Shown here piece after piece: positions 1 through 64,000 of a stretch of 64,000 nt of DNA; the stretch's first letter is position 1, and each line of letters starts with the position of its first letter. The position numbers and the translations under genes were made by a program. This DNA is from Alphaproteobacteria bacterium. Its GTDB lineage: Bacteria; Pseudomonadota; Alphaproteobacteria; M2410. The notes beneath the pieces are model-generated. The model ran no database searches. It saw only the letters and a list, made by a program, of their open reading frames with translations, and was not told where the DNA came from. The DNA is taken from contig JAUWTJ010000010.1 in assembly GCA_030614785.1 (NCBI GenBank), positions 615 to 64,614 on the forward strand, written 5' to 3'.

Positions 1-1
1 A

Positions 2-172
2 TGGCTGGGGTCTGCAAACGATAACATTTCCACCCTCGTTTTTGGCGGTAATCACGGGATGAAACTTTCCCCGGAAGCTGGCGACCTCACCGCGCAAAAC
101 GAACAAAGGGCGATTGAGGCCGTAGTTCATTGGCTCACCATCCACAATCATGATCTGGACAGCCCACAGTGA
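2..172 (+). CDS. 3' end of a gene entering the window, possibly an alpha/beta hydrolase
   Basis: Open frame from nt 2 to TGA 170-172 (WLGSANDNISTLVFGGNHGMKL...AIEAVVHWL). GGNHGM followed by an amphipathic helix resembles a hydrolase catalytic-His region. Confidence 0.4.
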   Translation, partial: WLGSANDNISTLVFGGNHGMKLSPEAGDLTAQNEQRAIEAVVHWLTIHNHDLDSPQ

Positions 173-220
173 TATGAAATACAAGAATAGTGACCGAAAG
201 CAGCACGGAAAGATTGCGAA

Positions 221-1816
221 GTGGAATATGATTTTATCATTGTTGGAGCTGGCAGCGCCGGATGCGCGCTGGCCAATCGGCTGACGGCCTCTGGCAAGCA
301 CACTGTCCTTCTCCTGGAAGCCGGGATTTCTGATCGCAACCCGGTCCTCCGGATCCCGATGCTGGGCTCGGTTCTGGGCGTCGGCAATCCAAAATACGAC
401 TGGATGTATCAAACAGCGCCCGACCCGACGCGCCAAAACCGCACCGAAATCTGGCCGCGCGGCAAGATGCTCGGCGGCAGCTCTTCCATCAATGGCACCA
501 TCTACGTGCGCGGCGACCGGGACGACTACAACAGCTGGAGCCAGCTTGGCAATCAGGGCTGGTCGTTTGATGATCTTGAACCGGTCTTCAAACGCATGGA
601 ACAGGACCGGATGGATAAAACCGGAGAACATGGCAGTGAAGGCCCAATAAAAATTCGGCCCGTGCAGGGCGCACATGATCTTTCGCAAAAATTCGTCGAG
701 GCCTGCGCTGAGGTCGGTGTGCCGAAAAACCCGGGCTATAACGGCGCGGTCCAGGAAGGCACGGCAATCCTGAACACGACCTCGTCGGGCCGCGTGCGCT
801 ACTCCGCCTCGCAGGCCTATTTGATGCCAGCACGAAAAAGATCAAACCTCACTGTACTGACGGGTGCGCAGGCGACGAGCGTCACCATGGAAGGCAAGCG
901 CGCAACCGGCCTCAAGTTTCGCCGCAAGGGTGCCGTGGAGACGGCAAAGGCGCGCAAGGAAGTCATCCTGTGCGGCGGTTCGATCAATTCCCCCCAGCTC
1001 TTGATGCTGTCCGGCATTGGCCCGGCGCGGCACCTGAGGGACAAGGGCATTGATGTCGTGCATGATCTGTCCGGCGTCGGCGAGAACCTGCATGAACATC
1101 CCTGCCTCACGATGCAAGCCAGCATCAAGGGGCCCGCCCTGAGCGATGATATCGCCAGCATCGGCGGCAAGATGAAAGCCGGGCTGCGCTGGGCCTTGAA
1201 AGGCGAAGGGCCGTTGACCAGTGTGGTTTTTCAGGCCCTGGCTTTCGTCAAGACGTCGCCTGAGCTCTCCTACCCTGATATCCAGGTTCATTTCGCACCA
1301 CTGGGCTATGGCTCTGACGAGAACGGTGTGTTCCTGATGGAAAAGCCGACCATGACCTTCCAGCCCAATGTCAATCGACCGCGCAGCCGGGGCCGCCTGT
1401 CGCTCGCCTCCGGCGATCCCCAGGAGCACCCGATCATCGAGGCCAATATGCTAGCCGATGATTATGACCTTCAAACGCTCGTCACCGCTGGCAAGTTCGT
1501 GCGCACCCACTATGGCACCGATGCGCTGAAAGACCAGATCATCGACGAAAGATTGCCAGGGGCTGAGATCAACACGAACGACGAATGGGAAGGTTTTGTC
1601 CGCAGCGCCGCCGGCCCGACGTTTCACCCCGTCGGAACCTGCAAGATGGGCCCTGATGCCATGGCCGTCGTCGGCGCAGATCTGAAAGTCCACGGCGTGG
1701 AGGGCCTTCGCGTCGCCGACGGCTCGATCATGCCCCAGGTCGTCAGCGGCAATACAAATGCTGCCTGCATGATGATCGGAGAAAAGGCTGGCGATCTGAT
1801 CCTCAAGGGGGCGTGA
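221..1816 (+). CDS. GMC oxidoreductase (choline/alcohol dehydrogenase, AlkJ-like)
   Basis: YDFIIVGAGSAG FAD motif, WPRGKMLGGSSSING, C-terminal HPVGTCKMG and GNTNA. Confidence 0.93.
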   Translation: MEYDFIIVGAGSAGCALANRLTASGKHTVLLLEAGISDRNPVLRIPMLGSVLGVGNPKYDWMYQTAPDPTRQNRTEIWPRGKMLGGSSSINGTIYVRGDRDDYNSWSQLGNQGWSFDDLEPVFKRMEQDRMDKTGEHGSEGPIKIRPVQGAHDLSQKFVEACAEVGVPKNPGYNGAVQEGTAILNTTSSGRVRYSASQAYLMPARKRSNLTVLTGAQATSVTMEGKRATGLKFRRKGAVETAKARKEVILCGGSINSPQLLMLSGIGPARHLRDKGIDVVHDLSGVGENLHEHPCLTMQASIKGPALSDDIASIGGKMKAGLRWALKGEGPLTSVVFQALAFVKTSPELSYPDIQVHFAPLGYGSDENGVFLMEKPTMTFQPNVNRPRSRGRLSLASGDPQEHPIIEANMLADDYDLQTLVTAGKFVRTHYGTDALKDQIIDERLPGAEINTNDEWEGFVRSAAGPTFHPVGTCKMGPDAMAVVGADLKVHGVEGLRVADGSIMPQVVSGNTNAACMMIGEKAGDLILKGA

Positions 1817-1843
1817 TCAGTCCCTCAGCCATTGATGGCGAAT

Positions 1844-3022
1844 TTAACCTTCGTCTCCGGACAACAAAACCCCTGCACTGACAAGACCGCTGATTTCACC
1901 CTCATCCATAGCAATCCAGTCCTTGAGCGCAGCAACATTGTGTTCACCGCGGCGCGGGGCGCGCGAGGCACTGGTGATGCCGCTTTTGGCGTCCGAAAAC
2001 CTGTAGGGTGACTGGGTCGTGCGCCGTTTTTTACCTTCGCTGTCTTCGACCTCGACAAAGACGCCGCGCGCCTCGATGCTTGGCTGGGCAAACGACTCCT
2101 CGCCAAAATCGCGCACATCGCCCCAGGCAATGTTGACCTCGTCGAGTTTCGCCTTGAGCGCCAGGGCGCTCGGGAAGCTCATAATGTGGTCGGCAATTGC
2201 GCCCTGCCGCAAGGCAATCTTGGCCTCAAGGTCGGCGCCCTCTGGCATCTCAACGGTGAGCCCGTCCCGGTTGGAGAACACGTGCCAGAGCCATTTGATA
2301 TCACCGGCCAGGAATATTCGTTTTCCTTCCGGCGCATCCCAGACGAAGTTCTTGTTGTTCTGAGGCCAGACATCATCAAGCCCGTAGTTGGCAAAATCAT
2401 CTGTGGCATGCAGGGCATTGAGCATCGCCATATCAATATGCTGCCCCGTGCCCGTTCGGTCTGCCATTCTGAGAGCGGCAAAAACACCGACAAGCCCGTG
2501 CAGCGATGTGTAACTGTCACCGAGCGAAAACTGGATATCGGTTGGATGTCCGCCCGCGATCTCCGCCTGGCGCGCCTGAAGCCCCGTCTCGGCATGCAAG
2601 ACACCGGCATAGGCCGCCCGGTCCCGCTCCGGCCCGACCTGACCAAAGCCGGAAATCGACAGCATGACCAGCTTTGGATTGACCGCGCTCAGATCTTTCC
2701 AGCCAACGCCAAACCGGTCCATAATCCCGGGCCTGAAATTCTCAACGACGACATCGGCCTCCGCCACAAGCTTGTGAACCAGCGCGCGCGCGCCGTCTGC
2801 TTTGAGATCGAGGCAAATAGTGCGCGTGCCAATGTTCTGCTGCAAATAATAACCGGACATCTCACCGCTTCTGAGGCCGAAGTGCCGGGTGGTATCGCCT
2901 TCCGGCGGCTCGATTTTCAGAACGTCGGCGCCGAGGTCCGACAACATGCGCGTCGCAAACGGCCCGGCCAGAACCCGTGAAAAATCAAGGACCTTAAGTC
3001 CGCTGAGTGGATAGTCTTGCAT
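1844..3022 (-). CDS. CaiB/BaiF family III CoA-transferase
   Basis: LSGLKVLDFSRVLAGPFATRMLSDLGADVLKIE, ENFRPG, catalytic-Asp region SLGDSYT. Start set at MQDY (3022). Confidence 0.9.
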   Translation of the reverse strand: MQDYPLSGLKVLDFSRVLAGPFATRMLSDLGADVLKIEPPEGDTTRHFGLRSGEMSGYYLQQNIGTRTICLDLKADGARALVHKLVAEADVVVENFRPGIMDRFGVGWKDLSAVNPKLVMLSISGFGQVGPERDRAAYAGVLHAETGLQARQAEIAGGHPTDIQFSLGDSYTSLHGLVGVFAALRMADRTGTGQHIDMAMLNALHATDDFANYGLDDVWPQNNKNFVWDAPEGKRIFLAGDIKWLWHVFSNRDGLTVEMPEGADLEAKIALRQGAIADHIMSFPSALALKAKLDEVNIAWGDVRDFGEESFAQPSIEARGVFVEVEDSEGKKRRTTQSPYRFSDAKSGITSASRAPRRGEHNVAALKDWIAMDEGEISGLVSAGVLLSGDEG

Positions 3023-3112
3023 TGGTGACACCTTCCCTTGCCCCAAGAAAGACCAGCCTGCGGCCCGGTGTCAACAACAGAACGCAGAACCTCCCAGGGG
3101 AAGCCGCAGGCC

Positions 3113-4510
3113 TCACCCTTCAATCGGCTGAAACCGGGCCTGGAAAAATCGCAGGTATTCAGGCTCGTAGATCATTTCAAGCCCGCGGATTTCGGTGCGG
3201 CGCTCAAAGACATCGAGGATCGTTTCTGCAACGACATCCATATGCGCCTGCGTATAGACACGCCGTGGCAGCGTCAGCCTGACCAGCTCCAGTTTCGGGT
3301 GGCGATTTTCACCGGTTTCAGGATCGCGCCCCGCCGAGACATTGCCGCGCTCCATCGCGCGAATGCCGGCCTCCTTGTAGATCTCGGCCGCCAGCGCCTG
3401 CGCCGGGTACTGATCCTGATCAAGGTGTGGCAGGAAGGCCCGGGCATCGATAAAGATCGCGTGGGCCCCGATCGGCTTCACAATGGGCACCCCGGCGCTT
3501 TCGAGCATTTCGCCCAGATAGTAAACCTGTCCGATGCGCGCCGCTTGATGGGCTTCCTCAACACTCTCCCTGATGCCCTGGGCCATGGCCTCCATGTCCC
3601 GTCCGGCCAGGCCGCCATAGGTATGCAGACCCTCATAAACGACCACAAGGTTTTGCGCCTTGAGATAAATCTCCTCACTGTTGCAGGCAAAGAACCCGCC
3701 AATATTAACCAGAGAATCTTTCTTGGCCGACATGGTGCAGCCATCCGTCAGATTGCAAATCTCAAGCAGGATCTGTTTGACGCTCTTGTCGCCCCACCCC
3801 TCTTCGCGCTGCTGGATAAACCAGGCATTCTCCACCGTGCGCGTCGCATCAAGCATAATGAGAATGTCGTGCTTCCGGCAAAAGGCATGCAGGTCGTGCA
3901 GATTTTGCATCGAGAACGGTTGCCCCCCGGCCATATTCACATTGCCCTCCAGGGAGATATAGGGAATGTGATCAGCGCCCACGTCGCTGACCAGTTGTTC
4001 AAGCTTGCGCAGATCCACATTGCCCTTGAACGGAAATGTGCTGCCCGGCACATGCGCCTCGTCAACAATGACATCAACGAACTGTCCGCCGGAAAGCTCC
4101 TGGTGCAACCGGGTCGTGGTGAAATACATGTTGCCTGGAATAAAATCTCCTGGCCTGATGAGAATTTGCGACATCAGATTTTCCGCGCCGCGGCCCTGAT
4201 GCGTCGGCACCAGATATTTGTAGCCGTAATGTTCCTGTACAGACTCAACCAGATTGTAAAAATTCTCGCTGCCGGAATAGGCCTCATCACCAAGCATCAG
4301 AGCGGCCCATTGCCGGTCGCTCATGGCAGAGGTTCCGCTGTCGGTCAGAAGGTCAATGTAAACCTCCCGGCTGCGCAGCAGAAACGTATTATATCCGGCT
4401 TCCAACAGGGCGGCCTCGCGTTCCTCCCGCGTCGTCATATGCAGGAGTTCAACAGTTTTGATCTTGTAGGGCTCGGCCCAGCTGCGCCGTACCCGTGCTG
4501 GATTGGTCAT
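3113..4510 (-). CDS. tpl: Tyrosine phenol-lyase
   Basis: IDLLTDSGT, GDEAY, PTHQGRGAEN, SAKKD (PLP Lys). TPL-specific residues present: YFTTTR (T124), MERG (R381), LRFF (F448); tryptophanase has D, I and H at these positions. Confidence 0.88.
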   Translation of the reverse strand: MTNPARVRRSWAEPYKIKTVELLHMTTREEREAALLEAGYNTFLLRSREVYIDLLTDSGTSAMSDRQWAALMLGDEAYSGSENFYNLVESVQEHYGYKYLVPTHQGRGAENLMSQILIRPGDFIPGNMYFTTTRLHQELSGGQFVDVIVDEAHVPGSTFPFKGNVDLRKLEQLVSDVGADHIPYISLEGNVNMAGGQPFSMQNLHDLHAFCRKHDILIMLDATRTVENAWFIQQREEGWGDKSVKQILLEICNLTDGCTMSAKKDSLVNIGGFFACNSEEIYLKAQNLVVVYEGLHTYGGLAGRDMEAMAQGIRESVEEAHQAARIGQVYYLGEMLESAGVPIVKPIGAHAIFIDARAFLPHLDQDQYPAQALAAEIYKEAGIRAMERGNVSAGRDPETGENRHPKLELVRLTLPRRVYTQAHMDVVAETILDVFERRTEIRGLEMIYEPEYLRFFQARFQPIEG

Positions 4511-4624
4511 GGTGGTCTCACTTTGCGGATCTGTTTGCGGTCAACATCACAAAGAGATTATTGCAAGACAGGGAAGTTTTCAGTTCTCATTACTTGTTTT
4601 TGGGTGCAATATTGGATACTATAC

Positions 4625-4647
4625 TCCAGATATCTCTTAAATCTGGA
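4625..4647. promoter_or_regulatory. Inverted repeat TCCAGAT-N9-ATCTGGA in the AT-rich tpl/Lrp divergent intergenic region
   Basis: 7-bp perfect arms just upstream of the Lrp GTG start; candidate operator. Confidence 0.3.
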
Positions 4648-4655
4648 ATAAACCT

Positions 4656-5132
4656 GTGTCGCTAAAATTGACCAGATCCGACCTGTTGCTGCTCGACGCC
4701 CTGCAGTGCGATGCCTCCAGATCCCAACAGGAGCTCGCCGATATCGCGGGCATTTCGAAGACCTCATGCTGGCGCCGCATGCGCGAACTGGAAGATGCGA
4801 GGGTCATTACCAAACGGACAGTGCTTCTTGATCCGGAAAAACTTGACCTGACCGTGCAGGTACTCGTCAGCGTCTCCATGATCGCGCACGAAGATTCCAT
4901 CCGCCGCGCCTTCGAGGTCCATGTCGAGGATCTGAGCGAGGTTACTGAATGCTATTCAATATCCGGCGACTGGGATTACATCCTCCACGTCGTCACCGAC
5001 AGCATCGCGACATACAATCAGTTCCTCAACAAATGCCTGCTGGGACATAAGTCTGTCAGATCTGCAAGCTCAAGCTTCTCACTGCGCCAGGTTAAATACA
5101 CCACCCGACTGCCGGTTCGGATGCATCTGTAA
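4656..5132 (+). CDS. Lrp/AsnC family transcriptional regulator
   Basis: LQCDASRSQQELADIAGISKTSCWRRMRELE HTH; ECYSISGDWDYILHV RAM domain; divergent from tpl. Confidence 0.93.
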   Translation: MSLKLTRSDLLLLDALQCDASRSQQELADIAGISKTSCWRRMRELEDARVITKRTVLLDPEKLDLTVQVLVSVSMIAHEDSIRRAFEVHVEDLSEVTECYSISGDWDYILHVVTDSIATYNQFLNKCLLGHKSVRSASSSFSLRQVKYTTRLPVRMHL

Positions 5133-5189
5133 AACCGATCTTGCGCACCGATCCTTCGAGCACATAACCGTGCCACAACTTGCAATCCG

Positions 5190-6905
5190 TTACGATATAA
5201 ACTCAGCCAGTAACGCTTTCCATTCAGCATAATAGAAATAGTGACCCCAATCATCGCGGATGGTGGTCGTGCAGTTCGGAATGAGATTGGACAGGGCATC
5301 GGCATGTTCAGGATGGCAATAGTGGTCTTGCCGGCCGTGCCAGAGAAACGTCGGTGCAGAAATTTCAGAAACAGAAAACCCCCAGGGCCTGGAGACCATG
5401 ATGAGGTCTTCAGTGAGAGCAGACGTCGGAATTTCGCCTGCCTCCCTGAGGTTTCTAAGGCAAATCCTGTGAATTTCCGGATCATTCAACAGAGCCTTGT
5501 CAGCCTCGCTGCCTCTTGTCGCAAAATCCTTCATGGCGTCTTCAGGCACCTCATACATCCGGCGATACCGGATTTCCAGCAAGGCTCTTGCCCCTTTTGG
5601 CCAGTGCCGCGCCATTGAGGTGAAAAACTTTTTTGGCAAAGTGTCACTCGCTGCGTCCGGCAGTTCATCGACAGGCGCTGACGACGCCACAAGGCCGAGC
5701 CTCGTAACCCGTTCCGGGAACCAGGCAGCACAAGCCATAGCGTGAGGCCCGCCTCCGGAAATGCCAATGACAGAAAATCGGGCAACTTCAAGTCTGTCGG
5801 CCAGTTCAGCCATGTCCCTTGACCAATCTTGCAGGGTTTGCCCTGCGTGGGGTGATGATCCTCCTACACCCGGGCGCTCGGGAACGATCAACCGGATGTT
5901 GAGGTCTTCCAGCAGCGCCTCGTCATCTTCCCTCTCCGTGCGCAACCCGTAAAGTTGATGGATCAGAATGACCGGGCTGCCATGTCGCGGTCCAAAGTCG
6001 CCATAGCTCAGAAATCGGCCATCCCGAAGTGTCATTTGCTGCCCAAGACCAAGGTAGGAGTCTTCTGGTTTCCCAGCCTCCATCTTGTCTGTTTTGAGCA
6101 GGCGCATCCACATGGCAGGGCCGCTCAAGACAAGAGAAACAAGCTCACCCTGCCGACGAGAGCCGGTTTTCGTATAGACTTGTTTAATTTGGGTACGAAC
6201 GGTGTTGATCGAAATTTTCTTCCGGGTAGAGATTTCTTCCAGCGACATTCCCTGAATCAAATAGGCGACAACCTCTGCTTCAGACCGTGTCAAACCATGG
6301 GCTTCCATCAGGATGGGTGATATCTCGTCATTATTGTGAAGTCCGAAATTGAAGAAAAGTGCTGCATGAAACTCGCCATCCCCGGAGAGCCCCCTTGGCA
6401 AGGGGGCAATGAGGATCACCCCGAAACCATCGGCTTGACCAGAATGTGCCAAAGCTGCGCTTTGTCCGGTCTTGAGGACGTTAGACAGCGTTGACTGCAG
6501 GTTTTCTCGAAAGTCCATGTCGTCGGAGGTCAGGAAACGCCCATGCCGGCCGAGCAGCGAACCGCTTTCCAGGTAGCCTTCAGCCGCCGTCGTCATACTG
6601 ACAATTTCCAGATCGTCTCCAACAATGACAACAGGCAAGGGCAGATCTTGCAACTTGAGTGCTCGAAACTTCTCTTTTTCTTCGCTGGTCGAGCGCAAGG
6701 CTTCATATTCGAGAGCCTGTTCCAGATAGGGTAAAATCGGCTCGAGATCTGCCTTGTCAAAGGTCTGCGCAGCAATCCGGTGTGCCGCAGTGCCACCGGA
6801 AACAACAAGGGCCTGTTCCGAGAGGCCGATCCAGGATTTTGGCGCGAAGATACTTTCATCAAATAGAGCGACAACCGCAGCGGTGTCCAGTTTGGTGTCT
6901 TTCAT
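5190..6905 (-). CDS. PAS-like + LuxR-type HTH + C-terminal alpha/beta hydrolase fusion protein
   Basis: LPLPVVIVGDDLEIVSMTTAAE (PAS-like); GLTRSEAEVVAYLIQGMSLEEIS...TVRTQIKQVYTKTGSRRQGEL (LuxR HTH); GISGG nucleophile elbow, GRQD and WGHY. Start placed at MKDT (6905); the ORF extends to 6947. Confidence 0.85.
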   Translation of the reverse strand: MKDTKLDTAAVVALFDESIFAPKSWIGLSEQALVVSGGTAAHRIAAQTFDKADLEPILPYLEQALEYEALRSTSEEKEKFRALKLQDLPLPVVIVGDDLEIVSMTTAAEGYLESGSLLGRHGRFLTSDDMDFRENLQSTLSNVLKTGQSAALAHSGQADGFGVILIAPLPRGLSGDGEFHAALFFNFGLHNNDEISPILMEAHGLTRSEAEVVAYLIQGMSLEEISTRKKISINTVRTQIKQVYTKTGSRRQGELVSLVLSGPAMWMRLLKTDKMEAGKPEDSYLGLGQQMTLRDGRFLSYGDFGPRHGSPVILIHQLYGLRTEREDDEALLEDLNIRLIVPERPGVGGSSPHAGQTLQDWSRDMAELADRLEVARFSVIGISGGGPHAMACAAWFPERVTRLGLVASSAPVDELPDAASDTLPKKFFTSMARHWPKGARALLEIRYRRMYEVPEDAMKDFATRGSEADKALLNDPEIHRICLRNLREAGEIPTSALTEDLIMVSRPWGFSVSEISAPTFLWHGRQDHYCHPEHADALSNLIPNCTTTIRDDWGHYFYYAEWKALLAEFIS

Positions 6906-6944
6906 TTCTTGTGCACCCCCCAAACCCACATCGTATTGGTGCAC

Positions 6945-6990
6945 CATACACCATATGGGTGATGTGGCTACTATTTGGAATAATTATAAT
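6945..6990 (+). promoter_or_regulatory. 20-bp quasi-palindromic box CATACACCATATGGGTGATG (copy 1) plus TATAAT -10
   Basis: Box 6945-6964 is identical to 7227-7246. TATAAT lies at 6985-6990, 40 nt from the box start. Confidence 0.65.
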
Positions 6991-7226
6991 GCGGGTGTAG
7001 GCCGCAGTGGTAGCAGGCTCGCTTTGCCAAAAATCCGCAGAGGGAACTCGAAGATGAACCCCTGAAGTGGCCAAAAGGACAACAAGGCCATGGCCGTCGA
7101 CGGCGTGAACGTGTGGTAGAGGGGAGTGTTCAGTCGTCCGGATTGGCAGGTGTGGTGAGTACAGCGGCAGCCCCGGATGAAGTCCCGAGAGGCAATCAGC
7201 TCAGAGAAGTTAAACAATCTGACCTG

Positions 7227-7272
7227 CATACACCATATGGGTGATGACAGCCTGAATGGCCCCGCCTACGGT
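7227..7272 (+). promoter_or_regulatory. 20-bp box (copy 2) plus TACGGT -10-like hexamer
   Basis: Exact copy of box 1, with a TAnnnT hexamer at the same 40-nt offset (7267-7272), upstream of the PEP-CTERM ATG at 7336. Confidence 0.6.
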
Positions 7273-7335
7273 GGCGCGAGAAGTGTTATGCAGCTGGGTG
7301 GCTGTATTTGGAAATGGATATCCGGGGGATTCAAG

Positions 7336-8049
7336 ATGAAATTCGGTAACAAGGTGATGGCGGCTGCAGTCGTCGCGGCGATGACGGGCATTTCGGCTCA
7401 AGCAACGGTGATTGATCAGGGCGACATAACGCTTGATCAGAACACAGGATATCAATGGCTGGACCTATCGTTCACTGTCGGCCAGAGCTACAACTATGCA
7501 CTGGGCATTGCCGATAGCCAGTTTGGCGGCGGATGGGTCGTTGCAACAAGTGCCGAGGTCCTGGCCTTCTGGACCAGCGCCACCGGCATTACATCCTGGC
7601 CCGGCCTTACATGGACGTCCGGCTTGGACGCTGCAACTTCGACACTAGGGGCGCTGGTTGGCTATACTTATGAATTTAACTATGAGTATTCTCCGGGCCT
7701 CTTCAACACAGGCAAACAAATCATCGGATATCACTCAGGATTGATCAATGTCGATGAGACCAATGCCGGGTCGCTCGGTTTGATCGTCAACGCAAATCAG
7801 CCCGGCCAAGGGTACGTGGAATACAAGTCGAACTATTACGGTCCATACGGCAGTGCTGCGAATCGAGGTACGTGGCTTATTCGTGGCGACAATATTCGCC
7901 CCCAGGCGCCTTCCGGAGACATCGATCCTGATGCCGTCCCCGAACCCTCCACCCTCGGACTATTCGGTGCAGGCTTTATGTCCCTCGGCTTCATCGGCTA
8001 TGGGCGTCGCCGGCGGCAACGTCGTTCTGCATCTTTCGTAACCCTCTGA
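7336..8049 (+). CDS. PEP-CTERM sorting domain surface protein
   Basis: Signal peptide MKFGNKVMAAAVVAAMTGISAQA; C-terminal VPEPSTLGLFGAGFMSLGFIGYGRRRRQRR (PEP, TM helix, Arg cluster). Confidence 0.88.
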   Translation: MKFGNKVMAAAVVAAMTGISAQATVIDQGDITLDQNTGYQWLDLSFTVGQSYNYALGIADSQFGGGWVVATSAEVLAFWTSATGITSWPGLTWTSGLDAATSTLGALVGYTYEFNYEYSPGLFNTGKQIIGYHSGLINVDETNAGSLGLIVNANQPGQGYVEYKSNYYGPYGSAANRGTWLIRGDNIRPQAPSGDIDPDAVPEPSTLGLFGAGFMSLGFIGYGRRRRQRRSASFVTL

Positions 8050-8210
8050 ACCATAAGAGGGCGATCAAGAGCCTCAAGGACAAGGTCACTGTGAGTATCA
8101 CCCTTGGTCTCCGCTGTGTACTGGCCAACACGCATTTGTGTACCGGTCACACGGAAAACTTCAGGGGAACATCAAGGAAATCAAAGGGTTAGTCAAGGAA
8201 AAGTCTTGAG

Positions 8211-8403
8211 ATCTGGTGGTGGGTGCAGTCAGCTGCGAACCCATCTCCGGCGGATTTCCCTGTTTTACAGGGAATTAACAGGGAATTTTGTCGAAATTGG
8301 ACCAATCGGTCGCAGGATCGGTTCTGAAATGCGCAAGATCCCGCACCTTCAAGCCCAAATTCCCTAAAACTTTAACAAGGTAATTTCCTGCAGGAACAGG
8401 GAA
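8211..8403. repeat. Degenerate tRNA-3'-end-like sequence followed by ACAGGGAA/TTCCCT boxes (att-like element end)
   Basis: ATCTGGTGG at 8211; TGGTGG-N13-CGAACC at 8217-8241; TTCCCTGT-TTT-ACAGGGAA hairpin at 8256-8274; further ACAGGGAA at 8278 and 8396. Confidence 0.45.
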
Positions 8404-8505
8404 GCTTATTCGCACATCAGTAAGCGTTCAGGGAACGCACACTTGTTTTGTGACGCGTGGTTCTGATCTTTTGTTCCTTTCATTTTCACATGAGAGGAGA
8501 GCAAA

Positions 8506-9054
8506 ATGGCAGAACTTGAAGCTCTTGGGACGCGTTACGGCGAGGCGTTCTGGCGTGCACATCATGAGGCGTGGAAGCGCAGTAGCTTGAATCAACGAGA
8601 GTATTGCGAGGCGCAGAGGATCTCGCTAAAGGCCTTTGGCAACTGGCGCGCAAAGTTCACGGCCGAGCCAGAGGCCCCGGTTCGCCAGCTTTTGTACCGC
8701 CGCGGTGATTTAAGTCACACCCTAAGTCACAGTCTAAGTCACCCCTTTAGTCACACCCTAAGTCATATGATTTATCCCTCTTCTTCCTGCGAGCTAGGTC
8801 CTGTTGTTCCACCGGTGCGAGCCGGTCACCGACGTCGCTTCAGAGAATCTGACCGCCGGCACATCGTGGCTGAAGCAGACAAGCCGGACGCGAGCGTGTC
8901 GGAAGTTGCTCGGCGCTATGGCATCGCCAAACGAGTCCTCTTCCGCTGGAGACAGGAGCTGGCAGCGGCTGGGCCAGCTTTTGTGGCCGTTGAGATCAGT
9001 GATGCACCTCTTGGAGCATGCGTTGTGGCTCAAGAGGAGGAGGCTTCCTCATGA
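8506..9054 (+). CDS. tnpA: IS66 accessory protein TnpA (two HTH-like modules)
   Basis: WRAHHEAWKRSSLNQREYC...AFGNWRAKF and RRRF...SVSEVARRYGIAKRVLFRWRQ; ATGA overlap with tnpB. Confidence 0.82.
   Translation: MAELEALGTRYGEAFWRAHHEAWKRSSLNQREYCEAQRISLKAFGNWRAKFTAEPEAPVRQLLYRRGDLSHTLSHSLSHPFSHTLSHMIYPSSSCELGPVVPPVRAGHRRRFRESDRRHIVAEADKPDASVSEVARRYGIAKRVLFRWRQELAAAGPAFVAVEISDAPLGACVVAQEEEASS
8711..8770 (+). repeat. Five tandem 12-bp units (consensus TAAGTCACACCC) inside tnpA
   Basis: TAAGTCACACCC, TAAGTCACAGTC, TAAGTCACCCCT, TTAGTCACACCC, TAAGTCATATGA; encode LSHTLSHSLSHPFSHTLSHM. Confidence 0.9.
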
Positions 9055-9404
9055 CACTTCTGCCTCCCGGCCTAAAAGTCCATCTGGCGGCTGGCTACAC
9101 CGACATGCGCAAGGGCATGGATGGGCTGACTGTCCTGGTTCAGGAAGTACTGAGCCAGGATCCATTCAACGGCCATCTCTTCGCCTTCCGGGGTCGCAGG
9201 GCCAATCTGATCAAGATCGTTTACTGGGACGGAACGGGTCTGTGCCTCTTCACCAAGCGGCTCGAACATGAGGTCTTCTTGTGGCCGCCCAATCTTGAGC
9301 CAGGGCGTACGCTGTCTCTCACCTCGGCGCAACTCTCGGCCCTGATCGAGGGGATTGACTAGCACAGCCCTCAGCGCCGTTGGCGGCCTGCCGTGGCGGG
9401 GTAA
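9051..9404 (+). pseudogene. tnpB: IS66 TnpB with a premature stop near the C-terminus
   Basis: TDMRKGMDGL, LFAFRGRRANLIKIVYWDGTGLCLFTKRLE. TAG at 9360-9362 replaces the W of EGIDW; the frame continues HSPQRRWRPAVAG to TAA 9402-9404. Confidence 0.85.
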
Positions 9405-9441
9405 ATCACTACCTCTGTTGCCCAGGTCTGGAATCGTGTTT

Positions 9442-9762
9442 ATGAACATCGATCTTGCTGCCCTGCCTCATGATGTCGATACATTGCACCGGATGATCTG
9501 CGATCTGGTTGCCGAGCAAGATGGCGAGCGCGTTGAGGCGCAGGCGGAGATCGACCGACTGCGGAATATTGTAAAGACGCTCCAGCGCAGTCAGTTCGGA
9601 CGCCGCTCCGAGCACCTTGATGATGATCAGCTCCAGCTTGCTCTTGAAGACCTTGATGCTGATATCGCCAGCGCCGTAGCAAGCCAGCCGGAAACGGACG
9701 ATGAACAGGTCAGGAATGAGCGCTTACCACCGATCGTAAGCATCCCGGGAATGCACACTTGA
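9442..9762 (+). pseudogene. tnpC: IS66 transposase TnpC, N-terminal fragment only
   Basis: LPHDVDTLHRM...LQRSQFGRRSEHLDDDQLQLALE leucine-zipper region, then runs into the right IR; the DDE domain is absent. Confidence 0.85.
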
Positions 9763-9803
9763 TTGATGAAACGTGGAAGCATAGTGACTTGAATCAACGG
9801 GAG
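9736..9803 (+). mobile_element. 68-bp remnant of a second, diverged IS66 copy (left end fused to a tnpA fragment)
   Basis: 9736-9761 matches 8420-8445 at 22/26; 9767-9803 matches tnpA 8565-8601 at 30/37. Confidence 0.8.
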
Positions 9804-10662
9804 CCGTGTTTTTGTCGCCGATGCCTGGGAGACGGTCTATGCCGTTGATACTACGACCGGAGAGGAAATCTGGTCCTATAACGTCGGGAGTAAGGTGACC
9901 GGCTCTGTTACCGTTGCCACGGACAATAGTGAGATTTTTGTCAATACCCGAACTGAAATCACCAAGCTGTTTGACCGTGGTGATCATGCAGAACTGGCAT
10001 GGGTAGCCAAGCTTGACATGTACAACCCCGGACGCTTTCAAAAAAACTTCAAAGCCCTTGGTGCGGAAATTACGGCCAATGGAATTGCTTTTACCGGCGC
10101 TGTCGGGGTTGCCAACCCAAAGCAAAAGTTCCCGTTCAAAATAGGGGCAGGGCTTCTCGACCGTGAGACCGGTGAAATACGGTACTATGCGGAGGGTGGA
10201 GAGGACTCGATTTCGTCCATGGTAACCGGACCGGGAGGGGAGCTCTATATTGGCAACTCGCCAATGCGTCGGGTCTTGGCAGGAGTAACCTTCGGATCAT
10301 CCAGGAGCCCCGGGCAGCCGGTCGGCGGAATTAGCAAATTCAAACCGATCTATAATGATCTTCTCGTTCGTGACGCGCTTTGGGCAGCGGCAACCCGGGC
10401 GTCAAATTCCGCACGCATTGCCGAAGAAAACCATCTTGCGGCGACGCAGGACGTCCAGCAGATCAATGCACTTCTTGCCCAGGCTCTTGGAGCAGGACCG
10501 GCCGCCGTCGCTGAGAAACGGATGAGTGGTGAGGAGTGGGAAAATCTTCGGTCTGGCATACAAGTGGTTTTGCAGGATCTGAGGCCCACCGGAAGAGATC
10601 TCGCGCAAGTTGGTAATGTTCTCGCCGAAATGGCGGTAGCCCTGGACGCAAGGGCGCAGTGA
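9804..10662 (+). pseudogene. 5'-truncated PQQ-like beta-propeller repeat protein
   Basis: The frame is open upstream of the GTG at 9895 (RVFVADAWETVYAVDTTTGEEIWSYNVGSKVTGSV = PQQ/BamB-type repeat) and begins directly at the IS66 remnant with no native start. Confidence 0.6.
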
Positions 10663-10776
10663 CTTTGTGAAAGGATTGATGGACTTCTTATACTCGCCGG
10701 GTCAGATTCCAATAAATGCTCCAGCCAATAAGTTTGCCCCTGCGCTTGCGGCCCGCCAAATCCGAAGGCTCCGGCG

Positions 10777-12213
10777 TCACGGTTCCACTGTTTGTAACTC
10801 AGGCGGAACCCAGGTTCCGTTCAGGATCGGTTCTTGAGGACGATAGGCTCTGAGTGTCAGCGCGAAACGGCCATCAGGTGCTGGTAGCCAATTTCCCTCC
10901 AGGCCTTTTCCTGGCGATTGATATTGTAGATAGAGTGTCAAGCTGCCATCGTCATTGTAGGTCAGGTCTGGCGAGCGATCCCCGATCGAGTAACGATCAA
11001 TGGAATTATCGACCAGATTGGCATCATGCCCGTACATGGTCACCGACCAGAAAGCATCGACCGGCGGCAACTGTCCTGCCGGGAAGGTCAATTGATAAGA
11101 AGCTTTGCTGCCGTCAAAAAATTGTCCGTATTCGTCCCTGGATCGCCCAAAGTATCGCCCTTCCTCAGGGTAGTTTGGTGCAATTCCCTTGAAGCTCTGT
11201 ACGATACCCCGTGTAAAGTACTCACCGGCGGCACCCAGTCTGCCTGCTTCAAGCGGGTTTCTTCTCCAGCCATTTACGATATCGCCGCCGGGCGTGTCAG
11301 CGCGGGCGCGGATGGCGAGCTTGTGAGCATCGCGTGCTGCACGGGCGAGCCCGCGTTTGCTGTCTTCGTCCAGAGTATCAAGGTTCTGATTTGGCCCGAT
11401 GTGCACTTCCGCAAAGAAATTGAGCAATGCATTTTCCGTGGCAGGTGGCGGATTTTCCGTCATGGCACGATTGATCGTTCGCCAGGAGGCCAGCGGATCT
11501 TGCTTGATCTTATAGGGAGGCCACACGTCTCGCGATGCTGGCACCGAATCTTGAGGCGTGCCCCAATAACTTAGAGGGGTAAGGAGAAACTGATCCTGCA
11601 GTTTGGAAACGTTGGACATGTCACCCTTGCCGTCGACCATAGTTCGCCCCAGCAACAACACCCAGGGCGTGGGGGTCGCCTTCAGTGTCTTTACTCCATC
11701 CGGAAGTCGTCCGTCGAAACCCTCCCTCACAATTGCATAGTGACCTGCGGCTGCGCCCGTGGCCCTTTGACTAACAACATCGAAGACATCTGATGTGTAC
11801 CCGGATAGATGAAAACTGAAGTTACGTTCTCCCATGTCCGGGTGGCTCAAAATCACAGGTTCATCGCCCACGTAAATCCAGGCGACGGAATAAACAGTAT
11901 CATTATTGGGGGTGCCACCATCCCTGTATGTAGCGTCCGCCAGTTTGTTGGCGTGATAAAAGTGGTTGATCGGAGCGTAGGGATAGTATTCCGGGTCACG
12001 GGGAATATTCGTCCACATCCAGCGTAGTTGCGACATGTAAAGATAAGGCAGTGTGTAGGGGTAAGCTGCCATGCCGACCGAGTAGGCATATTCCTCGCGC
12101 CACGGCTGCGCGTTTTCTGATTCCGCCAGCGCAGGCTGAATGCCAGACGTAATGACGCTGGCGATAATTGTCGCTGCGATCAATACGGTTCTTTTCGCTT
12201 GAAGTATTCCCAT
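10777..12213 (-). CDS. DUF1254/DUF1214 domain periplasmic protein
   Basis: Signal peptide; TPNNDTVYSVAW; PPVDAFWSVTMY...NSIDRYSIGDR; NWLPAPDGRFALTLRAYRP. Confidence 0.88.
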   Translation of the reverse strand: MGILQAKRTVLIAATIIASVITSGIQPALAESENAQPWREEYAYSVGMAAYPYTLPYLYMSQLRWMWTNIPRDPEYYPYAPINHFYHANKLADATYRDGGTPNNDTVYSVAWIYVGDEPVILSHPDMGERNFSFHLSGYTSDVFDVVSQRATGAAAGHYAIVREGFDGRLPDGVKTLKATPTPWVLLLGRTMVDGKGDMSNVSKLQDQFLLTPLSYWGTPQDSVPASRDVWPPYKIKQDPLASWRTINRAMTENPPPATENALLNFFAEVHIGPNQNLDTLDEDSKRGLARAARDAHKLAIRARADTPGGDIVNGWRRNPLEAGRLGAAGEYFTRGIVQSFKGIAPNYPEEGRYFGRSRDEYGQFFDGSKASYQLTFPAGQLPPVDAFWSVTMYGHDANLVDNSIDRYSIGDRSPDLTYNDDGSLTLYLQYQSPGKGLEGNWLPAPDGRFALTLRAYRPQEPILNGTWVPPELQTVEP

Positions 12214-12258
12214 GATTGTCTGTCCATTTGCTGGTCGATATCGACATGTGTGCCAAGT

Positions 12259-12570
12259 TCAGGTTTCCTCGGGACCAGGGGCCACTCCTGTCCGTTTGGT
12301 CTTTTGTCTTCTATTGACAGTATTGATGATGGTGTAGAGGCCCGCGACCGGAACGACGATCATTGCGCCCAGCCCGATGGTCCCGGCGATGGCGCCAATG
12401 GTGGCCCAGCCCATATCCGTCATTGAACGCCACATTTGGAGACCGTAAACCAGAAGATCAAGCGCGCGAATGCCGAGCGCGGACAGGATGGTTCCGGCAA
12501 TCGCGCAAGCGATGACGAGCTGCAAGGACGGAACAAGCAATCGCCTGGATCGAAGTTGTGAATTTGCCAT
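12259..12570 (-). CDS. Small two-TM membrane protein of unknown function
   Basis: Two hydrophobic segments, AAGGGG RBS, co-oriented between the sulfatase and DUF1254 genes. Confidence 0.55.
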   Translation of the reverse strand: MANSQLRSRRLLVPSLQLVIACAIAGTILSALGIRALDLLVYGLQMWRSMTDMGWATIGAIAGTIGLGAMIVVPVAGLYTIINTVNRRQKTKRTGVAPGPEET

Positions 12571-12582
12571 GTGCCGTTCCCC

Positions 12583-14124
12583 TTACTCTGTTGACGTCTC
12601 TTTCGTGTCCTTGTTCGCGCCTTGTTGTTGCTGCAGCTTCAACAGAACCCGTTTGACTTCTTCGGGGGAATTGAGAGCTGGCGGAATTGTGAATGAGAGC
12701 GGAGTGCGATAGTCATCGCCGGTTTTTATGCCGCCGTATTTGTAGAGGCTACCGGCGAGACGCAGGACCGGCTCATAGGCCTGGGGGATGATCCACAATT
12801 TGGTGCCCATTATGTCCACCTCTTCACGAGGGTCTTTCTCGATGTCAAAAATCATATGCCCATAAAGGTCGTGGTGCATGCGCGATGTTGGAGAAGGATC
12901 ATCGCCAACAAAGAACAACTTGAATTGCCTCCACTTTACGGCCAGAAGTTTCTTGTCGAGAAAGGTGATGATGTGCTCTCGGTTTGATTTTTCGCTCTTG
13001 CCGAGGAAAAAGTCGCGTTGGTCGACGCCGTCATAGGCCCGGTCTGTCGGAAAGGTTGCGTCGGCAAGCGAGGCGAAGGTCGGGAAGAAGTCGAGGATCG
13101 AGACGATCTCGTTTGTTTCTCTGCCTGAGGGGATGACACCGGGCGCACTCATGATCATTGGTGTCCGGATAGAGCCCTCATATGCACTTCCAAGGTATCC
13201 GCGATAGGGGCCGGAGTTTGAAACGGTCGGGTATTCAGATGCATCCGGTCCGTTGTCACTGGCGTAGACAATGATAGTGTTGTCGGCAAAACCTGCGTCC
13301 ACCAAAGCCTTGCGGATTTGGCCAACCCGATAATCGTGCTCTGCCATCATGTCTGCAAAGTCGCCGACACCGGTCTTGCCCTTGAAGTCCGGATTGGGAA
13401 CATAAGGATGGTGCATCAGCGACCAGGATACAAACAGGAAGAAGGGTTCCTCAGAGCCTTTGGCCTGCTTTATGTAGTTGATGGACTTCTCAGCGATCAA
13501 CTCATCCATCTTGCCGCGCATTTCCCGGTCGTAGCGGGCGATTTTCTGCACCGGACCATTTCGTTTTGATGACAAAATATACGGCCATTCGCTTTCGCGG
13601 CCCTGATAACCCTGAGCGTCATAGCGATAGACCACGCCAGTGCTAAACGGAAATCCCCACCACTCGTCAAAGCCTTGATCCGTTGGATAGCGGCCCTGGC
13701 TGTCGCCAAGGTGCCACTTTCCAAAAATGGCAGTCTTGTAACCGGCATCGGAAAGCATTTCGGCCATTGTATATTCCCAAGGCGCCAGGCCTTGAGGAAA
13801 GCCGGGAATGCCGGCGCGTCCCGTTCCAGAACGTATGGGAAGGCGTCCGGTCATGAGCGCCGAACGGGAAGGTGTGCATTCCGGTTCTACATTGAAATTT
13901 GTAAAGCGCGTACCTTCTGCGGCTAGTTGATCAAGGCTGGGCGTCGGGACCCCGCGGATTGGCCCGCCACCGTATGCGCCAAGTTCACCATAGCCAAGAT
14001 TATCGCTCAGCATAAAAACAATATTGGGGCGCCGGGGCATCTCATCTGCAGTGGCTGATGATATCGCGGCCAGATTTGTACAAACTGCAAGAAGCAGCAG
14101 GCGTGAAGTGATTGATGTATACAT
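12583..14124 (-). CDS. Arylsulfatase (Cys-type, secreted)
   Basis: PNIVFMLSDNLG, CTPSRSALMTGR, GKWHLG, SDNG; signal peptide from MYTSITS (14124). Confidence 0.92.
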   Translation of the reverse strand: MYTSITSRLLLLAVCTNLAAISSATADEMPRRPNIVFMLSDNLGYGELGAYGGGPIRGVPTPSLDQLAAEGTRFTNFNVEPECTPSRSALMTGRLPIRSGTGRAGIPGFPQGLAPWEYTMAEMLSDAGYKTAIFGKWHLGDSQGRYPTDQGFDEWWGFPFSTGVVYRYDAQGYQGRESEWPYILSSKRNGPVQKIARYDREMRGKMDELIAEKSINYIKQAKGSEEPFFLFVSWSLMHHPYVPNPDFKGKTGVGDFADMMAEHDYRVGQIRKALVDAGFADNTIIVYASDNGPDASEYPTVSNSGPYRGYLGSAYEGSIRTPMIMSAPGVIPSGRETNEIVSILDFFPTFASLADATFPTDRAYDGVDQRDFFLGKSEKSNREHIITFLDKKLLAVKWRQFKLFFVGDDPSPTSRMHHDLYGHMIFDIEKDPREEVDIMGTKLWIIPQAYEPVLRLAGSLYKYGGIKTGDDYRTPLSFTIPPALNSPEEVKRVLLKLQQQQGANKDTKETSTE

Positions 14125-14149
14125 GTCTACCCCGAAGTGGTTTGGAGAT

Positions 14150-16387
14150 TTAGCGATTGCCCAGACGTATAGTAACGTTTTCGATTTTTCCCTCAAATTC
14201 ATACGGGGAGTTGTATTGGGAGCCGACGGCAGTATTTGCATCCCTGCCAATGTCCATGCCTTCATGAGAAATTCGTGCCGCCATTGTCTTTGGCATTTCA
14301 AGTGTTCCTGCGACCTCGCCGTTTATCAACAAAGTCGCCGTTCCCATCAACTTTCCCGTCTTGTCGAACCGGAGCGAGATTTGAGATGCGCCACGAGGCA
14401 CCTTTGTATCCGATGTGACTTTGTACATCGTTCCGACACTTTTGACGTTGGCAAAATAGTTATACTCATAGACGGCACGTCCCTTGTGAATGTAAAGGAC
14501 CAGACCGGAATCGTGATTGCCGTTGGCAAATAGCACACCATTTTCGGATCCGGTTGGCCGGTCAATGCTGGCCGTGATCGAAAAACTCCTGTCGATAAAG
14601 TCAGGTGTTGCAAAGTCAGTAACGTGCGAGGCTCTCGGGTAGTAGATGAATTCGTGCTTTTTCGGGTTCTTTGCAGCTCTCTTCTTCATCTCCTCTTTGA
14701 TTTTCGGGCCGGGATTTTCCAGATCAACCATCAATGCCGCATTGACCTGTTCGCCTTCGCGGCGCCAAACCTCTTTCATCCGGGCGAGTTTTTCGGGATA
14801 TGTGTTGGCAAGATCAGTTGCGTGGGTGAAATCTTCCTCAAGATTGAACAGGGACCAGACATCGTCCGTATATTTTGTTCCGCGCTTATGAACCGCAGTA
14901 GCCATCCACCCGTGATCATAGATGCCGCGATTGTGAGCCATACGGTAGAACTGTGTTTTCCTGGCGTCAGGAGCCTCTGCCTCTGCAAAGGCGTATGTCA
15001 TGCTTTGTCCATCGACCGGGAGTTGCTGCTTGCCATCGACGCGGTCTGGTATCTCGATCCCAAGGAGATCGAGGACTGTGGGCATCACGTCACTAACAAA
15101 ATGATACTGCTCCCGAATGCCGCCTTTCGCACCCCATTTTTCATTCAGACCGTTGACGATAAAGGGAACTGAAATGCCGCCACCAGCAGCATGCTGTTTG
15201 AAATAGGGGAAAGGCGTGTTGCTAACTTGCGCCCACCCGAGGGGGTAGTTGGGAAGCGTATTGGGCCCACCGATCTCGTCGAGGCGGCGCAGGATATCGT
15301 CAGCTGTTTCAAAAATGCCATTGTTGTTGGTTGTATGATTGATCGATCCGCCGGGGCTGCCTTCCTGACTGCCGCCATTGTCGGACAAGACGATGACGAT
15401 GGTATTGTCGAGGACACCGAGCACTTCAAGCTCACTCAGGAGCCGTCCGATTTCTTCGTCTGTTTGGGTGAGGAAGCCGGCATAGGTCTCTTGAAGGCGC
15501 GCATAGACTTGTTGCTGCGTCGTGTCCAACGTTTCCCACGGCTTTACCCTTGCATCCGTTGCGGGAAGACGGGACGATTGCGGAACAAGGCCAAGGTCCT
15601 TCTGTCGCTGAAAGCGTTCGGTGCGCACTACGTCCCATCCACGATCATACCGGCCGCGCTGTTCGATCAAAAGGGATTGCGGTGCCTGGTGCGGCGCGTG
15701 CATCCCCGGTGTCGCAAGATACATAAAAAAGGGGCGATCCGGCGTGTAGGATACATGATTGTGTGCCATCTCGATCGCATGATCGACCAGATCAACTGTG
15801 AGATTATAACCCTCGGGGTATGTTTCTGAAATAACCTGGTTGTCACGGACCAGTTCTGGTGCGAACTGATCCGTCGAACCCGTCATAAAGCCGTAGAATC
15901 GATTAAAACCTTTGCCAAGGGGCCAATGGGTAAAGGGCCCTGCGGGCTGGCTATCCTTGCGCGGTGCCAAGTGCCATTTGCCAATGGCGTAAGTGCTGAT
16001 CCCTTCGTCCTGAAGGATTTGCGCAAGGGTTGCGGATTGGTCACTGATCCGACCACGGAAGGCGGGGAATGCCGGGCCAAAATCATAGCGAGCGATCAGG
16101 CCCATGCCGACCCGATGGGGGTCGCGTCCTGTGAGCAGAGAGGCGCGTGTCGGCGAACAGGTGGGTGTTGCATGGAAATTGTTGAATGTCAGTCCATCAG
16201 CAGCAAGGGCGTCAATATTGGGTGTCTCGATTTCCGAGCCATAGGCTCCCAGGTCGCCGTAGCCGACGTCGTCGAGAAGAATCAAAAGGATGTTGGGGCG
16301 CTCGCTCTCCTGCATAGAATGAGCGGGTCCTGAATAGAAAACACCAATTAACAGGAGTGCCCGAAGGGCCTTTAGTTGAAACCGCAT
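14150..16387 (-). CDS. Arylsulfatase (AtsA-like, Cys-type) with a C-terminal beta-sandwich extension
   Basis: PNILLILLDDVG, CSPTRASLLTGR, GKWHL, SDNG; signal peptide from MRFQLK (16387) with GGAGGG RBS. Confidence 0.92.
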   Translation of the reverse strand: MRFQLKALRALLLIGVFYSGPAHSMQESERPNILLILLDDVGYGDLGAYGSEIETPNIDALAADGLTFNNFHATPTCSPTRASLLTGRDPHRVGMGLIARYDFGPAFPAFRGRISDQSATLAQILQDEGISTYAIGKWHLAPRKDSQPAGPFTHWPLGKGFNRFYGFMTGSTDQFAPELVRDNQVISETYPEGYNLTVDLVDHAIEMAHNHVSYTPDRPFFMYLATPGMHAPHQAPQSLLIEQRGRYDRGWDVVRTERFQRQKDLGLVPQSSRLPATDARVKPWETLDTTQQQVYARLQETYAGFLTQTDEEIGRLLSELEVLGVLDNTIVIVLSDNGGSQEGSPGGSINHTTNNNGIFETADDILRRLDEIGGPNTLPNYPLGWAQVSNTPFPYFKQHAAGGGISVPFIVNGLNEKWGAKGGIREQYHFVSDVMPTVLDLLGIEIPDRVDGKQQLPVDGQSMTYAFAEAEAPDARKTQFYRMAHNRGIYDHGWMATAVHKRGTKYTDDVWSLFNLEEDFTHATDLANTYPEKLARMKEVWRREGEQVNAALMVDLENPGPKIKEEMKKRAAKNPKKHEFIYYPRASHVTDFATPDFIDRSFSITASIDRPTGSENGVLFANGNHDSGLVLYIHKGRAVYEYNYFANVKSVGTMYKVTSDTKVPRGASQISLRFDKTGKLMGTATLLINGEVAGTLEMPKTMAARISHEGMDIGRDANTAVGSQYNSPYEFEGKIENVTIRLGNR

Positions 16388-16420
16388 TGTCAAACCCTCC
16401 GCGAACAAGTCAGGAACTTA

Positions 16421-16467
16421 TTATTGACATTTATGTCGATAACTCTTATCTACATAAATGTCAATAA
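16421..16467. promoter_or_regulatory. 47-bp near-perfect palindrome carrying two mirror-image TTGACA promoters; probable TetR operator
   Basis: TTATTGACATTTATGT-c-GATAA-ctc-TTATC-t-ACATAAATGTCAATAA (22-bp arms, 1 mismatch). Confidence 0.8.
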
Positions 16468-16478
16468 GGGATAAGATT

Positions 16479-17165
16479 GTGGCCACCACAAGAAAACGAC
16501 GCAAACCGGCAGAGGCGCGAGCTCTGGTATTAAAAACGGTTGAGGAAAGGCTCGTGAAAGACGGTCCGGGGGCCTTTAGCCTTCTTGACGTTGCCGAGCA
16601 GTCGGGGCTTGCCCACTCTACCATCCTGCACCACTTTGGCAGCGTGGAAGCACTCAAGGGTGCCGTCACCCGGCATATTCTGGAACGTGTCCTGAAAGAT
16701 GCCATCGCGATCCTGCAGCCCGAGCAGCCCCAGGTTCTGACCATCGACCGGATCATTGCGCTGTTTATGGAACAGATGGACAATGACGAAACCGGTCACC
16801 TGTTATCCTGGCTTGTTCTCAATCCCGTAGATCAGAAGAACTGGACCGGCGATCAGGCAAACGCCATCTCGCAACATTTGCAGGAGCTGGCAGCGATTGC
16901 AGATGAGCGCGTCAGCCTTGGAGCTGAGGAGAATGTGCTTGTCAGCACGAATGACAACCTGTCACAAGGCCAGGCCGTTATCTTGATGGTTGGGACGTCA
17001 CTCATCGGACACTTGCTTGTCGGCGCCTTTTTGGGTCGCGCGCTTGGTCTGCCGCAGGCGGGCTACAAGCAGACCTATATTGGTTGGCTGTCTGATCTTG
17101 TAGCCGCACTGGTTGGCGTCAATCCGGCGGTGCGCGAAGACAGGAAAAAGCAGACAGAAGAGTAG
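16479..17165 (+). CDS. TetR/AcrR family regulator
   Basis: FSLLDVAEQSGLAHSTILHHFGS HTH. GTG 16479 with AAGGGA RBS is preferred over ATG 16458, which lies inside the palindrome. Confidence 0.88.
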   Translation: MATTRKRRKPAEARALVLKTVEERLVKDGPGAFSLLDVAEQSGLAHSTILHHFGSVEALKGAVTRHILERVLKDAIAILQPEQPQVLTIDRIIALFMEQMDNDETGHLLSWLVLNPVDQKNWTGDQANAISQHLQELAAIADERVSLGAEENVLVSTNDNLSQGQAVILMVGTSLIGHLLVGAFLGRALGLPQAGYKQTYIGWLSDLVAALVGVNPAVREDRKKQTEE

Positions 17166-17219
17166 GATGTGTGCGGGCTGGTCTGTGATCGATGCCGAAA
17201 CGGGGCCGGGCTCGCGCCT

Positions 17220-17627
17220 CTAACCCGTTGCTGAGCAAGCGCGTATTATATCCTGCCCGATACGGACCGGTTTCAGGCTTGAGGCTGATATGCAGCACCA
17301 CACCGATTTGGCTTCAACAACAATGCCATCACCGCGTTTGATGATCATGTCATAATAGGCGCGAACACCCCTGACCTTTCTCAAGATGACATCGACACAG
17401 AGACTGTCGTCAAGGAAAGACTGCTGTCGGTAGTCGATCTCATGTCGTGTTGCCATCCAGAGATATTGTGTGAGCATGAGCGGGGTTGCCCGGCTCTGCC
17501 ATTGCGCTGTTACACCGGCCTGTATCCACTTTAGATAGGACGCATTGTTCACGTGGTTCAGATGATCAATGTCATCGCTGTTTGGCGTCACGTACCACTT
17601 GAAGATTTCATCAATCATTTTGATCAC
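17220..17627 (-). CDS. Acyl-CoA thioesterase (4HBT/YbgC hotdog fold)
   Basis: DDIDHLNHVNNASYLKW motif. Confidence 0.85.
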   Translation of the reverse strand: MIKMIDEIFKWYVTPNSDDIDHLNHVNNASYLKWIQAGVTAQWQSRATPLMLTQYLWMATRHEIDYRQQSFLDDSLCVDVILRKVRGVRAYYDMIIKRGDGIVVEAKSVWCCISASSLKPVRIGQDIIRACSATG

Positions 17628-17647
17628 CTTTTGAGTCTAGGGCAGCT

Positions 17648-18979
17648 TCAGGCGGACGCAGGAAACACAGGCCAGCGGTCGACAATTTCACCTTCATCAT
17701 AGACTGCAATATCGCCAAATTGAAGGAATACCGCCTCACTTTGATGGGGTCGAAGAAAAACGAAATCATTTGGATCAAGGTCAACTTCGGAAGGTCCATT
17801 GAGCATCTCCTGATTACTTGATCGCCCGAACAACCCATTATAGTGCAGCCCTTGAGGTGAGACGGGATCGGCCATCCAATGGCCTCCGTAAATGAAAATA
17901 GTCTTGCGGCTGTTCGGGTCCCAAAGCTCGGTTATTTTGTTAAGGCCTCCCAGAAGAGGGACCCTTATACCCGACATGCTCTTGATGACCGGTGCCGCAA
18001 TAAATGAGGCGGGCTGGAATCCTTCCAGCATATCGGTATCGAAGTGTGTTGGTTTTACGAGAGCCGAGCCAACGGAAACTTCATTTGCCAGGCTGGTGTC
18101 CTGATAAAGGCGGTAGGTCGGACTTCCTGCAGCGTTACGGGTCATCAGGTCTGGATTGTAGTCTGCGCCCATTACCTCCTGCGCAGTCTTGAGAGCGTCA
18201 TTATACAGGCCCCAGGCCGCATTTGTCGCCCGCGCACGAAGGCCGAGCACTTTTGGAACAGCGGCCAGATGGGGTTCGTAACCCATGAACCCGGAGAAGG
18301 TGAGGCGCTTGTTTGCGGCGATCATTGTGATGGCTTCGGCAATATCTTCATTGCCTTCAAAGCCTCCCCGGTGCAGCCCGACGTCAATCTCGAGGTTGAG
18401 ATTCAATTTCAGATCCCGGGCCTCGGCCACGGCAGCGTATTCCGCAATCCGCCGGGGCGTATCGACCAGCCATTGGATGCCGTTCAGGGCCTCGTTTGCG
18501 GTCGGTTGTTGGGTTTTGTAAAAACCGGCCACGGCAGCAACCGGCAGCGGTTTACCGAGCAGAATATCTGTCGTGCCTGGCCGGGTAACAAGGTGCTTCA
18601 GGAATTCAAGATTGAACACCATCATTCGGTTTGATCCGGAGCGCCCGGCGACCTCGTCCAGCAGGTTATGACTGGGCAGAGACTTTGAGACGATCCGGTA
18701 CTTCATGCCAGAGGGCAAATTCTGCATCAATGTGTCGATGTTACTGTGCAGGCGCGCGCGATCAATGATCAGAGTTGGTGCCGCAATCCCGGCCCGCTTC
18801 AAGGCATCAGACATTCGCGTGAAGTAGGGGTCAACCGGTGCGCTGGCGTCGCGTGGCCTGGCAAGCAAGAGGCCGCCCGTGGCCGCGAGCACGCCGCTGG
18901 CGGCCAGGACCTTGCGACGCGAATAGTTACCTGGCACTCTTGCAAGTATTTCTTCGGCTCTATGCCTGAATGTCGACAT
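17648..18979 (-). CDS. DSD1-family PLP-dependent enzyme (alanine-racemase-like barrel) with a Tat motif
   Basis: RIVSKSLPS (PLP Lys), EIDVGLHRGGF, GFMGYEPH, AGSPTY; N-terminal SRRKVLAASGVLAA. Confidence 0.8.
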   Translation of the reverse strand: MSTFRHRAEEILARVPGNYSRRKVLAASGVLAATGGLLLARPRDASAPVDPYFTRMSDALKRAGIAAPTLIIDRARLHSNIDTLMQNLPSGMKYRIVSKSLPSHNLLDEVAGRSGSNRMMVFNLEFLKHLVTRPGTTDILLGKPLPVAAVAGFYKTQQPTANEALNGIQWLVDTPRRIAEYAAVAEARDLKLNLNLEIDVGLHRGGFEGNEDIAEAITMIAANKRLTFSGFMGYEPHLAAVPKVLGLRARATNAAWGLYNDALKTAQEVMGADYNPDLMTRNAAGSPTYRLYQDTSLANEVSVGSALVKPTHFDTDMLEGFQPASFIAAPVIKSMSGIRVPLLGGLNKITELWDPNSRKTIFIYGGHWMADPVSPQGLHYNGLFGRSSNQEMLNGPSEVDLDPNDFVFLRPHQSEAVFLQFGDIAVYDEGEIVDRWPVFPASA

Positions 18980-20363
18980 CAAACACCTTCCTGAGGTAGG
19001 AGTTGAGAAGCTTTGCCTTTGGGTCAACTTCCTGTCGTACCCGTTTGAAGTCATCCCAATGCCTGTACAGCTCTTTGAAATCAGCCGACTCGAGGGTGTT
19101 CAGTTTCCCCCTATGCGGCCTGCCGCCACGGCGCTTCATCACGGGCTCGATATCAGTGAACAGAAACTGATAATCGTCTTCATGGTGGACGTGAACTGCG
19201 ATCGAAATGCGGTCACAGCCCTCAAAGGGGCTGAGCCAGGCTGTGTCACCCTTGATGTAACGCACTTCAATAGGGAAAAACACGTCGCGATGATCGCGTT
19301 CCAGGATCCCGATGATCTCGTCGAGCGTATCGAAAGCCTGAGCAACGGGCATGTGGTACTCCAGTTCATTGAAGCGCATGGTCCGCTCCGAAGATAACAG
19401 TTTCCAGCTTGTGTCGGAAACGGTTTCCGCTTCGATATCCTTGATGGCGGAGCGACCAAGGGCTCTGCGTAGAGGCGGGATAAACGAGACTGTGTCCCTC
19501 AGTTTCTTCAGCGACACCAAGCCTTCATTGTCATCGGACATGGAGTTTCCACTTGGCGCGTTGTCGGTTTTGTTGTGGGCAATAGCCAGGCAATGACCTG
19601 TAAACGGGACATAGAAGAACTCGAACGACCGATGCGTTTCAAAGAGCTGCGTCGCGCGGGACATGAGGGTATCATATGGTTCCACCCATGTTTTCCGCTC
19701 CAGATAGTGAGAGGGTTCAACGTGATATCCAGCCTGGGTAATGATTCCCAGAGCCCCCAGGGAGACTTGCGCCGCCGCAAAAAGATCGGCGTTCCGCTCA
19801 GACGAGCACTCGAGAATATCGCCATTGGCTGCAACGAGACGCAGCGATCTGACATCAGCCGACATGGATGGGGCATTCTTTCCTGACCCGTGGGTCGCCG
19901 TTGAAATAGCCCCGGCCAGTGTCTGTTTGTTGATGTCGGGCAGATTTGGAAATGCCACGCCGTGCGTTTCCAGTTCCGGTGAGAGGCGGGCCAGTTTACC
20001 GCCTGCGTTGAGGACAGCCAGGCCGGCTTCCGGATCGACAGATTTCACTCCTCTGATCCGGTCAAGAGAGATCATGGTTGTGTCGGTGGGCACGAGCGGC
20101 GAAAAGCTGTGACCGGAACCCACAGCACGAACCGGTCCTGAACTTTCCATCAATATCGTTCTTAATTCATCTTCGTTGCGTGGGCCAAAACGGTTCGCCG
20201 GATAGCTGATTTGATTGCCAGACCAGTTTCGCCAAGCCAAGATATCGCCGTGCGAAGTCTCGGGATTTGGTGAGGATGTGGCGCGCTGTCGCAGGAGAGC
20301 CACCCCGGTTAGACCAGCGGCCCCGGCTACTCCGAGAAGTGCGAGAACTTTACGTCGGTCCAT
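18960..20363 (-). CDS. FAD-linked oxidase, D-arabinono-1,4-lactone oxidase (ALO)-like, with a Tat motif
   Basis: WRNWSG, RAVGSGHSFSP, QTLAGAISTATHGSG, RFNELEY, FFPIEVR, GGRPHRGK; N-terminus MDRRKVLALLG. Confidence 0.88.
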   Translation of the reverse strand: MDRRKVLALLGVAGAAGLTGVALLRQRATSSPNPETSHGDILAWRNWSGNQISYPANRFGPRNEDELRTILMESSGPVRAVGSGHSFSPLVPTDTTMISLDRIRGVKSVDPEAGLAVLNAGGKLARLSPELETHGVAFPNLPDINKQTLAGAISTATHGSGKNAPSMSADVRSLRLVAANGDILECSSERNADLFAAAQVSLGALGIITQAGYHVEPSHYLERKTWVEPYDTLMSRATQLFETHRSFEFFYVPFTGHCLAIAHNKTDNAPSGNSMSDDNEGLVSLKKLRDTVSFIPPLRRALGRSAIKDIEAETVSDTSWKLLSSERTMRFNELEYHMPVAQAFDTLDEIIGILERDHRDVFFPIEVRYIKGDTAWLSPFEGCDRISIAVHVHHEDDYQFLFTDIEPVMKRRGGRPHRGKLNTLESADFKELYRHWDDFKRVRQEVDPKAKLLNSYLRKVFDVDIQA

Positions 20364-20743
20364 CAGTTTTCCTTCGCTGCCTGGTTAAGCGATCGTCCGC
20401 CCAGGTATTGAATAAACAATTCCAGGTCCTGCTTTGTGCAAGCCGCGCAGCTGCCGAGCGCAGGCATTCCCTCAAATCCGTTGATCGTGTGAGAGTAGAG
20501 AGCGTCAAAACCTTTTGCCCATCTGGCATCCCAGGACGCACCGTCCCCGAAGAGCGGTGCCCCGGAGTCTTTGTCGCCGTGACAACCAACGCAAGTGACG
20601 TCGAAGAGCTCGAGCTGCTCCTCGGTCAATTCGGGCGGCGGACCATAGGTTTGCACGCTTTCCCGCTCAGCATTGCAAGCGTTCAAGGTGGCCACGCAGG
20701 CAAAGAGGCAAAGCCACCGGGATATGGTGATGTGCGTTTTCAT
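20363..20743 (-). CDS. Monoheme cytochrome c5, probable lipoprotein
   Basis: CVGCH heme motif, GAP, WDARWAKG, GMPALG; lipobox-like LNAC; TGATG overlap with the oxidase start. Confidence 0.85.
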   Translation of the reverse strand: MKTHITISRWLCLFACVATLNACNAERESVQTYGPPPELTEEQLELFDVTCVGCHGDKDSGAPLFGDGASWDARWAKGFDALYSHTINGFEGMPALGSCAACTKQDLELFIQYLGGRSLNQAAKEN

Positions 20744-20779
20744 AAAAGTAGTTATAACTATCTTTATGAAAACAGGCAA
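20736..20779 (-). promoter_or_regulatory. 38-bp palindromic operator overlapping a TTGCCT-N17-TATAAC promoter and the cytochrome ATG
   Basis: GTTTTCATAAA-AG-TAGTTATAACTA-TC-TTTATGAAAAC (19-bp arms, 2 mismatches); -35 at 20779-20774, -10 at 20756-20751. Confidence 0.72.
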
Positions 20780-20784
20780 GTGAC

Positions 20785-21414
20785 CTATGTCACAATCACA
20801 AAGAAAGCACTGATCGCAAGGGCCGCATCGCGGATTACAGCTTTTCGATTAAGGCCGGGCTCGTCGAATATGAGTTCCATCGTTGCATACCCAAGGTCGA
20901 TGGCCAGACGGGATTGCCGGTAGACTTCGGCCCGGGTTGAGTTTGGAAGGGACGGCGCTGTGGTATCAGCAATGGCCTTGGCCATCGCGGCATGGGACTC
21001 AGTACGGATACTCAGAAGGCTTGGAATTGCGCGCAGGCTTCGCGTGATCCACGGGCCACCCGGAAACGCCTCGGTTGTGCGGACGGTTTCGGAGATTATT
21101 TTTTCAATCTGGTGGACGCTGATAGAGAATACGTCTTGTTCTGTCTGCTCTTCGATGATGGTGAGGATGAGAGTGTTCTGCTTCTCCATCAAGCGATTCC
21201 CCAGAACTTTCAGGATGTCGTATTTGTCCGAAAAATAGCGATAGTAAGCCGGGGGCGTGACACCGGCGCGTTCAACGATCGCATTTGTCGAGATACTCTC
21301 GATACCGATCTCTTCAAGAAGTTCTCCCGTTGCCATCAACAGTTTTTCATAGGTTGCACGTGCGCGCGCTTGCCGGGGTTCGCGTGGTCCATTGCTTTGT
21401 GCGGCTGAAGACAT
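20785..21414 (-). CDS. TetR/AcrR family regulator
   Basis: RQARARATYEKLL, ISTNAIVERAGVTPPAYYRYFSDK. Confidence 0.92.
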   Translation of the reverse strand: MSSAAQSNGPREPRQARARATYEKLLMATGELLEEIGIESISTNAIVERAGVTPPAYYRYFSDKYDILKVLGNRLMEKQNTLILTIIEEQTEQDVFSISVHQIEKIISETVRTTEAFPGGPWITRSLRAIPSLLSIRTESHAAMAKAIADTTAPSLPNSTRAEVYRQSRLAIDLGYATMELIFDEPGLNRKAVIRDAALAISAFFVIVT

Positions 21415-21466
21415 GAAGATCTGTACTCTTGTGGTTTCGGTGGTGGACGGACCTGCAACGTAGCCC

Positions 21467-21500
21467 TTGACTGCACCTGAAAAGAATAGTTTATACTATC
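21467..21500 (+). promoter_or_regulatory. Candidate sulfatase promoter (TTGACT-N19-TATACT) overlapped by a variant of the TetR operator core
   Basis: TAGTTTATACTATC at 21487-21500 versus TAGTTATAACTATC at 20749-20762 (11/14). Confidence 0.45.
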
Positions 21501-21571
21501 ATACAATATATCCGTTGGGAAGGTTTAACACAGTGTTTCAGCCGGTGCGATAAAGGATCTGCCCCCGGAGA

Positions 21572-23263
21572 ATGTCCAGCCCAAACAAGAGTGAGGCGAT
21601 GATGAGTGAGAATCTGGATCCGCAAACCGGCAGGGCCGCAGATCTTCCTGGTGTTATTCGCGCCCGGATAAGGCAAGCTGTTTCAGCCCGCCCCCTGGCG
21701 GCGACGGCTTGGGTTGTCGCAGGGGTTGGCCTCGGCATTCTTCTTACCACCCTTGTTCTTCTCACGTTCCCCGACCCGGAACGCAATGGCCTGACGGCAG
21801 AGGACTTTGCCGACAAGACTTTGCCAGCTTCAGTGAAGCTGGTCGTTGAGAAGCGCACGCGTAGACCGAATGTGGTTTTCATTCTTGCCGATGATCTGGG
21901 TTACGGGGACATTAAAGCCTATGGCCCAACGCCGATCAATACGCCTAATCTTGATCAACTGGCGCAAGAGGGCGTTCGTTATACCAGCTTTTACGCCGCA
22001 GCTTCCCTTTGCTCACCTTCACGAGCAGGATTGCTGACAGGCCGATACGCCTTGCGAACGGGCATTTCATACCCGTTCCAAAATGAGGAAGTCAAAGGTT
22101 TGGGCGGATGGGTCGAAAGCCGGTTTGTCTCTTTGTTGGCCTACCTTGGCACTGCAGATCTCAAGTCGGGTGGAAACCTCGTCAACGGCTTACCGCCGTC
22201 GGAATTAACTATCGCGGAAGGTCTGAAGCAAGCGGGATATCGCACCGGCATCGTCGGCAAGTGGCATCTGGGTGACTTCAAACGTTGGCCGAAATATCAT
22301 CCTCATAAAAATGGATTTGACTGGTTCGTCGGGTTTAATGCGTCCAATGACGATTGGCCTGTTGCCTTTTATGACAACGATCAGGAGATCATTGCCGATA
22401 TCGGGTTCGAACAGGAAGCCTACACACAGATTTTCACGCAAGAAGCTGTTGAATTCATTGAGCGAAACCAGGAACAACCCTTCTTCTTGTTCTTCTCCCA
22501 CAAGGATCCCCATCAACCGTTCTTTCCTTCAAGTGGTTTTGCCGGAAAATCGAAAGGCGGTAGTTACGGCGATGCGGTCGAGGAACTGGATGGCAGTGTT
22601 GGCACTATCCTTGAAACTCTTGAGCGCCTTGATCTTGCCGAGAATACGGTTGTCATATTCACGAGTGATAACGGACCCTGGTATGAGGGAAATCCTGGAG
22701 GCTTACGCGGCCGTAAGGGCATGAGCTATGAGGGCGGGTACAAGGTGCCTTTCCTCATGCGATATCCCGGGCGAGTTGAGCCTGCAACGGTCAATGATGC
22801 CCCGGCTATGGGGATTGATTTGTTGCCTTCGATATTTGCAATGGCCGGTGTCCGCCTGCCTGATGACAGAGTGATTGATGGCATCAGCCTGGTTGACGAG
22901 ACCGGTGCTCCCCTGGCGAGTGACGTTGATCGCGGACCGATTTATTTTTTCAGCGGATATGACTTTGAGGCTGTGCGTCAGGGGCGGTACAAATTGATTG
23001 AACGCAACAGCACCTATGGGTGGCCGATTCCTCTCGACAAACCGGTCGGCTTTGCGGCAGTGACAATGCCCCGATATTCACCTGAAGGTGACGAGCGATC
23101 GATTCCGAAACTCAATTCCTGGCCAAAACTCTACGACGTCAATCTGGATCCGTCCGAGGCCTACAATCTTTCCGAATTGTATCCCGACGAGGTGACACGA
23201 CTTGAAGAGCAACTTGAAACCTGGCGCACAGAGTTCTATCGGGATCCTCGTGGGCGCCAGTGA
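21572..23263 (+). CDS. Sulfatase (Cys-type) with an N-terminal membrane anchor
   Basis: RPNVVFILADDLGYGD, CSPSRAGLLTGR, GKWHLG, SDNGPW; TM segment WVVAGVGLGILLTTLVLLTF. Confidence 0.92.
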   Translation: MSSPNKSEAMMSENLDPQTGRAADLPGVIRARIRQAVSARPLAATAWVVAGVGLGILLTTLVLLTFPDPERNGLTAEDFADKTLPASVKLVVEKRTRRPNVVFILADDLGYGDIKAYGPTPINTPNLDQLAQEGVRYTSFYAAASLCSPSRAGLLTGRYALRTGISYPFQNEEVKGLGGWVESRFVSLLAYLGTADLKSGGNLVNGLPPSELTIAEGLKQAGYRTGIVGKWHLGDFKRWPKYHPHKNGFDWFVGFNASNDDWPVAFYDNDQEIIADIGFEQEAYTQIFTQEAVEFIERNQEQPFFLFFSHKDPHQPFFPSSGFAGKSKGGSYGDAVEELDGSVGTILETLERLDLAENTVVIFTSDNGPWYEGNPGGLRGRKGMSYEGGYKVPFLMRYPGRVEPATVNDAPAMGIDLLPSIFAMAGVRLPDDRVIDGISLVDETGAPLASDVDRGPIYFFSGYDFEAVRQGRYKLIERNSTYGWPIPLDKPVGFAAVTMPRYSPEGDERSIPKLNSWPKLYDVNLDPSEAYNLSELYPDEVTRLEEQLETWRTEFYRDPRGRQ

Positions 23264-23291
23264 GGCAGATTGGGCAACCGTCATTCTCCGG

Positions 23292-25592
23292 CTAACGTGA
23301 CAAACGAGTCACTAAATCCCTATAGGTCGGATCATCGGGAAAGACTCTCGCCAGCCGTTCAGCGTATTTTTGCAGTTCAGGAAAATCATGTTGTTGATTG
23401 GCAAGAGTTAATCCCAGGTTCAGAAGGTCCGGATCAAACGGGTACTCCTCCAGTGCAGTATCCAGTATTGTGTGGGCCTTTGCGAGATGACCGTAGGATT
23501 GAAGGGCCACCGCGTAGACATATGAAAATCGAGCAGTAATGGGGGCCTGTTTTGCTGCGGCCTCCAAATGAATCATGGCCTCAACAGTGTTTTTCTGGCG
23601 AATGTAGGCAAGGCCCAAAGCATGGTGGATTGAAGCATCTCCCTTCGTGGTCTTGAGCCCCTCAAGCAAAACATTCATTGCCTCTTCGTCTTGACCCTGC
23701 ATCCGCAGAAGTTCCGCGAGGTTTACCCATGAAGGTGCAAAGGCAGGATCTATGTCCATGGCTTTTCGATAAGCTGCGGCGGCTTTTTCCATGTCACCTT
23801 GCCCCTGATAGACGAGAGCACGGTTGAGCCGTCCTTCGCCACGCCAGGCACTTTCTTCATTGGCCTCAAGAAGCTCAGCCATTGCCACTTTGAATGTCTC
23901 TGACAATTCATCTGACATGGCTGCCTGGGGGATGTCAGCAAGGGCAGTTGCCGCCTCAATTCGAACGGCTTTCAGGTCGTCCGAGAGTAGCGGTGCGAGA
24001 TAGTCCACGCGTTCCTTTTCTGAAAGCATGGTCAGAGCCCTGATTGCTCCCATACGAAGAAGAGGCTCCTCACTTGACAAGTGCGACCTGGCAACCGAGA
24101 TCAAGGCGAGATCAGCTACGCCAGGCACAAGGCTGAGGGCTGTTGCCCTGGTCAGCGCGGGCTCCGCCTCGTCTTCGATCAGGTCCCGCAGAGGCTTCCG
24201 GGCAGCAGGGTCGCGCCGACGTGCTGCGGAAAGAGCCCTGATATGAGACGCTGCATCGGGCTCTGATCCATACCACCGCGTGATATGTCCGGCGGCAGTA
24301 TCGTTGGTCATGTCCTTGTGGCACCTGGTGCAGGCGTTTGGCGTGTTCAGGTCCCGGGATAAATCCGGGCGAGGAACTTTGAAGCTGTGATCCCGACGTG
24401 CGTCGATACCCATGTAAGTTGTTTCTGGCATGTGGCAATTGACGCAGAGGGCTCCGGTTGATCCGCTTTGATGGCGGTGATGGACAGGGGCGTCGAAAAT
24501 CTTTGGAGAATGGCAGGTCGTACATAGTGAGTTGCCATTCTGCTTGAGATCCAGACTGTGGGCGTTATGACAATTGGTGCAGGTCACCCCGGCTGCCGCC
24601 ATTTTGCTTTGCATGAAAGAGCCCCAGACGTAAACTTCATCAAGGATTTGCCCGTCTGGATGATACAGGCCAGGGTCGAGAAGACCAGGAGAAAACTGAT
24701 CCAGAAAAGCGAGACGTGGATCAATATGTTTGGTCAACGGCGTGCGGCGCGAATGGCATGCTGCACACACAGCAATCTCACCTTTCTCGTGCGATTCACC
24801 CTGGTTTCTGGCGGTGTGTTCATCGTCATCACGTTCAAACCTTGTTTTCTGCGAATCCGAAAACCGGAGAACATTGTCACTGGCAGAGCCTTTATCAAAC
24901 ACCTTTGTCGAACGGACTATATCATTCATTGCTTCAATGTGAGTTTTGGTTTCACCATGGCAGGAGGCACAGGAGACATTGATGGCGGAAGCTGTCGAGC
25001 TAAAAAGGTCATTCGACACATCATAATTTCGAGAGAGACCTGATGAATGGCAGTCTGCACACATACCGTTCCAGTTTTGACTTGGCGAAAGCCAGTGCAG
25101 CCGATCCCCGCGCGGTGTTACATTTTCCTCATAGAGGTGAAACCAACGATCTCCGCCCTCAGATGCTGATCGCGTATCCCAGGCCCATGGGAGAGCTTGC
25201 AGTTTTCCTTGTTTGGTTTCAACGAGATATTGTTGCAGGGGGAAAACACCAAAAGTATAACGAATACGGAATGTCTCTTGTAATCCCGGTTTGTCAGTTT
25301 GTGAAACAACCGCCAGGAAGATATCGCCAGTCTGAGTAAATACGGTTTGCTCTCCCGAGTGGGTCAGTGCAACATTCCTGAAATCGCCCAAAACAGTTGA
25401 TGTATTAGCATGATCCATGGCTTTGGCATGGTGGGACTTGCGCCAGGCAGTGACCTCGGCCCGGTGACAGGCCGCGCAAGCCTCTTCATTACTGTCGGCA
25501 ACAATTAGTGGTGCGGCGTTTGCCACCGTATGCATACCCCATAGGGCAAGTACGAGTATTGAGACAGGGGTTCTGAACACGTTTTTCTCCAC
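23292..25592 (-). CDS. Periplasmic octaheme c-type cytochrome fused to HEAT- and TPR-like repeats
   Basis: Eight CxxCH motifs (CAACH, CADCH, CASCH, CAACH, CTNCH, CTTCH, CVNCH, CTRCH); signal peptide; C-terminal TPR patterns such as AAAAYRKAMDIDPAFAPSWVNLA. Confidence 0.88.
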   Translation of the reverse strand: MEKNVFRTPVSILVLALWGMHTVANAAPLIVADSNEEACAACHRAEVTAWRKSHHAKAMDHANTSTVLGDFRNVALTHSGEQTVFTQTGDIFLAVVSQTDKPGLQETFRIRYTFGVFPLQQYLVETKQGKLQALPWAWDTRSASEGGDRWFHLYEENVTPRGDRLHWLSPSQNWNGMCADCHSSGLSRNYDVSNDLFSSTASAINVSCASCHGETKTHIEAMNDIVRSTKVFDKGSASDNVLRFSDSQKTRFERDDDEHTARNQGESHEKGEIAVCAACHSRRTPLTKHIDPRLAFLDQFSPGLLDPGLYHPDGQILDEVYVWGSFMQSKMAAAGVTCTNCHNAHSLDLKQNGNSLCTTCHSPKIFDAPVHHRHQSGSTGALCVNCHMPETTYMGIDARRDHSFKVPRPDLSRDLNTPNACTRCHKDMTNDTAAGHITRWYGSEPDAASHIRALSAARRRDPAARKPLRDLIEDEAEPALTRATALSLVPGVADLALISVARSHLSSEEPLLRMGAIRALTMLSEKERVDYLAPLLSDDLKAVRIEAATALADIPQAAMSDELSETFKVAMAELLEANEESAWRGEGRLNRALVYQGQGDMEKAAAAYRKAMDIDPAFAPSWVNLAELLRMQGQDEEAMNVLLEGLKTTKGDASIHHALGLAYIRQKNTVEAMIHLEAAAKQAPITARFSYVYAVALQSYGHLAKAHTILDTALEEYPFDPDLLNLGLTLANQQHDFPELQKYAERLARVFPDDPTYRDLVTRLSR

Positions 25593-25604
25593 TGTGAACT
25601 CTAG

Positions 25605-26181
25605 GGTCAGGACTCATTAAATCCACCATATGACGATAGCCGCAATACAGATCGCTGAGAAGTAGGTGTGAGAGCAACGGTCAGACACATAAGACGCGGA
25701 CGCCCCTGTCCGTCGCAAACCGCATGCAGCTTGCTGTTCAAGCCGCCTTTTGTGCGGCCAATGTCGCGGGGAACATCCCCTTTTTTGCCAGACTGGCGGC
25801 TGTTCGGTGGGCTTTCAGGTGCGTGGCATCAATCTGTAGCTGCTCAGGCGCATCGTGATCCGTCGCCAGACTTGTGAAGATCCGGTCGAAGACCCCCATC
25901 TCACTCCAGCGAATGAAACGATTATAAAGGGTCTTGTGCGGACCATATTCCTTTGGGGCGTCACGCCACTGAAGGCCACGTTTTAGCACGTGAATAATGC
26001 CGCTGATCACTTTCAAATCGTCAACCCGCGGCACGCCATGCGGCTTTGGAAAACAGGGCTCAATACGTTCGAGTTGATCGGGCGTCAGATAGAACAGGTC
26101 ATTCATCAGAAAAGAATCCTTTTCTTCAATGAATCACAGCTCAAACCCTTTGGGAATCCTCAAAATTAATAGGTCCTGAGC
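25605..26181 (-). mobile_element. Internally deleted IS5-family (IS427-type) element, 577 bp, flanked by CTAG
   Basis: IRs GGTCAGGACTCATTAA / TTAATAGGTCCTGAGC (13/16); CTAG at 25601-25604 and 26182-26185. Confidence 0.9.
25617..26106 (-). pseudogene. IS5 transposase, frameshift-type, catalytic middle deleted
   Basis: OrfA ...QWRDAPKEYGPHKTLYNRFIRW...IDATHLKAHRTAAS; A AAA AAG slippery site; the -1 frame reads IGRTKGGLNSKLHAVCDGQGRP and then jumps to the terminal DRCSHTYFSAICIAAIVIWWI. Confidence 0.88.
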
Positions 26182-26229
26182 CTAGTTCAATTGTCAGGTT
26201 TCGTAGTGAACAAAAAACCCTACAAGGCG

Positions 26230-27033
26230 CTATTTCCGAGGGCCTGCGAAAAGTGAGTTCAGAGCAAAGCCAACCACGAAGATCCCCAAAACCGCTTCAA
26301 CCGAGACTATCATTCGCAGGGTATCTGTTGTCGGGACCGTTTCGCCATAACCTAATGTAGTGATGGTGACGGCGCTGAAATATATGCTTTGAACAAAAGA
26401 TTCCAACGGCGAACAAAACATGTCACGAAACCTCCAATAGTCACCCGCAAATGCCAAAATTGAGGTGACATAAACTACTAGCCAGAAGACAACAGGAATT
26501 CTCGCGAACGGATGATTCAATAACTTACTGACATTCAACGCAAAGCGGCTCCTTTCTATATCTGCCTCCTTCAGGGAATCTTCGAAATACTTATCGAGGT
26601 TGCCAACATCCTTTCCACGAACTTTTCCATTATACACTCCATCTTCTTCCAGCTTGATAGTGTGGACAAGTCCAAGGCTGGGAATCGTCATTTGAAGTTC
26701 AATAAACTTGTAAGGCATATGGCGTACACGTATTTGCACCGAGCGACCTACATTCTCCGATGAAATATATGCTTCAACTCTCCCTCGCTCATCTGCATAG
26801 CCCTTAAAAATTGCTTTGCTCTCATCCTTGGGGTCATCTCCTTCATAAAAGATGAGTATAGTTGTTCCGCTTTCTTCCTTTGTTTTCGCCTCTGGCTCGC
26901 TCGGTATAAGCCCATTGATCAAAATCGGTATCTCTCTTACAGGCTTCCTCGACAGAAAATATCCGGCGCCCACAAGCAATACCGTCGTTAATGGCGCCCA
27001 TATCAACATCGACTTTCCTTCCGATAATCGCAA
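26230..27033 (-). CDS. Potassium channel family protein (2TM pore domain) with an N-terminal anchor and soluble domain
   Basis: FVQSIYFSAVTITTLGYGETVP selectivity filter flanked by two TM helices; visibly AT-richer than the core genes; start TTG 27033 or ATG 27009. Confidence 0.82.
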   Translation of the reverse strand: MRLSEGKSMLIWAPLTTVLLVGAGYFLSRKPVREIPILINGLIPSEPEAKTKEESGTTILIFYEGDDPKDESKAIFKGYADERGRVEAYISSENVGRSVQIRVRHMPYKFIELQMTIPSLGLVHTIKLEEDGVYNGKVRGKDVGNLDKYFEDSLKEADIERSRFALNVSKLLNHPFARIPVVFWLVVYVTSILAFAGDYWRFRDMFCSPLESFVQSIYFSAVTITTLGYGETVPTTDTLRMIVSVEAVLGIFVVGFALNSLFAGPRK

Positions 27034-27432
27034 TCTGGAGAATCAGGTTTGAATCGCCGAAAAGAAGCAAGATCTTTATTCATTTTTGAGTAACATTAGC
27101 CATTGGCTTTTTAGCCCCCACCTCCGATCGCCGTCAAATCTCTCAAATTCATACAGCAAGTCGCCAAAGTAACACCAAGCCGTAGTGCCAGCACCTTCCA
27201 TACGAATCTGGAAAAGAGTTGTTCTCTGGAAAGACGAAACAAAATTCTCACAAATCAGTTTCTGAGTGACAGAAAACGGCGGTCCGCTTAGCACTTCTCT
27301 CAAGCGAGCCGAATGTCACCCATCTGGAGAAAATCCGACGTGTGAGGGCGTTCTGTGGGTTCTCCATCACGTTGGAGAGAAAAAGCAATAGATCGACCCT
27401 AACGTAACCCATTGACTTCGCCCGTAAAAACA

Positions 27433-27454
27433 AAGGGACCCAAATGGGTCCCTT
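27433..27454 (-). terminator. Intrinsic terminator after tRNA-Ala
   Basis: AAGGGACCCA-AA-TGGGTCCCTT hairpin followed on the minus strand by TGTTTTT. Confidence 0.75.
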
Positions 27455-27480
27455 ATACAGATTAGTTGCTTTGAAAAATC

Positions 27481-27556
<76 letters not shown>

Positions 27557-27673
27557 TTAGTCAGATCGTGCCGGGTCTTCTTTGGGTGGAAGGCCCCTGC
27601 GGTTTTACGAATACGAAATCTGCTGCGCGGCGGCGGCCCGACTGCGGGATCCCGAGCGCAGCGCCAGCCTTAA

Positions 27674-28144
27674 TTACTCATCTTTCGTCTTGTCGAGGTC
27701 CGGAACAATAGTCGCGGCAACATCGTCTTCGTCGTCATCAAAATTAACCAGTGTCGTATTGTCGTCTTCATTGTCGTCATCGTCGTCGTTTGCCGCGAGG
27801 TCGACATCAATCTCTGTAATACCCGCTTCATCATCGTCGTCGCCGTCGGGCACAACAGCCAGACCGTCTTCATCAACCTCGACCGGCATCTTGACCATAC
27901 CTTCGGCGGTGACTTCCTCGACGCCGGTCTCTTCTTCTTCATCATCATCGCTGTCGGCTTCCGCCGGCTTGGGCTTGGGTTTGGGTTTTTCCGCTTCGAC
28001 GACACGCTTTTTCGACTTCAGCAGAATTTCCGGCTCAAAGCTGTGTTCGCATTTCGGGCATTCGCAAGGCATCTTGCCAAGATCATAAAACCGCGCCTCG
28101 CATTCCGGGCAGGTGCGTTTGGTTCCGAGTTCTGGTTTCGCCAC
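27674..28144 (-). CDS. TIGR02300 (FYDLN-acid) family protein
   Basis: AKPELGTKRTCPECEARFYDLGKMPCECPKC followed by a very acidic tail; GTG start at 28144. Confidence 0.9.
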   Translation of the reverse strand: MAKPELGTKRTCPECEARFYDLGKMPCECPKCEHSFEPEILLKSKKRVVEAEKPKPKPKPAEADSDDDEEEETGVEEVTAEGMVKMPVEVDEDGLAVVPDGDDDDEAGITEIDVDLAANDDDDDNEDDNTTLVNFDDDEDDVAATIVPDLDKTKDE

Positions 28145-28422
28145 AAGTAAATCCTTCTGCCGCGGGACGGGGTGTAACGCGCCTTGCGCACCGATCCGCC
28201 AACAATTGAGATGAGGTTGCGCACCCTTTGCCACGGATTTTCGGGCGAGTCAAAAGGTAATCGTCCGGGATTAACACCCCGATTGACCGGCGATTAGCCA
28301 GCGACAGACCAACCCCGGATTGCCAAGCGGGGCCAGGAGAGCTAAGTTCCGCCGCGCGCAGTAAAATCCCCCGAGCCAATTCTTCCTGAAAACCGGGGAC
28401 CGAGGACAAAACAGACCCGCCC

Positions 28423-29799
28423 ATGACCTCATCAACAAGCCTTTCGCCCGCTCCGCTGCGATCTTCCGGATCAACCGACCTCAAGGGCCGCGTCACCGTC
28501 CCCGGCGACAAGTCGATATCCCACCGTGCGCTCATGTTTGCCGGTCTTGCTATCGGCAAGAGCCACATTACCGGCCTCCTCGAGGGCGAGGACGTGCTGG
28601 CAACCGCCGCCGCCATGCGGGCGCTGGGGGCAACTGTCACGAGGATGGGGGATGGCGTCTGGGAGGTGCACGGCACCGGTGTGGGCGGTTTGCGCGCGCC
28701 GGCCACTCACATCGACATGGGAAACTCCGGCACCGCCGTCCGCCTGCTCACCGGGCTTCTGGCGACCCATGACCTCACGGTCACCTTCACTGGCGATGCC
28801 TCGCTCTCCTCGCGGCCCATGGAGCGGGTCTTTGCCCCTGTCGCGCTCTTCGGGGCGCAGATCATGGCGGCCGAAGGCGGCCGTCTGCCGTTTACCATGC
28901 AAGGGGCGGCGCGGCCGCTGCCGGTCACTTATGAACTCCCCGTCGCATCAGCGCAGGTCAAGTCAGCCGTGCTGCTGGCCGGGTTGAACACGCCGGGCAA
29001 CACCGTGGTCATTGAGCAGATCCCGACCCGCGACCACACGGAAATCATGCTGCGAAATTTCGGCGCTGATCTTGACGTGACACAAGCCGATGGCAAAACC
29101 CGCATAACGCTCAAGGGCCCGGCTGACCTGAAAGCCTGCACCGTCGACGTTCCCGGGGATCCCTCGTCGGCGGCCTTTCCTGTTGCCGCAGCGCTGCTCA
29201 CCCCCGGTTCGGACCTGACGGTGGAAAACGTCTTGATGAACCCGGCGCGCACCGGCCTCTTTACGACGCTGCTCGAGATGGGCGCTGATCTTACGTTTGA
29301 AAACCAGCGTGACGCAGGCGGCGAAAAAGTCGCCGACATCAAGGTCCGCTATGGCCCGCTGAAGGGCACCGCAGTACCGGCGGACCGCGCGGCCTCCATG
29401 ATCGACGAATACCCGGTTCTGGCCGTCATTGCCGCCATTGCCGAGGGCGAAACCCGCATCACCGGGGCACAGGAGCTGAGGGTCAAGGAAAGCGACCGCA
29501 TCGCCGCCATGGTCACTGGCCTGGTCGCCAACGGTGTCAAGGCGGTGGAGCTGGACGACGGCATGGTCATCACCGGCAGCGGCGGCGCCCGGCTCGGTTC
29601 TGCCAATTCAAGCGGCGTCACGGGCGGCGCCCGGGTCGAGACGGGGCTCGATCACCGCATCGCCATGTCCTTCATGGTGCTGGGGATGGCCGCTGACGAG
29701 CCTGTGGAGGTCGATGATGCCGGCCCGATCAACACCTCTTTCCCGGGGTTCGCAGACCTTATGAACCAGCTTGGGGCAAAGATCGGCGCACCATCGTGA
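28423..29799 (+). CDS. aroA: EPSP synthase
   Basis: [52 protein letters not shown]. Confidence 0.97.
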
Positions 29800-30452
29800 C
29801 CACAGACCCCCAGATCATCGCCGTTGACGGTCCGGCTGCCTCGGGCAAGGGAACCCTGGCGCGTGCCCTGGCAGCGCACCTGGGGTTCCACTACCTCGAT
29901 ACCGGCGCGCTTTACCGCGCCGTGGGCCTCGCCATGCTGGATGCCGGGCTCGACCCGCACCATGAGGCCAATGCGGTAAAAACCGCAGAAATCCTCGATA
30001 TTGACGGCATTGATGATGCCCGTCTGCGCACCGACCAGATCTCCGAGGCCGCCTCGATCGTTGCCGCCATGCCAGGCGTCCGCGCCGCAATCCTCGATTT
30101 CCAGCGCAGTTTTGCCAATAAACCGCCGGGCGCCATCCTTGATGGCCGCGATATCGGAACGGTCGTATGTCCCGCAGCCCTCGTGAAGCTTTATGTCAGC
30201 GCGAGCCCGCAAACCCGCGCAAACCGCCGTTTTCTGGAGCTCAAGGCCAGAGGCGAGGACGTCACCGAAGCCGGAGTTCTGGCCGATGTTGTTGCCCGCG
30301 ACGCCCGCGACGCAAATCGGGCCCATTCACCGCTCAAACCGGCGGAAGATGCGCACTTGCTTGATACGTCCAACTTGAGTATAGAAGCCGCGTTCCGCGC
30401 TGCCCTGGATGTCATTGAGCAAATTTTGCCGCCAGACGCAGATAGGCGTTAG
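29796..30452 (+). CDS. cmk: Cytidylate kinase
   Basis: [35 protein letters not shown]. Confidence 0.96.
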
Positions 30453-30613
30453 CCGACCTCCCCTCACATCAATGAATGCGAGACAGGTTTGGCGCTGCAA
30501 CTTTCAGCGGATCACACAAAAAGACACCGAAAGTTTTGCAGGCCATGGGGCTTGTGGAGCAAGACCGCCGGCGCAAACCGGCTGGCCAAACCACTAACTG
30601 AACTGGAACATAA

Positions 30614-32350
30614 ATGTCTGAAACACAAACCAGCGGCTTTAATCCGACAACTGAGGATTTTGCTGCTCTTTTCGACGCAACCTGGGCTGAAGATACAGCC
30701 AAGGAAGGAAGCGTTATCGAAGGTACGATTATCGCCATTGAGGCCGACCAGGCCATCATCGATGTCGGCCTGAAAATGGAGGGCCGCGTTCCTCTCAGAG
30801 AATTCTCCATACCGGGCCAGGATCATGGCCTTGAAGTTGGCTCCAAGGTTGAAGTTTACCTCGAGCGCATCGAAAACATGCAAGGCGAAGCACAGCTTTC
30901 TCGCGAGAAAGCCCGCCGTGAGGAAAGCTGGATCAATCTTGCCAAAGCCTATGACGCAACCGAGCGCGTGCAAGGTGTCATTTTCGGCCGCGTCAAGGGC
31001 GGCTTCACTGTTGACCTCGACGGCGCCGTGGCCTTCCTGCCAGGCTCACAGGTTGATATTCGCCCGATCCGCGATGTCACACCGTTGCTCAACATTCCGC
31101 AGCCATTCCTCATCCTCAAGATGGACAAGCGCCGCGGCAACATCGTTGTCTCGCGCCGCGCCATTCTTGAAGAAACCAGAGCCGAACAGCGCACCGAGCT
31201 GGTTGCCAACCTTGCCGAAGGCCAGGTCGTCGAAGGCGTGGTCAAGAACATCACCGATTACGGCGCATTCGTCGATCTTGGCGGTGTCGATGGCTTGCTC
31301 CACGTTACCGATATTGCCTGGCGCCGGGTCAACAACCCGTCCGACGTCCTCACGATTGGCGAGACCGTCAAGGTACAGATCGTTCGCATCAATCAGGAAA
31401 CCCAGCGCATCAGCCTTGGCATGAAGCAGCTGCAGTCCGATCCATGGGAAGGCGTTGCCGCCAAGTATCCGATTGGCACCAAGTTCACCGGTCTGGTAAC
31501 CAACATTACCGATTACGGTTCGTTTGTTGAACTCGAGCCAGGTGTCGAAGGTCTGGTCCACGTCTCTGAAATGATCTGGGTCAAGAAGAACGTTCACCCC
31601 GGCAAGATCGTGGCAACCTCGCAACAGGTTGAAGTCATGGTCCTGGAAGTTGATCCTGCCAAACGCCGTATTTCTCTCGGCCTCAAGCAGTGCAACGATA
31701 ATCCGTGGTCAACCTTTGAAGACCGCTTCCCGCAGGGCACTCAAATCGAGGGGGAGATCAAGAACATCACCGAGTTTGGTCTCTTTGTCGGTCTTGATGG
31801 TGACCTCGACGGTATGGTTCACTTGTCAGATCTCGACTGGAACCGGTCCGGCGACGAAGCTCTTGCCGAATACAAGAAGGGCGAGATGGTCAAGGCGGTT
31901 GTCCTCGACATCGACACCGACAAGGAACGCATCTCGCTGGGCATCAAACAGCTTGAAGGCGACCCGCTGGAAGCAGCCGGTGATATCCGCCGCGGATCCA
32001 TTGTCACCTGCACCGTCACCGCAGTTCAGGACGGCGGGATTGAGGTAGAAATCGCAGATGGGGTTAAGGCCTTTATCCGCCGTTCCGACCTGTCCCGCGA
32101 TCGTGCTGACCAACGCCCCGAGCGCTTCGCCGTTGGCGAAAAGGTCGATGCAAAGGTCACCACCTTTGACCGCTCCAGCCGCCGCGTCTCCCTGTCGATC
32201 AAGGCCCGCGAAGTCGATGAAGAGAAGGAAGCCGTCAAGCAGTATGGCTCCTCCGCTTCAGGGGCGACCCTTGGCGACATTCTGGGCTCCGCCCTGAAGT
32301 CCTCTGCCAAAGACGATAGCAAAGACAAGGCTGACGGCGAGGACGAGTAA
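30614..32350 (+). CDS. rpsA: 30S ribosomal protein S1
   Basis: Six S1 repeats ([26 protein letters not shown] etc.). Confidence 0.98.
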
Positions 32351-32384
32351 GACCTCAACCCCGCAAGATCAGCAGACGAACACG

Positions 32385-32416
32385 AAAGGCCGGTGCTTCA
32401 AGCACCGGCCTTTTTT
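32385..32416 (+). terminator. Intrinsic terminator of rpsA
   Basis: AAAGGCCGGTGCT-TCA-AGCACCGGCCTTT plus a T-run. Confidence 0.9.
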
Positions 32417-32508
32417 GCATTCAGGCCATGGCCCCTTGCTCAGGTATCAAATTCGGCTCTATAGTCCGGTGAAGGCAAAGCGCGCGGCACCCTGCAACCG
32501 AACCGGAA

Positions 32509-33384
32509 ATGTCCATGACCTATACCCATCCAGACTATCTGATTTCAACCGCCGACCTTGCCGAGACTCTCAAAGCCAACCCGGATGGACTGCAGATTTT
32601 TGACGCCACCGTCAATCTGGTTCCCGCCGCAAAAGGATACAAGGCGGTTTCCGGTCTGGAAGACTGTCAAAAGGCGCATATTCCAGGCAGCGCCTTTCTT
32701 GATCTCATCAAGGATCTGTCCAACACCGCGAGCAGCTTCGGATTTACTCTTCCTGCGGACAATAAGCTCCAGGCCGCATACCGGGCGGCCGGGATCAACA
32801 ACGACAGCCAGATCGTACTCTACAGCACCGGCCACATGATGTGGGCGACCCGGGCCTGGTGGATGCTCCATTCATCCGGCCACACCAATGTCGCCGTTCT
32901 GGATGGCGGTTTTGCCAAATGGAACGAGGAAGGCCGACCTGTCTCCGATGCGCCGGCCTCCTTTGCGGAAGGCGATTTTGCGGTTAAACCCGATCCCGCA
33001 CGCTGGGCCGATCAGACACGGGTCATTGAAGCCATCAATGATGCAGGCACATGCACCATCAACGCTCTTGCGCCGGACGTCTATACCGGCGAAGCCGCCC
33101 ACAGCTATGGCCGCAAGGGTCATATCGAAAACTCGAAAAATGTTTTCTACGGTGACGTTCTGGACAAGGGGTGCTTCAGATCCGCCGAAGACCTGAAGGC
33201 ACTGTTCTCAGCAAAGGGCGTTCTCGACAACCCCCACATCATCGCCTATTGCGGCGGAGGCATATCTGCGACCATCGACGCCCTCGCCCTGACCCTCATC
33301 GGCCATCCTGACGTGGCGGTCTATGACGGCTCCATGAGCGAATGGGCATCAGATGAAAGTCTGCCGCTTGTTACCGGCGCCTGA
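32509..33384 (+). CDS. Two-domain sulfurtransferase (rhodanese/SseA-like)
   Basis: HIPGSAFLD, WATRAWWML, VAVLDGGFAKW, GHIENS, YCGGGISA, YDGSMSEW; start may be 32515. Confidence 0.9.
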   Translation: MSMTYTHPDYLISTADLAETLKANPDGLQIFDATVNLVPAAKGYKAVSGLEDCQKAHIPGSAFLDLIKDLSNTASSFGFTLPADNKLQAAYRAAGINNDSQIVLYSTGHMMWATRAWWMLHSSGHTNVAVLDGGFAKWNEEGRPVSDAPASFAEGDFAVKPDPARWADQTRVIEAINDAGTCTINALAPDVYTGEAAHSYGRKGHIENSKNVFYGDVLDKGCFRSAEDLKALFSAKGVLDNPHIIAYCGGGISATIDALALTLIGHPDVAVYDGSMSEWASDESLPLVTGA

Positions 33385-33591
33385 GCGCCCGGACTGCTTC
33401 AAAAATACCACCTGGGACAAAATAACCCAACATAATGAAAGACTTAAGGTCTGAAAGGCTTGACGGCGAAGGCCTGCTTTGGCACGTTAACCGCCGAACA
33501 ACAAGGGGTTGGGGCTGCAAGAGATGGTTGCGGGCCGCGATCCTGGTATAATTCAAGACAAGTTTCAGGGAAAATTTCAGGGGCTTAGGCG

Positions 33592-33927
33592 ATGATTAAA
33601 TCTGAACTCGTAACCATACTGACCGACGCCAATCCGCATCTGTACCAGCGCGATGTGGAGTGCATCGTCAATACAGTCTTCAACGAAATTGCCACCGCCT
33701 TGACTCGCGGGGAGCGCGTTGAACTGCGCGGATTTGGCGCCTTTTCTGTCAAGAAGCGCCCGGCACGGATCGGCCGCAATCCCAGAACCGGAGAGCCCGT
33801 GTCCGTATCGGAAAAACACGTTCCCTTCTTCAAGACTGGCAAGGAGTTGCGGGACCGCCTCAACGACAAAAAGCGCGAGGAAGAAAATGGCGCCGCGCCT
33901 GACGCTTCCGCTTCGCCAACCTTTTAG
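33592..33927 (+). CDS. ihfB: Integration host factor beta
   Basis: [44 protein letters not shown]. Confidence 0.96.
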
Positions 33928-33940
33928 GCTCGCCGCCCGC

Positions 33941-33998
33941 CAGAATCAAACACAGAATCAAACACAGAATCAAATTCGGAACTTGGTTCGGAATTTAA
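33941..33998 (+). repeat. 12-bp-period intergenic tandem repeats
   Basis: (CAGAATCAAACA)x2 + CAGAATCAAA, then TTCGGAACTTGG and TTCGGAATTTAA. Confidence 0.85.
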
Positions 33999-34017
33999 TC
34001 CAGGATTGATTTAGAGG

Positions 34018-34362
34018 ATGAAACTTTCAACTCTCCTGATTGCCGTGCCCGCCCTGGCCCTTGCGCTCATCGTAGCCATTGCAAACCGCGGCTCTGTCAC
34101 CCTCAGCATTGATCCGTTTTCTGCAACGAGCCCGGTCATCGCCTTTGAGCTGCCGCTCTATCTTCTCATCTTTGCAGCGCTCCTGATCGGCGTTCTCATT
34201 GGCGGCTCGTCAGCCTGGATCGGCCAGATGGGCTCGCGCAAGAAAGCCCGCAAAAATGCCCGCGAGGTCAAACACCTCACTAAAGACATCGAACGCCGCG
34301 AGACCGCCAGTGCAGAAAAACCCGCCCCCGAGGCCAAAGAAGCTCAAAAGCGACTTTCGTAG
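34018..34362 (+). CDS. lapA: LapA / DUF1049 family membrane protein
   Basis: IVAIANRGSVTLSIDPF...LPLYLLIFAALLIGVLIG; position after ihfB. Confidence 0.85.
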   Translation: MKLSTLLIAVPALALALIVAIANRGSVTLSIDPFSATSPVIAFELPLYLLIFAALLIGVLIGGSSAWIGQMGSRKKARKNAREVKHLTKDIERRETASAEKPAPEAKEAQKRLS

Positions 34363-34411
34363 CCCTCTTGAAGAGTGCCTGGCACGCCCACCTCTGCTAT
34401 AAGCCCCCCCC

Positions 34412-35065
34412 ATGAACAAACCAACTACCATTCAGGCCAAGATCTGCGGCCTCAGGACCGAAGAGGACGTGCGCGCCGCCGTCACGGCAGGCGCCGCTTT
34501 CGTCGGCTTTATGCATTTTCCAAAAAGCCCGCGCCATATCGAACCCGCAGACGCCGAGAAACTGGCGCGCCTCCTGCCTGAAACCGTCAAGGCGGTCGTA
34601 GTCCTCGTGAACCCGAGCGACGCCGAGGTCGCGCGCGCCGCCCTTTGGGCTGATTTTATTCAGCTCCACGGCGACGAGACGCCGGAGCGCTCCCGCGAAA
34701 TCCGGCGCCTCGCAGGCAAGCCTGTCATCAAGGCCATGGCGCTGGAGAGCGCGGACGATCTGGCCAGGGCCGCTCTTTACCAGGAAACAGCAGATATCTT
34801 GCTGTTTGACGCAAAAACCCCTACATCGGGAGACCTTCCCGGCGGGAACGGTATCGCTTTCGACTGGCGCATTCTGGCCGGATCGAGGATCGACACACCC
34901 TGGATGTTGTCAGGCGGCCTTGACGCGGCGAATGTGGCAGAAGCCGTTCGCCTCACCGGAGCAAGGATGGTTGATGTCTCGTCCGGCGTCGAACAGACCC
35001 GCGGGGTGAAATCTGCGGCAAAGATCAAGGCCTTCCTCAGGGCAGTAAAAGAAGCGAGTGTTTGA
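34412..35065 (+). CDS. trpF: Phosphoribosylanthranilate isomerase
   Basis: [37 protein letters not shown]. Confidence 0.96.
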
Positions 35066-36318
35066 TGAGTAAGCAGAAATCCGAAAGACCAAACTCCCCG
35101 GAAAGGCCGAACTCTTACGTCAGCGGTCCCGACGAGGAAGGCCGCTTCGGTATTTTTGGCGGACGCTTCGTTGCTGAAACCCTGATGCCGCTCATCCTCG
35201 ACCTTGAGGAAAACTATGAGGCCGCCAAAAAGGACCCGGCATTCAAGGCGGAGATGGATGATCTGTGGACCCACTATGTCGGACGTCCCAGCCCGCTCTA
35301 TCACGCCGAACGCCTGACGGCACATCTCGGCGGCGCCAGGATTTATCTCAAGCGCGATGAGCTCAACCATACCGGCAGCCACAAGGCCAATAATGTACTG
35401 GGCCAGATCCTGCTTGCCAGGCGCATGAAACGCACCCGCATCATTGCCGAAACAGGCGCTGGCCAGCACGGCGTTGCAACAGCGACCTTTGCCGCGCGCT
35501 TCGGCCTGCCCTGCGTCATCTATATGGGCGCGACCGACATTGAACGCCAGAAACCCAACGTCTTCCGCATGAAGCTTCTCGGCGCAGAGGTCGTGCCCGT
35601 CTCCTCGGGCACCGGCACCCTGAAAGACGCCATGAACGAGGCTCTGCGCGACTGGGTCACCAATGTTGAAGATACCTTCTACATCATCGGAACCGTTGCG
35701 GGCCCGCACCCCTATCCGGCCATGGTGCGTGACTTCCAGTCGATTATCGGCAAGGAAGTCCGGACACAGATGATAGAGGCCGAAGGGCGCCTGCCCGACA
35801 CGCTGGTCGCCTGCATTGGCGGCGGCTCCAACGCCATGGGCCTTTTTCATCCTTTTCTCGACGATGAAAGTGTCAAGATGATCGGTGTCGAGGCGGCCGG
35901 ACGCGGCATCGACAAGGGCGATGGTCACCACGCCGCATCGCTGTCCGGCGGACGGCCGGGCGTTCTGCATGGCAACCGCACCTATCTTCTTCAGAACCCG
36001 GACGGTCAGATCATTGATGGCCATTCGATATCGGCTGGTCTGGATTATCCTGGCATCGGGCCCGAGCATGCCTGGCTAAGCGAACAGGGCCGCATCACTT
36101 ACGTCGCCGCCACTGACACCGAAGCTCTTGAGGCGTTCCAGCTCTGTTGTCTTCAGGAAGGCATCATCCCGGCGCTTGAACCGGCCCATGCCCTGGCCCA
36201 CGTCATCAAACACGCGCCGACCTTGCCGAAGGATCATCTGCTGGTCATGAACATGTGTGGCCGCGGCGACAAGGATGTCTTTACCGTTGGTGCCGCTCTG
36301 GGGGTTGAGATCGAATGA
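35065..36318 (+). CDS. trpB: Tryptophan synthase beta chain
   Basis: [41 protein letters not shown]. Confidence 0.98.
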
Positions 36319-37151
36319 CCAACCGGATCGACACAAAGTTTGAGCAACTGGCCGCCGAAGGGCGCGGCGCTCTTGTCGCCTATTTCATGGCCGGGGACCC
36401 TGATCTTGAAACCTCGCTGGCCCTTCTCAAGGCCATGCCCGAAGCCGGCGCGGATATCATCGAACTTGGCATGCCGTTCACCGATCCCATGGCCGACGGC
36501 CCGGCCATCCAGAAAGCCGGCAACCGGGCACTCAGAGCAGGCCAAACCATGCAAAAAACCTTTGATATGGTGCGCTCGTTTCGGCAAGGCAACGATACGA
36601 CCCCGATCGTTCTCATGGGCTATTACAACCCGATTTACTCCCGGGGTGTCGAGACTTGGATTAGCGAAGCCAGGGCCGCCGGTGTGGACGGCATGATCAT
36701 CGTGGATCTGCCCGCCGAAGAGGACGCCGAGCTTTGCATTCCGGCGGTCGAGGCGGGCCTGGCCTTTATTCGCCTCGTCGCGCCGACAACAAGCGAAGCG
36801 CGGCTTGCAACAGTGCTTAATAATACCTCGGGTTTCGTCTATTATGTCTCGGTCACCGGCATCACCGGCGGGCGGACCGCCGGCGAGGATGAATTGAAAC
36901 CGGCACTGGCCCGCCTTCGCGCCCACACGGACTTGCCGCTGGCTGTCGGGTTTGGCATCAAGACGCCAAAGGACGCGGCGTCAGCTGCGCGGCTGGCCGA
37001 TGCTTCGGTTGTCGGCACGTCGATTGTCGCAAGGCTTGCTGAGTGCCTTGGCAAAGACGACAGGCCAAAGCCCGGTGTCGATGTGACGAAAGAAGTAACT
37101 GCGCTTGTCGCAGAGCTTGCGGCAGGCGTGCGTGGCGCTCGCAAAAGTTAG
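36315..37151 (+). CDS. trpA: Tryptophan synthase alpha chain
   Basis: [42 protein letters not shown]. Confidence 0.98.
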
Positions 37152-37172
37152 AGAATTAAGGGAGAACGGCAG

Positions 37173-38126
37173 ATGAACTGGCTAGACAAGATGACCCGGC
37201 CCAAGCTGTCGGGATTTTTTAAAAAGCGCGAGACGCCGGACAACCTTTGGCACAAGTGTCGCAAATGCGGCGAGATGGCGTTTCATCGTGATCTGGCGGC
37301 CGCACGTTATGTCTGCCCAAACTGCGATCATCACATGCGCCTTGGCCCCGATGCACGGCTCGAAAGCGTCTTCGATGATGGCGCCTTCGAAATCATTAAA
37401 ACCCCGGAGGCCCCGGTCGATCCTTTGAAGTTTCGCGATGAAAAGAAATACACCGACCGCCTCAAGGCTGCCCGCGCCAAAACCGGTGCGGCGGACGCCT
37501 TTGCCATCGCCGTTGGCAGGATTACCGGCCAGGAAACGGTGGTTCTGGTTCAGAATTTCGAATTCATGGGCGGCTCGCTTGGTATGGTTGGCGGTGAAAG
37601 CGTTGTGCGCGCCGCCGAGAAAGCCGTCGCCCGCAAGGCACCGTTCATCCTCTTCGCTGCCTCCGGCGGTGCCCGCATGCAGGAAGGCGTTCTGTCGCTT
37701 ATGCAAATGCCGCGCGCCACGGTGGCCGTTGACCGCGTGAAGGAAGCAGGGCTGCCCTATATCGTCGTGCTCACTGATCCAACAACCGGCGGGGTCACCG
37801 CCTCCTACGCGATGCTTGGTGACATACATATTTCCGAACCGGATGCCCACATAGGTTTCGCAGGGGCCCGTGTCATTGAACAGACCATTCGTGAAAAACT
37901 GCCCGCCGGTTTCCAGCGCGCCGAGTTTCTTCTTGATCATGGCATGGTCGATATGATTGTCCATCGCCATGAGATGCGGGACACCCTGTCGCGGATCATT
38001 CGCCTTCTGATGACCAAAAACACCTGGGGACCAGGAGACGGTTCATCCCCCGAGCGCAGCACGCTTCCTGTACCCATTGATGCTCCGGCAGTGCCGTCAG
38101 TTCAGGCTGGCAAGGGAGCCGGTTAA
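37173..38126 (+). CDS. accD: Acetyl-CoA carboxylase carboxyltransferase beta
   Basis: LWHKCRKC...CPNC zinc finger, [28 protein letters not shown]. Confidence 0.97.
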
Positions 38127-38131
38127 ACCCT

Positions 38132-39436
38132 ATGGAAACCAGCGAGGACATCCTGAACCGGCAGATGGACTTTCATCCGCAATTTATCAACATGGGGCTC
38201 GATCGCATTCATCGCCTGCTCGAGGCTCTTGGCCGCCCACAGGATAAACTTCCGCCGGTCATTCACATCGCCGGCACCAATGGCAAAGGTTCAACCTCGG
38301 CCACGCTGAAGGCAATCTTTGAAGCCAGCGGCAAACAGGTTCACAGTTTCATCTCCCCGCACCTGGTGCACTATCACGAGCGCATTGTGTTGCGCGGCAA
38401 ACCGATTTCTGAAAGCGCCCTCATCGACATTCTACTGGAATGTGAGGCCGCCAATGCCGGACAGGACATTACTCATTTTGAGTTGACCACCGCAGCCGCT
38501 TTCCTCGCCTATTCCAAAACCCCGGCTGACGTCTTGCTGCTGGAAGTCGGCCTTGGCGGGCGTTTGGATAGCACCAATGTCATTGACCACCCGGCCCTCT
38601 CGGTGATCACACCGGTGGCGCTCGACCATCAACAATTTCTCGGCAACGACATTGCCACCATCGCGGCGGACAAATCCGGCATCCTGAAACGAGGATCGCC
38701 CGCCGTTGTCGGCCCGCAATCGGACGAAGGCCTGGAAGCCATTCGCATCGAGGCCGAAAAGCTCGGTGTCGAGCCGGCCTTTTATGGTCAGGACTGGATG
38801 GCTTTCGAGGAACACGGCCGCATGGTCTATCAGGACACCAAAGGGCTGCTCGACTTGCCCCTGCCATCGCTCATTGGACGCCACCAGATCGCCAATGCCG
38901 GAACAGCCATCGCTGCGGTCCGGGCGCTGGAAGGCACCCTGATAGAAGACCCGCACTATGAAGAGGGTCTCAAGACCACAACATGGCCAGCCCGTTTCCA
39001 GAGATTGACCGGCGGCCATCTCGTTGACCTGGCCGGAAACGATGCCGAGCTCTGGCTCGACGGCGGACATAACCCCCATGCGGCGGCAGCCCTGGCCGAA
39101 GCCCTTGCAACCCTTGAAGAAAGCAGCCCCCGGCCACTCTATCTCATCACCGCCATGATGGAGCGCAAGGATGCAGCAGGCTTCCTTGAAGCCTTTTTCG
39201 GTCTTGCAAGGCACGTTGCCACCCTTGCAGTGCCGGGCGAGGACAGCACATACTCGGCTGAAGACCTCGCCGCCATCGCCGTCAAGAGCGGTCTTTCAGC
39301 AAGACCATTGCCGGACCTTGAAACCGCCCTGACAGATATCGCAAGCCGTGAAAAAGCCCCGCGCATTCTCATCTGCGGCTCGCTCTATCTGGCGGGCCAT
39401 GCCTTGCGGCTCAATGGTGAAAGCGTCGGGGCTTGA
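38132..39436 (+). CDS. folC: Folylpolyglutamate synthase/dihydrofolate synthase
   Basis: HIAGTNGKGS, EVGLGGRLDSTN, LDGGHNP, ICGSLYLAG. Confidence 0.96.
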   Translation: METSEDILNRQMDFHPQFINMGLDRIHRLLEALGRPQDKLPPVIHIAGTNGKGSTSATLKAIFEASGKQVHSFISPHLVHYHERIVLRGKPISESALIDILLECEAANAGQDITHFELTTAAAFLAYSKTPADVLLLEVGLGGRLDSTNVIDHPALSVITPVALDHQQFLGNDIATIAADKSGILKRGSPAVVGPQSDEGLEAIRIEAEKLGVEPAFYGQDWMAFEEHGRMVYQDTKGLLDLPLPSLIGRHQIANAGTAIAAVRALEGTLIEDPHYEEGLKTTTWPARFQRLTGGHLVDLAGNDAELWLDGGHNPHAAAALAEALATLEESSPRPLYLITAMMERKDAAGFLEAFFGLARHVATLAVPGEDSTYSAEDLAAIAVKSGLSARPLPDLETALTDIASREKAPRILICGSLYLAGHALRLNGESVGA

Positions 39437-39445
39437 GACGCTCCG

Positions 39446-39620
39446 CGTCATGCCGGATGCGGTGCAGCATGAAATGCTGCTCTGCTGGTCCGGTATCCAT
39501 ATGTGGGATATAGGCCCCGGACCAGCGCAAAGTGCGCCAGCAAAAGTGGAAACCGGTTTTACGCCCGGGCGCACGGAAGAGAGAACCGAACGCATTTTCA
39601 GTGAAAATGCGTTAGAGCAT
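39446..39620. repeat. Composite of REP-like and palindromic alphaproteobacterial intergenic repeats
   Basis: GTCATGCCGGA...GCAGCAT-GAA-ATGCTGC...TCCGGTATCCA nested hairpin (39447-39499); AAGTGGAAACCGGTTTT (39544-39560); perfect AACGCATTTTCA-G-TGAAAATGCGTT (39589-39613) followed by AGAGCAT. Confidence 0.7.
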
Positions 39621-39661
39621 CACTTTGTGCTGCAAAGCATCCCGGGTGACAAACACAACAA

Positions 39662-39982
39662 TCAGATCGACTCTTTGATCCAGCTGACAATCTGGCTCTT
39701 TGGCATGGCACCAACTTTCTGGGCAATCACCTGACCGTCCTGGAAGAGCAACAGGGTTGGAATGCCGCGCACGCCGTATTTGCCGGGAACACCAGGGTTC
39801 TCATCAATGTTGATCTTGGCGATCTGAATCTGGTCGCTCATTTCAGCGCCAATTTCTTCCAGCGCCGGAGCGATTTGTTTGCACGGGCCAAACCACTCTG
39901 CCCAGAAGTCGACGACAACGGGCTTTGATGCGCTAATTACATCTGTTTCAAAACTGTTGTCCGTTACATGCTGGGTGGTCAT
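39662..39982 (-). CDS. trxA: Thioredoxin with the active site altered to WFGPC
   Basis: VVVDFWAEWFGPCKQIAP, KINIDENP, YGVRGIPTLLLF; canonical position after addA; start MTTQ (39982). Confidence 0.93.
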   Translation of the reverse strand: MTTQHVTDNSFETDVISASKPVVVDFWAEWFGPCKQIAPALEEIGAEMSDQIQIAKINIDENPGVPGKYGVRGIPTLLLFQDGQVIAQKVGAMPKSQIVSWIKESI

Positions 39983-40071
39983 CGGGTCGTCCTTTGCTAA
40001 AACCGGGTTAGATACTTCAATCGTTCCGCCCGTCATTTCTGTCATCAGGCAGTACTGAGTCGCGACCTGTA

Positions 40072-40101
40072 AGAGTAGGAACGCCCCCTTCGAAGGTCAA
40101 G
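40072..40101 (-). promoter_or_regulatory. Candidate internal trxA promoter (CTTGAC-N16-CCTACTC, RpoH/sigma70-like)
   Basis: TTGACC at 40100-40095, 17-nt spacer, TACTCT at 40077-40072. Confidence 0.4.
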
Positions 40102-40180
40102 GTAAACGCCCTCAAATGGCCCCCGATGCGGTCAAATATCACAGAGCTGTCTTCAGCATCTTGAACACTGGCCGCAGAAA

Positions 40181-43100
40181 TCAGCCAATTCTGTCAAGAG
40201 CTGCATCCATAAGGGGCCCGGGAATTTCCATCAGGCGCGGCCCGTCGGTCCACAAGAGCGCCGCCCTGACAACACGCCCGGGCAGGAGCGCCGACAGGAG
40301 CCCGCGATAGGCCGCCATTTGCATGACATAGACCGGCGACAGGTCCTCGATCCGGACCGGTGGCGGCCGATTGGTCTTGAAATCCACGATCAGAATTTCG
40401 ACGTCGGTAATAACCAGCCGGTCGATACTGCCATTAAGATGAATATCGGTTCCCGGCAGGAGCCCGGCAACAGGCGCTTCGGCAAGCGAGCCGGGACCAA
40501 AGATCGGCGCGAAATCAGCATGACCAAGAACGCCCATCACTTCGTCCGCAATCGCTTCAGCTTGCGGTGGTTCAAAGCCGCGCGCCGGGTCTTCAAGGAA
40601 CCGCTGCGCGGCACCGGCCCGCGCATCCTCCGGCAAGCCAGGCAGCAGTTCCAGTAATCTGTGTACCGCATTGCCGCGTCTAAATCGATCCTGCCCGGGA
40701 GCACTCAGCGGCGATAGCACGGAAGGCTCCGCAAAACCGGCCTCGTCCCCGTCAAGCGCGAGACCGAGTTGCGACGGTGCAAATTTTCGCGGCGGCGGTT
40801 CAGGTGAAACCTTTCTCCCGATCCATTCAGGCGCCGACAGGGGCTGCTTCACTTCGGTCTTGTCGCTTGCGGCCTCTGCCTTCGGCGTCTCCGCCAGATC
40901 CCGCTCAAGACGAAGTACCGGCGTCCCGTCAAACCGTCGGGCGGTTTTCATCAGCGGCGACAGGCTTCTTTCGGCAAGATCATACCAACACCCGTCGGGG
41001 CGTTTTTTCGACGTTTCATAGCCGGTAATATAAAGCCGATCCCGCGCCCGGGTCATGGCGACATAGAAGAGCCGGCGCTGCTCTTCAAGACGCCGCTCTC
41101 GCAAGTCTTCCTTGACCGTGCGGCCAAGGCTGTCGGCTTCATCCTTCGCCATGCCAAACAGAAGCCCTCTTTGCCCCGGCTCCCCGAAGCCCATCAGGGG
41201 CGGATCGCTGCGGGCAGTGGCCAGCGCGCAGGTGTCGGGCAAAAAGACGATGCGCCCTTCCAGCCCCTTGGCGCCGTGAACCGTCATGATCCGCACTTCC
41301 TTCGGCGCATGGTCGAAGTCGCGCTTGATCTCCGCCTGATCACCGCGCACCCAGGCCAGAAACCCCTGCAGACCGGGCGGCTCGAGCTGTTCAAACTGCA
41401 GCGCATGGGACAGGAACTCGTCGATCGGGTCGCCCGCCTCGGGCCCAAGGCGGCGCAGCAAACGTGTCCGCCCGCTGGTCTCAAAACTCGGGCTCAAACC
41501 AAGCGCTGCAATGAAAAATTCATAGGGCCGCAAGACCTCGACCCGCGCCAGAACATCACCGAGGAAAGCTGCAGGTTTTGCGAAGGCGGGTTCTTGCGCC
41601 CTTGCACGCAGAGCGGCCCAGAGCGACCCACTACGACCGTGCGAAAGATGAAACAGGTCATCTTCCGAAAGCTCTGCGAACGGGCTTCGCAGGACAGTCG
41701 CCAGGGTCAAGTCATCTTCCGGCAGAAGTGCAAATTCAGCCAGTGCCATCAAGTCCATCACCGCAATCTGATCGGTCAAAACCATACGGTCGCGCCCGGC
41801 AACGGGGATCTTTTTCAGCTTCAGGGCCCGGATCATCTCGTCGACAAAACTGTTACGCCTTTGCACAAGAATGAGAATATCGCCCGCTTCAATGGGCGGG
41901 CCACCTGGCAGAACCGGTTCTTTCGCTTCAATCCAGTGAGCAATTTGCGCCGCGATATCATGAGCCACGATAGCCCGCGGCGCCTGGCGCGAAACCGCGT
42001 CGAGCGGCGCATCCCAGGGATCAGTAGCATCTTTTTCTTCGGGTCGGACCGCTGGCCAAAGCTCGACAAGGCCCGGCTCCGCCGCGCGGTCCGCCTCGTG
42101 CACCGGCACGCTTCCGGTCGCCGTCAGACCTTTGGCGTGCGCCGGGTCGGCAAAAACAGCGTCAACGGCGCGCAGCACTTCTGCCGTGGAGCGAAACGAC
42201 AGGATGAGGTCAAGCTCGCAGAACGCCTGCCCGGCGTCCAGCGCCTGGTCTCTGAACTCGGCCCGCTTCTGCGCAAACATGCCCGGCTCGGCGCCCTGAA
42301 ACGAATAGATCGACTGCTTCTCGTCGCCCACGGCAAACAAGGTGCGCGGCGCCTCGGAGCGCTCATCAAAGGCGCTCGCCCCGGAAAAGAACTCCTGCGC
42401 CAGCGCTTCCACGACACGCCACTGCCCGGGACTTGTATCCTGCGCCTCATCAACCAGAATGTGCTCGATGCCGCCATCAAGCTTGTAATGCACCCAGGCC
42501 GACGCCCCGACCGGCGAGACCAGATCACCGGTCCGGCGGATCAGATCATCATAGTCGAGCACGCCGCGCCGACGCTTGGCGCTCTCATAATGCTGGATAA
42601 AGGCATCACCAACACTGAGGACATCGAGCGTCAGGTAAAGGGTCACGAGACGCCGCAGGTTTTCTCGCACAGCCACGACCCGGGTCTGTTCCCGCAACAA
42701 AAACTCGGCGACATGCGGAAACGCTTCTGTCGGTTTCTTCGTCATCAACCGGGCGCGCGGCTCACCGGTTCCGGTAAGATAGAGGCGCTCATAATCTTCA
42801 TAGGCGATCGCGCGATCCTGGCGCGCCAGAAACTCCAGCATCTTCTCCGCGTTCGCCTGATCCGTCTTCGTACCTTCGCCAAGACGCGCCGCCGCTTCGC
42901 GAAGCTCCGGTTCAAGCCGCGCCACGTCCGCCAGTGAGGCTTCAACAAGGTCGTCCGCATTACCTTCACCCGGCAAGGCCAATTGCACCCGCAAGTCCGC
43001 TTCAAGCCTGCCGGTGCCGCCAACCCTGTCAATGACGGCTGCAATATCGTCCTTGCGCCCGAGGATCTGGCGCATGAGATCTGAAAAAGCCGGGGCATCA

Positions 43101-43687
43101 TAGCGTGCCGCCAGCCGGGTCAAAGCCTGGCCGAGCGCGCCATCGGGTTGTGCGACCGCATCGCCATAAAGCGCCATCTCGGCCTCACGCAGCAGCACCC
43201 GCGCCGAGGCATCATCCAGAACCTTGAAGCCTGGCGCAACGCCCGCCTCCAGCGGAAAGCGTTCCAGCACCGCCTGGCAAAACCCGTGCAGGGTCTGGAT
43301 TTTAAGACCCCCTGGCGTGTCAAGCGCCCGGGCCAAAAGACGGCGCGCCGGATTGAGTTGGTCCGCATCGATATCGACGCCTTCAAGCTCCCGGAGTTCT
43401 TTCAGCAGGGCAGTATCATCGAGCGCCGTCCACAGTCCCAGGCGCTTGAAGAGACGATTGGCCATTTCCGCTGCAGCGGTCTTTGTAAACGTCAGGCACA
43501 GGATCTTTTCCGGCGGCGTTCCCGCCAGCAACAACCGGATCACCCGGTCGGTCAGAACCTTGGTCTTGCCAGTCCCGGCATTGGCCGAAACCCAGGCGGA
43601 ATGCACCGGATCCGCCGCCTCGGTCTGGCGCGCCACAGTGTCCCGGCGTCGCTCCTCATCGGCTGATAAAAGGAGATCAGAGCTCAT
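40181..43687 (-). CDS. addA: Double-strand break repair helicase/nuclease AddA
   Basis: SANAGTGKT, ILVDEAQDTS, VGDEKQSIYSFQGA, MTVHGAKGLE, YVAMTRA, GSIDRL...VDFKTN. Confidence 0.97.
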   Translation of the reverse strand: MSSDLLLSADEERRRDTVARQTEAADPVHSAWVSANAGTGKTKVLTDRVIRLLLAGTPPEKILCLTFTKTAAAEMANRLFKRLGLWTALDDTALLKELRELEGVDIDADQLNPARRLLARALDTPGGLKIQTLHGFCQAVLERFPLEAGVAPGFKVLDDASARVLLREAEMALYGDAVAQPDGALGQALTRLAARYDAPAFSDLMRQILGRKDDIAAVIDRVGGTGRLEADLRVQLALPGEGNADDLVEASLADVARLEPELREAAARLGEGTKTDQANAEKMLEFLARQDRAIAYEDYERLYLTGTGEPRARLMTKKPTEAFPHVAEFLLREQTRVVAVRENLRRLVTLYLTLDVLSVGDAFIQHYESAKRRRGVLDYDDLIRRTGDLVSPVGASAWVHYKLDGGIEHILVDEAQDTSPGQWRVVEALAQEFFSGASAFDERSEAPRTLFAVGDEKQSIYSFQGAEPGMFAQKRAEFRDQALDAGQAFCELDLILSFRSTAEVLRAVDAVFADPAHAKGLTATGSVPVHEADRAAEPGLVELWPAVRPEEKDATDPWDAPLDAVSRQAPRAIVAHDIAAQIAHWIEAKEPVLPGGPPIEAGDILILVQRRNSFVDEMIRALKLKKIPVAGRDRMVLTDQIAVMDLMALAEFALLPEDDLTLATVLRSPFAELSEDDLFHLSHGRSGSLWAALRARAQEPAFAKPAAFLGDVLARVEVLRPYEFFIAALGLSPSFETSGRTRLLRRLGPEAGDPIDEFLSHALQFEQLEPPGLQGFLAWVRGDQAEIKRDFDHAPKEVRIMTVHGAKGLEGRIVFLPDTCALATARSDPPLMGFGEPGQRGLLFGMAKDEADSLGRTVKEDLRERRLEEQRRLFYVAMTRARDRLYITGYETSKKRPDGCWYDLAERSLSPLMKTARRFDGTPVLRLERDLAETPKAEAASDKTEVKQPLSAPEWIGRKVSPEPPPRKFAPSQLGLALDGDEAGFAEPSVLSPLSAPGQDRFRRGNAVHRLLELLPGLPEDARAGAAQRFLEDPARGFEPPQAEAIADEVMGVLGHADFAPIFGPGSLAEAPVAGLLPGTDIHLNGSIDRLVITDVEILIVDFKTNRPPPVRIEDLSPVYVMQMAAYRGLLSALLPGRVVRAALLWTDGPRLMEIPGPLMDAALDRIG

Positions 43688-46600
43688 TCGCTTGCCCCCT
43701 CCTCAGCGCCATAGACCGACCATTCCCGGACCCGGGCCAGATGATCGTAAGCCCCCTCACGGGCTTCAAACATCGGCATGACGCGCGAGCGGTACACCTT
43801 TGCAGGATCATCATAAATCGCGATGAAGTTTTCCAACGCCTCGGCGGCCCGGGCAGCCAGCACCTCAATGTCCTTGTTGTGCCTTATAGCGCGGCCCGGC
43901 ACACGCCCGCCCGAGACCTGCAAATGCGCCACTTCGCGCACATCAGGCTTGCCGACCCCTTCAAAGCCCCCGGCCAGCACCATCATCGCCTCGAGCGGCA
44001 ATTGCGGCGCGAGGAGGGCCTTGACCTGGGACCCTGAAGGCACCTGACCCGTCTTGTAATCATAGAGCCCGACAAGCCCGTCCGTGAAGAGATCAATCCG
44101 GTCAGCCCGGGCATTGAGCGTGAAGGGACCAGCGGGACCATCAAACACCATCTGGCCCTTGACCTCGAGACCAAGAGGTTTGGCGCGCGCGCGCTGCAGG
44201 GTTTCGAACTCGATGAACCAGCGCGACAACCGGGCAAAGCGCGGCAGCCAGAACGCCAGCACTTCAGCTGACACGCCCTCTTCTTCAAAGGCCTTCCGGC
44301 CCTCTTCGATGAGCGCATCGAGATCACCGCCGCCGACCCCGTCCCGATGCGCCGCCACAAAGCGCTCAAGCGCCCGGTGCACCACGGTGCCCCGCGTTGC
44401 AGCCCCAACAGGGGCATCCAGCGGATCGAGCGCGCGCAGGTCCAGAATGCGTTTGGCATAAATGGCGTAGGGGTCACGCAGCCAGGTTTCAATTTCAGTG
44501 ACCGACATGGACCGCGGCCGGGCTTCCAGCGGCGGCTTCGGGCAAGGCGGGTCAATTGGCGCATAATCCTGCGGCGTGTCGAGCACCCGCGCCCATGCAA
44601 GCCAGGGGGTCTGACTATCAAGGTGATGTTTGGCCTCCAGCCCGGCCAGCATATTCTCAAGCCGCATCAGCCAGCGCGAGGCCACAGTCGGTGCCCCGTC
44701 AACCTTGAGGCTACGGGTCAAAATAACATCCGTCGCTCCGGCCAGCTGGACGAAATCATGAGCGCTTTGGCCAATGCGGCGCTCCGGCTGAGACATGCCC
44801 AGCGCCGTGCGCATCGGCCGCGACAACCACGGGTCCGCCTGAACCGCCTGCGGCCAGACCTTCTCATTAAGACTGCCCAGGATAATGCGGTCCGCGCTTT
44901 GCAGCCGCGCTTCAAGCGGCCCCCAGATGAAAGCGCGCGGATGGACACTGCGAGTCTGACGCACCGTGCGCGGTTGCGCCAGCGCCCGGTAGAGCCCGGG
45001 ATAATCGGCAGGCGGCAGGGTTTTGAGCGCACCGACTTCGTCCAGCAGCTCGGCAAAGAACACCATTGCCGCCTCACCGGCAGCGCCTGCCCACAGACGC
45101 GCCGCGCCGCTCACCGGCCCGTCATCAACAAAGGCGTCCGCCAGCGCTTCAGCCACGCGGATATGCCCTTCAACCAGCAGCCCGGGGGCTTCTTCGCCCT
45201 CTATCGTCAGTCCAGGCTCAAAGGCCGTCTCAAGGCGGTCCAGAAGCACGGCGAGATCTGACACTTTGCCGCCGGCCTGTTGCTTTTCCTTGCCCGCAAG
45301 ACGGTGACGCAAACCATCCACGCCGCCACCGGGACGCACGCCGCGCAGACACAAAATTTCCAGACGCGCCGCCAGCGCGCGCAGCTGCGGCCTTGAATGG
45401 CCCAGCCCTGTAAGCGGATGTTTGAGCAAGGCGAGCAGCGGCACCGGCGCAAAGCCGCTTTCCACCACATCAAGGATACCCTGCAAAAACGAACCAACCG
45501 GGGTCCCCGTCAGCGGCACGCCCGCACTGTCATCAACCTCGAGATCCCAGCGTTTCAGCGCCGCCGAGACCCGGCGCGCCAGCCCCCGGTCCGGGGTCAC
45601 CAGAGCGACAGATTTGCCCGGTGTTTCCATAGTTTCACGCATGATGAGCGCGATGGTCAGCGCCTCAAGTCGCGGATCATCGGCCTCAATGCGGGTAAGG
45701 TCGGCAAAGGCCGCGCCGAGTTTTTCATGCACGCCGGCAGCCTGCGAAAACGCCAGCCAGCCTTCTGTTGCCTCGGCTGGCAGCATGGCCTGGGACAGGA
45801 TTGAGCGCCGCGCGGCCAGGCCCGGATCAACCGGGCTGCTGGTTGGCCAGGGCGCAACGTCGCTCCGCCCGACATCAAGCCCTTCCAAAAGCGCCTTCAA
45901 CCCGAATTGCGGATGCGTCTCCTGCACCCGATCCCAGACCCGAGCGGGGAGGTCAAGGTCAAGCCCTGGTAAAACCAGCGCGCCCTCAACGTGAGTGAGC
46001 ACCGCTGCCATCAGCATCTGCGTCGCCGGAATGGAGCCGGTTGACCCGGCGATGACAACCGGCCCATCGGGCATGTGAGCGCCCCATTTATCAGCCAGCT
46101 GACGAAGCACCGCGCTGCGCCGTGCAACCGGGTCCATGACGCCCAGTTCTTCCAGAACACCAGGCCAGTGTTCCGTCATGACTTTCAGAAACTCCAGAGT
46201 AGCTTTCCAGTGATCAGTAAGGTTTTCCGGCACCACATCGACAAGTTTGGCAATGTCAACATTCTCGGTCTGCACCGCATCGAAGAAGCGCATGAGATCG
46301 GCGGCAAGCGCCGCCGCTGTGGCCAGCGACAGCGGTTCGGGTGCATCACGAGGTCCCGCGATATAGTGCGCCAGAAGAAGCTGTCGCTTGAGCGGCGCGA
46401 CCACCGGTTTCAGTCCGGCGCGCAAATCCTCAAACCCCGAAGCTTCGCCTTCGCCGCCCGCCAGATCATCATCGCCGACATCGCCAAGCGGCAGGATCTG
46501 CGGCATCAAGGTGACACCCGATGGCGCAAGGTCGGTAAAGGCCTTGCGCACCGCCAGCACCGCCCGCCGGGTTGGCACCAGCAATGTGACCCGCGCCAGA

Positions 46601-46719
46601 GCCAGCGGGTCCGCAGGGTCGCCGTATTGTGCCATGATGCCGGATGCCAGCGCCGCTGCAAAACTGTCGCTGCCCGCGATCGTGTAGATCTTTCCTTTTC
46701 GGGCAGCTGGCATGGTCAT
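43684..46719 (-). CDS. addB: Double-strand break repair protein AddB
   Basis: LVPTRRA, IAGSTGSIPAT, LVTPDRGLARRV, SVTEIETWLRDPYAIYA, ARADRID...DYKTG, YDHLARVREW. Confidence 0.96.
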   Translation of the reverse strand: MTMPAARKGKIYTIAGSDSFAAALASGIMAQYGDPADPLALARVTLLVPTRRAVLAVRKAFTDLAPSGVTLMPQILPLGDVGDDDLAGGEGEASGFEDLRAGLKPVVAPLKRQLLLAHYIAGPRDAPEPLSLATAAALAADLMRFFDAVQTENVDIAKLVDVVPENLTDHWKATLEFLKVMTEHWPGVLEELGVMDPVARRSAVLRQLADKWGAHMPDGPVVIAGSTGSIPATQMLMAAVLTHVEGALVLPGLDLDLPARVWDRVQETHPQFGLKALLEGLDVGRSDVAPWPTSSPVDPGLAARRSILSQAMLPAEATEGWLAFSQAAGVHEKLGAAFADLTRIEADDPRLEALTIALIMRETMETPGKSVALVTPDRGLARRVSAALKRWDLEVDDSAGVPLTGTPVGSFLQGILDVVESGFAPVPLLALLKHPLTGLGHSRPQLRALAARLEILCLRGVRPGGGVDGLRHRLAGKEKQQAGGKVSDLAVLLDRLETAFEPGLTIEGEEAPGLLVEGHIRVAEALADAFVDDGPVSGAARLWAGAAGEAAMVFFAELLDEVGALKTLPPADYPGLYRALAQPRTVRQTRSVHPRAFIWGPLEARLQSADRIILGSLNEKVWPQAVQADPWLSRPMRTALGMSQPERRIGQSAHDFVQLAGATDVILTRSLKVDGAPTVASRWLMRLENMLAGLEAKHHLDSQTPWLAWARVLDTPQDYAPIDPPCPKPPLEARPRSMSVTEIETWLRDPYAIYAKRILDLRALDPLDAPVGAATRGTVVHRALERFVAAHRDGVGGGDLDALIEEGRKAFEEEGVSAEVLAFWLPRFARLSRWFIEFETLQRARAKPLGLEVKGQMVFDGPAGPFTLNARADRIDLFTDGLVGLYDYKTGQVPSGSQVKALLAPQLPLEAMMVLAGGFEGVGKPDVREVAHLQVSGGRVPGRAIRHNKDIEVLAARAAEALENFIAIYDDPAKVYRSRVMPMFEAREGAYDHLARVREWSVYGAEEGASE

Positions 46720-47441
46720 GGAGCGTCTCTCAGAACCTCGTCAATGGCCGCAACGTCGGCGGCAGAACTGGCGTGCAGCCAGCGCCCTTCGAGCTTGTGA
46801 CCAAGAAGCCGCCCCTTCAGATTGAGCTGATCCCATATCCAGTTGTTGGAAAAAGCACCTTGTGGTGTCGCGTCAAACAGCGAGGGTTTCATCACCTGCA
46901 CACTTGCGTACATGTAGTCTGCATCGCCGTCAGGAGTGCGACGTGTGAGTTTTCGTTCCTCATCCATATCAAAATCACCACGCCCGACAAATCCCACCGA
47001 AGTCTTGCAGTCCGCCACCAGCAACATACAATCGCATCTGTCCGGGTCAAACGCGTCCATCATGGCCTTGAGGTTATCCTTGCCATCCGGGCTCTCGATC
47101 CAGCCTGTGTCCGCGCTCATCACAAGGAAAGGATCCTCGCCGAGAAGCGGCAGAGCACGCTTGACGCCGCCGCCTGTATCAAGCAAGGCGTCACGTTCAT
47201 CGGAAAAGACAATCCGCGGGCTCTTGCGACCCCTCAAATGCGCTTCCAGCATGTCCGCCATATAATGCAGATTGACGACCACCTCCTCGACGCCGGCTGC
47301 CTCCAGGCGATCAATCACATGGTCAATCAGGGCCCGTCCGCCGACTTCAACAAGCGGTTTTGGCCGATCGTCGGTGAGCGGCCGCATACGTCGTCCTTCA
47401 CCGGCAGCCAGAACCATGGCCTTTTTAATCTGTACACTCAT
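46716..47441 (-). CDS. murU: Nucleotidyltransferase (MurU-like)
   Basis: AMVLAAGEGRRMRPLTDDRPKPLVEV, VVVNLHY, LLDTGGG; adjacent to amgK. Confidence 0.85.
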   Translation of the reverse strand: MSVQIKKAMVLAAGEGRRMRPLTDDRPKPLVEVGGRALIDHVIDRLEAAGVEEVVVNLHYMADMLEAHLRGRKSPRIVFSDERDALLDTGGGVKRALPLLGEDPFLVMSADTGWIESPDGKDNLKAMMDAFDPDRCDCMLLVADCKTSVGFVGRGDFDMDEERKLTRRTPDGDADYMYASVQVMKPSLFDATPQGAFSNNWIWDQLNLKGRLLGHKLEGRWLHASSAADVAAIDEVLRDAP

Positions 47442-48559
47442 TAATGATCTCTCTGATCTTCAGGAAAATGCTGGTCGATCCAGGCCTTGTAGGATGACAA
47501 AACCGGATGGGCCAGATTGCGCTCAAGATAGACCCACATCCGCGGCAGATGAACCAGATAGTGATCCTTGCCATCGCGCTTCCACAGTCGACAGAAAATG
47601 CCGATGATCTTCGAAGCGCGCTGCGCGCCCAGCACGGCATAGGCGGTCCGAAACGACCCTGGATTGAGGTCTGGCCGATCTGCGAGATAGCCCTCAATGA
47701 GCCGCTCTTCCAGGTCAGCGGAAACATCCCGGCGCGCATCCTGAAGCAACGACATCAGGTCATAGGCCGGGTGCCCCAGAAGCCCGTCCTGATAATCGAT
47801 AATGCCAATCGAAGCCGCGCCCTCCCGGTCCGGCAGTTCCAGCAGGTTCGGCGAATGAAAGTCGCGCAGGATGAGAACTTCCTTGTCGGTTTCGACGAAG
47901 TGGAAAAGGTCCGACCAGATATCCCGAAAAGTCGTCCGCGCTGCATCACCCAGGGTCTTCGAAAGACGCGCCGGAGCGTACCAGTCAAGCAAAAGATCAG
48001 CTTCAATCTGCAGTGCCGCCGGATCATAATGTGGCAAGGTGTAAGCACTGCCATCGGGCAGGGACAATTCCGGCGGACAGGTCTGCTTGTGGTGATGGAC
48101 AAGCGCCTGGACCGCCCCGGCATAAAGCCCTGATTCGCGTTTGAGCGGCACCTCGGCTTCATTGATGAGGGGCGCGAAAAGCGCATCGCCCAAATCCTCG
48201 ACAAGCAAAAATCCCTTGTCGAAATCAAACCCGAGAAGCTCGGGCGCAGAAAGCCCCTCGGCGCGCAGACGATTGCCGATCGCGGCGAAGGCACGGCAGC
48301 CCGAAGCAAGATGGGCAATCTCCCCGTAGGATTTTTGGCTCTCCCCGCCAGAAAGATTAAGCGGGGCATCAAGCGGATCTGTCGGATCATCCATCAAAAC
48401 GGCCCGCCGCCCGTCCGCAAGGGATACCCGCTCATAGCGTCGGTGTGAGGCGTCTCCGGCAAGATGAGAACGCGACGCATTCGCCCATCCTGCTGCTTCG
48501 AGGAAACCAACAAGGTCACGGTCTCGCGCCTCGCTTGCAGCTCTAACCAGTGGAAACAT
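47441..48559 (-). CDS. amgK: Aminoglycoside-phosphotransferase-like kinase (AmgK-like)
   Basis: LAGDASHRRYER, LVEDLG, LRDFHSPNLL, IDYQDG, YDLMSLLQDARR. Confidence 0.85.
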   Translation of the reverse strand: MFPLVRAASEARDRDLVGFLEAAGWANASRSHLAGDASHRRYERVSLADGRRAVLMDDPTDPLDAPLNLSGGESQKSYGEIAHLASGCRAFAAIGNRLRAEGLSAPELLGFDFDKGFLLVEDLGDALFAPLINEAEVPLKRESGLYAGAVQALVHHHKQTCPPELSLPDGSAYTLPHYDPAALQIEADLLLDWYAPARLSKTLGDAARTTFRDIWSDLFHFVETDKEVLILRDFHSPNLLELPDREGAASIGIIDYQDGLLGHPAYDLMSLLQDARRDVSADLEERLIEGYLADRPDLNPGSFRTAYAVLGAQRASKIIGIFCRLWKRDGKDHYLVHLPRMWVYLERNLAHPVLSSYKAWIDQHFPEDQRDH

Positions 48560-49067
48560 CTGCAATCCTTTCTTGCCACAACGGGCTCGGCTTCAAGGTC
48601 ACGTCGCGAATATCACTGCCCTCCCGGGTCTCAAGCACCAGATCAAGACGCTCGTCAGGCAACAGACTGGCCGCGCGTTCCGGCCATTCGATCAGCGAGA
48701 TCCCGTCATCCAGCGCCTCTTCAAAGCCAAGCTCCCAAATGTCACTGGCGGTTTCAAGCCGGTAAAGATCAAAATGCCAGATCGAAGGGCCTCCCGTTAC
48801 GGTTTCAGCCCCTCCGGGGGGAACATCATAAATCTGAACCAGGGTAAAGGTCGGGCTTGGCACGTCAAAGTCCGCCGCAGGCTCGCCGCCGCGCACGCAA
48901 GCCTTGCGAATAAAGCCGCGCGCCAGAACCGTCTTGCCCGCCCCCAGATCGCCGCGCAGCGTGATGACATCCCCGGCCTCGGCGAGCTGATAGAGCCGTC
49001 CGCCAAAATCCATCATGGCGGCCTCATCGACAATCTCAACTACACGGGTTTGCGGCGCTGCAGACAA
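48543..49067 (-). CDS. tsaE: tRNA t6A biosynthesis ATPase TsaE
   Basis: GDLGAGKT, SPTFTLVQIY, HFDLYRL, LIEWPER. Confidence 0.96.
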   Translation of the reverse strand: MSAAPQTRVVEIVDEAAMMDFGGRLYQLAEAGDVITLRGDLGAGKTVLARGFIRKACVRGGEPAADFDVPSPTFTLVQIYDVPPGGAETVTGGPSIWHFDLYRLETASDIWELGFEEALDDGISLIEWPERAASLLPDERLDLVLETREGSDIRDVTLKPSPLWQERIADVSTG

Positions 49068-49242
49068 ACTGACACTCTCTTTGAAATTCTGTGATCCATG
49101 CCCGGTTGCGAGCCACTTAACTCACCGAAATACTTGATTCTGATGAAACGTTTCGACATTGTACCGACGTAATCGGGCGCGGCCGTCCTTCAGGCCCATA
49201 CCTGCCCACATATACACTGAATCGCGAGACCCAGAGCCAATA

Positions 49243-50484
49243 ATGACAGATGCAGCAACATCCCCAAACGAGACCTATGTCATCGTCGGTGCAGGCCATG
49301 CCGCCGGGCAGCTTGCCGCCAGCCTGAGACAGGAGGGCTTTGAAGGAAAGATCGTCCTGGTCGGCGAGGAAGCCCAGCTGCCCTACCAGCGCCCGCCGCT
49401 TTCCAAGAAATATCTCTCCGGCGAATTCGGCCTTGAGCGGGTTTATTTCAAGCCACCGGACTTCTATGACGCAGCCAAGGTAGAAACCCGTCTGGCAACG
49501 CGGGTCACGAGGATTGATCGTGATGCAAAAACGCTCACCCTCGAGTCTGGCGATACCCTCGGCTATAACAAGCTGGCGCTGACCACCGGCAGCCGCGTGC
49601 GCAAGCTTCCCATCCTGGGCGCTGACCTCGCAGGCACTCATTATCTGCGCACCGTCGATGATGTTGACGGCATGCGCTCCGGCTTCGAGCCGGGCAAGTC
49701 ACTGGTCATCATTGGCGGCGGTTATATCGGCCTCGAAGTTGCTGCTGTCGCCACAAGTCACGGCCTCAAGGTGACCGTTCTGGAAATGGAATCCCGGGTC
49801 CTGAAGCGCGTCACCAGCCCCGAGCTCTCAGGCTTCTTTGAAGAAGTCCATTGCACCAGGGGCGTTGAAATCAAGTGCAAAACGGCGATTGCCGCCTTTG
49901 AGAGCGGCAGCGATGGCAAACTCGCTTTTGCGGTGACGGCAGACGGCGAGAAAATTCCCGCTGACATCGCCCTTCTGGGTGTCGGTATTTTGCCCAACAC
50001 CGAGCTCGCCGCAGAGGCCGGCCTTGAAGCGCAAAACGGCGTCCGGGTTGACGAATTTTGCCGCACCGCAGACCCGGACATCTTTGCTGCGGGCGATTGT
50101 ACCGATCACCCAAGCGCGCTTTACGATCGCCGTATCCGGCTTGAAAGCGTGCACAACGCTCTGGAACAGGCCAAGACAGCAGCCGCTGCCATGTGCGGCA
50201 ACCTCAAGGCCTATGATCAGGTGCCGTGGTTCTGGTCCGACCAGTATGATCTCAAACTACAAATCGCAGGCCTCTCGACGGGTTATGACACGGTGGTCCA
50301 GCGCGGCGATCCGGCAACAAACAAGTTTGCACTTTTCTATCTCAAGGACAGTGTACTGATCGCCGTTGACGCGGTGAACGCGGCACCGGAATATATGATG
50401 GGCCGCCGCCTCATTGGCGATCGGGCAATAATTGCACCCGAACGGCTCTCCGACACCTCCATTTCCATGAAGGAAATGGTCTAG
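49243..50484 (+). CDS. FAD-dependent ferredoxin reductase
   Basis: [56 protein letters not shown]. Confidence 0.93.
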
Positions 50485-50516
50485 ATTTCAACGAAAAAAC
50501 AAGACAGGGAAACCCC

Positions 50517-50837
50517 GTGGCGAAAATTACCTACATTGAACATTCCGGAAAAATCCATGAGATTGAAGTCGAAAACGGCCTCTCCGTAATGGAAGGGGCA
50601 GTCAACAATCTCGTCCCCGGCCTTGACGCAGACTGCGGCGGTGCCTGCGCCTGCGCCACCTGCCATTGCTATGTGGAGCCCGAATGGCGCGCCAAAACCG
50701 GCGAGATTGGCGACATGGAAGAAACCATGCTGGACTTTGCCGAGGCCCGCCAGGAAGGCAGCCGCCTGTCCTGCCAGATCAAGGTATCAGACGAGCTCGA
50801 CGGCCTCGTCGTCAAATTGCCTGAAGCCCAGTTCTGA
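50517..50837 (+). CDS. [2Fe-2S] ferredoxin (putidaredoxin type)
   Basis: [19 protein letters not shown]. Confidence 0.95.
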
Positions 50838-50938
50838 GCCCCTGGCGGCGCAACCGGCCCGAACGACAAAACTCAAAAACTGTGCTAAACACGTGGAAAC
50901 CGGGCCGTTAGCGCCAGGAAAGCCAAAGGGAGATAATT

Positions 50939-52204
50939 ATGGGCGACAGTACGATCAGTGTGAAGGACAAGGCGCGGGCCGAGGCTTATGCCATGCCACT
51001 CGACAAGATCAACGTAGCCCAGCCCGCGCTCTTCCAGTCCGGCACCATGTGGCCCTACTTCGAGCGCCTGCGCAACGAAGACCCGGTCCACTACTGCGCC
51101 GAAAACGAGTTCGGCCCCTATTGGTCGATCACCAAATTCGATGACATTATGGCGGTCGACACCAATCACGAGGTGTTCTCCTCTGAAGCCTCGCTCGGCG
51201 GTATCGGCATTGCCGGTGAGGCCGGTGCCGAAGATCCCCTGCGCATGTTCATTGCCATGGATCGCCCACGCCATGACGTGCAGCGCAAGACCGTCAGCCC
51301 GATCGTCTCGCCCGCCAATCTGCAGACCATGGAACCAATCATTCGCGGCTGGGCCGGAGAGATCCTCGACGGCCTGCCAATCGGTGAGGAGTTCGACTGG
51401 GTCGACCGGGTTTCCATCGAACTGACCACGTCGATGCTGGCCACCCTGTTTGACTTTCCCTTCGAGGAGCGCCGCCGCCTGACCCGCTGGTCGGACGTCG
51501 TCACTGCGATCCCCGGCCACGGCATCGTTGATACGCTTGAGCAGAAGATGGAAGAGATCCGCGAGTGTTTTGAGTGCTTCAACGGACTGTGGAACGAGCG
51601 CGTCAACGCACCGCCCAAGGGCGACCTTATATCCATGCTGGCCCACGGCGAGGCCACCAGGCATATGGAGCCGCGCGAATACCACGGCAACGTCATCCTC
51701 CTCATCGTCGGCGGCAATGACACCACCCGCAACACCATTACCGGCAGCGTTGTCGCTCTTAATGAAAACCCTGATCAATATCAAAAACTGCGCGACAATC
51801 CCGAGCTGATCACCTCAATGGTGTCCGAAACCATTCGCTGGCAAACCCCGCTCGCCTATATGCGCCGCACCGCCCTGAAAGATATCGAGTTTCAGGGCAA
51901 GCAGATCAAGAAGGGCGACAAGGTCGTCATGTGGTACGTCTCGGGCAACCGCGATGAAACCGCCATCGACAATCCCGACGCCTACATCATCGACCGCGCC
52001 AACCCGCGCAAGCACATCTCCTTCGGCTTCGGCATCCACCGCTGCGTCGGCAACCGCCTCGCCGAACTGCAGTTGACCATCATCTGGGAAGAAATCCTCA
52101 AACGCTTCCCCGAAATCAAGGTCGTCGAGGAGCCGAAGCGAACCTATTCGTCGTTTGTGAAGGGCTATGAGAATCTGAAGGTCATTATTCCTTCGCGATA
52201 TTAG
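50939..52204 (+). CDS. Cytochrome P450, CYP153 family (alkane omega-hydroxylase type)
   Basis: FIAMDRPRHDVQRKTVSP, LLIVGGNDTTRN, IRWQTPLAYMRR, FGFGIHRCVGNRLAE. Confidence 0.92.
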   Translation: MGDSTISVKDKARAEAYAMPLDKINVAQPALFQSGTMWPYFERLRNEDPVHYCAENEFGPYWSITKFDDIMAVDTNHEVFSSEASLGGIGIAGEAGAEDPLRMFIAMDRPRHDVQRKTVSPIVSPANLQTMEPIIRGWAGEILDGLPIGEEFDWVDRVSIELTTSMLATLFDFPFEERRRLTRWSDVVTAIPGHGIVDTLEQKMEEIRECFECFNGLWNERVNAPPKGDLISMLAHGEATRHMEPREYHGNVILLIVGGNDTTRNTITGSVVALNENPDQYQKLRDNPELITSMVSETIRWQTPLAYMRRTALKDIEFQGKQIKKGDKVVMWYVSGNRDETAIDNPDAYIIDRANPRKHISFGFGIHRCVGNRLAELQLTIIWEEILKRFPEIKVVEEPKRTYSSFVKGYENLKVIIPSRY

Positions 52205-52356
52205 TCGCGCTTCGGTTTTCGCATACCGGGCTGGAAAAAGATCTCACCCCAGGGCAGCTGCGTAGCATCTGCTTCAAAGGACGAAAGACCCGGACATCTG
52301 CTTTCGAGTGAACTCCGAGCCTGTACTGTAGTGTCGGATTGAATCTCATATTAGCC

Positions 52357-52503
52357 GAGGCTGTTGAAGAACTATTTCGCGACACACTAAACGAAACAAT
52401 GGTTCTTGCGAGAGTCTGGTTGCGCAATATTGATTCGTGTAAGTGGGTATTACAGTGCCGATCTTGCGTCTCAGCTATCCAAAAATAGTTCTTCAACAGC
52501 CTC
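52357..52503. mobile_element. 147-bp MITE with perfect 21-bp TIRs and a 4-bp AGCC target duplication
   Basis: GAGGCTGTTGAAGAACTATTT (52357-52377) and its reverse complement (52483-52503); AGCC at 52353-52356 and 52504-52507. Confidence 0.85.
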
Positions 52504-52648
52504 AGCCATGAACGGACGTCGATATCCAGCCTCGGATGAGGTCTTTATCACTCTCAGCCAGGAGCAGACCTTACATCGCGCGCTCATCCGAACAGGTCAT
52601 TGTTCTACTATATGAGCGGCGCTTCGAGAGCAGTCTTTCAGACTGATG

Positions 52649-53497
52649 TCAATCTGGCATGAGGGCGTGTTCGGCCAAATGTCCCAACAACATGCCGGTC
52701 AGTTTCTCAGGCGCCGCCTGGAGGATCGGCTGATGTACATTTTCGAGCACTTCAAAACGGTAAGGGCCCGTCACCTGGTTTGCATTGGCCTCAGCCGCCG
52801 CGCGTGAAATGTTCCCGGAGCCGGGAGGCCAGATGAAGAGGGTCGGCATGGGCACCGGGGCGAGGCGATCGCGCTGCCACAGAGGAATGGCGCGGTAATA
52901 ATTGTAGACAGCCTCAAGAGCTTCATCCGAATCGAGAGCCTTGCGGTACGGATCGGTTTCCTCCGGCGGCATGCCTTGTTTGTCCAGCATGCGATGGAAC
53001 ATGGCCCGCTCATTGCCATCCTTGCTGGAGTCCTTGAAATAGCTGAATTTTTCCCGCTGTTCCTCGGAGTTCTTTTCGGATTTTTGTGCAGCTTCAAAGA
53101 ACGCACCCTGGTGCGGAATGTTGAGACAGGCGAGTGTCAGTACCCGTTCAGGAGTGTTCGCAGCCAGTCGCCAGGCCATAGTGGCGCCGATACTGGTTCC
53201 CATGAGGTGGAAGGGTGTTCCCTCCCCGCCGAGCGCGTCGGCAATTTCACGAATATCCTGAGCGTATTCCTGCACGTGGTAGGCTTCGACGCCTTCTGGC
53301 CTGGCACCGGGACAAAACCCGCGCAGGTCAGGCGCCACGACGCGAAATCCCATCGCCGCCATAGGCGGTATCTGGTGGTGCCATTCCCAACTGTTTCGCG
53401 GAAGGCCGTGCAACAGGATCAGCAAGGGCCCTTCTTCGGGGCCATCGGCCAGTGCCGTAAAGGTAAGGCCCCGTGCTTCTATTTCGATAGTTTTCAC
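52649..53497 (-). CDS. Alpha/beta hydrolase (epoxide-hydrolase-like fold, Ser nucleophile)
   Basis: LLHGLP, VAPDLRGF, GTSIG, C-terminal VHQP. Confidence 0.85.
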   Translation of the reverse strand: MKTIEIEARGLTFTALADGPEEGPLLILLHGLPRNSWEWHHQIPPMAAMGFRVVAPDLRGFCPGARPEGVEAYHVQEYAQDIREIADALGGEGTPFHLMGTSIGATMAWRLAANTPERVLTLACLNIPHQGAFFEAAQKSEKNSEEQREKFSYFKDSSKDGNERAMFHRMLDKQGMPPEETDPYRKALDSDEALEAVYNYYRAIPLWQRDRLAPVPMPTLFIWPPGSGNISRAAAEANANQVTGPYRFEVLENVHQPILQAAPEKLTGMLLGHLAEHALMPD

Positions 53498-53577
53498 TGT
53501 CGTTCTCCAAATGATGGCTTATCACTACCAGGCCGGACGACAAACATGGTCAACCAGCGTCATGTCCGCTTTGGGTT

Positions 53578-53640
53578 GCGGATTCAATTGGTCGCTGCAA
53601 CACAGGCATTGAATCTCTCAGCGGGCGTTTCGTATTGCAG
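53578..53640 (-). mobile_element. Right-end scar of an IS30-family element
   Basis: Minus strand reads LQYETPAERFNACVAATN-stop, matching the typical IS30 transposase C-terminus (..ETPAERFNACVASTG), followed by ATCCGC. Confidence 0.65.
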
Positions 53641-53683
53641 GGGATCATCTGGCCCCTTTCATCAAGCCGCGCTCAAATGTTCC

Positions 53684-53926
53684 TTATCCCCCCTTGATTC
53701 GGGGGATCAGGACGACATCAGCATCTGGCGGTATTTCTTTCGTCCAGTCGTCCCGGTAAATGTCGCCATTGATCGCTACAGCAATGCCCTCGTCGAGATG
53801 GGCCTGCATTTGCGGATAGCGCTCCACCAGCCGGGTGAGCAGTTCACGGATGGTCGATGCCTCGATTTCAAGTGTTGAGGCACCGCCCGCTCCGGCGCGA
53901 AGAGAACTGCTGATATCAACTTGCAT
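53684..53926 (-). CDS. MoaD/ThiS family sulfur carrier
   Basis: TIRELLTRL, AVAINGD, C-terminal IPRIKGG; overlaps the end of the Mo-subunit gene. Confidence 0.85.
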   Translation of the reverse strand: MQVDISSSLRAGAGGASTLEIEASTIRELLTRLVERYPQMQAHLDEGIAVAINGDIYRDDWTKEIPPDADVVLIPRIKGG

Positions 53927-56183
53927 TGTCCAGATCATCCAGGGCCGCAAGCACGCGCTGAGGCGACATCGGCACTTGTGTCATCCGAACGCCTACAGCA
54001 TTGGCAATGGCGTTGCTGACCGCTGCCAGTGGCGGAACGATTGACGTTTCGCCAACACCGCGAATGCCGTACGGGTGGTTCGGATTGGGGATTTCAAGAA
54101 TCTTCGTGTCGATGAACGGCAAGTCCGAACACACCGGAATCCGATAGTCGAGGAACCCGGCGTTCTGCAAGCGCCCGTCTTCACCATAGATGTATTCCTC
54201 GTTGAGGGCCCAGCCGATACCCTGAGCGGCGGCACCCTGGAACTGGCCTTCCACATAATCGAGATGAATGGCCTTGCCGGCATCCTGAACCACCGTATAG
54301 CGGACCACCCTGGCAGCCCCTGTTTCGGGGTCAACCTCGACGTCGCAGATATGGCTTGCAAACCCGTTGCCGGCGCCGTCGGCGGTGATTTCATTGTGGC
54401 CGGCGATCGGCCCGCCGGTATTGTGAGATTTTGCAGCAATTTCTTTCAGGGACAAGGTCGGAAGATTGCCGTGTTTTTTACCTGTGGCTCTGGCCACGCC
54501 ATTTTCCCAGACGATGTCCTCGACGGGAATATCCCACATCTTTGCAGCACGTTCCTTCATCACGTCAATGGCGTCGCGAGCTGCGAAGATGGTCGCCATG
54601 CCTGAGGAGAAGGTGCCGCGGCTGCCTTCTGTTGTGTCATTGTGACCCAGAGACGCCGAATCGCCGATATTGACCCTGACCCGGTCATAAGGCACACCCA
54701 GTTCTTCCGCAGCAATCATCGCGAGGGAAGCACGCGCGCCGCCAACATCGACGGTTCCAACTGTGAGATTGACTGTTCCGTCGGTGCCAATGTTGAGGTC
54801 AGTACACGTCTGACCGCCAATATTGAACCAGAAGCCGCAGGCCACACCCCTAGCCTGGTTCTTCTTGAGCTTTGCTTTCATGTGCGGATGGTCTCTCACC
54901 GCCTCCAGTGTTGGTTCAATACCGATGGGACCGTATATAGGGCCGTAGGGCGCGCGGGTTCCTTCGCGCGCCACATTCTTGAGGCGGAAATCAACTGAAT
55001 CCATGCCAATCTCTTTGGCCACCATATCCATGGTGCTTTCGATCGCAAAAGCCGCCATTGGTGCAGATGGTGCCCGGTAGGCGGTACTCTTTGGTCGATT
55101 GACAACCACATCCCAACCCACGGCCTTCATATTCTTGATGTCATAGCAGGCAAACCCGGTCATGCAGCCAAGCATCGCCCAGGGTCCTGGGAACGCCCCG
55201 CCCTGATAACGCAATTCTGCACTTGCGGCAGTAATCGTTCCATTCTTCTTTGCGCCAATTTTCACATCAATCGAGGTCGACGACGTCGGCCCTGTCGCCC
55301 TGAAGACTTCATCACGGTTCATAACCAGTTTGACAGGCCGGTTCGCCTTGCGCGAAAGGGCAAGGGCCACCGGTTCTCCCCAGACATGAGTCTTGCCACC
55401 AAAGCCGCCGCCAATTTCCGACGACGTGGTCTTGAGCGCGGCGAAGTCCAGACCTAAAAGCGCAGCACAGGTATTGCGAAAGGAAAAATGCCCCTGGGTC
55501 GTGACCCAGAGTTCCGCTGAGCCGTCAGGATTAACCGATGCGAGGCACGCGTGGGGCTCAATATAACCCTGGTGCGTCTGGCCGGTCTTGAAGGACTTTT
55601 CGACAATAACGTCTGCGTCCTTAAATCCCGCTTCGACGTCCCCGTTGCCCATCTCTGTGCGGCCAGCGATGTTCGAGGGCTTTGTCGGCTTCGGGTCAAC
55701 ACCGGAGGTGAAGATCCAGTCGTGAAGCAGTGGCGCATCAGGCTTCATCGCCTCGTCCACATCAGTGACATGGGGCAGCACCTTATACTCGACTTCGATG
55801 AGCTTGAGGGCCTTTCTGGCTGTCTGTTCATCAACAGCAGCAACGGCCGCAACCGCGTGACCATCATACAGCGCCCGGCCTCTGGCCATGCAGTTTTCAA
55901 GAATGTTCTGCAACCCGATGTCGCCATTTGTCAGATCAGGAAGGTCTTTCGACGTGATGATCGCCTTGACGCCCGGCAGCTTTTCAGCCTTTGCGGTGTT
56001 GATCTTCTTGATCTTTGCGTGGGCGTGAGGCGAGCGCAGGATGCGGCCAACAAGCTGGCCAGGAGCAAAGGTATCGGCGCCATAGCGGGCTTTGCCGGTG
56101 ACCTTTTCTACTCCATCGGGGCGCTTGAACCGATTGCCGACGACCTCAAACTTGCGGTCTTTGTAACTTTGATCGTGAGCCAT
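53916..56183 (-). CDS. Xanthine dehydrogenase family molybdopterin-binding subunit (CoxL-like, not CO dehydrogenase)
   Basis: GVEKVTGKARYG, HQGYIEPHA, IGGGFGGK, AYRAPSA loop, GVGETSIVP. Confidence 0.92.
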   Translation of the reverse strand: MAHDQSYKDRKFEVVGNRFKRPDGVEKVTGKARYGADTFAPGQLVGRILRSPHAHAKIKKINTAKAEKLPGVKAIITSKDLPDLTNGDIGLQNILENCMARGRALYDGHAVAAVAAVDEQTARKALKLIEVEYKVLPHVTDVDEAMKPDAPLLHDWIFTSGVDPKPTKPSNIAGRTEMGNGDVEAGFKDADVIVEKSFKTGQTHQGYIEPHACLASVNPDGSAELWVTTQGHFSFRNTCAALLGLDFAALKTTSSEIGGGFGGKTHVWGEPVALALSRKANRPVKLVMNRDEVFRATGPTSSTSIDVKIGAKKNGTITAASAELRYQGGAFPGPWAMLGCMTGFACYDIKNMKAVGWDVVVNRPKSTAYRAPSAPMAAFAIESTMDMVAKEIGMDSVDFRLKNVAREGTRAPYGPIYGPIGIEPTLEAVRDHPHMKAKLKKNQARGVACGFWFNIGGQTCTDLNIGTDGTVNLTVGTVDVGGARASLAMIAAEELGVPYDRVRVNIGDSASLGHNDTTEGSRGTFSSGMATIFAARDAIDVMKERAAKMWDIPVEDIVWENGVARATGKKHGNLPTLSLKEIAAKSHNTGGPIAGHNEITADGAGNGFASHICDVEVDPETGAARVVRYTVVQDAGKAIHLDYVEGQFQGAAAQGIGWALNEEYIYGEDGRLQNAGFLDYRIPVCSDLPFIDTKILEIPNPNHPYGIRGVGETSIVPPLAAVSNAIANAVGVRMTQVPMSPQRVLAALDDLDNAS

Positions 56184-56192
56184 GGTGTTTCC

Positions 56193-56687
56193 CTATCCCT
56201 TTTTCTTTTTGGCTTTGCGCATGTCCTTGGCGGTCGCCTGAACCGCCCGAACAATCTTGTCGTAACCGGTGCATCGGCACAGGTTACCGGCCAGGGCATA
56301 GCGAATTTCGGTTTCACTCGGGTCCGGGTTTTTGTCGAGCAAGGCCTTGGCAGCAACAAGGAAACCGGGGGTGCACACGCCACATTGCAGCGCTGCATGC
56401 TCGATGAATTTTTCTTGCAGCGGATGCAATTCACCGTTCGTGGTTAGCCCCTCGACGGTGCCGACCTCGCGTCCGCTCGCCTCAACGCCGAGCACAAGGC
56501 AGGAGCACACAAGACGGCCATCCAGGGTTACGCTGCAGGCACCGCAATCGCCGGTGCCGCAGCCTTCCTTGACCCCGGTCAGACCAACGCGGTTGCGCAA
56601 GGCATCAAGCAGGGTTTCGTCATTGGGGCAGGCAAACTCTATCGAGTCGCCGTTTATAGTTGTCGATACTAGTGTGGAATCAGTCAT
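56193..56687 (-). CDS. (2Fe-2S)-binding small subunit (CoxS-like)
   Basis: GVKEGCGTGDCGACSV, QCGVCTPG, GNLCRCTGY. Confidence 0.95.
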   Translation of the reverse strand: MTDSTLVSTTINGDSIEFACPNDETLLDALRNRVGLTGVKEGCGTGDCGACSVTLDGRLVCSCLVLGVEASGREVGTVEGLTTNGELHPLQEKFIEHAALQCGVCTPGFLVAAKALLDKNPDPSETEIRYALAGNLCRCTGYDKIVRAVQATAKDMRKAKKKKG

Positions 56688-57544
56688 GCGGCGCTCCCCG
56701 CTCTTTTAAATGCTATCTTTGCTGCGCGCACGGCCATCACGCCGGCGATGCGGGTCCGGTATTCGGCTGAGCCTCGCTTGTCATCGATGGGTCGGCAGGC
56801 AGCTGAACAAGCAGCCGCCAGATTTTCCAACGCCTTCTTGTCCACTTTTGTCCCGATGAGGGCTTCCGCCGCTTCTGGCACCGTAATGGCCGTCGGGGCG
56901 ACGGCGCCAAGGACGACGCGTGCCTTGCTGACAAGACCTTTCTCGAGGGTCAGATTGATGCCGACGCCGACGACGGCGATATCCATTTCCGTGCGAGGGG
57001 TAAACCTGAGATAAGCGTCGCCCGAAGTTTTCGTCTGGTTCGGCAAAGTGATCGCCTCGATCACTTCCCCCTTCTTGAGGCAGGTCTTTCCCGGGCCTGT
57101 CGCAATGTTTTCCACCGCAATCGTGCGCCGCCCGTCCGCGCCAACAATGACCGCCTTCGCGCCAGCAGCAATGAGCGCCGGGACACTGTCTGCCGCAGGC
57201 GATGCATTGCAAAGGTTACCAACAACAGTGCACCGGCCCTGGACCTGATCGGAACCAATGAGATTTGCGGCCTCAACGACCCCGGGCCAGGCCTTTTTCA
57301 TAGCCTTGTGTTCCCCCAGTTCAGCGCAGGAAACCGCCGCCCCGATGCGAAATCCCGTCTTGCTCGTCTTGACGGTCCTCATGGCAGGAATGTGCTTGAT
57401 GTCGACCAGCAGGTCCGGCTCGATCATGCCCAGCTTCATTCCAACCAACAGGTCCGTGCCACCGGCCAGAACAAAGGCCTTGCCGCGCTCCTTTTTCAAC
57501 AATCCGACGACCTCTTTGATCGTCGTCGGCGATTCATATCTCAT
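56684..57544 (-). CDS. FAD-binding medium subunit (CoxM-like)
   Basis: LAGGTDLL, QVQGRCTVVGNLCNASPAAD, PIDDKRGSAEYR; start MRYESP (57544). Confidence 0.93.
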   Translation of the reverse strand: MRYESPTTIKEVVGLLKKERGKAFVLAGGTDLLVGMKLGMIEPDLLVDIKHIPAMRTVKTSKTGFRIGAAVSCAELGEHKAMKKAWPGVVEAANLIGSDQVQGRCTVVGNLCNASPAADSVPALIAAGAKAVIVGADGRRTIAVENIATGPGKTCLKKGEVIEAITLPNQTKTSGDAYLRFTPRTEMDIAVVGVGINLTLEKGLVSKARVVLGAVAPTAITVPEAAEALIGTKVDKKALENLAAACSAACRPIDDKRGSAEYRTRIAGVMAVRAAKIAFKRAGSAA

Positions 57545-57867
57545 TGTTGGCTTCGCTCCCAATTTTCCAGGTGCATATAATTGCACATTTTTTCTGCGGT
57601 CCTGCTGTGAAGTATTCAGCATATGTTTCTTCATTGCAACTTGACTGTATATAAATAAATTCATCGGGTGTCAGGGGATAACAGAAGCCTCCGGGGATCC
57701 CTCGAACAAATGCCGCGCGCAGTCCGCCAAAAATGATTTTGCCAGACTGCCATCAGGACCATCGCGATGGCCACCTCCTGCCCGCAGAAGACGCCCTGTT
57801 TGCGATCCTGCTGAAAATGAGTGCATACTCCGGAAAACCAATACTATCGAGTTCGGAGGACGTGACG

Positions 57868-59466
57868 ATGCGGGATGCAATTATCATCGGGGCAGGGGTT
57901 ACCGGGATCTACCTGCTGCACCGACTCAAGGACCTCGGGCTTGATGCAACGGTGCTGGAGGCCGGTGACGACCTTGGCGGTACCTGGTACTGGAACCGCT
58001 ATCCCGGGGCGCGGTTTGATTCTGAAAGCTATAGCTACGGCTATTCCTTTTCCCGCGAGATCTTCGATGAATGGAATTGGTCTGAACACTTCGCCGGCCA
58101 GCCCGAAACGCTGCGCTATCTGAACTTCGTGACCGACAAGCTGGGCATCCGGGACCATATGCAGTTCGGCTGCCAGGTCACGGCGGCAACGTTTGATGAC
58201 GACAACAACTGCTGGCGGGTTGAAATGGCCGACGGGCGCATCGAGACCGGGCGCTATCTTCTCGGCGCCCTGGGCATCCTGTCCGCGCCGACCTTGCCGC
58301 GCATTGACGGCATCGACACGTTTGAAGGCGAGGCGTTTCACACCTACTACTGGCCAAAGGATCGCGATGTCGAGCTTGCCGGCAAACGCGTTGCTGTCAT
58401 CGGAACCGGCGCAACCGGCGTACAGGCGATCTCTGAAATTGCTCCAAAGGTCGGATCGCTTACGGTGTTCCAGCGCCGCCCGAACTGGTGCGCCCCGCTC
58501 CACAACGCCAGGATCGATGAAGCCGCGCAAGCACAGTACAAGGCGTCCCATGATGAGATTTTCGAAAAACTGAGCCAGACCCGTGGCAGTTTTTTGCATG
58601 ATGTCGATCCGCGCAGCTATCATGACGTTTCAGAAGAGGAGCGTCTGGCGCTGTGGGAAAAACTTTACGGCTCGCCCGGCTTTGGCGTCTGGCTGTCCAA
58701 TTTCGCCGAGGTGTTTCTTGAGCCGGAGGTTAATGCGGTTTACTCGGAGTTTATCGCGGATAAAATTCGCAGCCGCGTCAACGACCCTGAAACAGCAGAA
58801 AGGCTGATCCCCAAAGATCATGGCTTTGGCAATCAGCGCGTCCCGCTCGAGACCCGATACTATGAGGCCTATAACCTGGACACGGTGCACCTGATCGATG
58901 CGATGGCCACGCCCATCGAGCGCATAACAAAGACCGGCATCAAGACCAGCGAGGAAGACTTCGAATTCGACCTGATCATCTATGCGACAGGATTTGATTC
59001 TTTCACCGGCTCCTACGACAGGATCGACATTCGCGGATCAGGGGGCCAGAAGCTGCGAGATAAATGGCACGACGGCCCGGTGACCTATCTTGGCCTTCAA
59101 GCCGCAGGCTTTCCGAATTTGTTTATGCTTGCCGGACCGCAAAGCGCCTCGGCCTCATCCAACTTCCCGCCCTCCATTGAAGCCTGCGTCAACTGGACCG
59201 TGGAGATGATCACGCACCTCAAGGCAAACAATCTTGAACGGGTCGAAGCCTCTCCCGGCGCCGAGGAAGCATGGACGGACGCCATCAAGGCCGGCTATAA
59301 AGGCACCATGCTGGCCCGGGCCAAGTCCTGGTTCACCGGCTATAATTCCAATGTGGACGGCCATGACAAGCTGCGCCACATGATGTATCTCGGCGGTGCG
59401 CCGACCTACCGGGCAACCCTGGCCGATGTCGCAGCAAAAGGCTATGAGGGCTTTGAGCTGAAGTAG
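57868..59466 (+). CDS. Type I Baeyer-Villiger monooxygenase
   Basis: IIIGAGVTG, GGTWYWNRYPGARFDSE, fingerprint FEGEAFHTYYWP, IGTGATGVQ; GGAGGA RBS before 57868. Confidence 0.92.
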   Translation: MRDAIIIGAGVTGIYLLHRLKDLGLDATVLEAGDDLGGTWYWNRYPGARFDSESYSYGYSFSREIFDEWNWSEHFAGQPETLRYLNFVTDKLGIRDHMQFGCQVTAATFDDDNNCWRVEMADGRIETGRYLLGALGILSAPTLPRIDGIDTFEGEAFHTYYWPKDRDVELAGKRVAVIGTGATGVQAISEIAPKVGSLTVFQRRPNWCAPLHNARIDEAAQAQYKASHDEIFEKLSQTRGSFLHDVDPRSYHDVSEEERLALWEKLYGSPGFGVWLSNFAEVFLEPEVNAVYSEFIADKIRSRVNDPETAERLIPKDHGFGNQRVPLETRYYEAYNLDTVHLIDAMATPIERITKTGIKTSEEDFEFDLIIYATGFDSFTGSYDRIDIRGSGGQKLRDKWHDGPVTYLGLQAAGFPNLFMLAGPQSASASSNFPPSIEACVNWTVEMITHLKANNLERVEASPGAEEAWTDAIKAGYKGTMLARAKSWFTGYNSNVDGHDKLRHMMYLGGAPTYRATLADVAAKGYEGFELK

Positions 59467-59473
59467 CAGGGCG

Positions 59474-60148
59474 CTAACACCAGCTGGCCTGGCTCGAGGA
59501 CGGCTCGCGCAGCAACTCCCGGATATTGGCTTCAATGATCCTGAAGCCGACGTTGCCATAAAGCTTCTGCCGCCCGTTGTTGAGAAGATATGTCGGGCTG
59601 CCTTCAATACTATGGATCTGTTGCTCCTGGACATCGCGGTCCCAGGCGGCAAAAGCCATTCCGTCGGCAAGGTGGCCCTCGATGGCGCTGCGCGAAAGCC
59701 CCAGCTCTTCAACCAGTTCCATCTGGACTTCACGTCTGGCGATATCGCGTGCTTCCACAAAGAAAGCCCTGCGCAATCGGCCGGCCAGACGTTCCACATC
59801 ATCATTTTCCCCGCCCCGGCTACATAACTCAGCAGCCTTGAGCAGCAGGTGCACGCCGCCGGAGGAAACCGGCCTCACCTTTGTCCAGACGTCCGGATGC
59901 AGCGCGACATGGTCGAACCGCGACACGATTTCCGCCACGTGAGCGCCATACCCTTCAAAGCCGCCGCGGTCTTTCCACCCGGTGTTGAATTTGGTCTCGG
60001 TGTCCCCAAACAGAGAGATAAACCTGTAGTCAAAGCTGACCTGGTCTTCAAACTGTTCCCTGACCTCAACAATGCGCCGCTCGGCAATATACGCCCAGAC
60101 GCACAGAATATCTGAAAAGCAGGCAATGTGGATGGGTGTTGCGGACAT
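59474..60148 (-). CDS. DsbA-family (FrnE/HCCA-isomerase-like) protein
   Basis: FSDILCVWAY, LRRAFF..ARDI, IEGSPTYLLN; TGATG overlap with the upstream gene. Confidence 0.8.
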   Translation of the reverse strand: MSATPIHIACFSDILCVWAYIAERRIVEVREQFEDQVSFDYRFISLFGDTETKFNTGWKDRGGFEGYGAHVAEIVSRFDHVALHPDVWTKVRPVSSGGVHLLLKAAELCSRGGENDDVERLAGRLRRAFFVEARDIARREVQMELVEELGLSRSAIEGHLADGMAFAAWDRDVQEQQIHSIEGSPTYLLNNGRQKLYGNVGFRIIEANIRELLREPSSSQASWC

Positions 60149-60774
60149 CAGGTTTCTTTCGCTCCGCCCCCGGCGTTGAATTCCTCGGTCGAGTTTGATC
60201 GAGGATAGTCCGTCTCCGGAACATCGCACCCCAGAAATTCGCACAGCGGCGCCCATCCGTCCTTGGCTTCGAAAACCAGAAGCTTGTCAGCCGGACATGT
60301 CGCTTGCACGGCTTCATTGTGGCGATTGAAGATATCGATGACCCGGGCCTTGTCGTCAAGGCGGCCATCAAAGATCGGGTTCCAGACAATTTCAAACGCC
60401 CACTCCCCGAAGGCCTTTATATTTTCGTCGTCGGATTCAGCGGCCGCGACGCAGGTCGGATAAATTGTGTTCATCACACTTTTGTACCAGCTCTCCGGAT
60501 CGCGCAGCGACAGGATGACTTTGGCGTCGGGAAAATGTTTCAGCTGGTCTTGCCACAAATTGCACGACGGCCAGTCGACGGTTGCCTGAAAGCCGTCAAA
60601 CAGCGCGTCGAGATCAACGCCCTCGCCTCTGTGCGCCTTTGACCAGACCGCGCGGTGCTCCGGCTGCACTTCCATCATATGATAGCACTTGTCGAACCCC
60701 AGCTGCTCCAGCGCCAGCTTGAGCGACAGGGTTCCTGTCCGGCCAAACCCCGCACCAATTACCTTGAGAGACAT
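60148..60774 (-). CDS. P-loop sulfotransferase-family protein
   Basis: LKVIGAGFGRTGTLSLKLALEQLGF, CYHM, ATVDWPSC, RDPESWYKS, LLVF..KDGWAPLCEFLG. Confidence 0.85.
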   Translation of the reverse strand: MSLKVIGAGFGRTGTLSLKLALEQLGFDKCYHMMEVQPEHRAVWSKAHRGEGVDLDALFDGFQATVDWPSCNLWQDQLKHFPDAKVILSLRDPESWYKSVMNTIYPTCVAAAESDDENIKAFGEWAFEIVWNPIFDGRLDDKARVIDIFNRHNEAVQATCPADKLLVFEAKDGWAPLCEFLGCDVPETDYPRSNSTEEFNAGGGAKET

Positions 60775-60806
60775 ATCTTCTCCTTGCATAAGGGGGACAG
60801 ACAGGC

Positions 60807-63458
60807 TTACTCCGCCGCATCCTGCTGCACACGGTCGGCAATATGGCAGGTGACTTTGGTGCCCTTGCCCGGCTCGCTCTCCAGCGCTACCCAGCCGCCA
60901 TGCAGCTCAACGAAGCTTTTGACCAGCGACAGGCCAAGGCCCGCGCCGCGCTTGCCCTTGCCGCCGGTATTTTCAAACCGGTCAAACACCGCCGGCTGAT
61001 GTTTCGGATCGATGCCGGAGCCGGTGTCCTGCACCCAGATCGCCACATCACGGCCATGCCGTGAGGCCCCGAGGGTCACCGTGCCGCTCTTGCCTGTGAA
61101 ATGGATCGCGTTGGACAGGAGGTTGAAGAGGATCTGCTTCAGACGTCGTTCATCAGCATAGATCACACCAACATCGTCGCACGGCTCCAGACGCAAGGTA
61201 AGACCGCTGTCGAGCGCCTTCTTTTGCATGAGAGACATAGCCGTCTCAAGAACATCACCGAGATTAACTTCCACAACCTCAAGCGCCATGCCACCGGCTT
61301 CAATCGTGGCAAGATCAATAATATCATTAATCAGCCCAAGGAGTTGATCCGAGGCATCAAGAATATCGCCGACATATTCAACCTGTTTGTCATTCAGATC
61401 GCCCAGCATCTTCTCATGCAACATGCTCGAAAACCCGATAATGGAATTAAGCGGCGTTCTGAGTTGATAGGAAACGTGGTTGACGAATTCAGATTTCAGC
61501 TTGTCGGCGGTCTCCAGCGCCTCGTTGCGCTCGCGCAAAGCGCGCTCGATCTTGATCGTGTCGGTCACATCCAGGAAGCTGGTCAGCACGGCCCCGTCAG
61601 GCAACGGCATCACACCATAGGATATCGTCACCCCGTCAAGCTTGTCCATCTGGCCGGTCTGAGCCTTGCGCGCCGCTTCTCCGGAGGTAATCCCCCGACG
61701 CAGCAGAGCCCATTCATCGCGGTCGCTCACCTGATCGCCGCACCATTCTGCGATCGTATCAAAGTGCGGTTCACCCTTAAGGCGGTCCTTCGACAGCCCC
61801 CAGATCCGCTCAAACGCCGCATTGTGAAGCCGGAGCCGACCATCGGCACCAAACACCGCCACGCCGTCATAGAGGTGATCAAGCGTTTCTGTCTGTGTAT
61901 TGATGAGTTTATTGTAATTGCTCTCAAGCGTCACATGGTCGGTGACATCTTCATAGAGCGAGATCAAACCGCCAAAGGGGTGCGGCCGCAGGATAACCCT
62001 GAGCGTGCGCCCATCCGGTAGATGCCACGTCTCGTCCTGTTGGGAAATAAGATTGGAATATAGCTCCAGTTTCTTCTTCTTCCACGCCGGAAAATCGGCT
62101 TGCTCGGGCAGGCGCCGCATCTCGCGCAAGCGTTCCAGCACCTCGCCCTCAAACGGATTGGCATCGAGAAATTCCTCGTCCATCTGCCACAGATTGAGAT
62201 AGGCGCGATTGTAAAACACCAGCCGCTTGTCGCCACTGAAAATAGCAACCGCAGTCGCAAGCGTATTGAGCGTCTCGGCGTGGGCATCAATATGGCGCAG
62301 GCGATCATTTTGCGCCTGATCCAGTTCAGACGCATCAAGCGCCATGCCGACCGTGCCGCTTTCCTGCGGCAGTTCGACAAAGTCAAGCGCCCGGCGCTGA
62401 CCGCTGACGACGACGTAACGCCGGTCGCTGACATAGTCGAGGCGCTCGACCGCCTCTGCCGCCAGCTGCTTGCCGGTATGGTCAAGCTCCGTTTCGTTTT
62501 CAATGACGCTGGCCAGGTCCGCTTCCTCAACGGCGCGTATATAGGCACGGTTCGCCCAGTCCAGTCGCAGCGCGCCATCCCGGCGCCAGATCGGAAACGG
62601 CAAAGCATCAAGCAGACCCGACAGCATGGATCGTTGTTCCACCTCGGCGTCGAGCTGACGCGAAAGGGCGCTCGCCTGACGGCCTTCTTCAGAGGCATCC
62701 CTGAGCCACACAACCGCCTTGCCACCGGCCGGGCGCCCTTCAGCCAGAAAGATCTTGCCCCCCGGGGTCTCCACTTCAAGGGTAAAGGCCGTACCATCTG
62801 TCTTCAGGTCCTGCACGGCAGCAACCAGCTTTGATTTGTGCTGGCGGTGCAGCCCGGACAGGAAGAGGTCAAAGATGCTGGTCGCACCGCCTTTGCCGCC
62901 ATTTTTTGAGCCAGGTTCAACCGGGCCTGAAATCCCCAGAACGCTGCCCAGGGCTTTCGGACTGCCAAGGATGCGGGGGCGGCCGAGCGGTGAAAAGGCG
63001 GCCGAGGGCGGGGCCTCCGCCTTCATGTCTGCGGGACCTTCAAGCAAGGCCGCTGGTGGCAGCGCCTCGTCTTCGAAATCCTCGTCGTCGTCTTCGGAAG
63101 GCTCGAGCCGGTCGCTTGGCCACACCAGAACCACCTGCGGCTCAACAGCCAAAATGGATTCAGCCCAGTAAAGCTGCCCTTCGGCATCAGCAAGGCGAGA
63201 GCGCAGCCGGCCCACCTTTTGCTCTTCCAGCAGGCGGTTGCGAACCATATAGCCGGTAACCATTACAGCAAGCGCGACAGAGGCAATCGCGACAACCAAA
63301 AGCGCATAGTAGCTGTAGGTACCCCAGCCTGCCCCGGCCACCTCGGTAACCGCAAAGGCCCCCGGAGCATAGATGCCGAAAAAAATCCCCGTCGCCAGCG
63401 CCGAATACCGCACATAAGCCTTGCGCCGGATCCGTTTTTTTTGTGCAAGTGAGGTCAT
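60807..63458 (-). CDS. divL: DivL-type multi-PAS pseudokinase
   Basis: TM, several PAS domains, HisKA box FVNHVSYQLRTPL with Tyr at the phosphoacceptor His position, QILFNLLSNA, DTGSGI, GAGLGLS. Confidence 0.85.
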   Translation of the reverse strand: MTSLAQKKRIRRKAYVRYSALATGIFFGIYAPGAFAVTEVAGAGWGTYSYYALLVVAIASVALAVMVTGYMVRNRLLEEQKVGRLRSRLADAEGQLYWAESILAVEPQVVLVWPSDRLEPSEDDDEDFEDEALPPAALLEGPADMKAEAPPSAAFSPLGRPRILGSPKALGSVLGISGPVEPGSKNGGKGGATSIFDLFLSGLHRQHKSKLVAAVQDLKTDGTAFTLEVETPGGKIFLAEGRPAGGKAVVWLRDASEEGRQASALSRQLDAEVEQRSMLSGLLDALPFPIWRRDGALRLDWANRAYIRAVEEADLASVIENETELDHTGKQLAAEAVERLDYVSDRRYVVVSGQRRALDFVELPQESGTVGMALDASELDQAQNDRLRHIDAHAETLNTLATAVAIFSGDKRLVFYNRAYLNLWQMDEEFLDANPFEGEVLERLREMRRLPEQADFPAWKKKKLELYSNLISQQDETWHLPDGRTLRVILRPHPFGGLISLYEDVTDHVTLESNYNKLINTQTETLDHLYDGVAVFGADGRLRLHNAAFERIWGLSKDRLKGEPHFDTIAEWCGDQVSDRDEWALLRRGITSGEAARKAQTGQMDKLDGVTISYGVMPLPDGAVLTSFLDVTDTIKIERALRERNEALETADKLKSEFVNHVSYQLRTPLNSIIGFSSMLHEKMLGDLNDKQVEYVGDILDASDQLLGLINDIIDLATIEAGGMALEVVEVNLGDVLETAMSLMQKKALDSGLTLRLEPCDDVGVIYADERRLKQILFNLLSNAIHFTGKSGTVTLGASRHGRDVAIWVQDTGSGIDPKHQPAVFDRFENTGGKGKRGAGLGLSLVKSFVELHGGWVALESEPGKGTKVTCHIADRVQQDAAE

Positions 63459-63801
63459 ACTCTCCGGTCTCGTCGGGGCGCAGGTCTACGGCGGTTTACA
63501 ACCAGCTTGCGATCTTTCTTCGATCACGAATCAGTCGCATGATTCTAACAACGTTACGACCCTCAAGACCAGTTACCAGATCCCTGCAGACCGCCTGTCG
63601 CCTGCCAGACTTCGATACTACCCCCAAAAAAAGGCAACGATGCCTGCGGAACCCGCGAACACCTCCCCTTTACCCGTGTGTGTTTTAACCATCTTTGCTG
63701 ATGAGAGCAAGGACAGGCCTGCATCCCCGGGGACCAGCCTGGATACGAGAATAGACAGCCCGGGACAGCGCAACTATCGTTACGAAAAGGGAGTGATTCA
63801 C

Positions 63802-64000
63802 ATGGTCATAAACGCTGGACGAGTGCGGCATATCGGCCTCTTATTGGCAGTTTTTTGCGCCTCCACACTGGTATTGGGGTCTTCACCGGGCCTCTCATTG
63901 GGGGCTTCATGGGCCTATGCTGCGGATCTGGGCAAGGCAGCGCCCGCCCGTGTCGGTCTCTCGGCTGAGCGGCTCGAGCGGCTGACCCCTTTTGCACAGC
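63802..64000 (+). CDS. 5' end of a probable secreted serine hydrolase (beta-lactamase family), runs off the window
   Basis: GGGAG RBS, signal-like hydrophobic N-terminus, APARVGLSAERLERL motif. Confidence 0.55.
   Translation, partial: MVINAGRVRHIGLLLAVFCASTLVLGSSPGLSLGASWAYAADLGKAAPARVGLSAERLERLTPFAQ

Follow-up and report, generated by a model that had tools for sequence, protein, structure and literature searches.

In a 64,000-nucleotide stretch of alphaproteobacterial DNA (hereafter the window), we have identified a 571-residue protein that combines a PAS-like domain, a LuxR-type helix-turn-helix (HTH) and an alpha/beta hydrolase domain, and a palindrome that recurs beside the genes of its homologues. 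In the reading that we favor and consider reasonably probable, this protein would be a one-component class II activator of the adjacent surface-protein gene, with its hydrolase domain as the signal input and with the twin palindromes of the window as a relic. Proteins of this architecture are a sizeable, uncharacterized family of one-component transcription factors: the full-length PAS-like/HTH/hydrolase arrangement was found in no fewer than about 140 clusters (at 50% identity), its members come from Alpha-, Gamma- and Zetaproteobacteria of marine and freshwater habitats, and 14 full-length homologues share 38-98% identity with the regulator of the window. An earlier note on this DNA had stated that no characterized system of this layout was known; indeed, our literature search found no paper on either the architecture or the box motif.

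The regulator gene occupies 5190-6905 on the minus strand (571 amino acids plus stop), as defined by the open reading frame and its translation, Pfam matches and the alignment of homologues; its start codon, the ATG at 6905, is backed by this alignment, in which all members open near MK. The protein is composed of, in order, an N-terminal region, a PAS-like domain, the LuxR-type HTH, a 27-residue linker and a 284-residue hydrolase domain. The HTH (residues 205-256; 6138-6293, minus strand) matches Pfam GerE (PF00196) with 26.0 bits, above the gathering cutoff of 23.5, which places the regulator in the LuxR/FixJ/GerE superfamily, and its helices were modelled with a pLDDT of 70-88. The recognition helix has the motif S-I-N-T-V-R-T-Q-I-K, in which, across 158 full-length representatives of the family, T235 never varies and both R237 and K241 are conserved. 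For residues 1-200, no Pfam match was obtained at E ≤ 0.01, neither to PAS nor to the autoinducer-binding domain (PF03472). The AlphaFold2 model, which covers the protein after its first 90 residues and is of medium quality (pLDDT 59-70), has in the PAS-like region (residues 92-187; 6345-6632, minus strand) the topology beta-beta-alpha-beta-beta-alpha-beta-beta-beta, with a pLDDT of about 72-87 for residues 91-150 and about 56-67 for residues 151-190. When the N-terminal half was searched with Foldseek, VqmA (7dwm, 6ide, 6ugl, 6kju) and EL222 (3p7n, 8a5r) were the best matches (E about 1e-7 to 1e-6, probability 1.00). The model thus supports a PAS-type domain placed directly before the LuxR HTH, and the PAS-LuxR assignment made earlier is backed by the fold search, though not by Pfam.

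Over its N-terminal 270 residues, the regulator is structurally closest to VqmA, a protein of Vibrio cholerae and phage VP882 that likewise has a PAS-type domain followed by a LuxR-type HTH; VqmA is a DPO-sensing one-component activator that binds as a dimer to a short palindrome and activates the adjacent gene, as the regulator presumably would. In VqmA, the PAS domain provides dimerization as well as ligand binding (PMC8284805). No similarity to this PAS domain was detected in the regulator at the sequence level. VqmA stops after the HTH (about 230-240 residues), whereas the regulator has a further 310 residues of linker and hydrolase, and the VqmA operator is GG-N6-CC as compared with CCCATATGGG with CAT/ATG arms here. 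One-component activators acting at a palindrome in target promoters are also found in the actinomycete PAS-LuxR proteins PimM, PteF and CfaR (the last reportedly described as a PAS-LuxR family regulator) and in the LOV-LuxR protein EL222, but none of them is known to have a C-terminal hydrolase, and they differ from the regulator in taxa, operators and targets (secondary metabolism or light response).

The alpha/beta hydrolase domain with its helical lid (residues 288-571; 5193-6044, minus strand) was assigned from a Pfam match to Abhydrolase_1 (PF00561; residues 311-559, 59 bits) and from fold comparison. The fold is complete and canonical; its best solved relative is an uncharacterized hydrolase (9wlv; E 3.6e-31, TM 0.82), esterases, lactonases and PHA depolymerases are the closest groups, and partial, below-cutoff NCBIfam similarities point to enol-lactonase, PHA depolymerase and macrolide esterases. 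Pfam and the homologue alignment agree with the earlier description of an internal LuxR HTH followed by a full hydrolase, in which the triad is formed by Ser383 of GISGG (codon 5757-5759), Asp527 of GRQD and His555 of WGHY and in which the usual HG oxyanion motif after strand beta3 is replaced. Namely, His316 is followed by Gln (HQ) in the window and by His (HH) in most of the close relatives, while in the family at large S, G, H, P or A occupies this position. Because the oxyanion hole is built from backbone atoms, hydrolase activity is compatible with the loss of HG, but the replacement makes the catalytic competence of the window's clade less than certain.

Next to the regulator gene lies the candidate target, a gene for a 237-residue secreted PEP-CTERM protein (7336-8049, plus strand), with the signal peptide MKFGNKVMAAAVVAAMTGISAQA and the C-terminal VPEPSTLGLFGAGFMSLGFIGYGRRRR in its translation. 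Scores of 23.6 bits for PF07589 (cutoff 20.7) and 27.2 bits for TIGR02595 (cutoff 16) bear out the PEP-CTERM surface protein that had been proposed at this place. Its orthologues share 59-80% identity, and three of them, on the contigs L080, L098 and L100, adjoin orthologous regulators. Among roughly 50 open reading frames of the window that were scanned (at least 230 residues, together with a few shorter frames close to the locus), no exosortase of the EpsH family was found.

Between the two genes, a quasi-palindrome of 20 bp, CATACACCATATGGGTGATG, occurs in two identical copies on the plus strand, each a putative operator: box 1 at 6945-6964 (identified from exact sequence, matrix and spacing) and box 2 at 7227-7246 (from exact sequence, matrix and conserved flank). 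These are the only two copies in the window; by chance, 0.01 matches would be expected with up to three mismatches, and two or more matches were obtained in none of 100 shuffles. The distance between the regulator ATG and the lower edge of box 1 (6945) is 39-40 nt, in agreement with the earlier figure of about 40 nt, and box 2 has its center 99.5 nt before the start codon of the PEP-CTERM gene. As had also been noted, each box is followed by a TAnnnT hexamer, which starts 40 nt after the box start and hence 21 nt past the box end. These hexamers, TATAAT at 6985-6990 and TACGGT at 7267-7272 (both plus strand), are the predicted -10 elements of promoters P1 and P2, with predicted transcription starts near 6997 and near 7279, the latter with a leader of about 57 nt.

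Conservation of the box beside homologues had been set beforehand as a test of the proposal, and such conservation was found in Alpha-, Gamma- and Zetaproteobacteria. The palindrome adjoins homologous HTH-hydrolase genes at L001-L005, L007, L008, L010-L013, L015-L018, L050, L051, L058, L080, L081, L083, L085 and L100, which come from Alphaproteobacteria, Pseudomonadales, Aliagarivorans and Mariprofundus/Zetaproteobacteria, and its consensus is GCATACCCCATATGGGGTATGC, a palindrome of 20-24 bp. The core of the box reads CCATATGG. With a matrix partly trained on sites that were later scored, 23 matches of at least 17 bits were found in 353 kb of HTH-bearing loci versus 2 in 653 kb of hydrolase-only control loci, and at 20 bits or more the counts were 17 versus 0. 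Nine matches are outside the training set (L002, L003, L007, L051, L058, L081, L083, L085 and L100), and for six of the nine (L002, L003, L007, L081, L083 and L100), the start codon of a regulator was identified at a distance of 55-66 nt. No box was detectable at the HTH-hydrolase loci L006, L009, L014, L020, L022, L086 and L095. Of the two PEP-CTERM paralogues at L001, one is divergent from the regulator and the other is convergent with it, and a box is found about 101 nt upstream of each; box 2 of the window is conserved at both paralogues, together with its 3' flank and the leader. The association of box and target has survived rearrangement in this case.

The spacing between box and hexamer recurs as well, consistent with the class II lux-box position that the earlier note had proposed. 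Of 52 box sides, 12 (including the two of the window) have a TAnnnT hexamer that begins at +21 from the box end, and 16 have one that begins between +20 and +22, where about 0.5 would be expected per offset (binomial p about 1e-12, with loci treated as independent). At the same spacing, the TACGGT of P2 aligns with TACCTT and TAACTT at L001 and with TACGGA (L100), TACGGG (L080) and TATTGG (L098), the last three lacking the final T. A hexamer 21 nt past the box puts the box center near -42.5, which is the position of a class II activator; with the transcription starts deduced from the hexamer, the geometry would be lux-box-like, the box overlapping the -35 region. No sigma-70-type promoter was found at either box in a consensus promoter scan, and no -35 hexamer is recognizable at any target promoter.

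In all but two loci, the side with the +21 hexamer faces the gene other than the regulator, almost always one for a secreted or surface protein. These targets are PEP-CTERM proteins in the window, L001 (twice), L080, L098 and L100, lipoproteins of 465-773 residues at L003, L004, L005, L012, L013 and L087, an Ig-like giant adhesin at L017 and L018, and a LamG/HYR protein at L008. The notion of a regulator aimed at a surface protein, first raised for the window, can hence be generalized to PEP-CTERM proteins, lipoproteins and giant Ig-like adhesins.

A well-known precedent for this geometry is LuxR at the lux box, a 20-bp palindrome that is centered near -42.5 and replaces the -35 element in class II activation. 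The regulator shares with LuxR the type of HTH, the 20-bp palindromic operator and the predicted center near -42.5, but no autoinducer-binding domain was found in it, and it would have the PAS-like and hydrolase domains as its sensor modules. Also, no luxI-type gene is adjacent to the regulator. An AHL-type quorum-sensing receptor was considered as a separate candidate and rejected; no match to PF03472 was found, and AHL receptors are weak fold matches (TM about 0.2).

We infer DNA binding by the regulator, activation, transcription starts and ligand sensing as follows. A regulator dimer would bind the 20-24-bp palindrome; at target promoters, the box would have its center about 42.5 nt before the transcription start and stand in for the -35 element, and the regulator would thus be a class II activator of the neighboring gene that encodes a secreted or surface protein. 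In the window, the PEP-CTERM gene would be driven by two tandem box-dependent promoters, P1 and P2. The hydrolase domain would serve as a signal-input module that binds a small ester-, lactone- or amide-type ligand and, in the window's clade, probably also cleaves it, and this handling of the ligand would modulate dimerization or DNA binding. If true, the model would describe a complete module for an uncharacterized family, namely its protein, operator consensus, promoter geometry and target class, and would tie a hydrolase-fold sensor directly to the transcription of surface and adhesion proteins. For use in synthetic biology, a single compact protein would then serve as a sensor acting on a defined 20-bp operator, provided that its ligand is identified.

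For PEP-CTERM biology, the model would mean a regulatory input other than the sigma-54-dependent route; another PEP-CTERM gene is reportedly dependent on RpoN (sigma-54), and PrsR-type regulators are tied to sigma-54 PEP-CTERM promoters. In the window, the -24 GG/-12 GC element of sigma-54 promoters was not recognized between 6965 and 7340, where the lone GG-N10-GC (at 7009) is a poor match and is located in the spacer between the boxes, away from the PEP-CTERM gene.

While both boxes described earlier as twin operators are real, their design as a pair appears improbable. They are separated by a spacer of 262 bp, inside which lies a putative degenerate remnant of a PEP-CTERM 3' end (7077-7127, plus strand), with weak to moderate support from blastn (31 nt, 87% identical to the PEP-CTERM genes of L100 and L080 at their 3' ends) and from blastx (GQQGHGRRRRERV versus GMIGYGRRRREGV, 13-17 residues, E 1e-3 in a small database). 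Furthermore, at L080, L098 and L100, which are the closest of the PEP-CTERM-linked loci, the divergent intergenic region spans 141 bp and contains only one box. Given the single box in the closest clade and the degenerate 3' end in the spacer, the twin boxes are probably the leftover of a tandem duplication, in which the PEP-CTERM gene would have been duplicated together with its promoter and most of the proximal copy would then have been lost. That the boxes are instead a functional pair, for example binding the regulator cooperatively, looping the DNA or tuning the dose response as tandem promoters, is possible but doubtful. The copies are 100% identical over 20 bp with TAnnnT kept at +21 in both, box 1 has the better -10 element, and L001 is likewise two-boxed; every box of L001 serves its own PEP-CTERM paralogue, however, and the single-boxed relatives and the apparently decayed gene end in the spacer also argue for a relic rather than a pair.

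As for the hydrolase domain, it could be a working enzyme with a metabolic job, and the regulator would then be a trigger enzyme that receives its signal through the PAS-like domain or through substrate turnover. In the trigger enzymes PutA, BirA and NadR, an enzyme and a DNA-binding domain are combined in one self-regulating polypeptide. We consider this explanation unlikely for the regulator, even though the Ser-Asp-His triad is invariant in the 15-member close clade of the window's regulator, the canonical lidded fold is closest to that of known esterases, lactonases and depolymerases, and PAS is the sensor domain in VqmA and EL222 (PMC8284805). Among the 158 full-length representatives, 77 (49%) have SDH and 17 (11%) have CDH as the triad, but the nucleophile, Asp or His is absent in about 40%, and yet the domain is kept and the recognition-helix residues are conserved throughout the family, including the triad-less members. 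Also, the box is still present at triad-less members (L010, L011, L013, L015, L050, L051 and L058). PutA, BirA and NadR control their own metabolic pathways, whereas the targets here are surface proteins and many regulators are predicted pseudoenzymes; indeed, no metabolic genes are conserved as neighbors across the regulator loci. With the triad missing in about 40% of the representatives, the hydrolase domain is most likely a sensor module, and the sequences favor a receptor over an enzyme for the family as a whole, which qualifies the sensor-enzyme proposed earlier. Since the family includes members with an intact triad (Ser or Cys) as well as degenerate ones, this natural series might reveal how a receptor arises from an enzyme domain.

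The use of a hydrolase fold as a small-molecule sensor, in active and dead versions, has an analogy in D14/KAI2 (active), GID1 (inactive) and RsbQ, which act on partner proteins in signaling and are not known to carry a fused DNA-binding domain. A specific kinship to these receptor clades was rejected, none of them being present among the best 60 sequence matches and the best 50 fold matches listed to solved structures. In Pseudomonas aeruginosa, furthermore, the hydrolase-fold partner PqsE boosts DNA binding of the LuxR-type factor RhlR independently of catalysis, and RhlR-PqsE complexes (8dq0, 7r3e) are among the fold matches of the regulator's N-terminal half; the parallel is conjecture, and PqsE is a separate polypeptide with a metallo-beta-lactamase fold as compared with the covalently fused alpha/beta hydrolase here. 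We propose only tentatively, and with some doubt, that the D14/KAI2/GID1 principle of plants could have a bacterial counterpart in the regulator, one that is wired directly to DNA: a hydrolase receptor, catalytic or pseudoenzyme by lineage, is fused to PAS-LuxR, and an ester or lactone derived from the environment, a host or an alga, either bound or hydrolyzed in a single turnover, would switch on surface adhesins via a class II operator. If this is true, the at least about 140 clusters would be a new one-component receptor family with a predicted operator and regulon.

The vicinity of box 1 to the regulator's own start codon (about 50 nt) suggests that the regulator would control itself. This autoregulation could be positive, negative or absent, and we lean towards repression since class II spacing is absent facing the regulator at box 1; more generally, the regulator side of the box has no consistent -10 spacing. 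Repression is possible for LuxR/GerE-type proteins, and the regulator might even be mainly a repressor, where the box would block its own and the target promoters, binding or hydrolysis of the ligand would release it, and the TAnnnT spacing would reflect occlusion of the -35 region. In most loci, the box center is 47-66 nt from the regulator start codon, and with short intergenic regions (114-141 bp) the box must overlap the regulator promoter; regulator-side candidates for the -10 element are only 10-19 nt past the box (TACGAT at +10 in the window, TATGGT at +12 in L002, and +16 in L085), so that the box would cover the -35 and spacer region. A repressor site, however, gives no reason for the fixed 21-nt distance between box and hexamer across distant taxa, and the target promoters, with neither a recognizable -35 nor a sigma-70-type promoter at the boxes, are as activator-dependent promoters should be. 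We thus regard a mainly repressing regulator as quite unlikely and prefer activation of the target genes.

It is highly improbable that the box is bound by some other factor, such as a global regulator or the Lrp-family protein encoded by the Lrp/AsnC gene (4656-5132) that adjoins the regulator in the window, with its proximity to the HTH-hydrolase family being incidental: Lrp is not a conserved neighbor in the other loci, the HTH-hydrolase regulator is the sole gene common to all box-bearing loci across three proteobacterial classes, a 20-bp palindrome suits a LuxR-type dimer, and, at L015, a variant recognition helix coincides with the variant box CATCATATGATG.

The 20-mer CATACACCATATGGGTGATG is present on the plus strand at 6945-6964 (box 1) and 7227-7246 (box 2), between the regulator gene and the PEP-CTERM gene, and no other copy with three or fewer mismatches was found in the 64-kb window (0.01 expected by chance). 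The hexamers TATAAT (6985-6990) and TACGGT (7267-7272) each start 40 nt after the start of the respective box, and box 1 lies 39-40 nt from the regulator start codon at 6905. All that the earlier note had listed from reading the DNA, namely the protein domains, the motifs, the twin boxes, the hexamers, and the PEP-CTERM gene, was found to be present.

Loci with relatives of the regulator (numbered L001 to L100) were collected from one-genome-per-species contigs (79 loci), from metagenomes (16 loci), and, for several, by exact-protein look-up. Both the HTH and the hydrolase domain are encoded in about 32 of the collected loci; the other 67, in which the relatives (from Verrucomicrobiota, Actinomycetota, and other groups) have the hydrolase domain only, served as a natural control. 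By direct search and then with a position weight matrix, the same palindrome was found to adjoin the HTH-bearing homologues, and in its consensus, CGCATACCCCATATGGGGTATGCG, outer CAT/ATG arms flank a CCCATATGGG core. It was found in uncultured Alphaproteobacteria (L001, L002, L080, L081, and L100), Cohaesibacter (L050), Antarcticimicrobium sediminis S4J41 (L058), Pseudomonadales metagenome-assembled genomes (L003-L005, L013, and L083), Aliagarivorans taiwanensis DSM 22990 (L012), another member of Gammaproteobacteria (L007), and Zetaproteobacteria including Mariprofundus sp. EBB-1 (L008, L010, L011, L015, and L016). At 17 bits or more, the matrix gave 23 matches in 353 kb of the HTH loci versus 2 in 653 kb of the control loci, and at 20 bits or more, 17 versus 0. 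Nine matches were outside the training set of the matrix (L002, L003, L007, L051, L058, L081, L083, L085, and L100), and the six of them for which the regulator start codon was identified (L002, L003, L007, L081, L083, and L100) are located 55-66 nt upstream of it. Given these counts and the non-training matches, a box that is not conserved beside the homologues, which the earlier note had named as evidence against its proposal, is clearly not what we find. At several loci of the regulator family, no box was detected. A repetitive or mobile origin of the box was considered and rejected, since only two copies are present in the window and the box is elsewhere tied to the regulator gene and not to an insertion sequence. 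Also, in L015 (1659-1682), one Zetaproteobacterial homologue has an altered recognition helix (NETTVRRQIA for the usual SINTVRTQIK) together with a variant box, CATACATCATATGATGTAT, and the protein and its operator may thus have co-varied. A loose motif scan further gave a perfect hairpin, GGGACCC-AAAT-GGGTCCC, at about 27430-27450 of the window, which looks like the stem-loop of a terminator and is unrelated to the box.

The open reading frame of the regulator spans 5190-6947 on the minus strand, and the ATG at 6905 is its most plausible start, giving 571 amino acids; the longer version starting at 6947, which overlaps box 1, was dropped because all homologues in the alignment begin at the equivalent MK... 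and the extra N-terminus is not conserved. Pfam domains were assigned to residues 205-256 (GerE, 26.0 bits) and 311-559 (Abhydrolase_1, 59 bits), with no Pfam match in residues 1-200. The motifs GISGG (Ser383), GRQD (Asp527), and WGHY (His555) are invariant across 15 close homologues, and the usual HG motif is replaced with HQ in the window regulator and with HH in most of the relatives. An AlphaFold2 model with a 15-sequence alignment, which is of medium quality (pLDDT 59-70), leaves the first 90 residues and the linker (residues 261-287) disordered or unmodelled and places, with medium confidence, a PAS-type beta2-alpha-beta3 domain at residues 92-187, followed by a four-helix HTH; the hydrolase part is modelled as a canonical alpha/beta hydrolase with a helical lid. 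In a Foldseek search with the N-terminal 270 residues, VqmA, with four entries, and EL222 ranked at the top, ahead of isolated PAS and LOV domains. The closest match to the hydrolase domain was 9wlv (E 3.6e-31, TM 0.82), a Microlunatus hydrolase that is uncharacterised, and the more distant kin of the domain are esterases, enol-lactonases, PHA depolymerases, and macrolide esterases.

In terms of promoter geometry, 26 boxes were read outwards in both directions (52 sides), and every TAnnnT was recorded. A TAnnnT starts exactly 21 nt after the box in 12 of the 52 sides and at 20-22 nt in 16, against a background of about 0.5 per offset (binomial p about 1e-12, in which phylogeny is ignored; the loci span three classes and are not fully independent). 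When the hexamer is set at -12 to -7, the box would span -52 to -33 with its centre at -42.5, the position on which a lux box of class II is centred. The hexamer side almost always faces the gene other than the regulator, facing the regulator only in L010 and L016. No -35-like hexamer accompanies the +21 sites, and a consensus sigma-70 scan of 6700-8300, uninformative on its own, predicted no promoter at either box; taken together, these fit the look of activator-dependent promoters. The box, furthermore, has an orientation: most of the sites that face a target have CATACACCAT as the distal half and ATGGGTGATG as the proximal half, and this asymmetry, which may set the direction of activation, is conserved across classes. 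When the box is read in the direction of the -10 hexamer, its distal half is mostly CATAC(A/C)CCAT, and the CACC/GGTG elements are thereby offset by one base between the halves, as seen in both window boxes and in L001, L003-L005, L012, L013, L016, L081, L083, and L085. Upstream of the PEP-CTERM gene, nothing convincing was found as sigma-54 -24/-12 elements; a weak match, TGGTAG-N5-TCGCT (7008-7023, plus strand), which lies roughly 50 nt past box 1 within the spacer, is probably due to chance. An Rfam scan of 6800-7500 (E<=1) gave no match, and neither the intergenic region nor the leader therefore contains a known RNA element.

The best reading, which is reasonably likely, is that the regulator is a one-component activator, which would bind the palindrome at -42.5 as a dimer and recruit RNA polymerase to the promoters of the surface-protein genes; dimerisation would come from the PAS-like domain, the signal would be received by the hydrolase domain, and the promoter of the regulator itself would also be controlled through box 1. 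On the regulator-facing side, no conserved +21 hexamer was found and candidate -10 hexamers are only 10-19 nt from the box, which would favour autorepression by occlusion. A rival and less likely account takes the regulator as a pure repressor.

When 1.84 billion representative proteins were searched with a profile, the best 150 matches were almost only full-length proteins of 550-650 amino acids; clusters (at 50% identity) with this architecture therefore number at least about 140. Source names were found for two matches only, in an earlier homologue search ("alpha/beta fold hydrolase"), and the collection used for the profile search carries no names. In an alignment of 158 full-length members, Ser-Asp-His is kept in 77 and Cys-Asp-His in 17, and in about 40%, the nucleophile position is occupied by Ala, Gly, Val, or some other residue, or Asp or His is missing; among the recognition residues of the HTH, T235 never varies, and R237 and K241 hardly do. 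Members without the triad still have the box (L010, L011, L013, L015, L050, L051, and L058). Because the domain is kept in every member and the catalytic residues are lost in many, it appears to be behaving as a binding or regulatory module, and the invariant triad in the clade of the window means that turnover of the ligand may matter there. A rival account takes the protein as a trigger enzyme in which the actual sensing is done by the PAS-like domain. No conserved metabolic neighbours hinting at a ligand were found among the regulator loci. Two Pseudomonadales loci, L003 (2789-4534 and about 5960-7704) and L004 (2103-3830 and 5276-6994), each encode two paralogous PAS-LuxR-hydrolase regulators 1.4 kb apart, of which only the first, divergent from a large lipoprotein gene, has an upstream box. 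Also, the window encodes a stand-alone alpha/beta hydrolase of the same superfamily with no HTH (52649-53497, minus strand), adjoining a cytochrome P450 (50939-52204) and a ferredoxin-reductase-type flavoprotein (49159-50484).

The predicted target in the window (7336-8049) encodes a protein of 237 amino acids that has both a signal peptide and a PEP-CTERM anchor; its scores for PF07589 and TIGR02595 are higher than the curated cut-offs. The earlier proposal that the system is aimed at a surface protein extends to other loci, in which the box-adjacent genes also code for secreted or surface proteins: PEP-CTERM proteins (the window, L001 with two paralogues, L080, L098, and L100), lipoproteins of 465-773 amino acids with Gly/Ser-rich linkers (L003, L004, L005, L012, L013, and L087), a protein of >1,954 amino acids with Big_13 and Big_6 repeats (L017 and L018), a LamG/HYR/Ig-like protein with a small secreted partner (L008), and very large secreted proteins (L007 and L058). 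No domain is common to these targets, and the lipoproteins and adhesins are only partly inter-related and unrelated to the PEP-CTERM proteins; the common theme is secretion or surface location and not family. Orthologues of the window PEP-CTERM protein are few, the closest five (P0018, the window's own, and P0019-P0022) being 59-100% identical, and all three that were placed on contigs (L080, L098, and L100) adjoin an orthologous regulator. In L001, the two PEP-CTERM paralogues differ in their orientation to the regulator (one divergent, the other convergent), and each has a box of its own at about 101 nt before the start codon and, after the box, a conserved leader, which also aligns with the box 2 region of the window; the association of the box with PEP-CTERM genes thus survives rearrangement. 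L098, the closest large contig, encodes a second, larger PEP-CTERM protein (438 amino acids; 15018-16334, minus strand) 5 kb from the regulator/PEP-CTERM pair, with no box detected in front. No exosortase was found in the 64-kb window among the roughly 50 ORFs scanned, which covered lengths of 230 amino acids and above and a few shorter ones close to the locus.

As for the origin of the twin boxes, the three closest loci (L080, L098, and L100) have the regulator and PEP-CTERM genes divergent across 141 bp with one box, centred 49.5 nt away from the ATG of the regulator and about 92 nt away from that of the PEP-CTERM gene. In the 430-bp intergenic region of the window, box 1 keeps the regulator-side distance (49.5 nt) and box 2 the target-side distance (99.5 nt). 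Within the 262-bp spacer between the boxes, 7077-7127 (plus strand) resembles the Arg-rich 3' end of the PEP-CTERM genes in L080, L098, and L100 (blastn, 31 nt at 87% to L100 and L080; blastx, GQQGHGRRRRERV versus GMIGYGRRRREGV) and, on this short and weak similarity, is probably a pseudogene relic of a lost PEP-CTERM paralogue. The box distances, the spacer remnant, and the two box-bearing paralogues of L001 modestly suggest a tandem duplication of the PEP-CTERM gene with its promoter and later loss of most of the proximal copy. The rival account is that the twin boxes are a functional pair. The best -10 hexamer (TATAAT) belongs to box 1; since no plus-strand terminator is predicted between box 1 and the PEP-CTERM gene (terminator-like hairpins in the scan of 6700-8300 are on the minus strand only), box 1 may still fire and read through into that gene. 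That the boxes are bound by a different protein is unlikely, because the regulator gene is the sole gene common to all loci with the box. An IS66-family remnant (8506-9762, plus strand) follows immediately after the PEP-CTERM gene. It comprises an ORF encoding a transposase HTH (HTH_Tnp_1), TnpB_IS66 (9018-9362), and an IS66 transposase of which no more than the N-terminal leucine-zipper part is left (9355-9762), and the locus therefore borders a decayed insertion sequence.

The separate elements of the activator reading have precedent, and the combination of the fusion, the operator, and the surface-protein link was not found described. LuxR-type HTH dimers act on 20-bp palindromes at -42.5; PAS-LuxR one-component regulators include VqmA, EL222, PimM, and CfaR, and hydrolase-fold receptors include D14, KAI2, GID1, and RsbQ. 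Furthermore, PqsE-RhlR pairs a hydrolase with a LuxR-type factor, and PutA is an enzyme-regulator fusion. The regulator belongs to the GerE and alpha/beta-hydrolase superfamilies, but it is not a member of the AHL-type LuxR proteins or of the D14, KAI2, and RsbQ clades. VqmA is a receptor-activator with PAS and HTH domains, of which the PAS domain binds DPO and dimerises the protein, and its site is 18 bp with a GG-N6-CC palindrome (PMC8284805). In the literature, we found no description of a PAS-LuxR-hydrolase fusion, its operator, or its surface-protein link, and searches on LuxR with hydrolase fusion, GerE with Abhydrolase, and PEP-CTERM with LuxR returned nothing relevant; the motif strings of the box matched only unrelated papers, in which they may be primers with an NdeI site.

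The window is a segment of an alphaproteobacterial chromosome, carrying aroA, rpsA, trpA, accD, folC, addAB, and several sulfatase genes. Near the locus, at 10777-16408 and 21572-23263, are three sulfatase genes and a gene for a DUF1254/DUF1214 protein; this cluster suggests that the host uses sulfated polysaccharides and is possibly a marine organism.

Follow-up and report, generated by a model that had tools for sequence, protein, structure and literature searches.

The locus raises the question of how three formylglycine-type sulfatases encoded close together would be activated, and what a DUF1254/DUF1214 protein and an octaheme cytochrome with a HEAT/TPR solenoid contribute beside them. 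The original prediction for this DNA had taken the lack of a nearby maturase gene as a meaningful premise and had proposed the two proteins as uncharacterized periplasmic partners of the sulfatases, possibly for substrate capture, as an electron sink, or as an alternative maturation route. The window, that is, the whole 64-kb stretch that was analyzed, derives from an incomplete metagenome bin. Its best reading is a lower-GC, IS-flanked island for sulfate-ester catabolism, controlled by TetR-family regulators, in an alphaproteobacterium of a marine cold seep.

Genes and borders of the sulfatase island

All three sulfatases matched PF00884 well above the cut-off. Sulfatase 1 (12583..14124, minus strand; 513 aa; E 7e-52) carries a Sec signal peptide and the motif CTPSR, sulfatase 2 (14150..16387, minus strand; 745 aa; E 8e-60) the motif CSPTR, and sulfatase 3 (21572..23263, plus strand; E 3e-63) the motif CSPSR together with a hydrophobic segment forming an N-terminal membrane anchor. 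Upstream of these motifs lie the metal-binding motifs SDNLGYG, LDDVGYG, and ADDLGYG, respectively. From their sequences the three enzymes are predicted to belong to the formylglycine-dependent S1 class, Cys type, and the claim of three exported CxPxR sulfatases was upheld. The best PDB match was the arylsulfatase 7AJ0 for sulfatase 1 (E 6e-70) and 7ALL and Pseudomonas AtsA (1HDH) for sulfatase 2 (E 1e-71 to 7e-77), which consists of an AtsA-like core and an additional C-terminal part of ∼200 aa; sulfatase 3 matched steryl-sulfatase and GALNS (E 2e-63). The open reading frame of sulfatase 1 extends to 14301, with the methionine of the signal peptide placing the start at 14124.

Sulfatase 2 is followed in turn by sulfatase 1, a small, 103-aa protein for which two membrane helices were predicted (12259..12570, minus strand; weak sub-threshold match to DUF6460), and the DUF1254/DUF1214 gene, with gaps of 45, 12, and 25 bp that support a single operon, as had been proposed. 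A TetR-family regulator (16458..17165, plus strand; PF00440 E 6e-5, slightly under the cut-off) is divergent to this operon, and the region between it and sulfatase 2 holds a perfect 16-bp inverted repeat (TTATTGACATTTATGT ... ACATAAATGTCAATAA; 16420..16466), a candidate TetR operator.

Between sulfatases 2 and 3 lies a further unit headed by a second TetR-family regulator (20785..21414, minus strand; PF00440 E 6e-11), which is divergent to sulfatase 3. On the same strand follow a mono-heme cytochrome c (20363..20779; PF13442 E 1e-11) and an FAD-linked oxidoreductase of the sugar-lactone/alditol oxidase (ALO) family with a TAT-like signal (18960..20363; PF01565 and PF04030, and TIGR01679, which passed its cut-off with 471 bits), for which the cytochrome c is the likely electron acceptor. 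The unit continues on the minus strand with a PLP enzyme of the Ala_racemase_N fold with an RR-type (TAT-like) signal (17648..19054; PF01168 E 3e-16; weak BhcC-like NCBIfam match) and a 4HBT-type thioesterase (17220..17627; PF13279 and PF03061), which is also among the public gene calls. The public call for the PLP enzyme is 443 aa, placing its start near 18979. The two TetR regulators and these four genes were absent from the original prediction, as were the IS66 and IS5 remnants and the tRNA-Ala(GGC) gene at the borders.

The borders of the island were drawn from the IS remnants and the tRNA gene. IS66-family remnants (HTH transposase, TnpB, and the N-terminal part of TnpC; 8506..9762, plus strand; PF01527, PF05717, and PF13007) form its left edge. 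To the right, an IS4/IS5 transposase fragment (DUF4096; 25738..26106, minus strand; PF13340 E 3e-21) adjoins the octaheme cytochrome gene, and tRNA-Ala(GGC) (27481..27556, minus strand; ARAGORN) marks the border to the core genes FYDLN_acid, aroA, cmk, and rpsA. The GC content was 0.52 to 0.56 in the island versus 0.57 to 0.65 in the right-hand core genes. Of the marks of a tRNA-associated genomic island, a tRNA border, lower GC content, and IS remnants were observed; Pfam scans of the window gave no integrase family, and a search of its 64 kb for a repeat of the tRNA end found none. Nor did these scans detect a TonB-dependent receptor or glycoside hydrolases as in a PUL-type sulfatase locus, and the island itself contained no TonB receptor or transporter. 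The junction between sulfatase 3 and the octaheme cytochrome is also present in an independent NCBI assembly and is spanned by a Logan contig. The sequencing runs that were found were all of DNA.

The DUF1254/DUF1214 protein

The last gene of the operon (10777..12213, minus strand) encodes a predicted periplasmic protein of 478 aa with a Sec signal peptide. DUF1254 (PF06863; E 6e-33, 114 bits) and DUF1214 (PF06742; E 6e-34, 117 bits) were both above the cut-off and in this order. The AF2 model had a pLDDT of 92.5, and its best PDB matches, 3U07 and 2P3Y (Foldseek E 2e-31, TM 0.64 to 0.75), share the fold. No characterized member of the family was found, the solved relatives being unannotated structural-genomics entries.

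Relatives with 57 to 70% identity cluster with orthologues of the window sulfatases. In the related loci L148 and L149, a TonB receptor, sulfatases like 1, 2, and 3 (48 to 53% identity), a PQQ propeller, the DUF1254/DUF1214 protein (57%), and an AraC regulator are co-directional, the receptor flanking the sulfatase cluster in L148. The same partners were seen in L085, L087, and L088, and in L088 a homologue of the ALO-family oxidoreductase (39% identity) also adjoins the DUF1254 gene and the sulfatase 3 orthologue. The small membrane protein was not conserved in relatives; its position is taken by an outer-membrane-channel-like ORF in L087 and holds no ORF of ≥60 aa in L085. Sulfatase was the top real neighbor cluster for this DUF1254/DUF1214 subfamily, but was seen in only 8/65 related loci, and one relative with 71% identity has a DUF3604 protein as its partner instead.

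The octaheme-HEAT/TPR cytochrome and its genomic neighbors

The cytochrome (P0001; 23292..25592, minus strand; 766 aa) is predicted to be a periplasmic c-type cytochrome that combines eight hemes with a HEAT/TPR solenoid in one polypeptide, an assignment made from Pfam TPR, HEAT, and cytochrome matches. It contains exactly eight CxxCH motifs, conserved among 100 homologues. Of the special active-site heme motifs looked for in catalytic multiheme cytochromes (NrfA, octaheme reductase, and OcwA types), no CxxxCH or CxxxxCH was found in it, and no CxxCK was seen on reading the sequence. Its stop codon lies 28 bp from that of sulfatase 3, tail to tail, confirming the described arrangement of an eight-heme HEAT/TPR protein converging on this sulfatase. 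Being convergent, the two genes are not co-transcribed in the window. The AF2 model had a pLDDT of 91.4 and a pTM of 0.91, and the sole heme-protein structural match to this model, which is without hemes, was OcwA (6I5B; TM 0.53 on the target, 15% identity). No characterized member of the family was found.

The family is present in at least 597 species. A sulfatase lay within 10 kb of the cytochrome gene in 31/80 loci and none did in the other 49. Sulfatase density was 10.4 per 100 kb at 0 to 2 kb versus 0.45 at 6 to 10 kb, a 23-fold difference (P = 1e-10 by gene, 4e-9 by locus). Among 146 immediate neighbors of the gene, 17 were sulfatases, the next most common family reaching 3. The Sec-exported Cys-type sulfatase is the sole recurrent neighbor of the family. 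Linked loci occur in Pseudomonadota, Acidobacteriota, Gemmatimonadota, and Myxococcota; in several of them the two genes run in the same direction, −4 to 100 bp apart, and in Shewanella nanhaiensis the cytochrome gene lies amid five sulfatases. The linked sulfatases were all of the Cys type, with the motifs CTAGR (15), CSPTR, CSPSR, CTPSR, CAPSR, and others within 2 kb, and the 21 CTAGR N termini read look Sec-type rather than twin-arginine. In the reverse look-up, the cytochrome was directly upstream of one of three CTAGR sulfatases. A literature search found no published description of this link.

The original prediction had mentioned a recurrent co-occurrence and suggested neighborhood statistics for it; for the cytochrome, the enrichment was found (P about 1e-9). 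The co-occurrence is real, well above local background, and present in unrelated organisms, but partial for both families (8/65 and 31/80 loci). The view of both proteins as uncharacterized partners likewise held in that neither family has a characterized member that was found and both recur by sulfatases; against it, the closest relatives of the window cytochrome (56% identity) either carry a sulfatase at a distance of 8 kb or lack one.

Sulfatase activation and comparison with known systems

As predicted, no FGE or radical-SAM anSME gene was detected in the window. Pfam scans of ∼50 ORFs across the 64 kb, covering the gene-like ones of ≥150 aa, gave no PF03781 (FGE) or Radical_SAM, the FGE motif GN[VALIM][WFY]EW did not occur in the six-frame translation or in the related loci scanned alongside, and tblastn with the anSME of locus L004 gave no match to the window. 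Sulfatase maturase genes are usually unlinked to sulfatase genes. For that reason, and because the metagenome bin behind the sequence is incomplete, this lack says little; a genome-wide lack cannot be claimed, and the premise of the missing maturase is weakened. So is the proposed alternative maturation route, since in L004 the gene order is octaheme-TPR cytochrome, a bona fide anSME (TIGR03942, 489 bits), and sulfatase, so that the cytochrome is no stand-alone substitute for a maturase there. None of these results demonstrates that the DUF1254/DUF1214 protein or the cytochrome takes the place of a sulfatase-activating enzyme.

On balance we lean toward a catabolic island whose sulfatases would depend on an unlinked maturase, together with two conserved accessory families. 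An FGE or anSME assumed to be encoded elsewhere in the genome would convert the three Sec-targeted sulfatases to the formylglycine form, and these would strip sulfate from a periplasmic substrate. The DUF1254/DUF1214 protein may act on the same substrate, through binding or a further hydrolytic step, and the FAD dehydrogenase and its cytochrome c may oxidize the released alcohol or sugar, with electrons passing to the respiratory chain. The octaheme cytochrome, a separate transcription unit, is taken to serve sulfatase systems as a facultative redox partner in the periplasm because a Sec-exported Cys-type sulfatase is its sole recurrent neighbor; it would not be a formylglycine maturase.

The adjacency in the window could instead be incidental, with an IS-borne sulfatase island having landed beside a cytochrome resident near tRNA-Ala and aroA. 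The homologue in Temperatibacter marinus (45% identity) has tRNA-Ala(GGC), FYDLN_acid, and aroA next to it and no sulfatases, so that the window adjacency could be an accident of insertion. The flanking IS66 and IS5 remnants, the convergence of cytochrome and sulfatase 3, and the clustering elsewhere of orthologues of sulfatases 1 to 3 and DUF1254 without the cytochrome agree with this. However, the cytochrome gene and the tRNA stand in opposite relative orientations in the two genomes, the GC content of the cytochrome gene (0.52 to 0.53) is island-like, and the IS5 fragment lies between it and the tRNA. Non-orthologous sulfatases touch the gene in the related Kordiimonadaceae bins L003 and L012, which, taken with the strong enrichment across the family, points to selection on proximity, and we consider an accident rather unlikely.

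More doubtful is that the octaheme-TPR protein constitutes an alternative periplasmic formylglycine-generating system, in which the solenoid would hold a sulfatase by its unfolded CxPxR or CxAxR segment once Sec has exported it and the heme chain would accept the two electrons from oxidation of Cys to formylglycine. An oxidation of this kind would suit a redox protein that also has a domain of a peptide-binding type. The link spans the sulfatase class rather than a single subfamily, the pattern expected of a maturase, and the Cys-type, apparently Sec-exported partners and the missing FGE motif point the same way; a third maturation system, unidentified, has reportedly been inferred in E. coli. 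Against this stand the L004 anSME, the 49 family members with no nearby sulfatase, and the lack of the link in T. marinus and the closest relatives. No conserved catalytic signature was identified in the cytochrome, no support was found in the literature, and heme-c-dependent formation of formylglycine has no precedent known to us. That the cytochrome family is a dedicated periplasmic partner of Sec-exported Cys-type sulfatases, taking part in generating or redox-maintaining formylglycine after export, also seems improbable to us. If true, heme c would underlie a third sulfatase-activation route that does not rely on the oxygen-dependent FGE, and the family might be specialized for the very conserved C-T-A-G-R arylsulfatases. 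We give little credence, too, to an electron sink, in which the cytochrome would oxidize, or pass on electrons from, redox-active desulfation products such as the phenols and hydroquinones of aryl sulfates. The enzyme most often linked to the cytochrome is of the arylsulfatase type and highly conserved, and its other recurrent neighbors include a Phenol_MetA_deg outer-membrane channel; the fold of the heme domain comes closest to that of the multiheme cytochrome OcwA, reportedly a multifunctional terminal reductase. Yet this leaves the TPR/HEAT domain without a role, and the sulfatases linked to the cytochrome come from diverse subfamilies, whose products presumably differ.

Sulfatase clusters with an adjacent maturase are known from Klebsiella (atsBA) and Mycobacterium (atsA with FGE). 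The island under the favored reading resembles these in clustering exported formylglycine-type S1 sulfatases with accessory genes, and a classical anSME-sulfatase pair is found in L004. The window, in contrast, has no maturase, and its accessory genes, DUF1254/DUF1214 and the multiheme-TPR cytochrome, do not belong to those systems as described. Pseudomonas aeruginosa AtsA aligns with the first ∼545 residues of sulfatase 2 (E about 1e-71); AtsA is reportedly cytoplasmic and 536 aa long, whereas in sulfatase 2 a Sec signal peptide is present along with the additional C-terminal part. The DUF1254/DUF1214 protein has the same two-domain fold as Vibrio parahaemolyticus VPA0106 (3U07) and VPA0735 (2P3Y), entries with no assigned function that thus offer no mechanism. 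The TPR region matches PF23914 (TPR_CcmH_CycH) below threshold (29 bits versus a cut-off of 42). In cytochrome c biogenesis, the TPRs of CcmI/CycH and NrfG hold unfolded polypeptide segments, but in the window protein the TPR region is joined to a mature multiheme cytochrome, not to a heme-lyase component. The best structural and sequence match of the heme domain was OcwA, the nonaheme outer cell-wall cytochrome of Thermincola potens (Foldseek E 2.4e-8; phmmer E 6e-7, residues 329 to 457). Unlike OcwA, the window cytochrome has eight hemes instead of nine, an inserted beta-rich domain (about residues 55 to 150), and a 320-residue HEAT/TPR solenoid, and it is a periplasmic protein of Gram-negative, mostly aerobic bacteria.

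Gene content and borders of the sulfatase island

All of the elements named in the original prediction were present in the window, as judged by the ORFs listed, by Pfam scans, and by reading the sequence itself. A minus-strand operon was composed of sulfatase 2 (14150-16387; motif CSPTR, 745 residues including an additional C-terminal part), sulfatase 1 (12583-14124; CTPSR, the listed ORF reaching 14301 with the signal-peptide Met at 14124), a 103-residue protein (12259-12570) predicted to have two membrane helices, and the DUF1254/DUF1214 protein (10777-12213), with intergenic gaps of 25, 12, and 45 bp. Sulfatase 3 (21572-23263; CSPSR) carried an N-terminal membrane anchor and was convergent with the minus-strand gene for the octaheme-TPR cytochrome (23292-25592), a 766-residue protein that combines a signal peptide and HEAT/TPR repeats with exactly eight CxxCH motifs. 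The two stop codons were 28 bp apart, and this junction was recovered in independent assemblies. A search for transcription evidence yielded low-depth cold-seep DNA runs only.

Six further genes, which the original prediction did not mention, were found between sulfatases 2 and 3: a TetR gene divergent from the sulfatase operon, a thioesterase of the 4HBT type, a PLP enzyme bearing an RR-type signal, an FAD/ALO dehydrogenase (TIGR01679) with a TAT signal, a mono-heme cytochrome c, and a second TetR gene. A perfect 16-bp inverted repeat (16420-16466), TTATTGACATTTATGT / ACATAAATGTCAATAA, with a 15-bp spacer, was present where sulfatase 2 and this divergent TetR gene face each other, its right arm covering the TetR start codon; it is likely to be an operator. 

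The island was flanked on one side by IS66-family remnants (8506-9762), consisting of TnpB, an HTH transposase ORF, and a TnpC reduced to its N-terminal leucine-zipper part, followed by a 255-residue ORF (9895-10662) without any family match. On the other side were an IS5 fragment (25738-26106) and tRNA-Ala(GGC) (27481-27556), the latter forming the boundary to core genes (FYDLN_acid, aroA, cmk, and rpsA) whose GC content exceeded that of the island. A search of the window for an att repeat of the tRNA-Ala end gave nothing beyond a chance 13-mer. The tRNA stretch was covered at ∼400 to 500× metagenome depth, compared with 3 to 7× around it, as expected for a sequence common to many organisms. 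Immediately left of the IS66 remnants was a gene (7177-8049) whose product carries a PEP-CTERM sorting signal; the window showed no exosortase gene. Elsewhere, a Sulfotransfer_4 (PF17784) ORF and a DsbA-like ORF with ambiguous starts overlapped by ∼100 bp on the minus strand (59474-60789), adjoined by a PAS histidine kinase.

The DUF1254/DUF1214 protein and the sulfatase trio

The DUF1254/DUF1214 protein belonged to a tight subfamily (55 to 75% identity) for which curated NCBIfam held no model. Its AF2 model (pLDDT 92.5) matched only unannotated structural-genomics entries, and therefore no chemistry could be assigned. In a metagenome scan, sulfatase was its top genuine neighbor cluster, yet in only 8/65 loci; the co-occurrence proposed in the original prediction holds for this protein in part only. 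Close relatives were the most telling. At the loci L148/L149, genes for a TonB receptor, sulfatases resembling 1, 2, and 3, a PQQ propeller, DUF1254/DUF1214, and an AraC regulator were co-directional, with 57% identity to the window for DUF1254/DUF1214 and 48 to 53% for the sulfatases. Three more loci (L085, L087, and L088) each held parts of the set, L088 additionally with the ALO dehydrogenase. Therefore, the three sulfatases, DUF1254/DUF1214, and the dehydrogenase form a conserved module. As counter-cases, a 71%-identical DUF1254/DUF1214 relative was partnered with DUF3604 instead, and the 103-residue membrane protein was not kept in relatives.

DUF3604 also recurred elsewhere: at L150:164-3834 its gene adjoined DUF1254/DUF1214 with overlapping start and stop, and at three loci (L019, L051, and L057, ∼12200-14200) it was the immediate downstream neighbor of the octaheme-TPR gene. 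This recurrence may point to a broader set of unstudied periplasmic proteins that accompany sulfatases.

Genomic neighborhood of the octaheme-TPR cytochrome

The octaheme-TPR family numbered more than 5,000 proteins at E ≤ 1e-10 and was found in at least 597 species of the genome collection, with hosts in Proteobacteria, Acidobacteriota, Gemmatimonadota, Myxococcota, and further phyla. All eight heme motifs were conserved, and no NCBIfam model covered the family. In the AF2 model of the window protein (pLDDT 91.4, pTM 0.91), the heme domain was closest in fold to the Thermincola cytochrome OcwA, at only 15% identity (Foldseek E 2.4e-8, TM 0.53); the remaining structural matches were generic TPR proteins.

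When all ORFs of 80 cytochrome loci, including flanks of up to 10 kb per side, were clustered without bias, the single recurrent neighbor was sulfatase, in 31 loci. Sulfatase genes per 100 kb numbered 10.4 at 0 to 2 kb from the cytochrome gene, 3.4 at 2 to 6 kb, and 0.45 at 6 to 10 kb, a 23-fold difference between the nearest and farthest intervals (p = 1e-10 by gene, 4e-9 by locus). By Pfam, sulfatases made up 17 of the 146 immediate neighbors, followed by HAD, DUF3604, and histidine kinase with 3 each. Arrangements varied (upstream, downstream, divergent, and convergent), several pairs ran in the same direction at distances of −4 to 100 bp, and in Shewanella nanhaiensis the cytochrome gene stood amid five sulfatases. 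Every alignable motif of the neighboring sulfatases was of the Cys type (46 of 49 ORFs readable); an apparent Ser-type SAPSR sequence at L012 proved on alignment to be an off-site regex match. The octaheme-TPR family is very probably functionally coupled to exported sulfatases in many bacteria.

Half of the sulfatase genes within 2 kb (15/30) belonged to one very conserved arylsulfatase orthogroup (L035:12217-13809, homologues P0241-P0360) with C-T-A-G-R in place of CxPxR, the others having CSPTR, CSPSR, CTPSR, CAPSR, and further motifs. Its members were 77 to 92% identical across Gammaproteobacteria, Acidobacteriota, and Bacteroidota, and the 21 N termini read look Sec-type. In a reverse look-up, the cytochrome adjoined only 1 of the 3 sampled CTAGR sulfatases; the neighbors of the others were a HAD hydrolase, a PF01663 phosphodiesterase, a Phenol_MetA_deg outer-membrane channel, and, in one case, two DUF1254/DUF1214 genes. 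These four families and the cytochrome are the recurring neighbors of the orthogroup.

For the cytochrome, the proposed co-occurrence was borne out by the clustering and the density gradient and did not extend to the 49/80 loci with no sulfatase within 10 kb. The closest relatives of the window protein (56% identity) had either no sulfatase or one at a distance of 8 kb. Temperatibacter marinus, whose genome is complete, carried a homologue beside the same tRNA-Ala(GGC) (L151:13055-13130), FYDLN_acid, and aroA, with no sulfatases; its orientation relative to these genes was opposite to that in the window. The adjacency in the window could therefore be due in part to where the island happened to insert.

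Sulfatase maturation and the role of the cytochrome

The original prediction correctly stated that the 64 kb contain no maturase: no FGE or radical-SAM/SPASM gene was detected by Pfam on ∼50 ORFs, by scanning all six frames for the motif, or by tblastn with a genuine anSME as query, and the idea of a concealed one was rejected on these grounds. This absence carries little weight because one maturase commonly serves many sulfatases not linked to its gene and because the source, a cold-seep metagenome bin, is incomplete, so that a genome-wide absence cannot be claimed. Sulfatase activation chemistry is not known to extend beyond FGE and anSME. The suggestion that the cytochrome might provide an alternative route by forming formylglycine is improbable in light of L004, an Acidobacteriaceae bin and the sole locus among those searched with a maturase adjoining a cytochrome-sulfatase pair. 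There, one strand (10001-15438) encoded the cytochrome, a canonical anSME (TIGR03942, 489 bits, above the cutoff), and a CTAGR arylsulfatase, in that order. This most telling case strengthens the connection between the cytochrome and the sulfatase system and shows that it coexists with the classical maturase rather than replacing it. A role as redox partner is more likely than formylglycine formation.

The best-supported reading of the window is a TetR-controlled island for sulfate-ester catabolism. The three exported sulfatases would rely on a maturase encoded elsewhere, DUF1254/DUF1214 would be a conserved accessory protein acting on the same substrate, and the FAD dehydrogenase and cytochrome c pair may oxidize the product. 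In oceans, sediments, soils, and guts, it is sulfatases that determine whether sulfated organic matter becomes accessible. Cultured hosts of the two families include S. nanhaiensis, Microbulbifer species, Pseudomonas oligotrophica, and Marinobacterium mangrovicola, and their roles are therefore directly testable.

Nothing relevant came from literature searches on DUF1254/DUF1214, on formylglycine in connection with multiheme proteins, on sulfatases in connection with octaheme proteins, or on multiheme cytochromes in connection with tetratricopeptide repeats, and no paper was found on the cytochrome-sulfatase neighborhood link or on a DUF1254/DUF1214 module with three sulfatases. Taken by itself, the island is a variation on an ordinary, known type of locus. 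To this the analysis adds the strong cross-phylum link of a widespread, uncharacterized octaheme-TPR family to exported sulfatases, together with a second, narrower link of a DUF1254/DUF1214 subfamily to a conserved sulfatase trio.

Follow-up and report, generated by a model that had tools for sequence, protein, structure and literature searches.

What do an oxidase and a PLP enzyme do when they are encoded side by side next to a TetR-family regulator and carry the same export motif? The question is raised by a locus in the window, a 64,000-nucleotide stretch of alphaproteobacterial DNA. The locus has five genes, all on the minus strand, whose products are a TetR regulator, a cytochrome of c5 type, a VAO/ALO flavoprotein, a PLP enzyme of fold-type III and a 4HBT thioesterase (Table 1). 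An earlier note, made without database searches, had described an uncharacterised periplasmic route in which a PLP step feeds a flavin oxidation wired to respiration through cytochrome c5. We lean, with modest confidence, towards another answer: the cluster is a TetR-regulated marine alphaproteobacterial homologue of Pseudomonas aeruginosa sphBCD, a system for oxidation and cleavage of sphingoid bases in the periplasm.

The gene cluster and its conservation

Table 1. Features of the cluster, in positions of the window.
Feature	Position	Strand	Basis
TetR-family regulator (209 aa)	20785..21414	-	TetR_N, E 6e-11; first gene of the cluster
SphB-like monohaem c5-type cytochrome (126 aa from ATG)	20363..20743	-	Cytochrome_CBB3, E 1e-11
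SphC-like FAD oxidase (467 aa)	18960..20363	-	FAD_binding_4 and ALO domains
SphD-like fold-type III PLP enzyme (443 aa)	17648..18979	-	Ala_racemase_N, E 2e-16
4HBT_2 / YbgC-FadM-like acyl-CoA thioesterase (132 aa)	17220..17618	-	domain matches
Operator-like palindrome ATAGT-N4-ACTAT, perfect match	21486..21499		motif scan of window
38-bp palindrome, sphB ATG inside	20736..20773		motif scan; tetR stop to sphB start

The cytochrome stop codon and the oxidase ATG have base 20363 in common, the oxidase gene runs 20 nt into the PLP gene, and gaps of 41 nt and 29 nt follow tetR and the PLP gene, respectively. These coordinates, together with the domain matches, bear out the gene identities and tight or overlapping spacing given in the earlier note. 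For the cytochrome, the ATG at 20743 was used, where the ORF list has a TTG at 20779. The PLP enzyme ATG at 18979 is backed by an alignment of homologues (A1); the longest ORF begins at 19054. Sulfatase genes flank the cluster, and one of them diverges from tetR across a 157-nt intergenic region.

In a survey of gene neighbourhoods in 80 genomes, sphC and sphD form an invariant core (77/80 loci), and their reading frames overlap in nearly every genome. The linkage of the two enzymes on which the earlier note built is thus conserved. Their companions are a TetR gene in 37, a cytochrome c gene in 17 and a thioesterase gene in 2 of the 80 loci. No lipid-related gene is conserved across the surveyed neighbourhoods, nor is any sugar or amino acid transporter, downstream catabolic gene or peptidoglycan gene, and the sulfatase context is not a conserved feature of the other loci. 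Lytic transglycosylase genes adjoin sphC-sphD in two related loci.

The thioesterase gene is probably co-transcribed with the cluster here. It does not belong to the conserved system, and its product is a local cytoplasmic add-on: the gene lies downstream of sphD in just the two loci, and the protein has no signal peptide and is only 17% identical to the thioesterase adjoining P. aeruginosa sphB. Its rarity and lack of a signal peptide speak against its listing in the periplasmic operon of the earlier note.

Likeness to sphBCD and predicted placement in the periplasm

The P. aeruginosa sphBCD genes (PA5328-PA5326) belong to the SphR sphingosine regulon and are induced by sphingosine. The P. 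aeruginosa locus (L084) runs Cytochrome_CBB3, FAD_binding_4/ALO and Ala_racemase_N, and in the window these Pfam architectures succeed one another in that order, all on one strand. The window proteins are 40% identical to SphB (over 70 aa), 38% to SphC (over 426 aa, E 4e-99) and 45% to SphD (over 402 aa, E 2e-121). In Pseudomonas, sphBC is needed for tolerance of sphingosine, sphinganine and phytosphingosine and for sphingosine depletion, although what sphingosine is turned into could not be established (PMC11893366). Rather than being wholly uncharacterised, the route is homologous to a named operon whose substrate class, the sphingoid bases, is known genetically. Long-chain 2-amino-1,3-diols are likelier substrates than the D-Ser, glucosaminate and aldonolactones put forward in the earlier note.

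The two systems also differ. The window regulator is of the TetR family with its own palindromic operator, whereas Pseudomonas uses the AraC-type SphR, and the window has the appended thioesterase gene. The alphaproteobacterial family always keeps sphD, often without a cytochrome; Pseudomonas genetics are the opposite, and P. aeruginosa could do without sphD in the conditions that were tried (PMC11893366).

The hexapeptide RRKVLA is identical in the N-termini of the oxidase and the PLP enzyme, as had been noticed before. The oxidase begins M-D-RRKVLA, followed by 19 uncharged residues and RQR; in the PLP enzyme, S-RRKVLA is followed by 17 uncharged residues and RPRDASA|P. The Pfam TAT_signal model gives only a sub-threshold match to the PLP enzyme (E 0.025). 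Across an alignment of 26 alphaproteobacterial relatives, the SphD twin-arginine never varies (R21 and R22 in A1), and it is present in all 107 long-form Pseudomonas SphD entries; P. aeruginosa SphD has it when read from an upstream GTG start. The motif is near-universal in the partner oxidases of related loci. Pseudomonas SphC is periplasmic in a Tat-dependent manner, and an RR-to-KK change stops its export (PMC6085387). The conserved motif and this demonstrated export support a periplasmic placement of both enzymes, as first proposed.

The cytochrome has a CVGCH haem motif and, at its C-terminal end, two paired Cys residues (SCAAC). Cytochrome c5 entries 1cc5 and 8smr_L are among its closest solved relatives (E 1e-9 to 9e-9), in agreement with the c5 label of the earlier note. 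The lipobox claimed there is only approximate in the window, where the signal peptide ends TLNAC with Asn at -2, but in all 17 homologous cytochromes of related loci the signal peptide ends with an [A/G/S]-C lipobox-type motif (LSAC, LAAC, LVAC, MGAC and others). SphB itself is a predicted lipoprotein c5-like cytochrome (PMC11893366).

The oxidase scores 471 bits against TIGR01679 (cut-off 292) and matches alditol/xylitol oxidase structures (2vfr, E 1e-34; 8ot8, E 1e-38). Its closest characterised relative, Streptomyces coelicolor AldO, is likewise of the VAO family, ALO subgroup and TIGR01679. Both have FAD_binding_4 and ALO domains and, in GSGHSF, the conserved histidine for covalent 8-alpha-N-histidyl FAD. 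The two presumably also have in common that they oxidise a terminal primary alcohol. AldO is selective for the C1 hydroxyl and carries the oxidation of glycerol through to glycerate (PMC8788829). It is a cytoplasmic, monomeric, O2-using enzyme of soluble polyols. In the periplasm it is active only if Tat-exported (PMC2690846). The window oxidase, in contrast, has a native Tat signal, a cytochrome c partner gene and a Pseudomonas homologue genetically tied to lipid amino-diols. At the oxygen "gatekeeper" position (AldO Ala105) it has Pro (NLPD) where P. aeruginosa SphC has Ala, and this Pro is found in relatives with and without an adjacent cytochrome.

PchFC (p-cresol methylhydroxylase) and the plant L-galactono-1,4-lactone dehydrogenase (GALDH) are VAO-family flavoproteins that pass electrons to cytochrome c, and GALDH is of the same ALO subgroup as the window oxidase (E 5e-29). 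A similar transfer, rather than or besides that to O2, is proposed for the window oxidase. Its substrates would differ from those of PchFC and GALDH, and its cytochrome is a separate lipoprotein, optional in the family. The coupling of flavoprotein to c5 cytochrome suggested in the earlier note agrees with the genetic requirement for both sphB and sphC in P. aeruginosa (PMC11893366), but it would not extend to every locus, as the cytochrome gene occurs in 17 of 80.

The PLP lysine of SphD, K99 (YRIVSKSLPS), is invariant in A1. Foldseek matches include D-threonine aldolases, BhcC and alanine racemases, with target-normalised TM of 0.63-0.74 for the aldolase group; the fold is about equally near to alanine racemases and D-threonine aldolases, with sequence identities of 11-18%. 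The N-terminal barrel aligns to the D-3-hydroxyaspartate aldolase BhcC (profile E 2.5e-9), whereas racemases reach E 0.02 or weaker. In profile searches, no DSD1 model matched the C-terminal domain; nor can the His-x-Cys/Asp metal site of DSD1 be recognised in the sequence. The DSD1-type label given earlier therefore holds only in part: the barrel bears it out, the C-terminal domain does not. With the D-threonine aldolase/BhcC/DSD1 group the enzyme shares the alanine-racemase-type barrel, an equivalently placed PLP lysine and a two-domain fold. It is 14-18% identical to this group, has Glu (GYEPH) where the D-threonine aldolase AYHG segment has His, and carries an export signal, a feature not known from any solved relative. 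The enzyme is predicted to be a D-specific beta-hydroxy-alpha-amino-acid aldolase, and the D-configured specificity of the group suits the predicted SphC product.

The TetR regulator and its predicted operator

TetR homologues (35-51% identity) adjoin sphC-sphD usually divergently. Of 77 related loci, 35 have the palindrome ATAGT-N4-ACTAT upstream of the operon, where about one is expected, and it follows the regulator: 31 of 37 loci with a TetR gene have it, versus 4 of 40 without. The window holds four matches (0.25 expected), two of which flank tetR. The perfect copy sits in the 157-nt intergenic region, 72-85 nt ahead of where tetR starts, and the centre of the 38-bp palindrome (20748-20761; 19-nt arms, 89% complementary, no spacer) is a second copy with one mismatch. 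The TetR protein is predicted from these motifs to repress the operon through such sites. The control by TetR that had been anticipated is supported because the conserved operator co-occurs with the TetR gene.

Substrate and order of reactions

Because identity to the Pseudomonas proteins is merely 38-45%, the substrate could differ. It is possible, though distinctly less probable than a sphingoid-base system, that SphC-SphD of marine Alphaproteobacteria have a different amino-alcohol or amino-polyol as substrate (for example an amino-alditol, a 2-amino-1,3-diol that is small and hydrophilic, or a glucosamine/glucosaminate-type compound), the likeness to sphBCD being one of chemistry only. The nearest characterised oxidases take soluble polyols, no homologue of SphR, the SphA porin or ceramidase (cerN) was found in the window, and the sulfatases on either side point to polysaccharide use in the host genome. 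Moreover, deletion of sphC in Caulobacter crescentus gave almost no phenotype, and caution on orthology outside Pseudomonas has been advised (PMC11893366). Against this, SphD resembles Pseudomonas SphD along its full length far more closely than it does other characterised enzymes, the three-gene order is that of sphBCD, and the sulfatases are not shared by other loci.

The order in the earlier note, in which a PLP step on a beta-hydroxy or amino substrate comes first and the flavoprotein oxidises its product and passes electrons to cytochrome c5, is very unlikely and was probably reversed. The first step would then be a dehydration, an aldol cleavage or a racemisation. Fold-type III enzymes do include dehydratases, aldolases and racemases, gene order alone does not fix reaction order, and the dispensable P. 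aeruginosa sphD could mean that SphD just widens substrate supply. However, ALO/AldO-type enzymes oxidise alcohols, and the keto acids, glycine and aldehydes made by DSD1-type enzymes are poor substrates. P. aeruginosa without sphBC accumulates sphingosine, and sphD is not needed for its loss (PMC11893366), which places SphC upstream. A free sphingoid base has no carboxylate beside the amino carbon, so cleavage like that of D-threonine aldolase must await C1 oxidation. By our own derivation from the CIP rules, a (2S,3R) sphingoid base whose C1 is oxidised to the acid would become a (2R,3R), D-allo-threonine-like amino acid. C1 oxidation, then aldolase cleavage that yields glycine together with a long-chain aldehyde, has been proposed for the SphR regulon (PMC3900636). 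Since stereochemistry, the C1-alcohol chemistry of AldO and this published hypothesis agree, oxidation by SphC most likely precedes cleavage by SphD.

It is very improbable that SphD is a periplasmic amino acid racemase or epimerase, like the broad-spectrum racemases of cell wall remodelling, linked to the oxidase by co-expression only: its fold and profile matches do include alanine racemases and one broad-specificity racemase, and two loci have the transglycosylase neighbours, but the profile favours aldolases, the sphC/sphD frames overlap nearly everywhere and peptidoglycan genes are not conserved nearby.

For the favoured sphingoid-base system, ligand-free TetR would occupy the sites that lie upstream of tetR and directly ahead of sphB, and would come off on binding a lipid, either the sphingoid base or a product. 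SphC, already folded around its covalent FAD when Tat exports it, would oxidise the C1 primary alcohol of the sphingoid base and may act twice, from aldehyde to acid, as alditol oxidase does on glycerol. Electrons would pass from SphC to the SphB c5 lipoprotein and a terminal oxidase, or possibly to O2 where sphB is absent. Exported SphD would then split the D-beta-hydroxy-alpha-amino acid into glycine and a fatty aldehyde. With neither transporter nor catabolic genes conserved nearby, the neighbourhoods suit a role in detoxification or in membrane lipids over a nutrient pathway.

The cluster and its relation to sphBCD

The three central genes of the cluster encode a cytochrome c, a flavoprotein, and a PLP enzyme. 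These genes are almost certainly homologues of Pseudomonas aeruginosa sphBCD, and probably its orthologues, because the parts and the gene order match those of the P. aeruginosa operon and the sequences are 38-45% identical. Published descriptions of sphBCD name a c5-like cytochrome that is a lipoprotein, an oxidoreductase exported by Tat, and a PLP enzyme resembling threonine aldolase (PMC3900636, PMC11893366). The P. aeruginosa locus (L084, PA5328-PA5326) was reached through a fragment bearing the published SphC signal peptide; a doubled signal-peptide query matched two fragments. Its genes are ordered Cytochrome_CBB3, FAD_binding_4/ALO, and Ala_racemase_N, followed by sphA (Phenol_MetA_deg) and sphR (AraC-type). 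The trio in the window is co-directional, tightly coupled, and in the same order. The flavoprotein is 38% identical to Pseudomonas SphC over 426 aa (E 4e-99), the PLP enzyme is 45% identical to SphD over 402 aa (E 2e-121), and the cytochrome is 40% identical to SphB over 70 aa (E 2e-23). Pseudomonas SphD is thus by far the nearest match to the PLP enzyme, well ahead of all characterised enzymes.

An earlier note on this DNA had regarded the route as uncharacterised. As a wholly unrecognised route it does not stand, given the homology to sphBCD in both order and sequence (38%, 45%, and 40%). A search of the full-text literature for the combination of Tat, alanine racemase, and FAD-linked oxidoreductase returned nothing relevant. 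Routes involving glucosaminate, aldonolactones, or D-serine, and a role in peptidoglycan D-amino acids, were dropped after the homology emerged. The cluster does differ from its P. aeruginosa counterpart in regulation. A TetR gene and a putative operator stand where the AraC-type SphR is the regulator in P. aeruginosa, and tblastn of the window found no homologue of SphR or SphA. With both absent, the cluster does not belong to a sphingosine regulon of the P. aeruginosa kind, which is controlled by SphR and includes the sphA porin and cerN. The cluster is not an unknown kind of system but a variant of sphBCD under predicted TetR control, widespread in marine Alphaproteobacteria.

Features of the cluster, of its surroundings in the window, and of the P. 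aeruginosa locus L084
Feature	Position	Strand	Domains or remarks
TetR-family regulator	20785-21414	minus	TetR_N, E 6e-11
Monohaem cytochrome c, SphB-like	20363-20743 from ATG; TTG at 20779 also possible	minus	Cytochrome_CBB3
Flavoprotein, SphC-like	18960-20363	minus	FAD_binding_4 + ALO; TIGR01679
PLP enzyme, SphD-like	17648-18979	minus	Ala_racemase_N
Small thioesterase	17220-17618	minus	4HBT_2 / YbgC-FadM-like
38-bp palindrome between tetR and sphB	20736-20773		Core matches ATAGT-N4-ACTAT
Motif copy upstream of tetR	21486-21499		Perfect ATAGT-N4-ACTAT
Remaining motif matches	4609-4622; 53487-53500		One mismatch each
Second TetR-family gene	16458-17165	plus	Unrelated to the first; converges on the thioesterase gene
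Three sulfatase genes	12583-16408; 21572-23263		Flank the cluster
Exported multihaem cytochrome c, 766 aa	23292-25592	minus	Eight CXXCH; TPR/HEAT-repeat C-terminal half
GMC oxidoreductase, family III CoA-transferase, and beta-eliminating lyase	221-4510		Together at the window start; lyase is a PLP enzyme of tryptophanase/tyrosine phenol-lyase type
L084 thioesterase	6962-7426	minus	4HBT_2; divergent from sphB
L084 sphC	8001-9394		Split into 37-aa and 436-aa pieces
L084 sphD	9408-10685		GTG at 9408; gene caller picks ATG at 9477

The gene map and domain assignments bear out the parts that had been described for the cluster, with two caveats. The cytochrome was said to carry a lipobox, and its signal peptide does terminate in a lipobox-like TLNAC, but this motif is loose and non-canonical; in the homologous cytochromes of related loci, a lipobox-type motif closes the signal peptide in all. 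The label DSD1 for the PLP enzyme is sound insofar as the N-terminal barrel aligns to BhcC, the D-3-hydroxyaspartate aldolase, but it is approximate, for the C-terminal domain has no sequence match. Cytochrome c5 (1cc5; chain L of 8smr) is among the best-ranking solved relatives of the cytochrome. The stop of the cytochrome gene and the start of the flavoprotein gene have one base in common, the flavoprotein gene runs 20 nt into the PLP gene, and the remaining gaps in the cluster are 41 nt and 29 nt.

The thioesterase had been counted as a member of the system. It was rejected as a conserved pathway member: it lacks a signal peptide, and a similar gene follows sphD in only 2 of 80 related loci. 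A thioesterase gene also adjoins P. aeruginosa sphB, much as one closes the cluster in the window. The two proteins are only 17% identical (E 0.006), and a functional link between them is therefore doubtful. The window thioesterase is treated as a local addition.

Several other genes lie around the cluster. In related loci, the sulfatases are not conserved neighbours. As listed, the two upstream sulfatase ORFs share ~150 nt, and a later start is therefore probable for the first of them. The multihaem cytochrome gene lies just past the divergent sulfatase gene.

Linkage and regulation in related genomes

Eighty genome loci with SphD relatives of 51-59% identity were retrieved; the matching stretches found numbered 524 in total. 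Most are from Hyphomonadaceae, and the remainder include Maricaulis, Parasphingorhabdus/Sphingorhabdus, Kordiimonas, Parvibaculaceae, and one Parahaliea. An ALO-type flavoprotein gene is directly upstream of the PLP gene in 77 of these loci, usually overlapping it. A homologous TetR gene adjoins the pair in 37/80, and a homologous cytochrome c gene is directly upstream of the flavoprotein gene in 17/80. Clustering of ORFs within ±8 kb in the 80 loci yielded TetR and the cytochrome as the only further conserved neighbours, with no transporter, dehydrogenase/aldehyde dehydrogenase, or ceramidase among them. Conserved linkage, a check named in the earlier note, therefore holds for the oxidase and PLP enzyme but not for the thioesterase. 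Judged by gene linkage, the evolutionarily fixed unit is SphC with SphD, not SphB with SphC, and the cytochrome is optional.

In three loci (L020, L047, and L079), the SphD homologue has no adjacent SphC gene, and no consistent alternative partner was found among the neighbours. Those in L047 include a wax-ester synthase/DGAT gene and a gene with an FGE-sulfatase domain, and those in L079 include a ketoacyl synthase and a GNAT acetyltransferase.

The motif ATAGT-N4-ACTAT is found on either side of tetR in the window. Allowing up to one mismatch, the window contains four matches, against 0.25 expected. In 35 of 77 related loci, where ~1 would be expected, the motif precedes the first structural gene by 12 to 126 nt (mostly 40-75 nt). 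Of the 37 loci that have the TetR gene, 31 carry the motif, against 4 of the 40 that lack the gene. There is good comparative evidence that ATAGT-N4-ACTAT is a putative TetR operator. The proposal of TetR control is supported by a TetR_N gene next to the three central genes and by a putative operator that tracks this gene across genomes. The solved relatives of the regulator (Mce3R and EthR) match in the DNA-binding domain only and gave no clue to its ligand. The second TetR-family gene of the window has no counterpart in related loci.

SphC and SphD: class and export signals

The flavoprotein scores 79.5 bits against PF01565, 167.5 bits against PF04030, and 471 bits against TIGR01679 (cut-off 292), each above its curated threshold. 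The closest characterised oxidase is AldO, the Streptomyces coelicolor alditol oxidase of the VAO family. The GSGHSF sequence of the flavoprotein aligns with AldO His46 and keeps the histidine that forms the covalent FAD link in alditol oxidase. All 76 aligned flavoproteins retain the G(H)S motif, with slight variation in the flanking residues. At the position of the VAO oxygen 'gatekeeper' (AldO Ala105), the window flavoprotein has Pro, whereas P. aeruginosa SphC has Ala. Work by Leferink et al. in 2009 reportedly associated Gly or Pro at this site with oxidase activity. Because Pro occupies the site, O2 may be the electron acceptor of SphC in loci where SphB is absent. The residue fails as a divider of loci with and without the cytochrome, since Pro is found in 73 of 76 sequences either way.

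The PLP enzyme has a PF01168 barrel match (E 2e-16), and the N-terminal barrel is the only part recognisable by sequence. The top solved relative is BhcC (E 2.8e-5 with the single sequence and 2.5e-9 with a profile). K99 aligns with the lysine of the BhcC 'MHKS' motif and is invariant in an alignment of 26 SphD relatives. Searched against the PDB by sequence, the C-terminal 123 aa gave chance hits only and no relative, and Pfam at E 10 found nothing beyond the barrel except a weak TAT_signal. The AlphaFold model (mean pLDDT 73) superposes on its fold relatives over ~400 columns. D-threonine aldolases, BhcC, D-threo-3-hydroxyaspartate dehydratase, and alanine racemases fit it to a similar degree, with identities of 11-18%. 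The metal-binding His-x-Cys/Asp motif of DSD1 was not identifiable by sequence. The segment RP(H)QSE is presumably a candidate for this motif; among the 26 aligned proteins, Q413 and E415 are kept and His412 is variable. With such low identity and a C-terminal domain that lacks a sequence match, the PLP enzyme belongs to a distinct, divergent branch of fold-type III, with 308 members at E ≤ 1e-30 among 1.84 billion cluster representatives searched.

Both enzymes start with the hexapeptide RRKVLA, read directly from the sequence, as the earlier note had stated. It is followed by 17-19 uncharged residues and then a basic c-region, and the PLP enzyme has an ASA|P cleavage-type site. Pfam TAT_signal falls below threshold on the PLP enzyme (E 0.025) and is not reported for the oxidase. 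By their sequences, both carry the features of Tat substrates, namely an RR motif, an h-region, a basic c-region, and a cofactor in the protein. P. aeruginosa SphC reaches the periplasm through Tat, and a tat mutant or an RR-to-KK change abolishes its export (PMC6085387). In L084, the Tat signal of sphC is on the smaller of two pieces, which reflect a frameshift or an assembly error.

The twin-arginine motif is conserved among the aligned relatives of both enzymes. Nearly all partner flavoproteins have an (S/T)RR motif, and the twin-arginine pair is invariant in the 26 aligned PLP proteins. In L084, the gene caller picks an internal ATG for sphD. A start at the upstream GTG, which has a good Shine-Dalgarno sequence, would yield MNRRKFMFAGLGAGALLAGTAAW..., adding MNRRKFMF and a hydrophobic stretch. 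Among the Pseudomonas SphD entries retrieved (P0123-P0242), an NRRxF motif is present in 107/107 long-form entries; 13 others start at a later Met and lose it. Some database start-codon calls thus remove the SphD twin-arginine signal. The main text of a published Tat-substrate survey makes no mention of PA5326. Because the N-terminal motif is conserved, SphD is predicted to be a Tat substrate or a Tat-inserted anchor, which would probably place both enzymatic steps outside the cytoplasm. In the wider SphD family (P0243-P0392), the RR motif and hydrophobic stretch are found in only 31 of 108 near-full-length representatives. The others either lack RR but have a hydrophobic N-terminal segment ahead of the same (R/K)PxD...YF motif, or have no N-terminal extension. 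The wider family seems to include exported, anchored, and possibly cytoplasmic forms, which suggests that export is a trait of a subgroup.

A possible route for sphingoid-base degradation

In P. aeruginosa, sphingosine induces sphBCD through SphR (PMC3900636). Without sphB or sphC, growth with sphingosine, sphinganine, or phytosphingosine is impaired, and sphingosine fails to disappear from the cultures; sphD is dispensable under the conditions used for these phenotypes (PMC11893366). The alphaproteobacterial loci differ from this picture in that sphC and sphD form the core and the cytochrome is optional. Deletion of sphC in C. crescentus has little effect, and the authors of the Pseudomonas work warn that sphBCD orthology is uncertain beyond the genus (PMC11893366). 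With identities of 38-45% to the Pseudomonas proteins, the substrate in marine Alphaproteobacteria could differ.

The earlier note had the PLP step feeding the oxidase. This order is probably reversed, given that in Pseudomonas sphingosine accumulates without sphBC and still disappears without sphD. AldO acts selectively on the terminal C1-OH and converts glycerol through glyceraldehyde to D-glycerate (PMC8788829), and only Tat export delivers it to the periplasm in active form (PMC2690846). In the proposed mechanism, SphC would oxidise C1 of a sphingoid base with (2S,3R) configuration, yielding the carboxylate. Because the carboxyl group takes higher priority, the product would be designated (2R,3R) with its geometry unchanged. 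Such a D-allo-threonine-type beta-hydroxy-alpha-amino acid belongs to the substrate class of D-threonine aldolases, which are among the structurally nearest relatives of SphD, and the D-configuration expected from C1 oxidation matches a D-specific aldolase fold. SphD would then perform retro-aldol cleavage to glycine and a fatty aldehyde. Electrons would pass through SphB on their way to a terminal oxidase; the solved entry 8smr holds cytochrome c5 together with cbb3 oxidase subunits. The lipid or a product would release the TetR protein. We consider the chances evenly balanced that the cluster works in this way on sphingoid bases.

A broader reading is put forward tentatively, and we think it somewhat doubtful. 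SphC and SphD might constitute a self-contained, ATP-independent 'sphingoid-base lyase' pathway, periplasmic or membrane-tethered, unlike the eukaryotic route through a kinase and S1P lyase. It would serve as the conserved core across hundreds of marine alphaproteobacterial species, many of them in lineages that synthesise sphingolipids themselves. Electrons would pass to a dedicated c5 lipoprotein or to O2, and control would be exerted by a previously undescribed lipid-sensing TetR repressor acting at ATAGT-N4-ACTAT.

The comparison sharpens the question of the sphBCD mechanism through the SphC-SphD core, the export signal of SphD, the stereochemical fit, and a definable operator. A second, unrelated type of regulator with a definable putative operator offers an easy way to look for the inducer. 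If confirmed, the pathway would be a bacterial route for the degradation of sphingoid bases, with a bearing on resistance to host antimicrobial lipids and on marine sphingolipid turnover.
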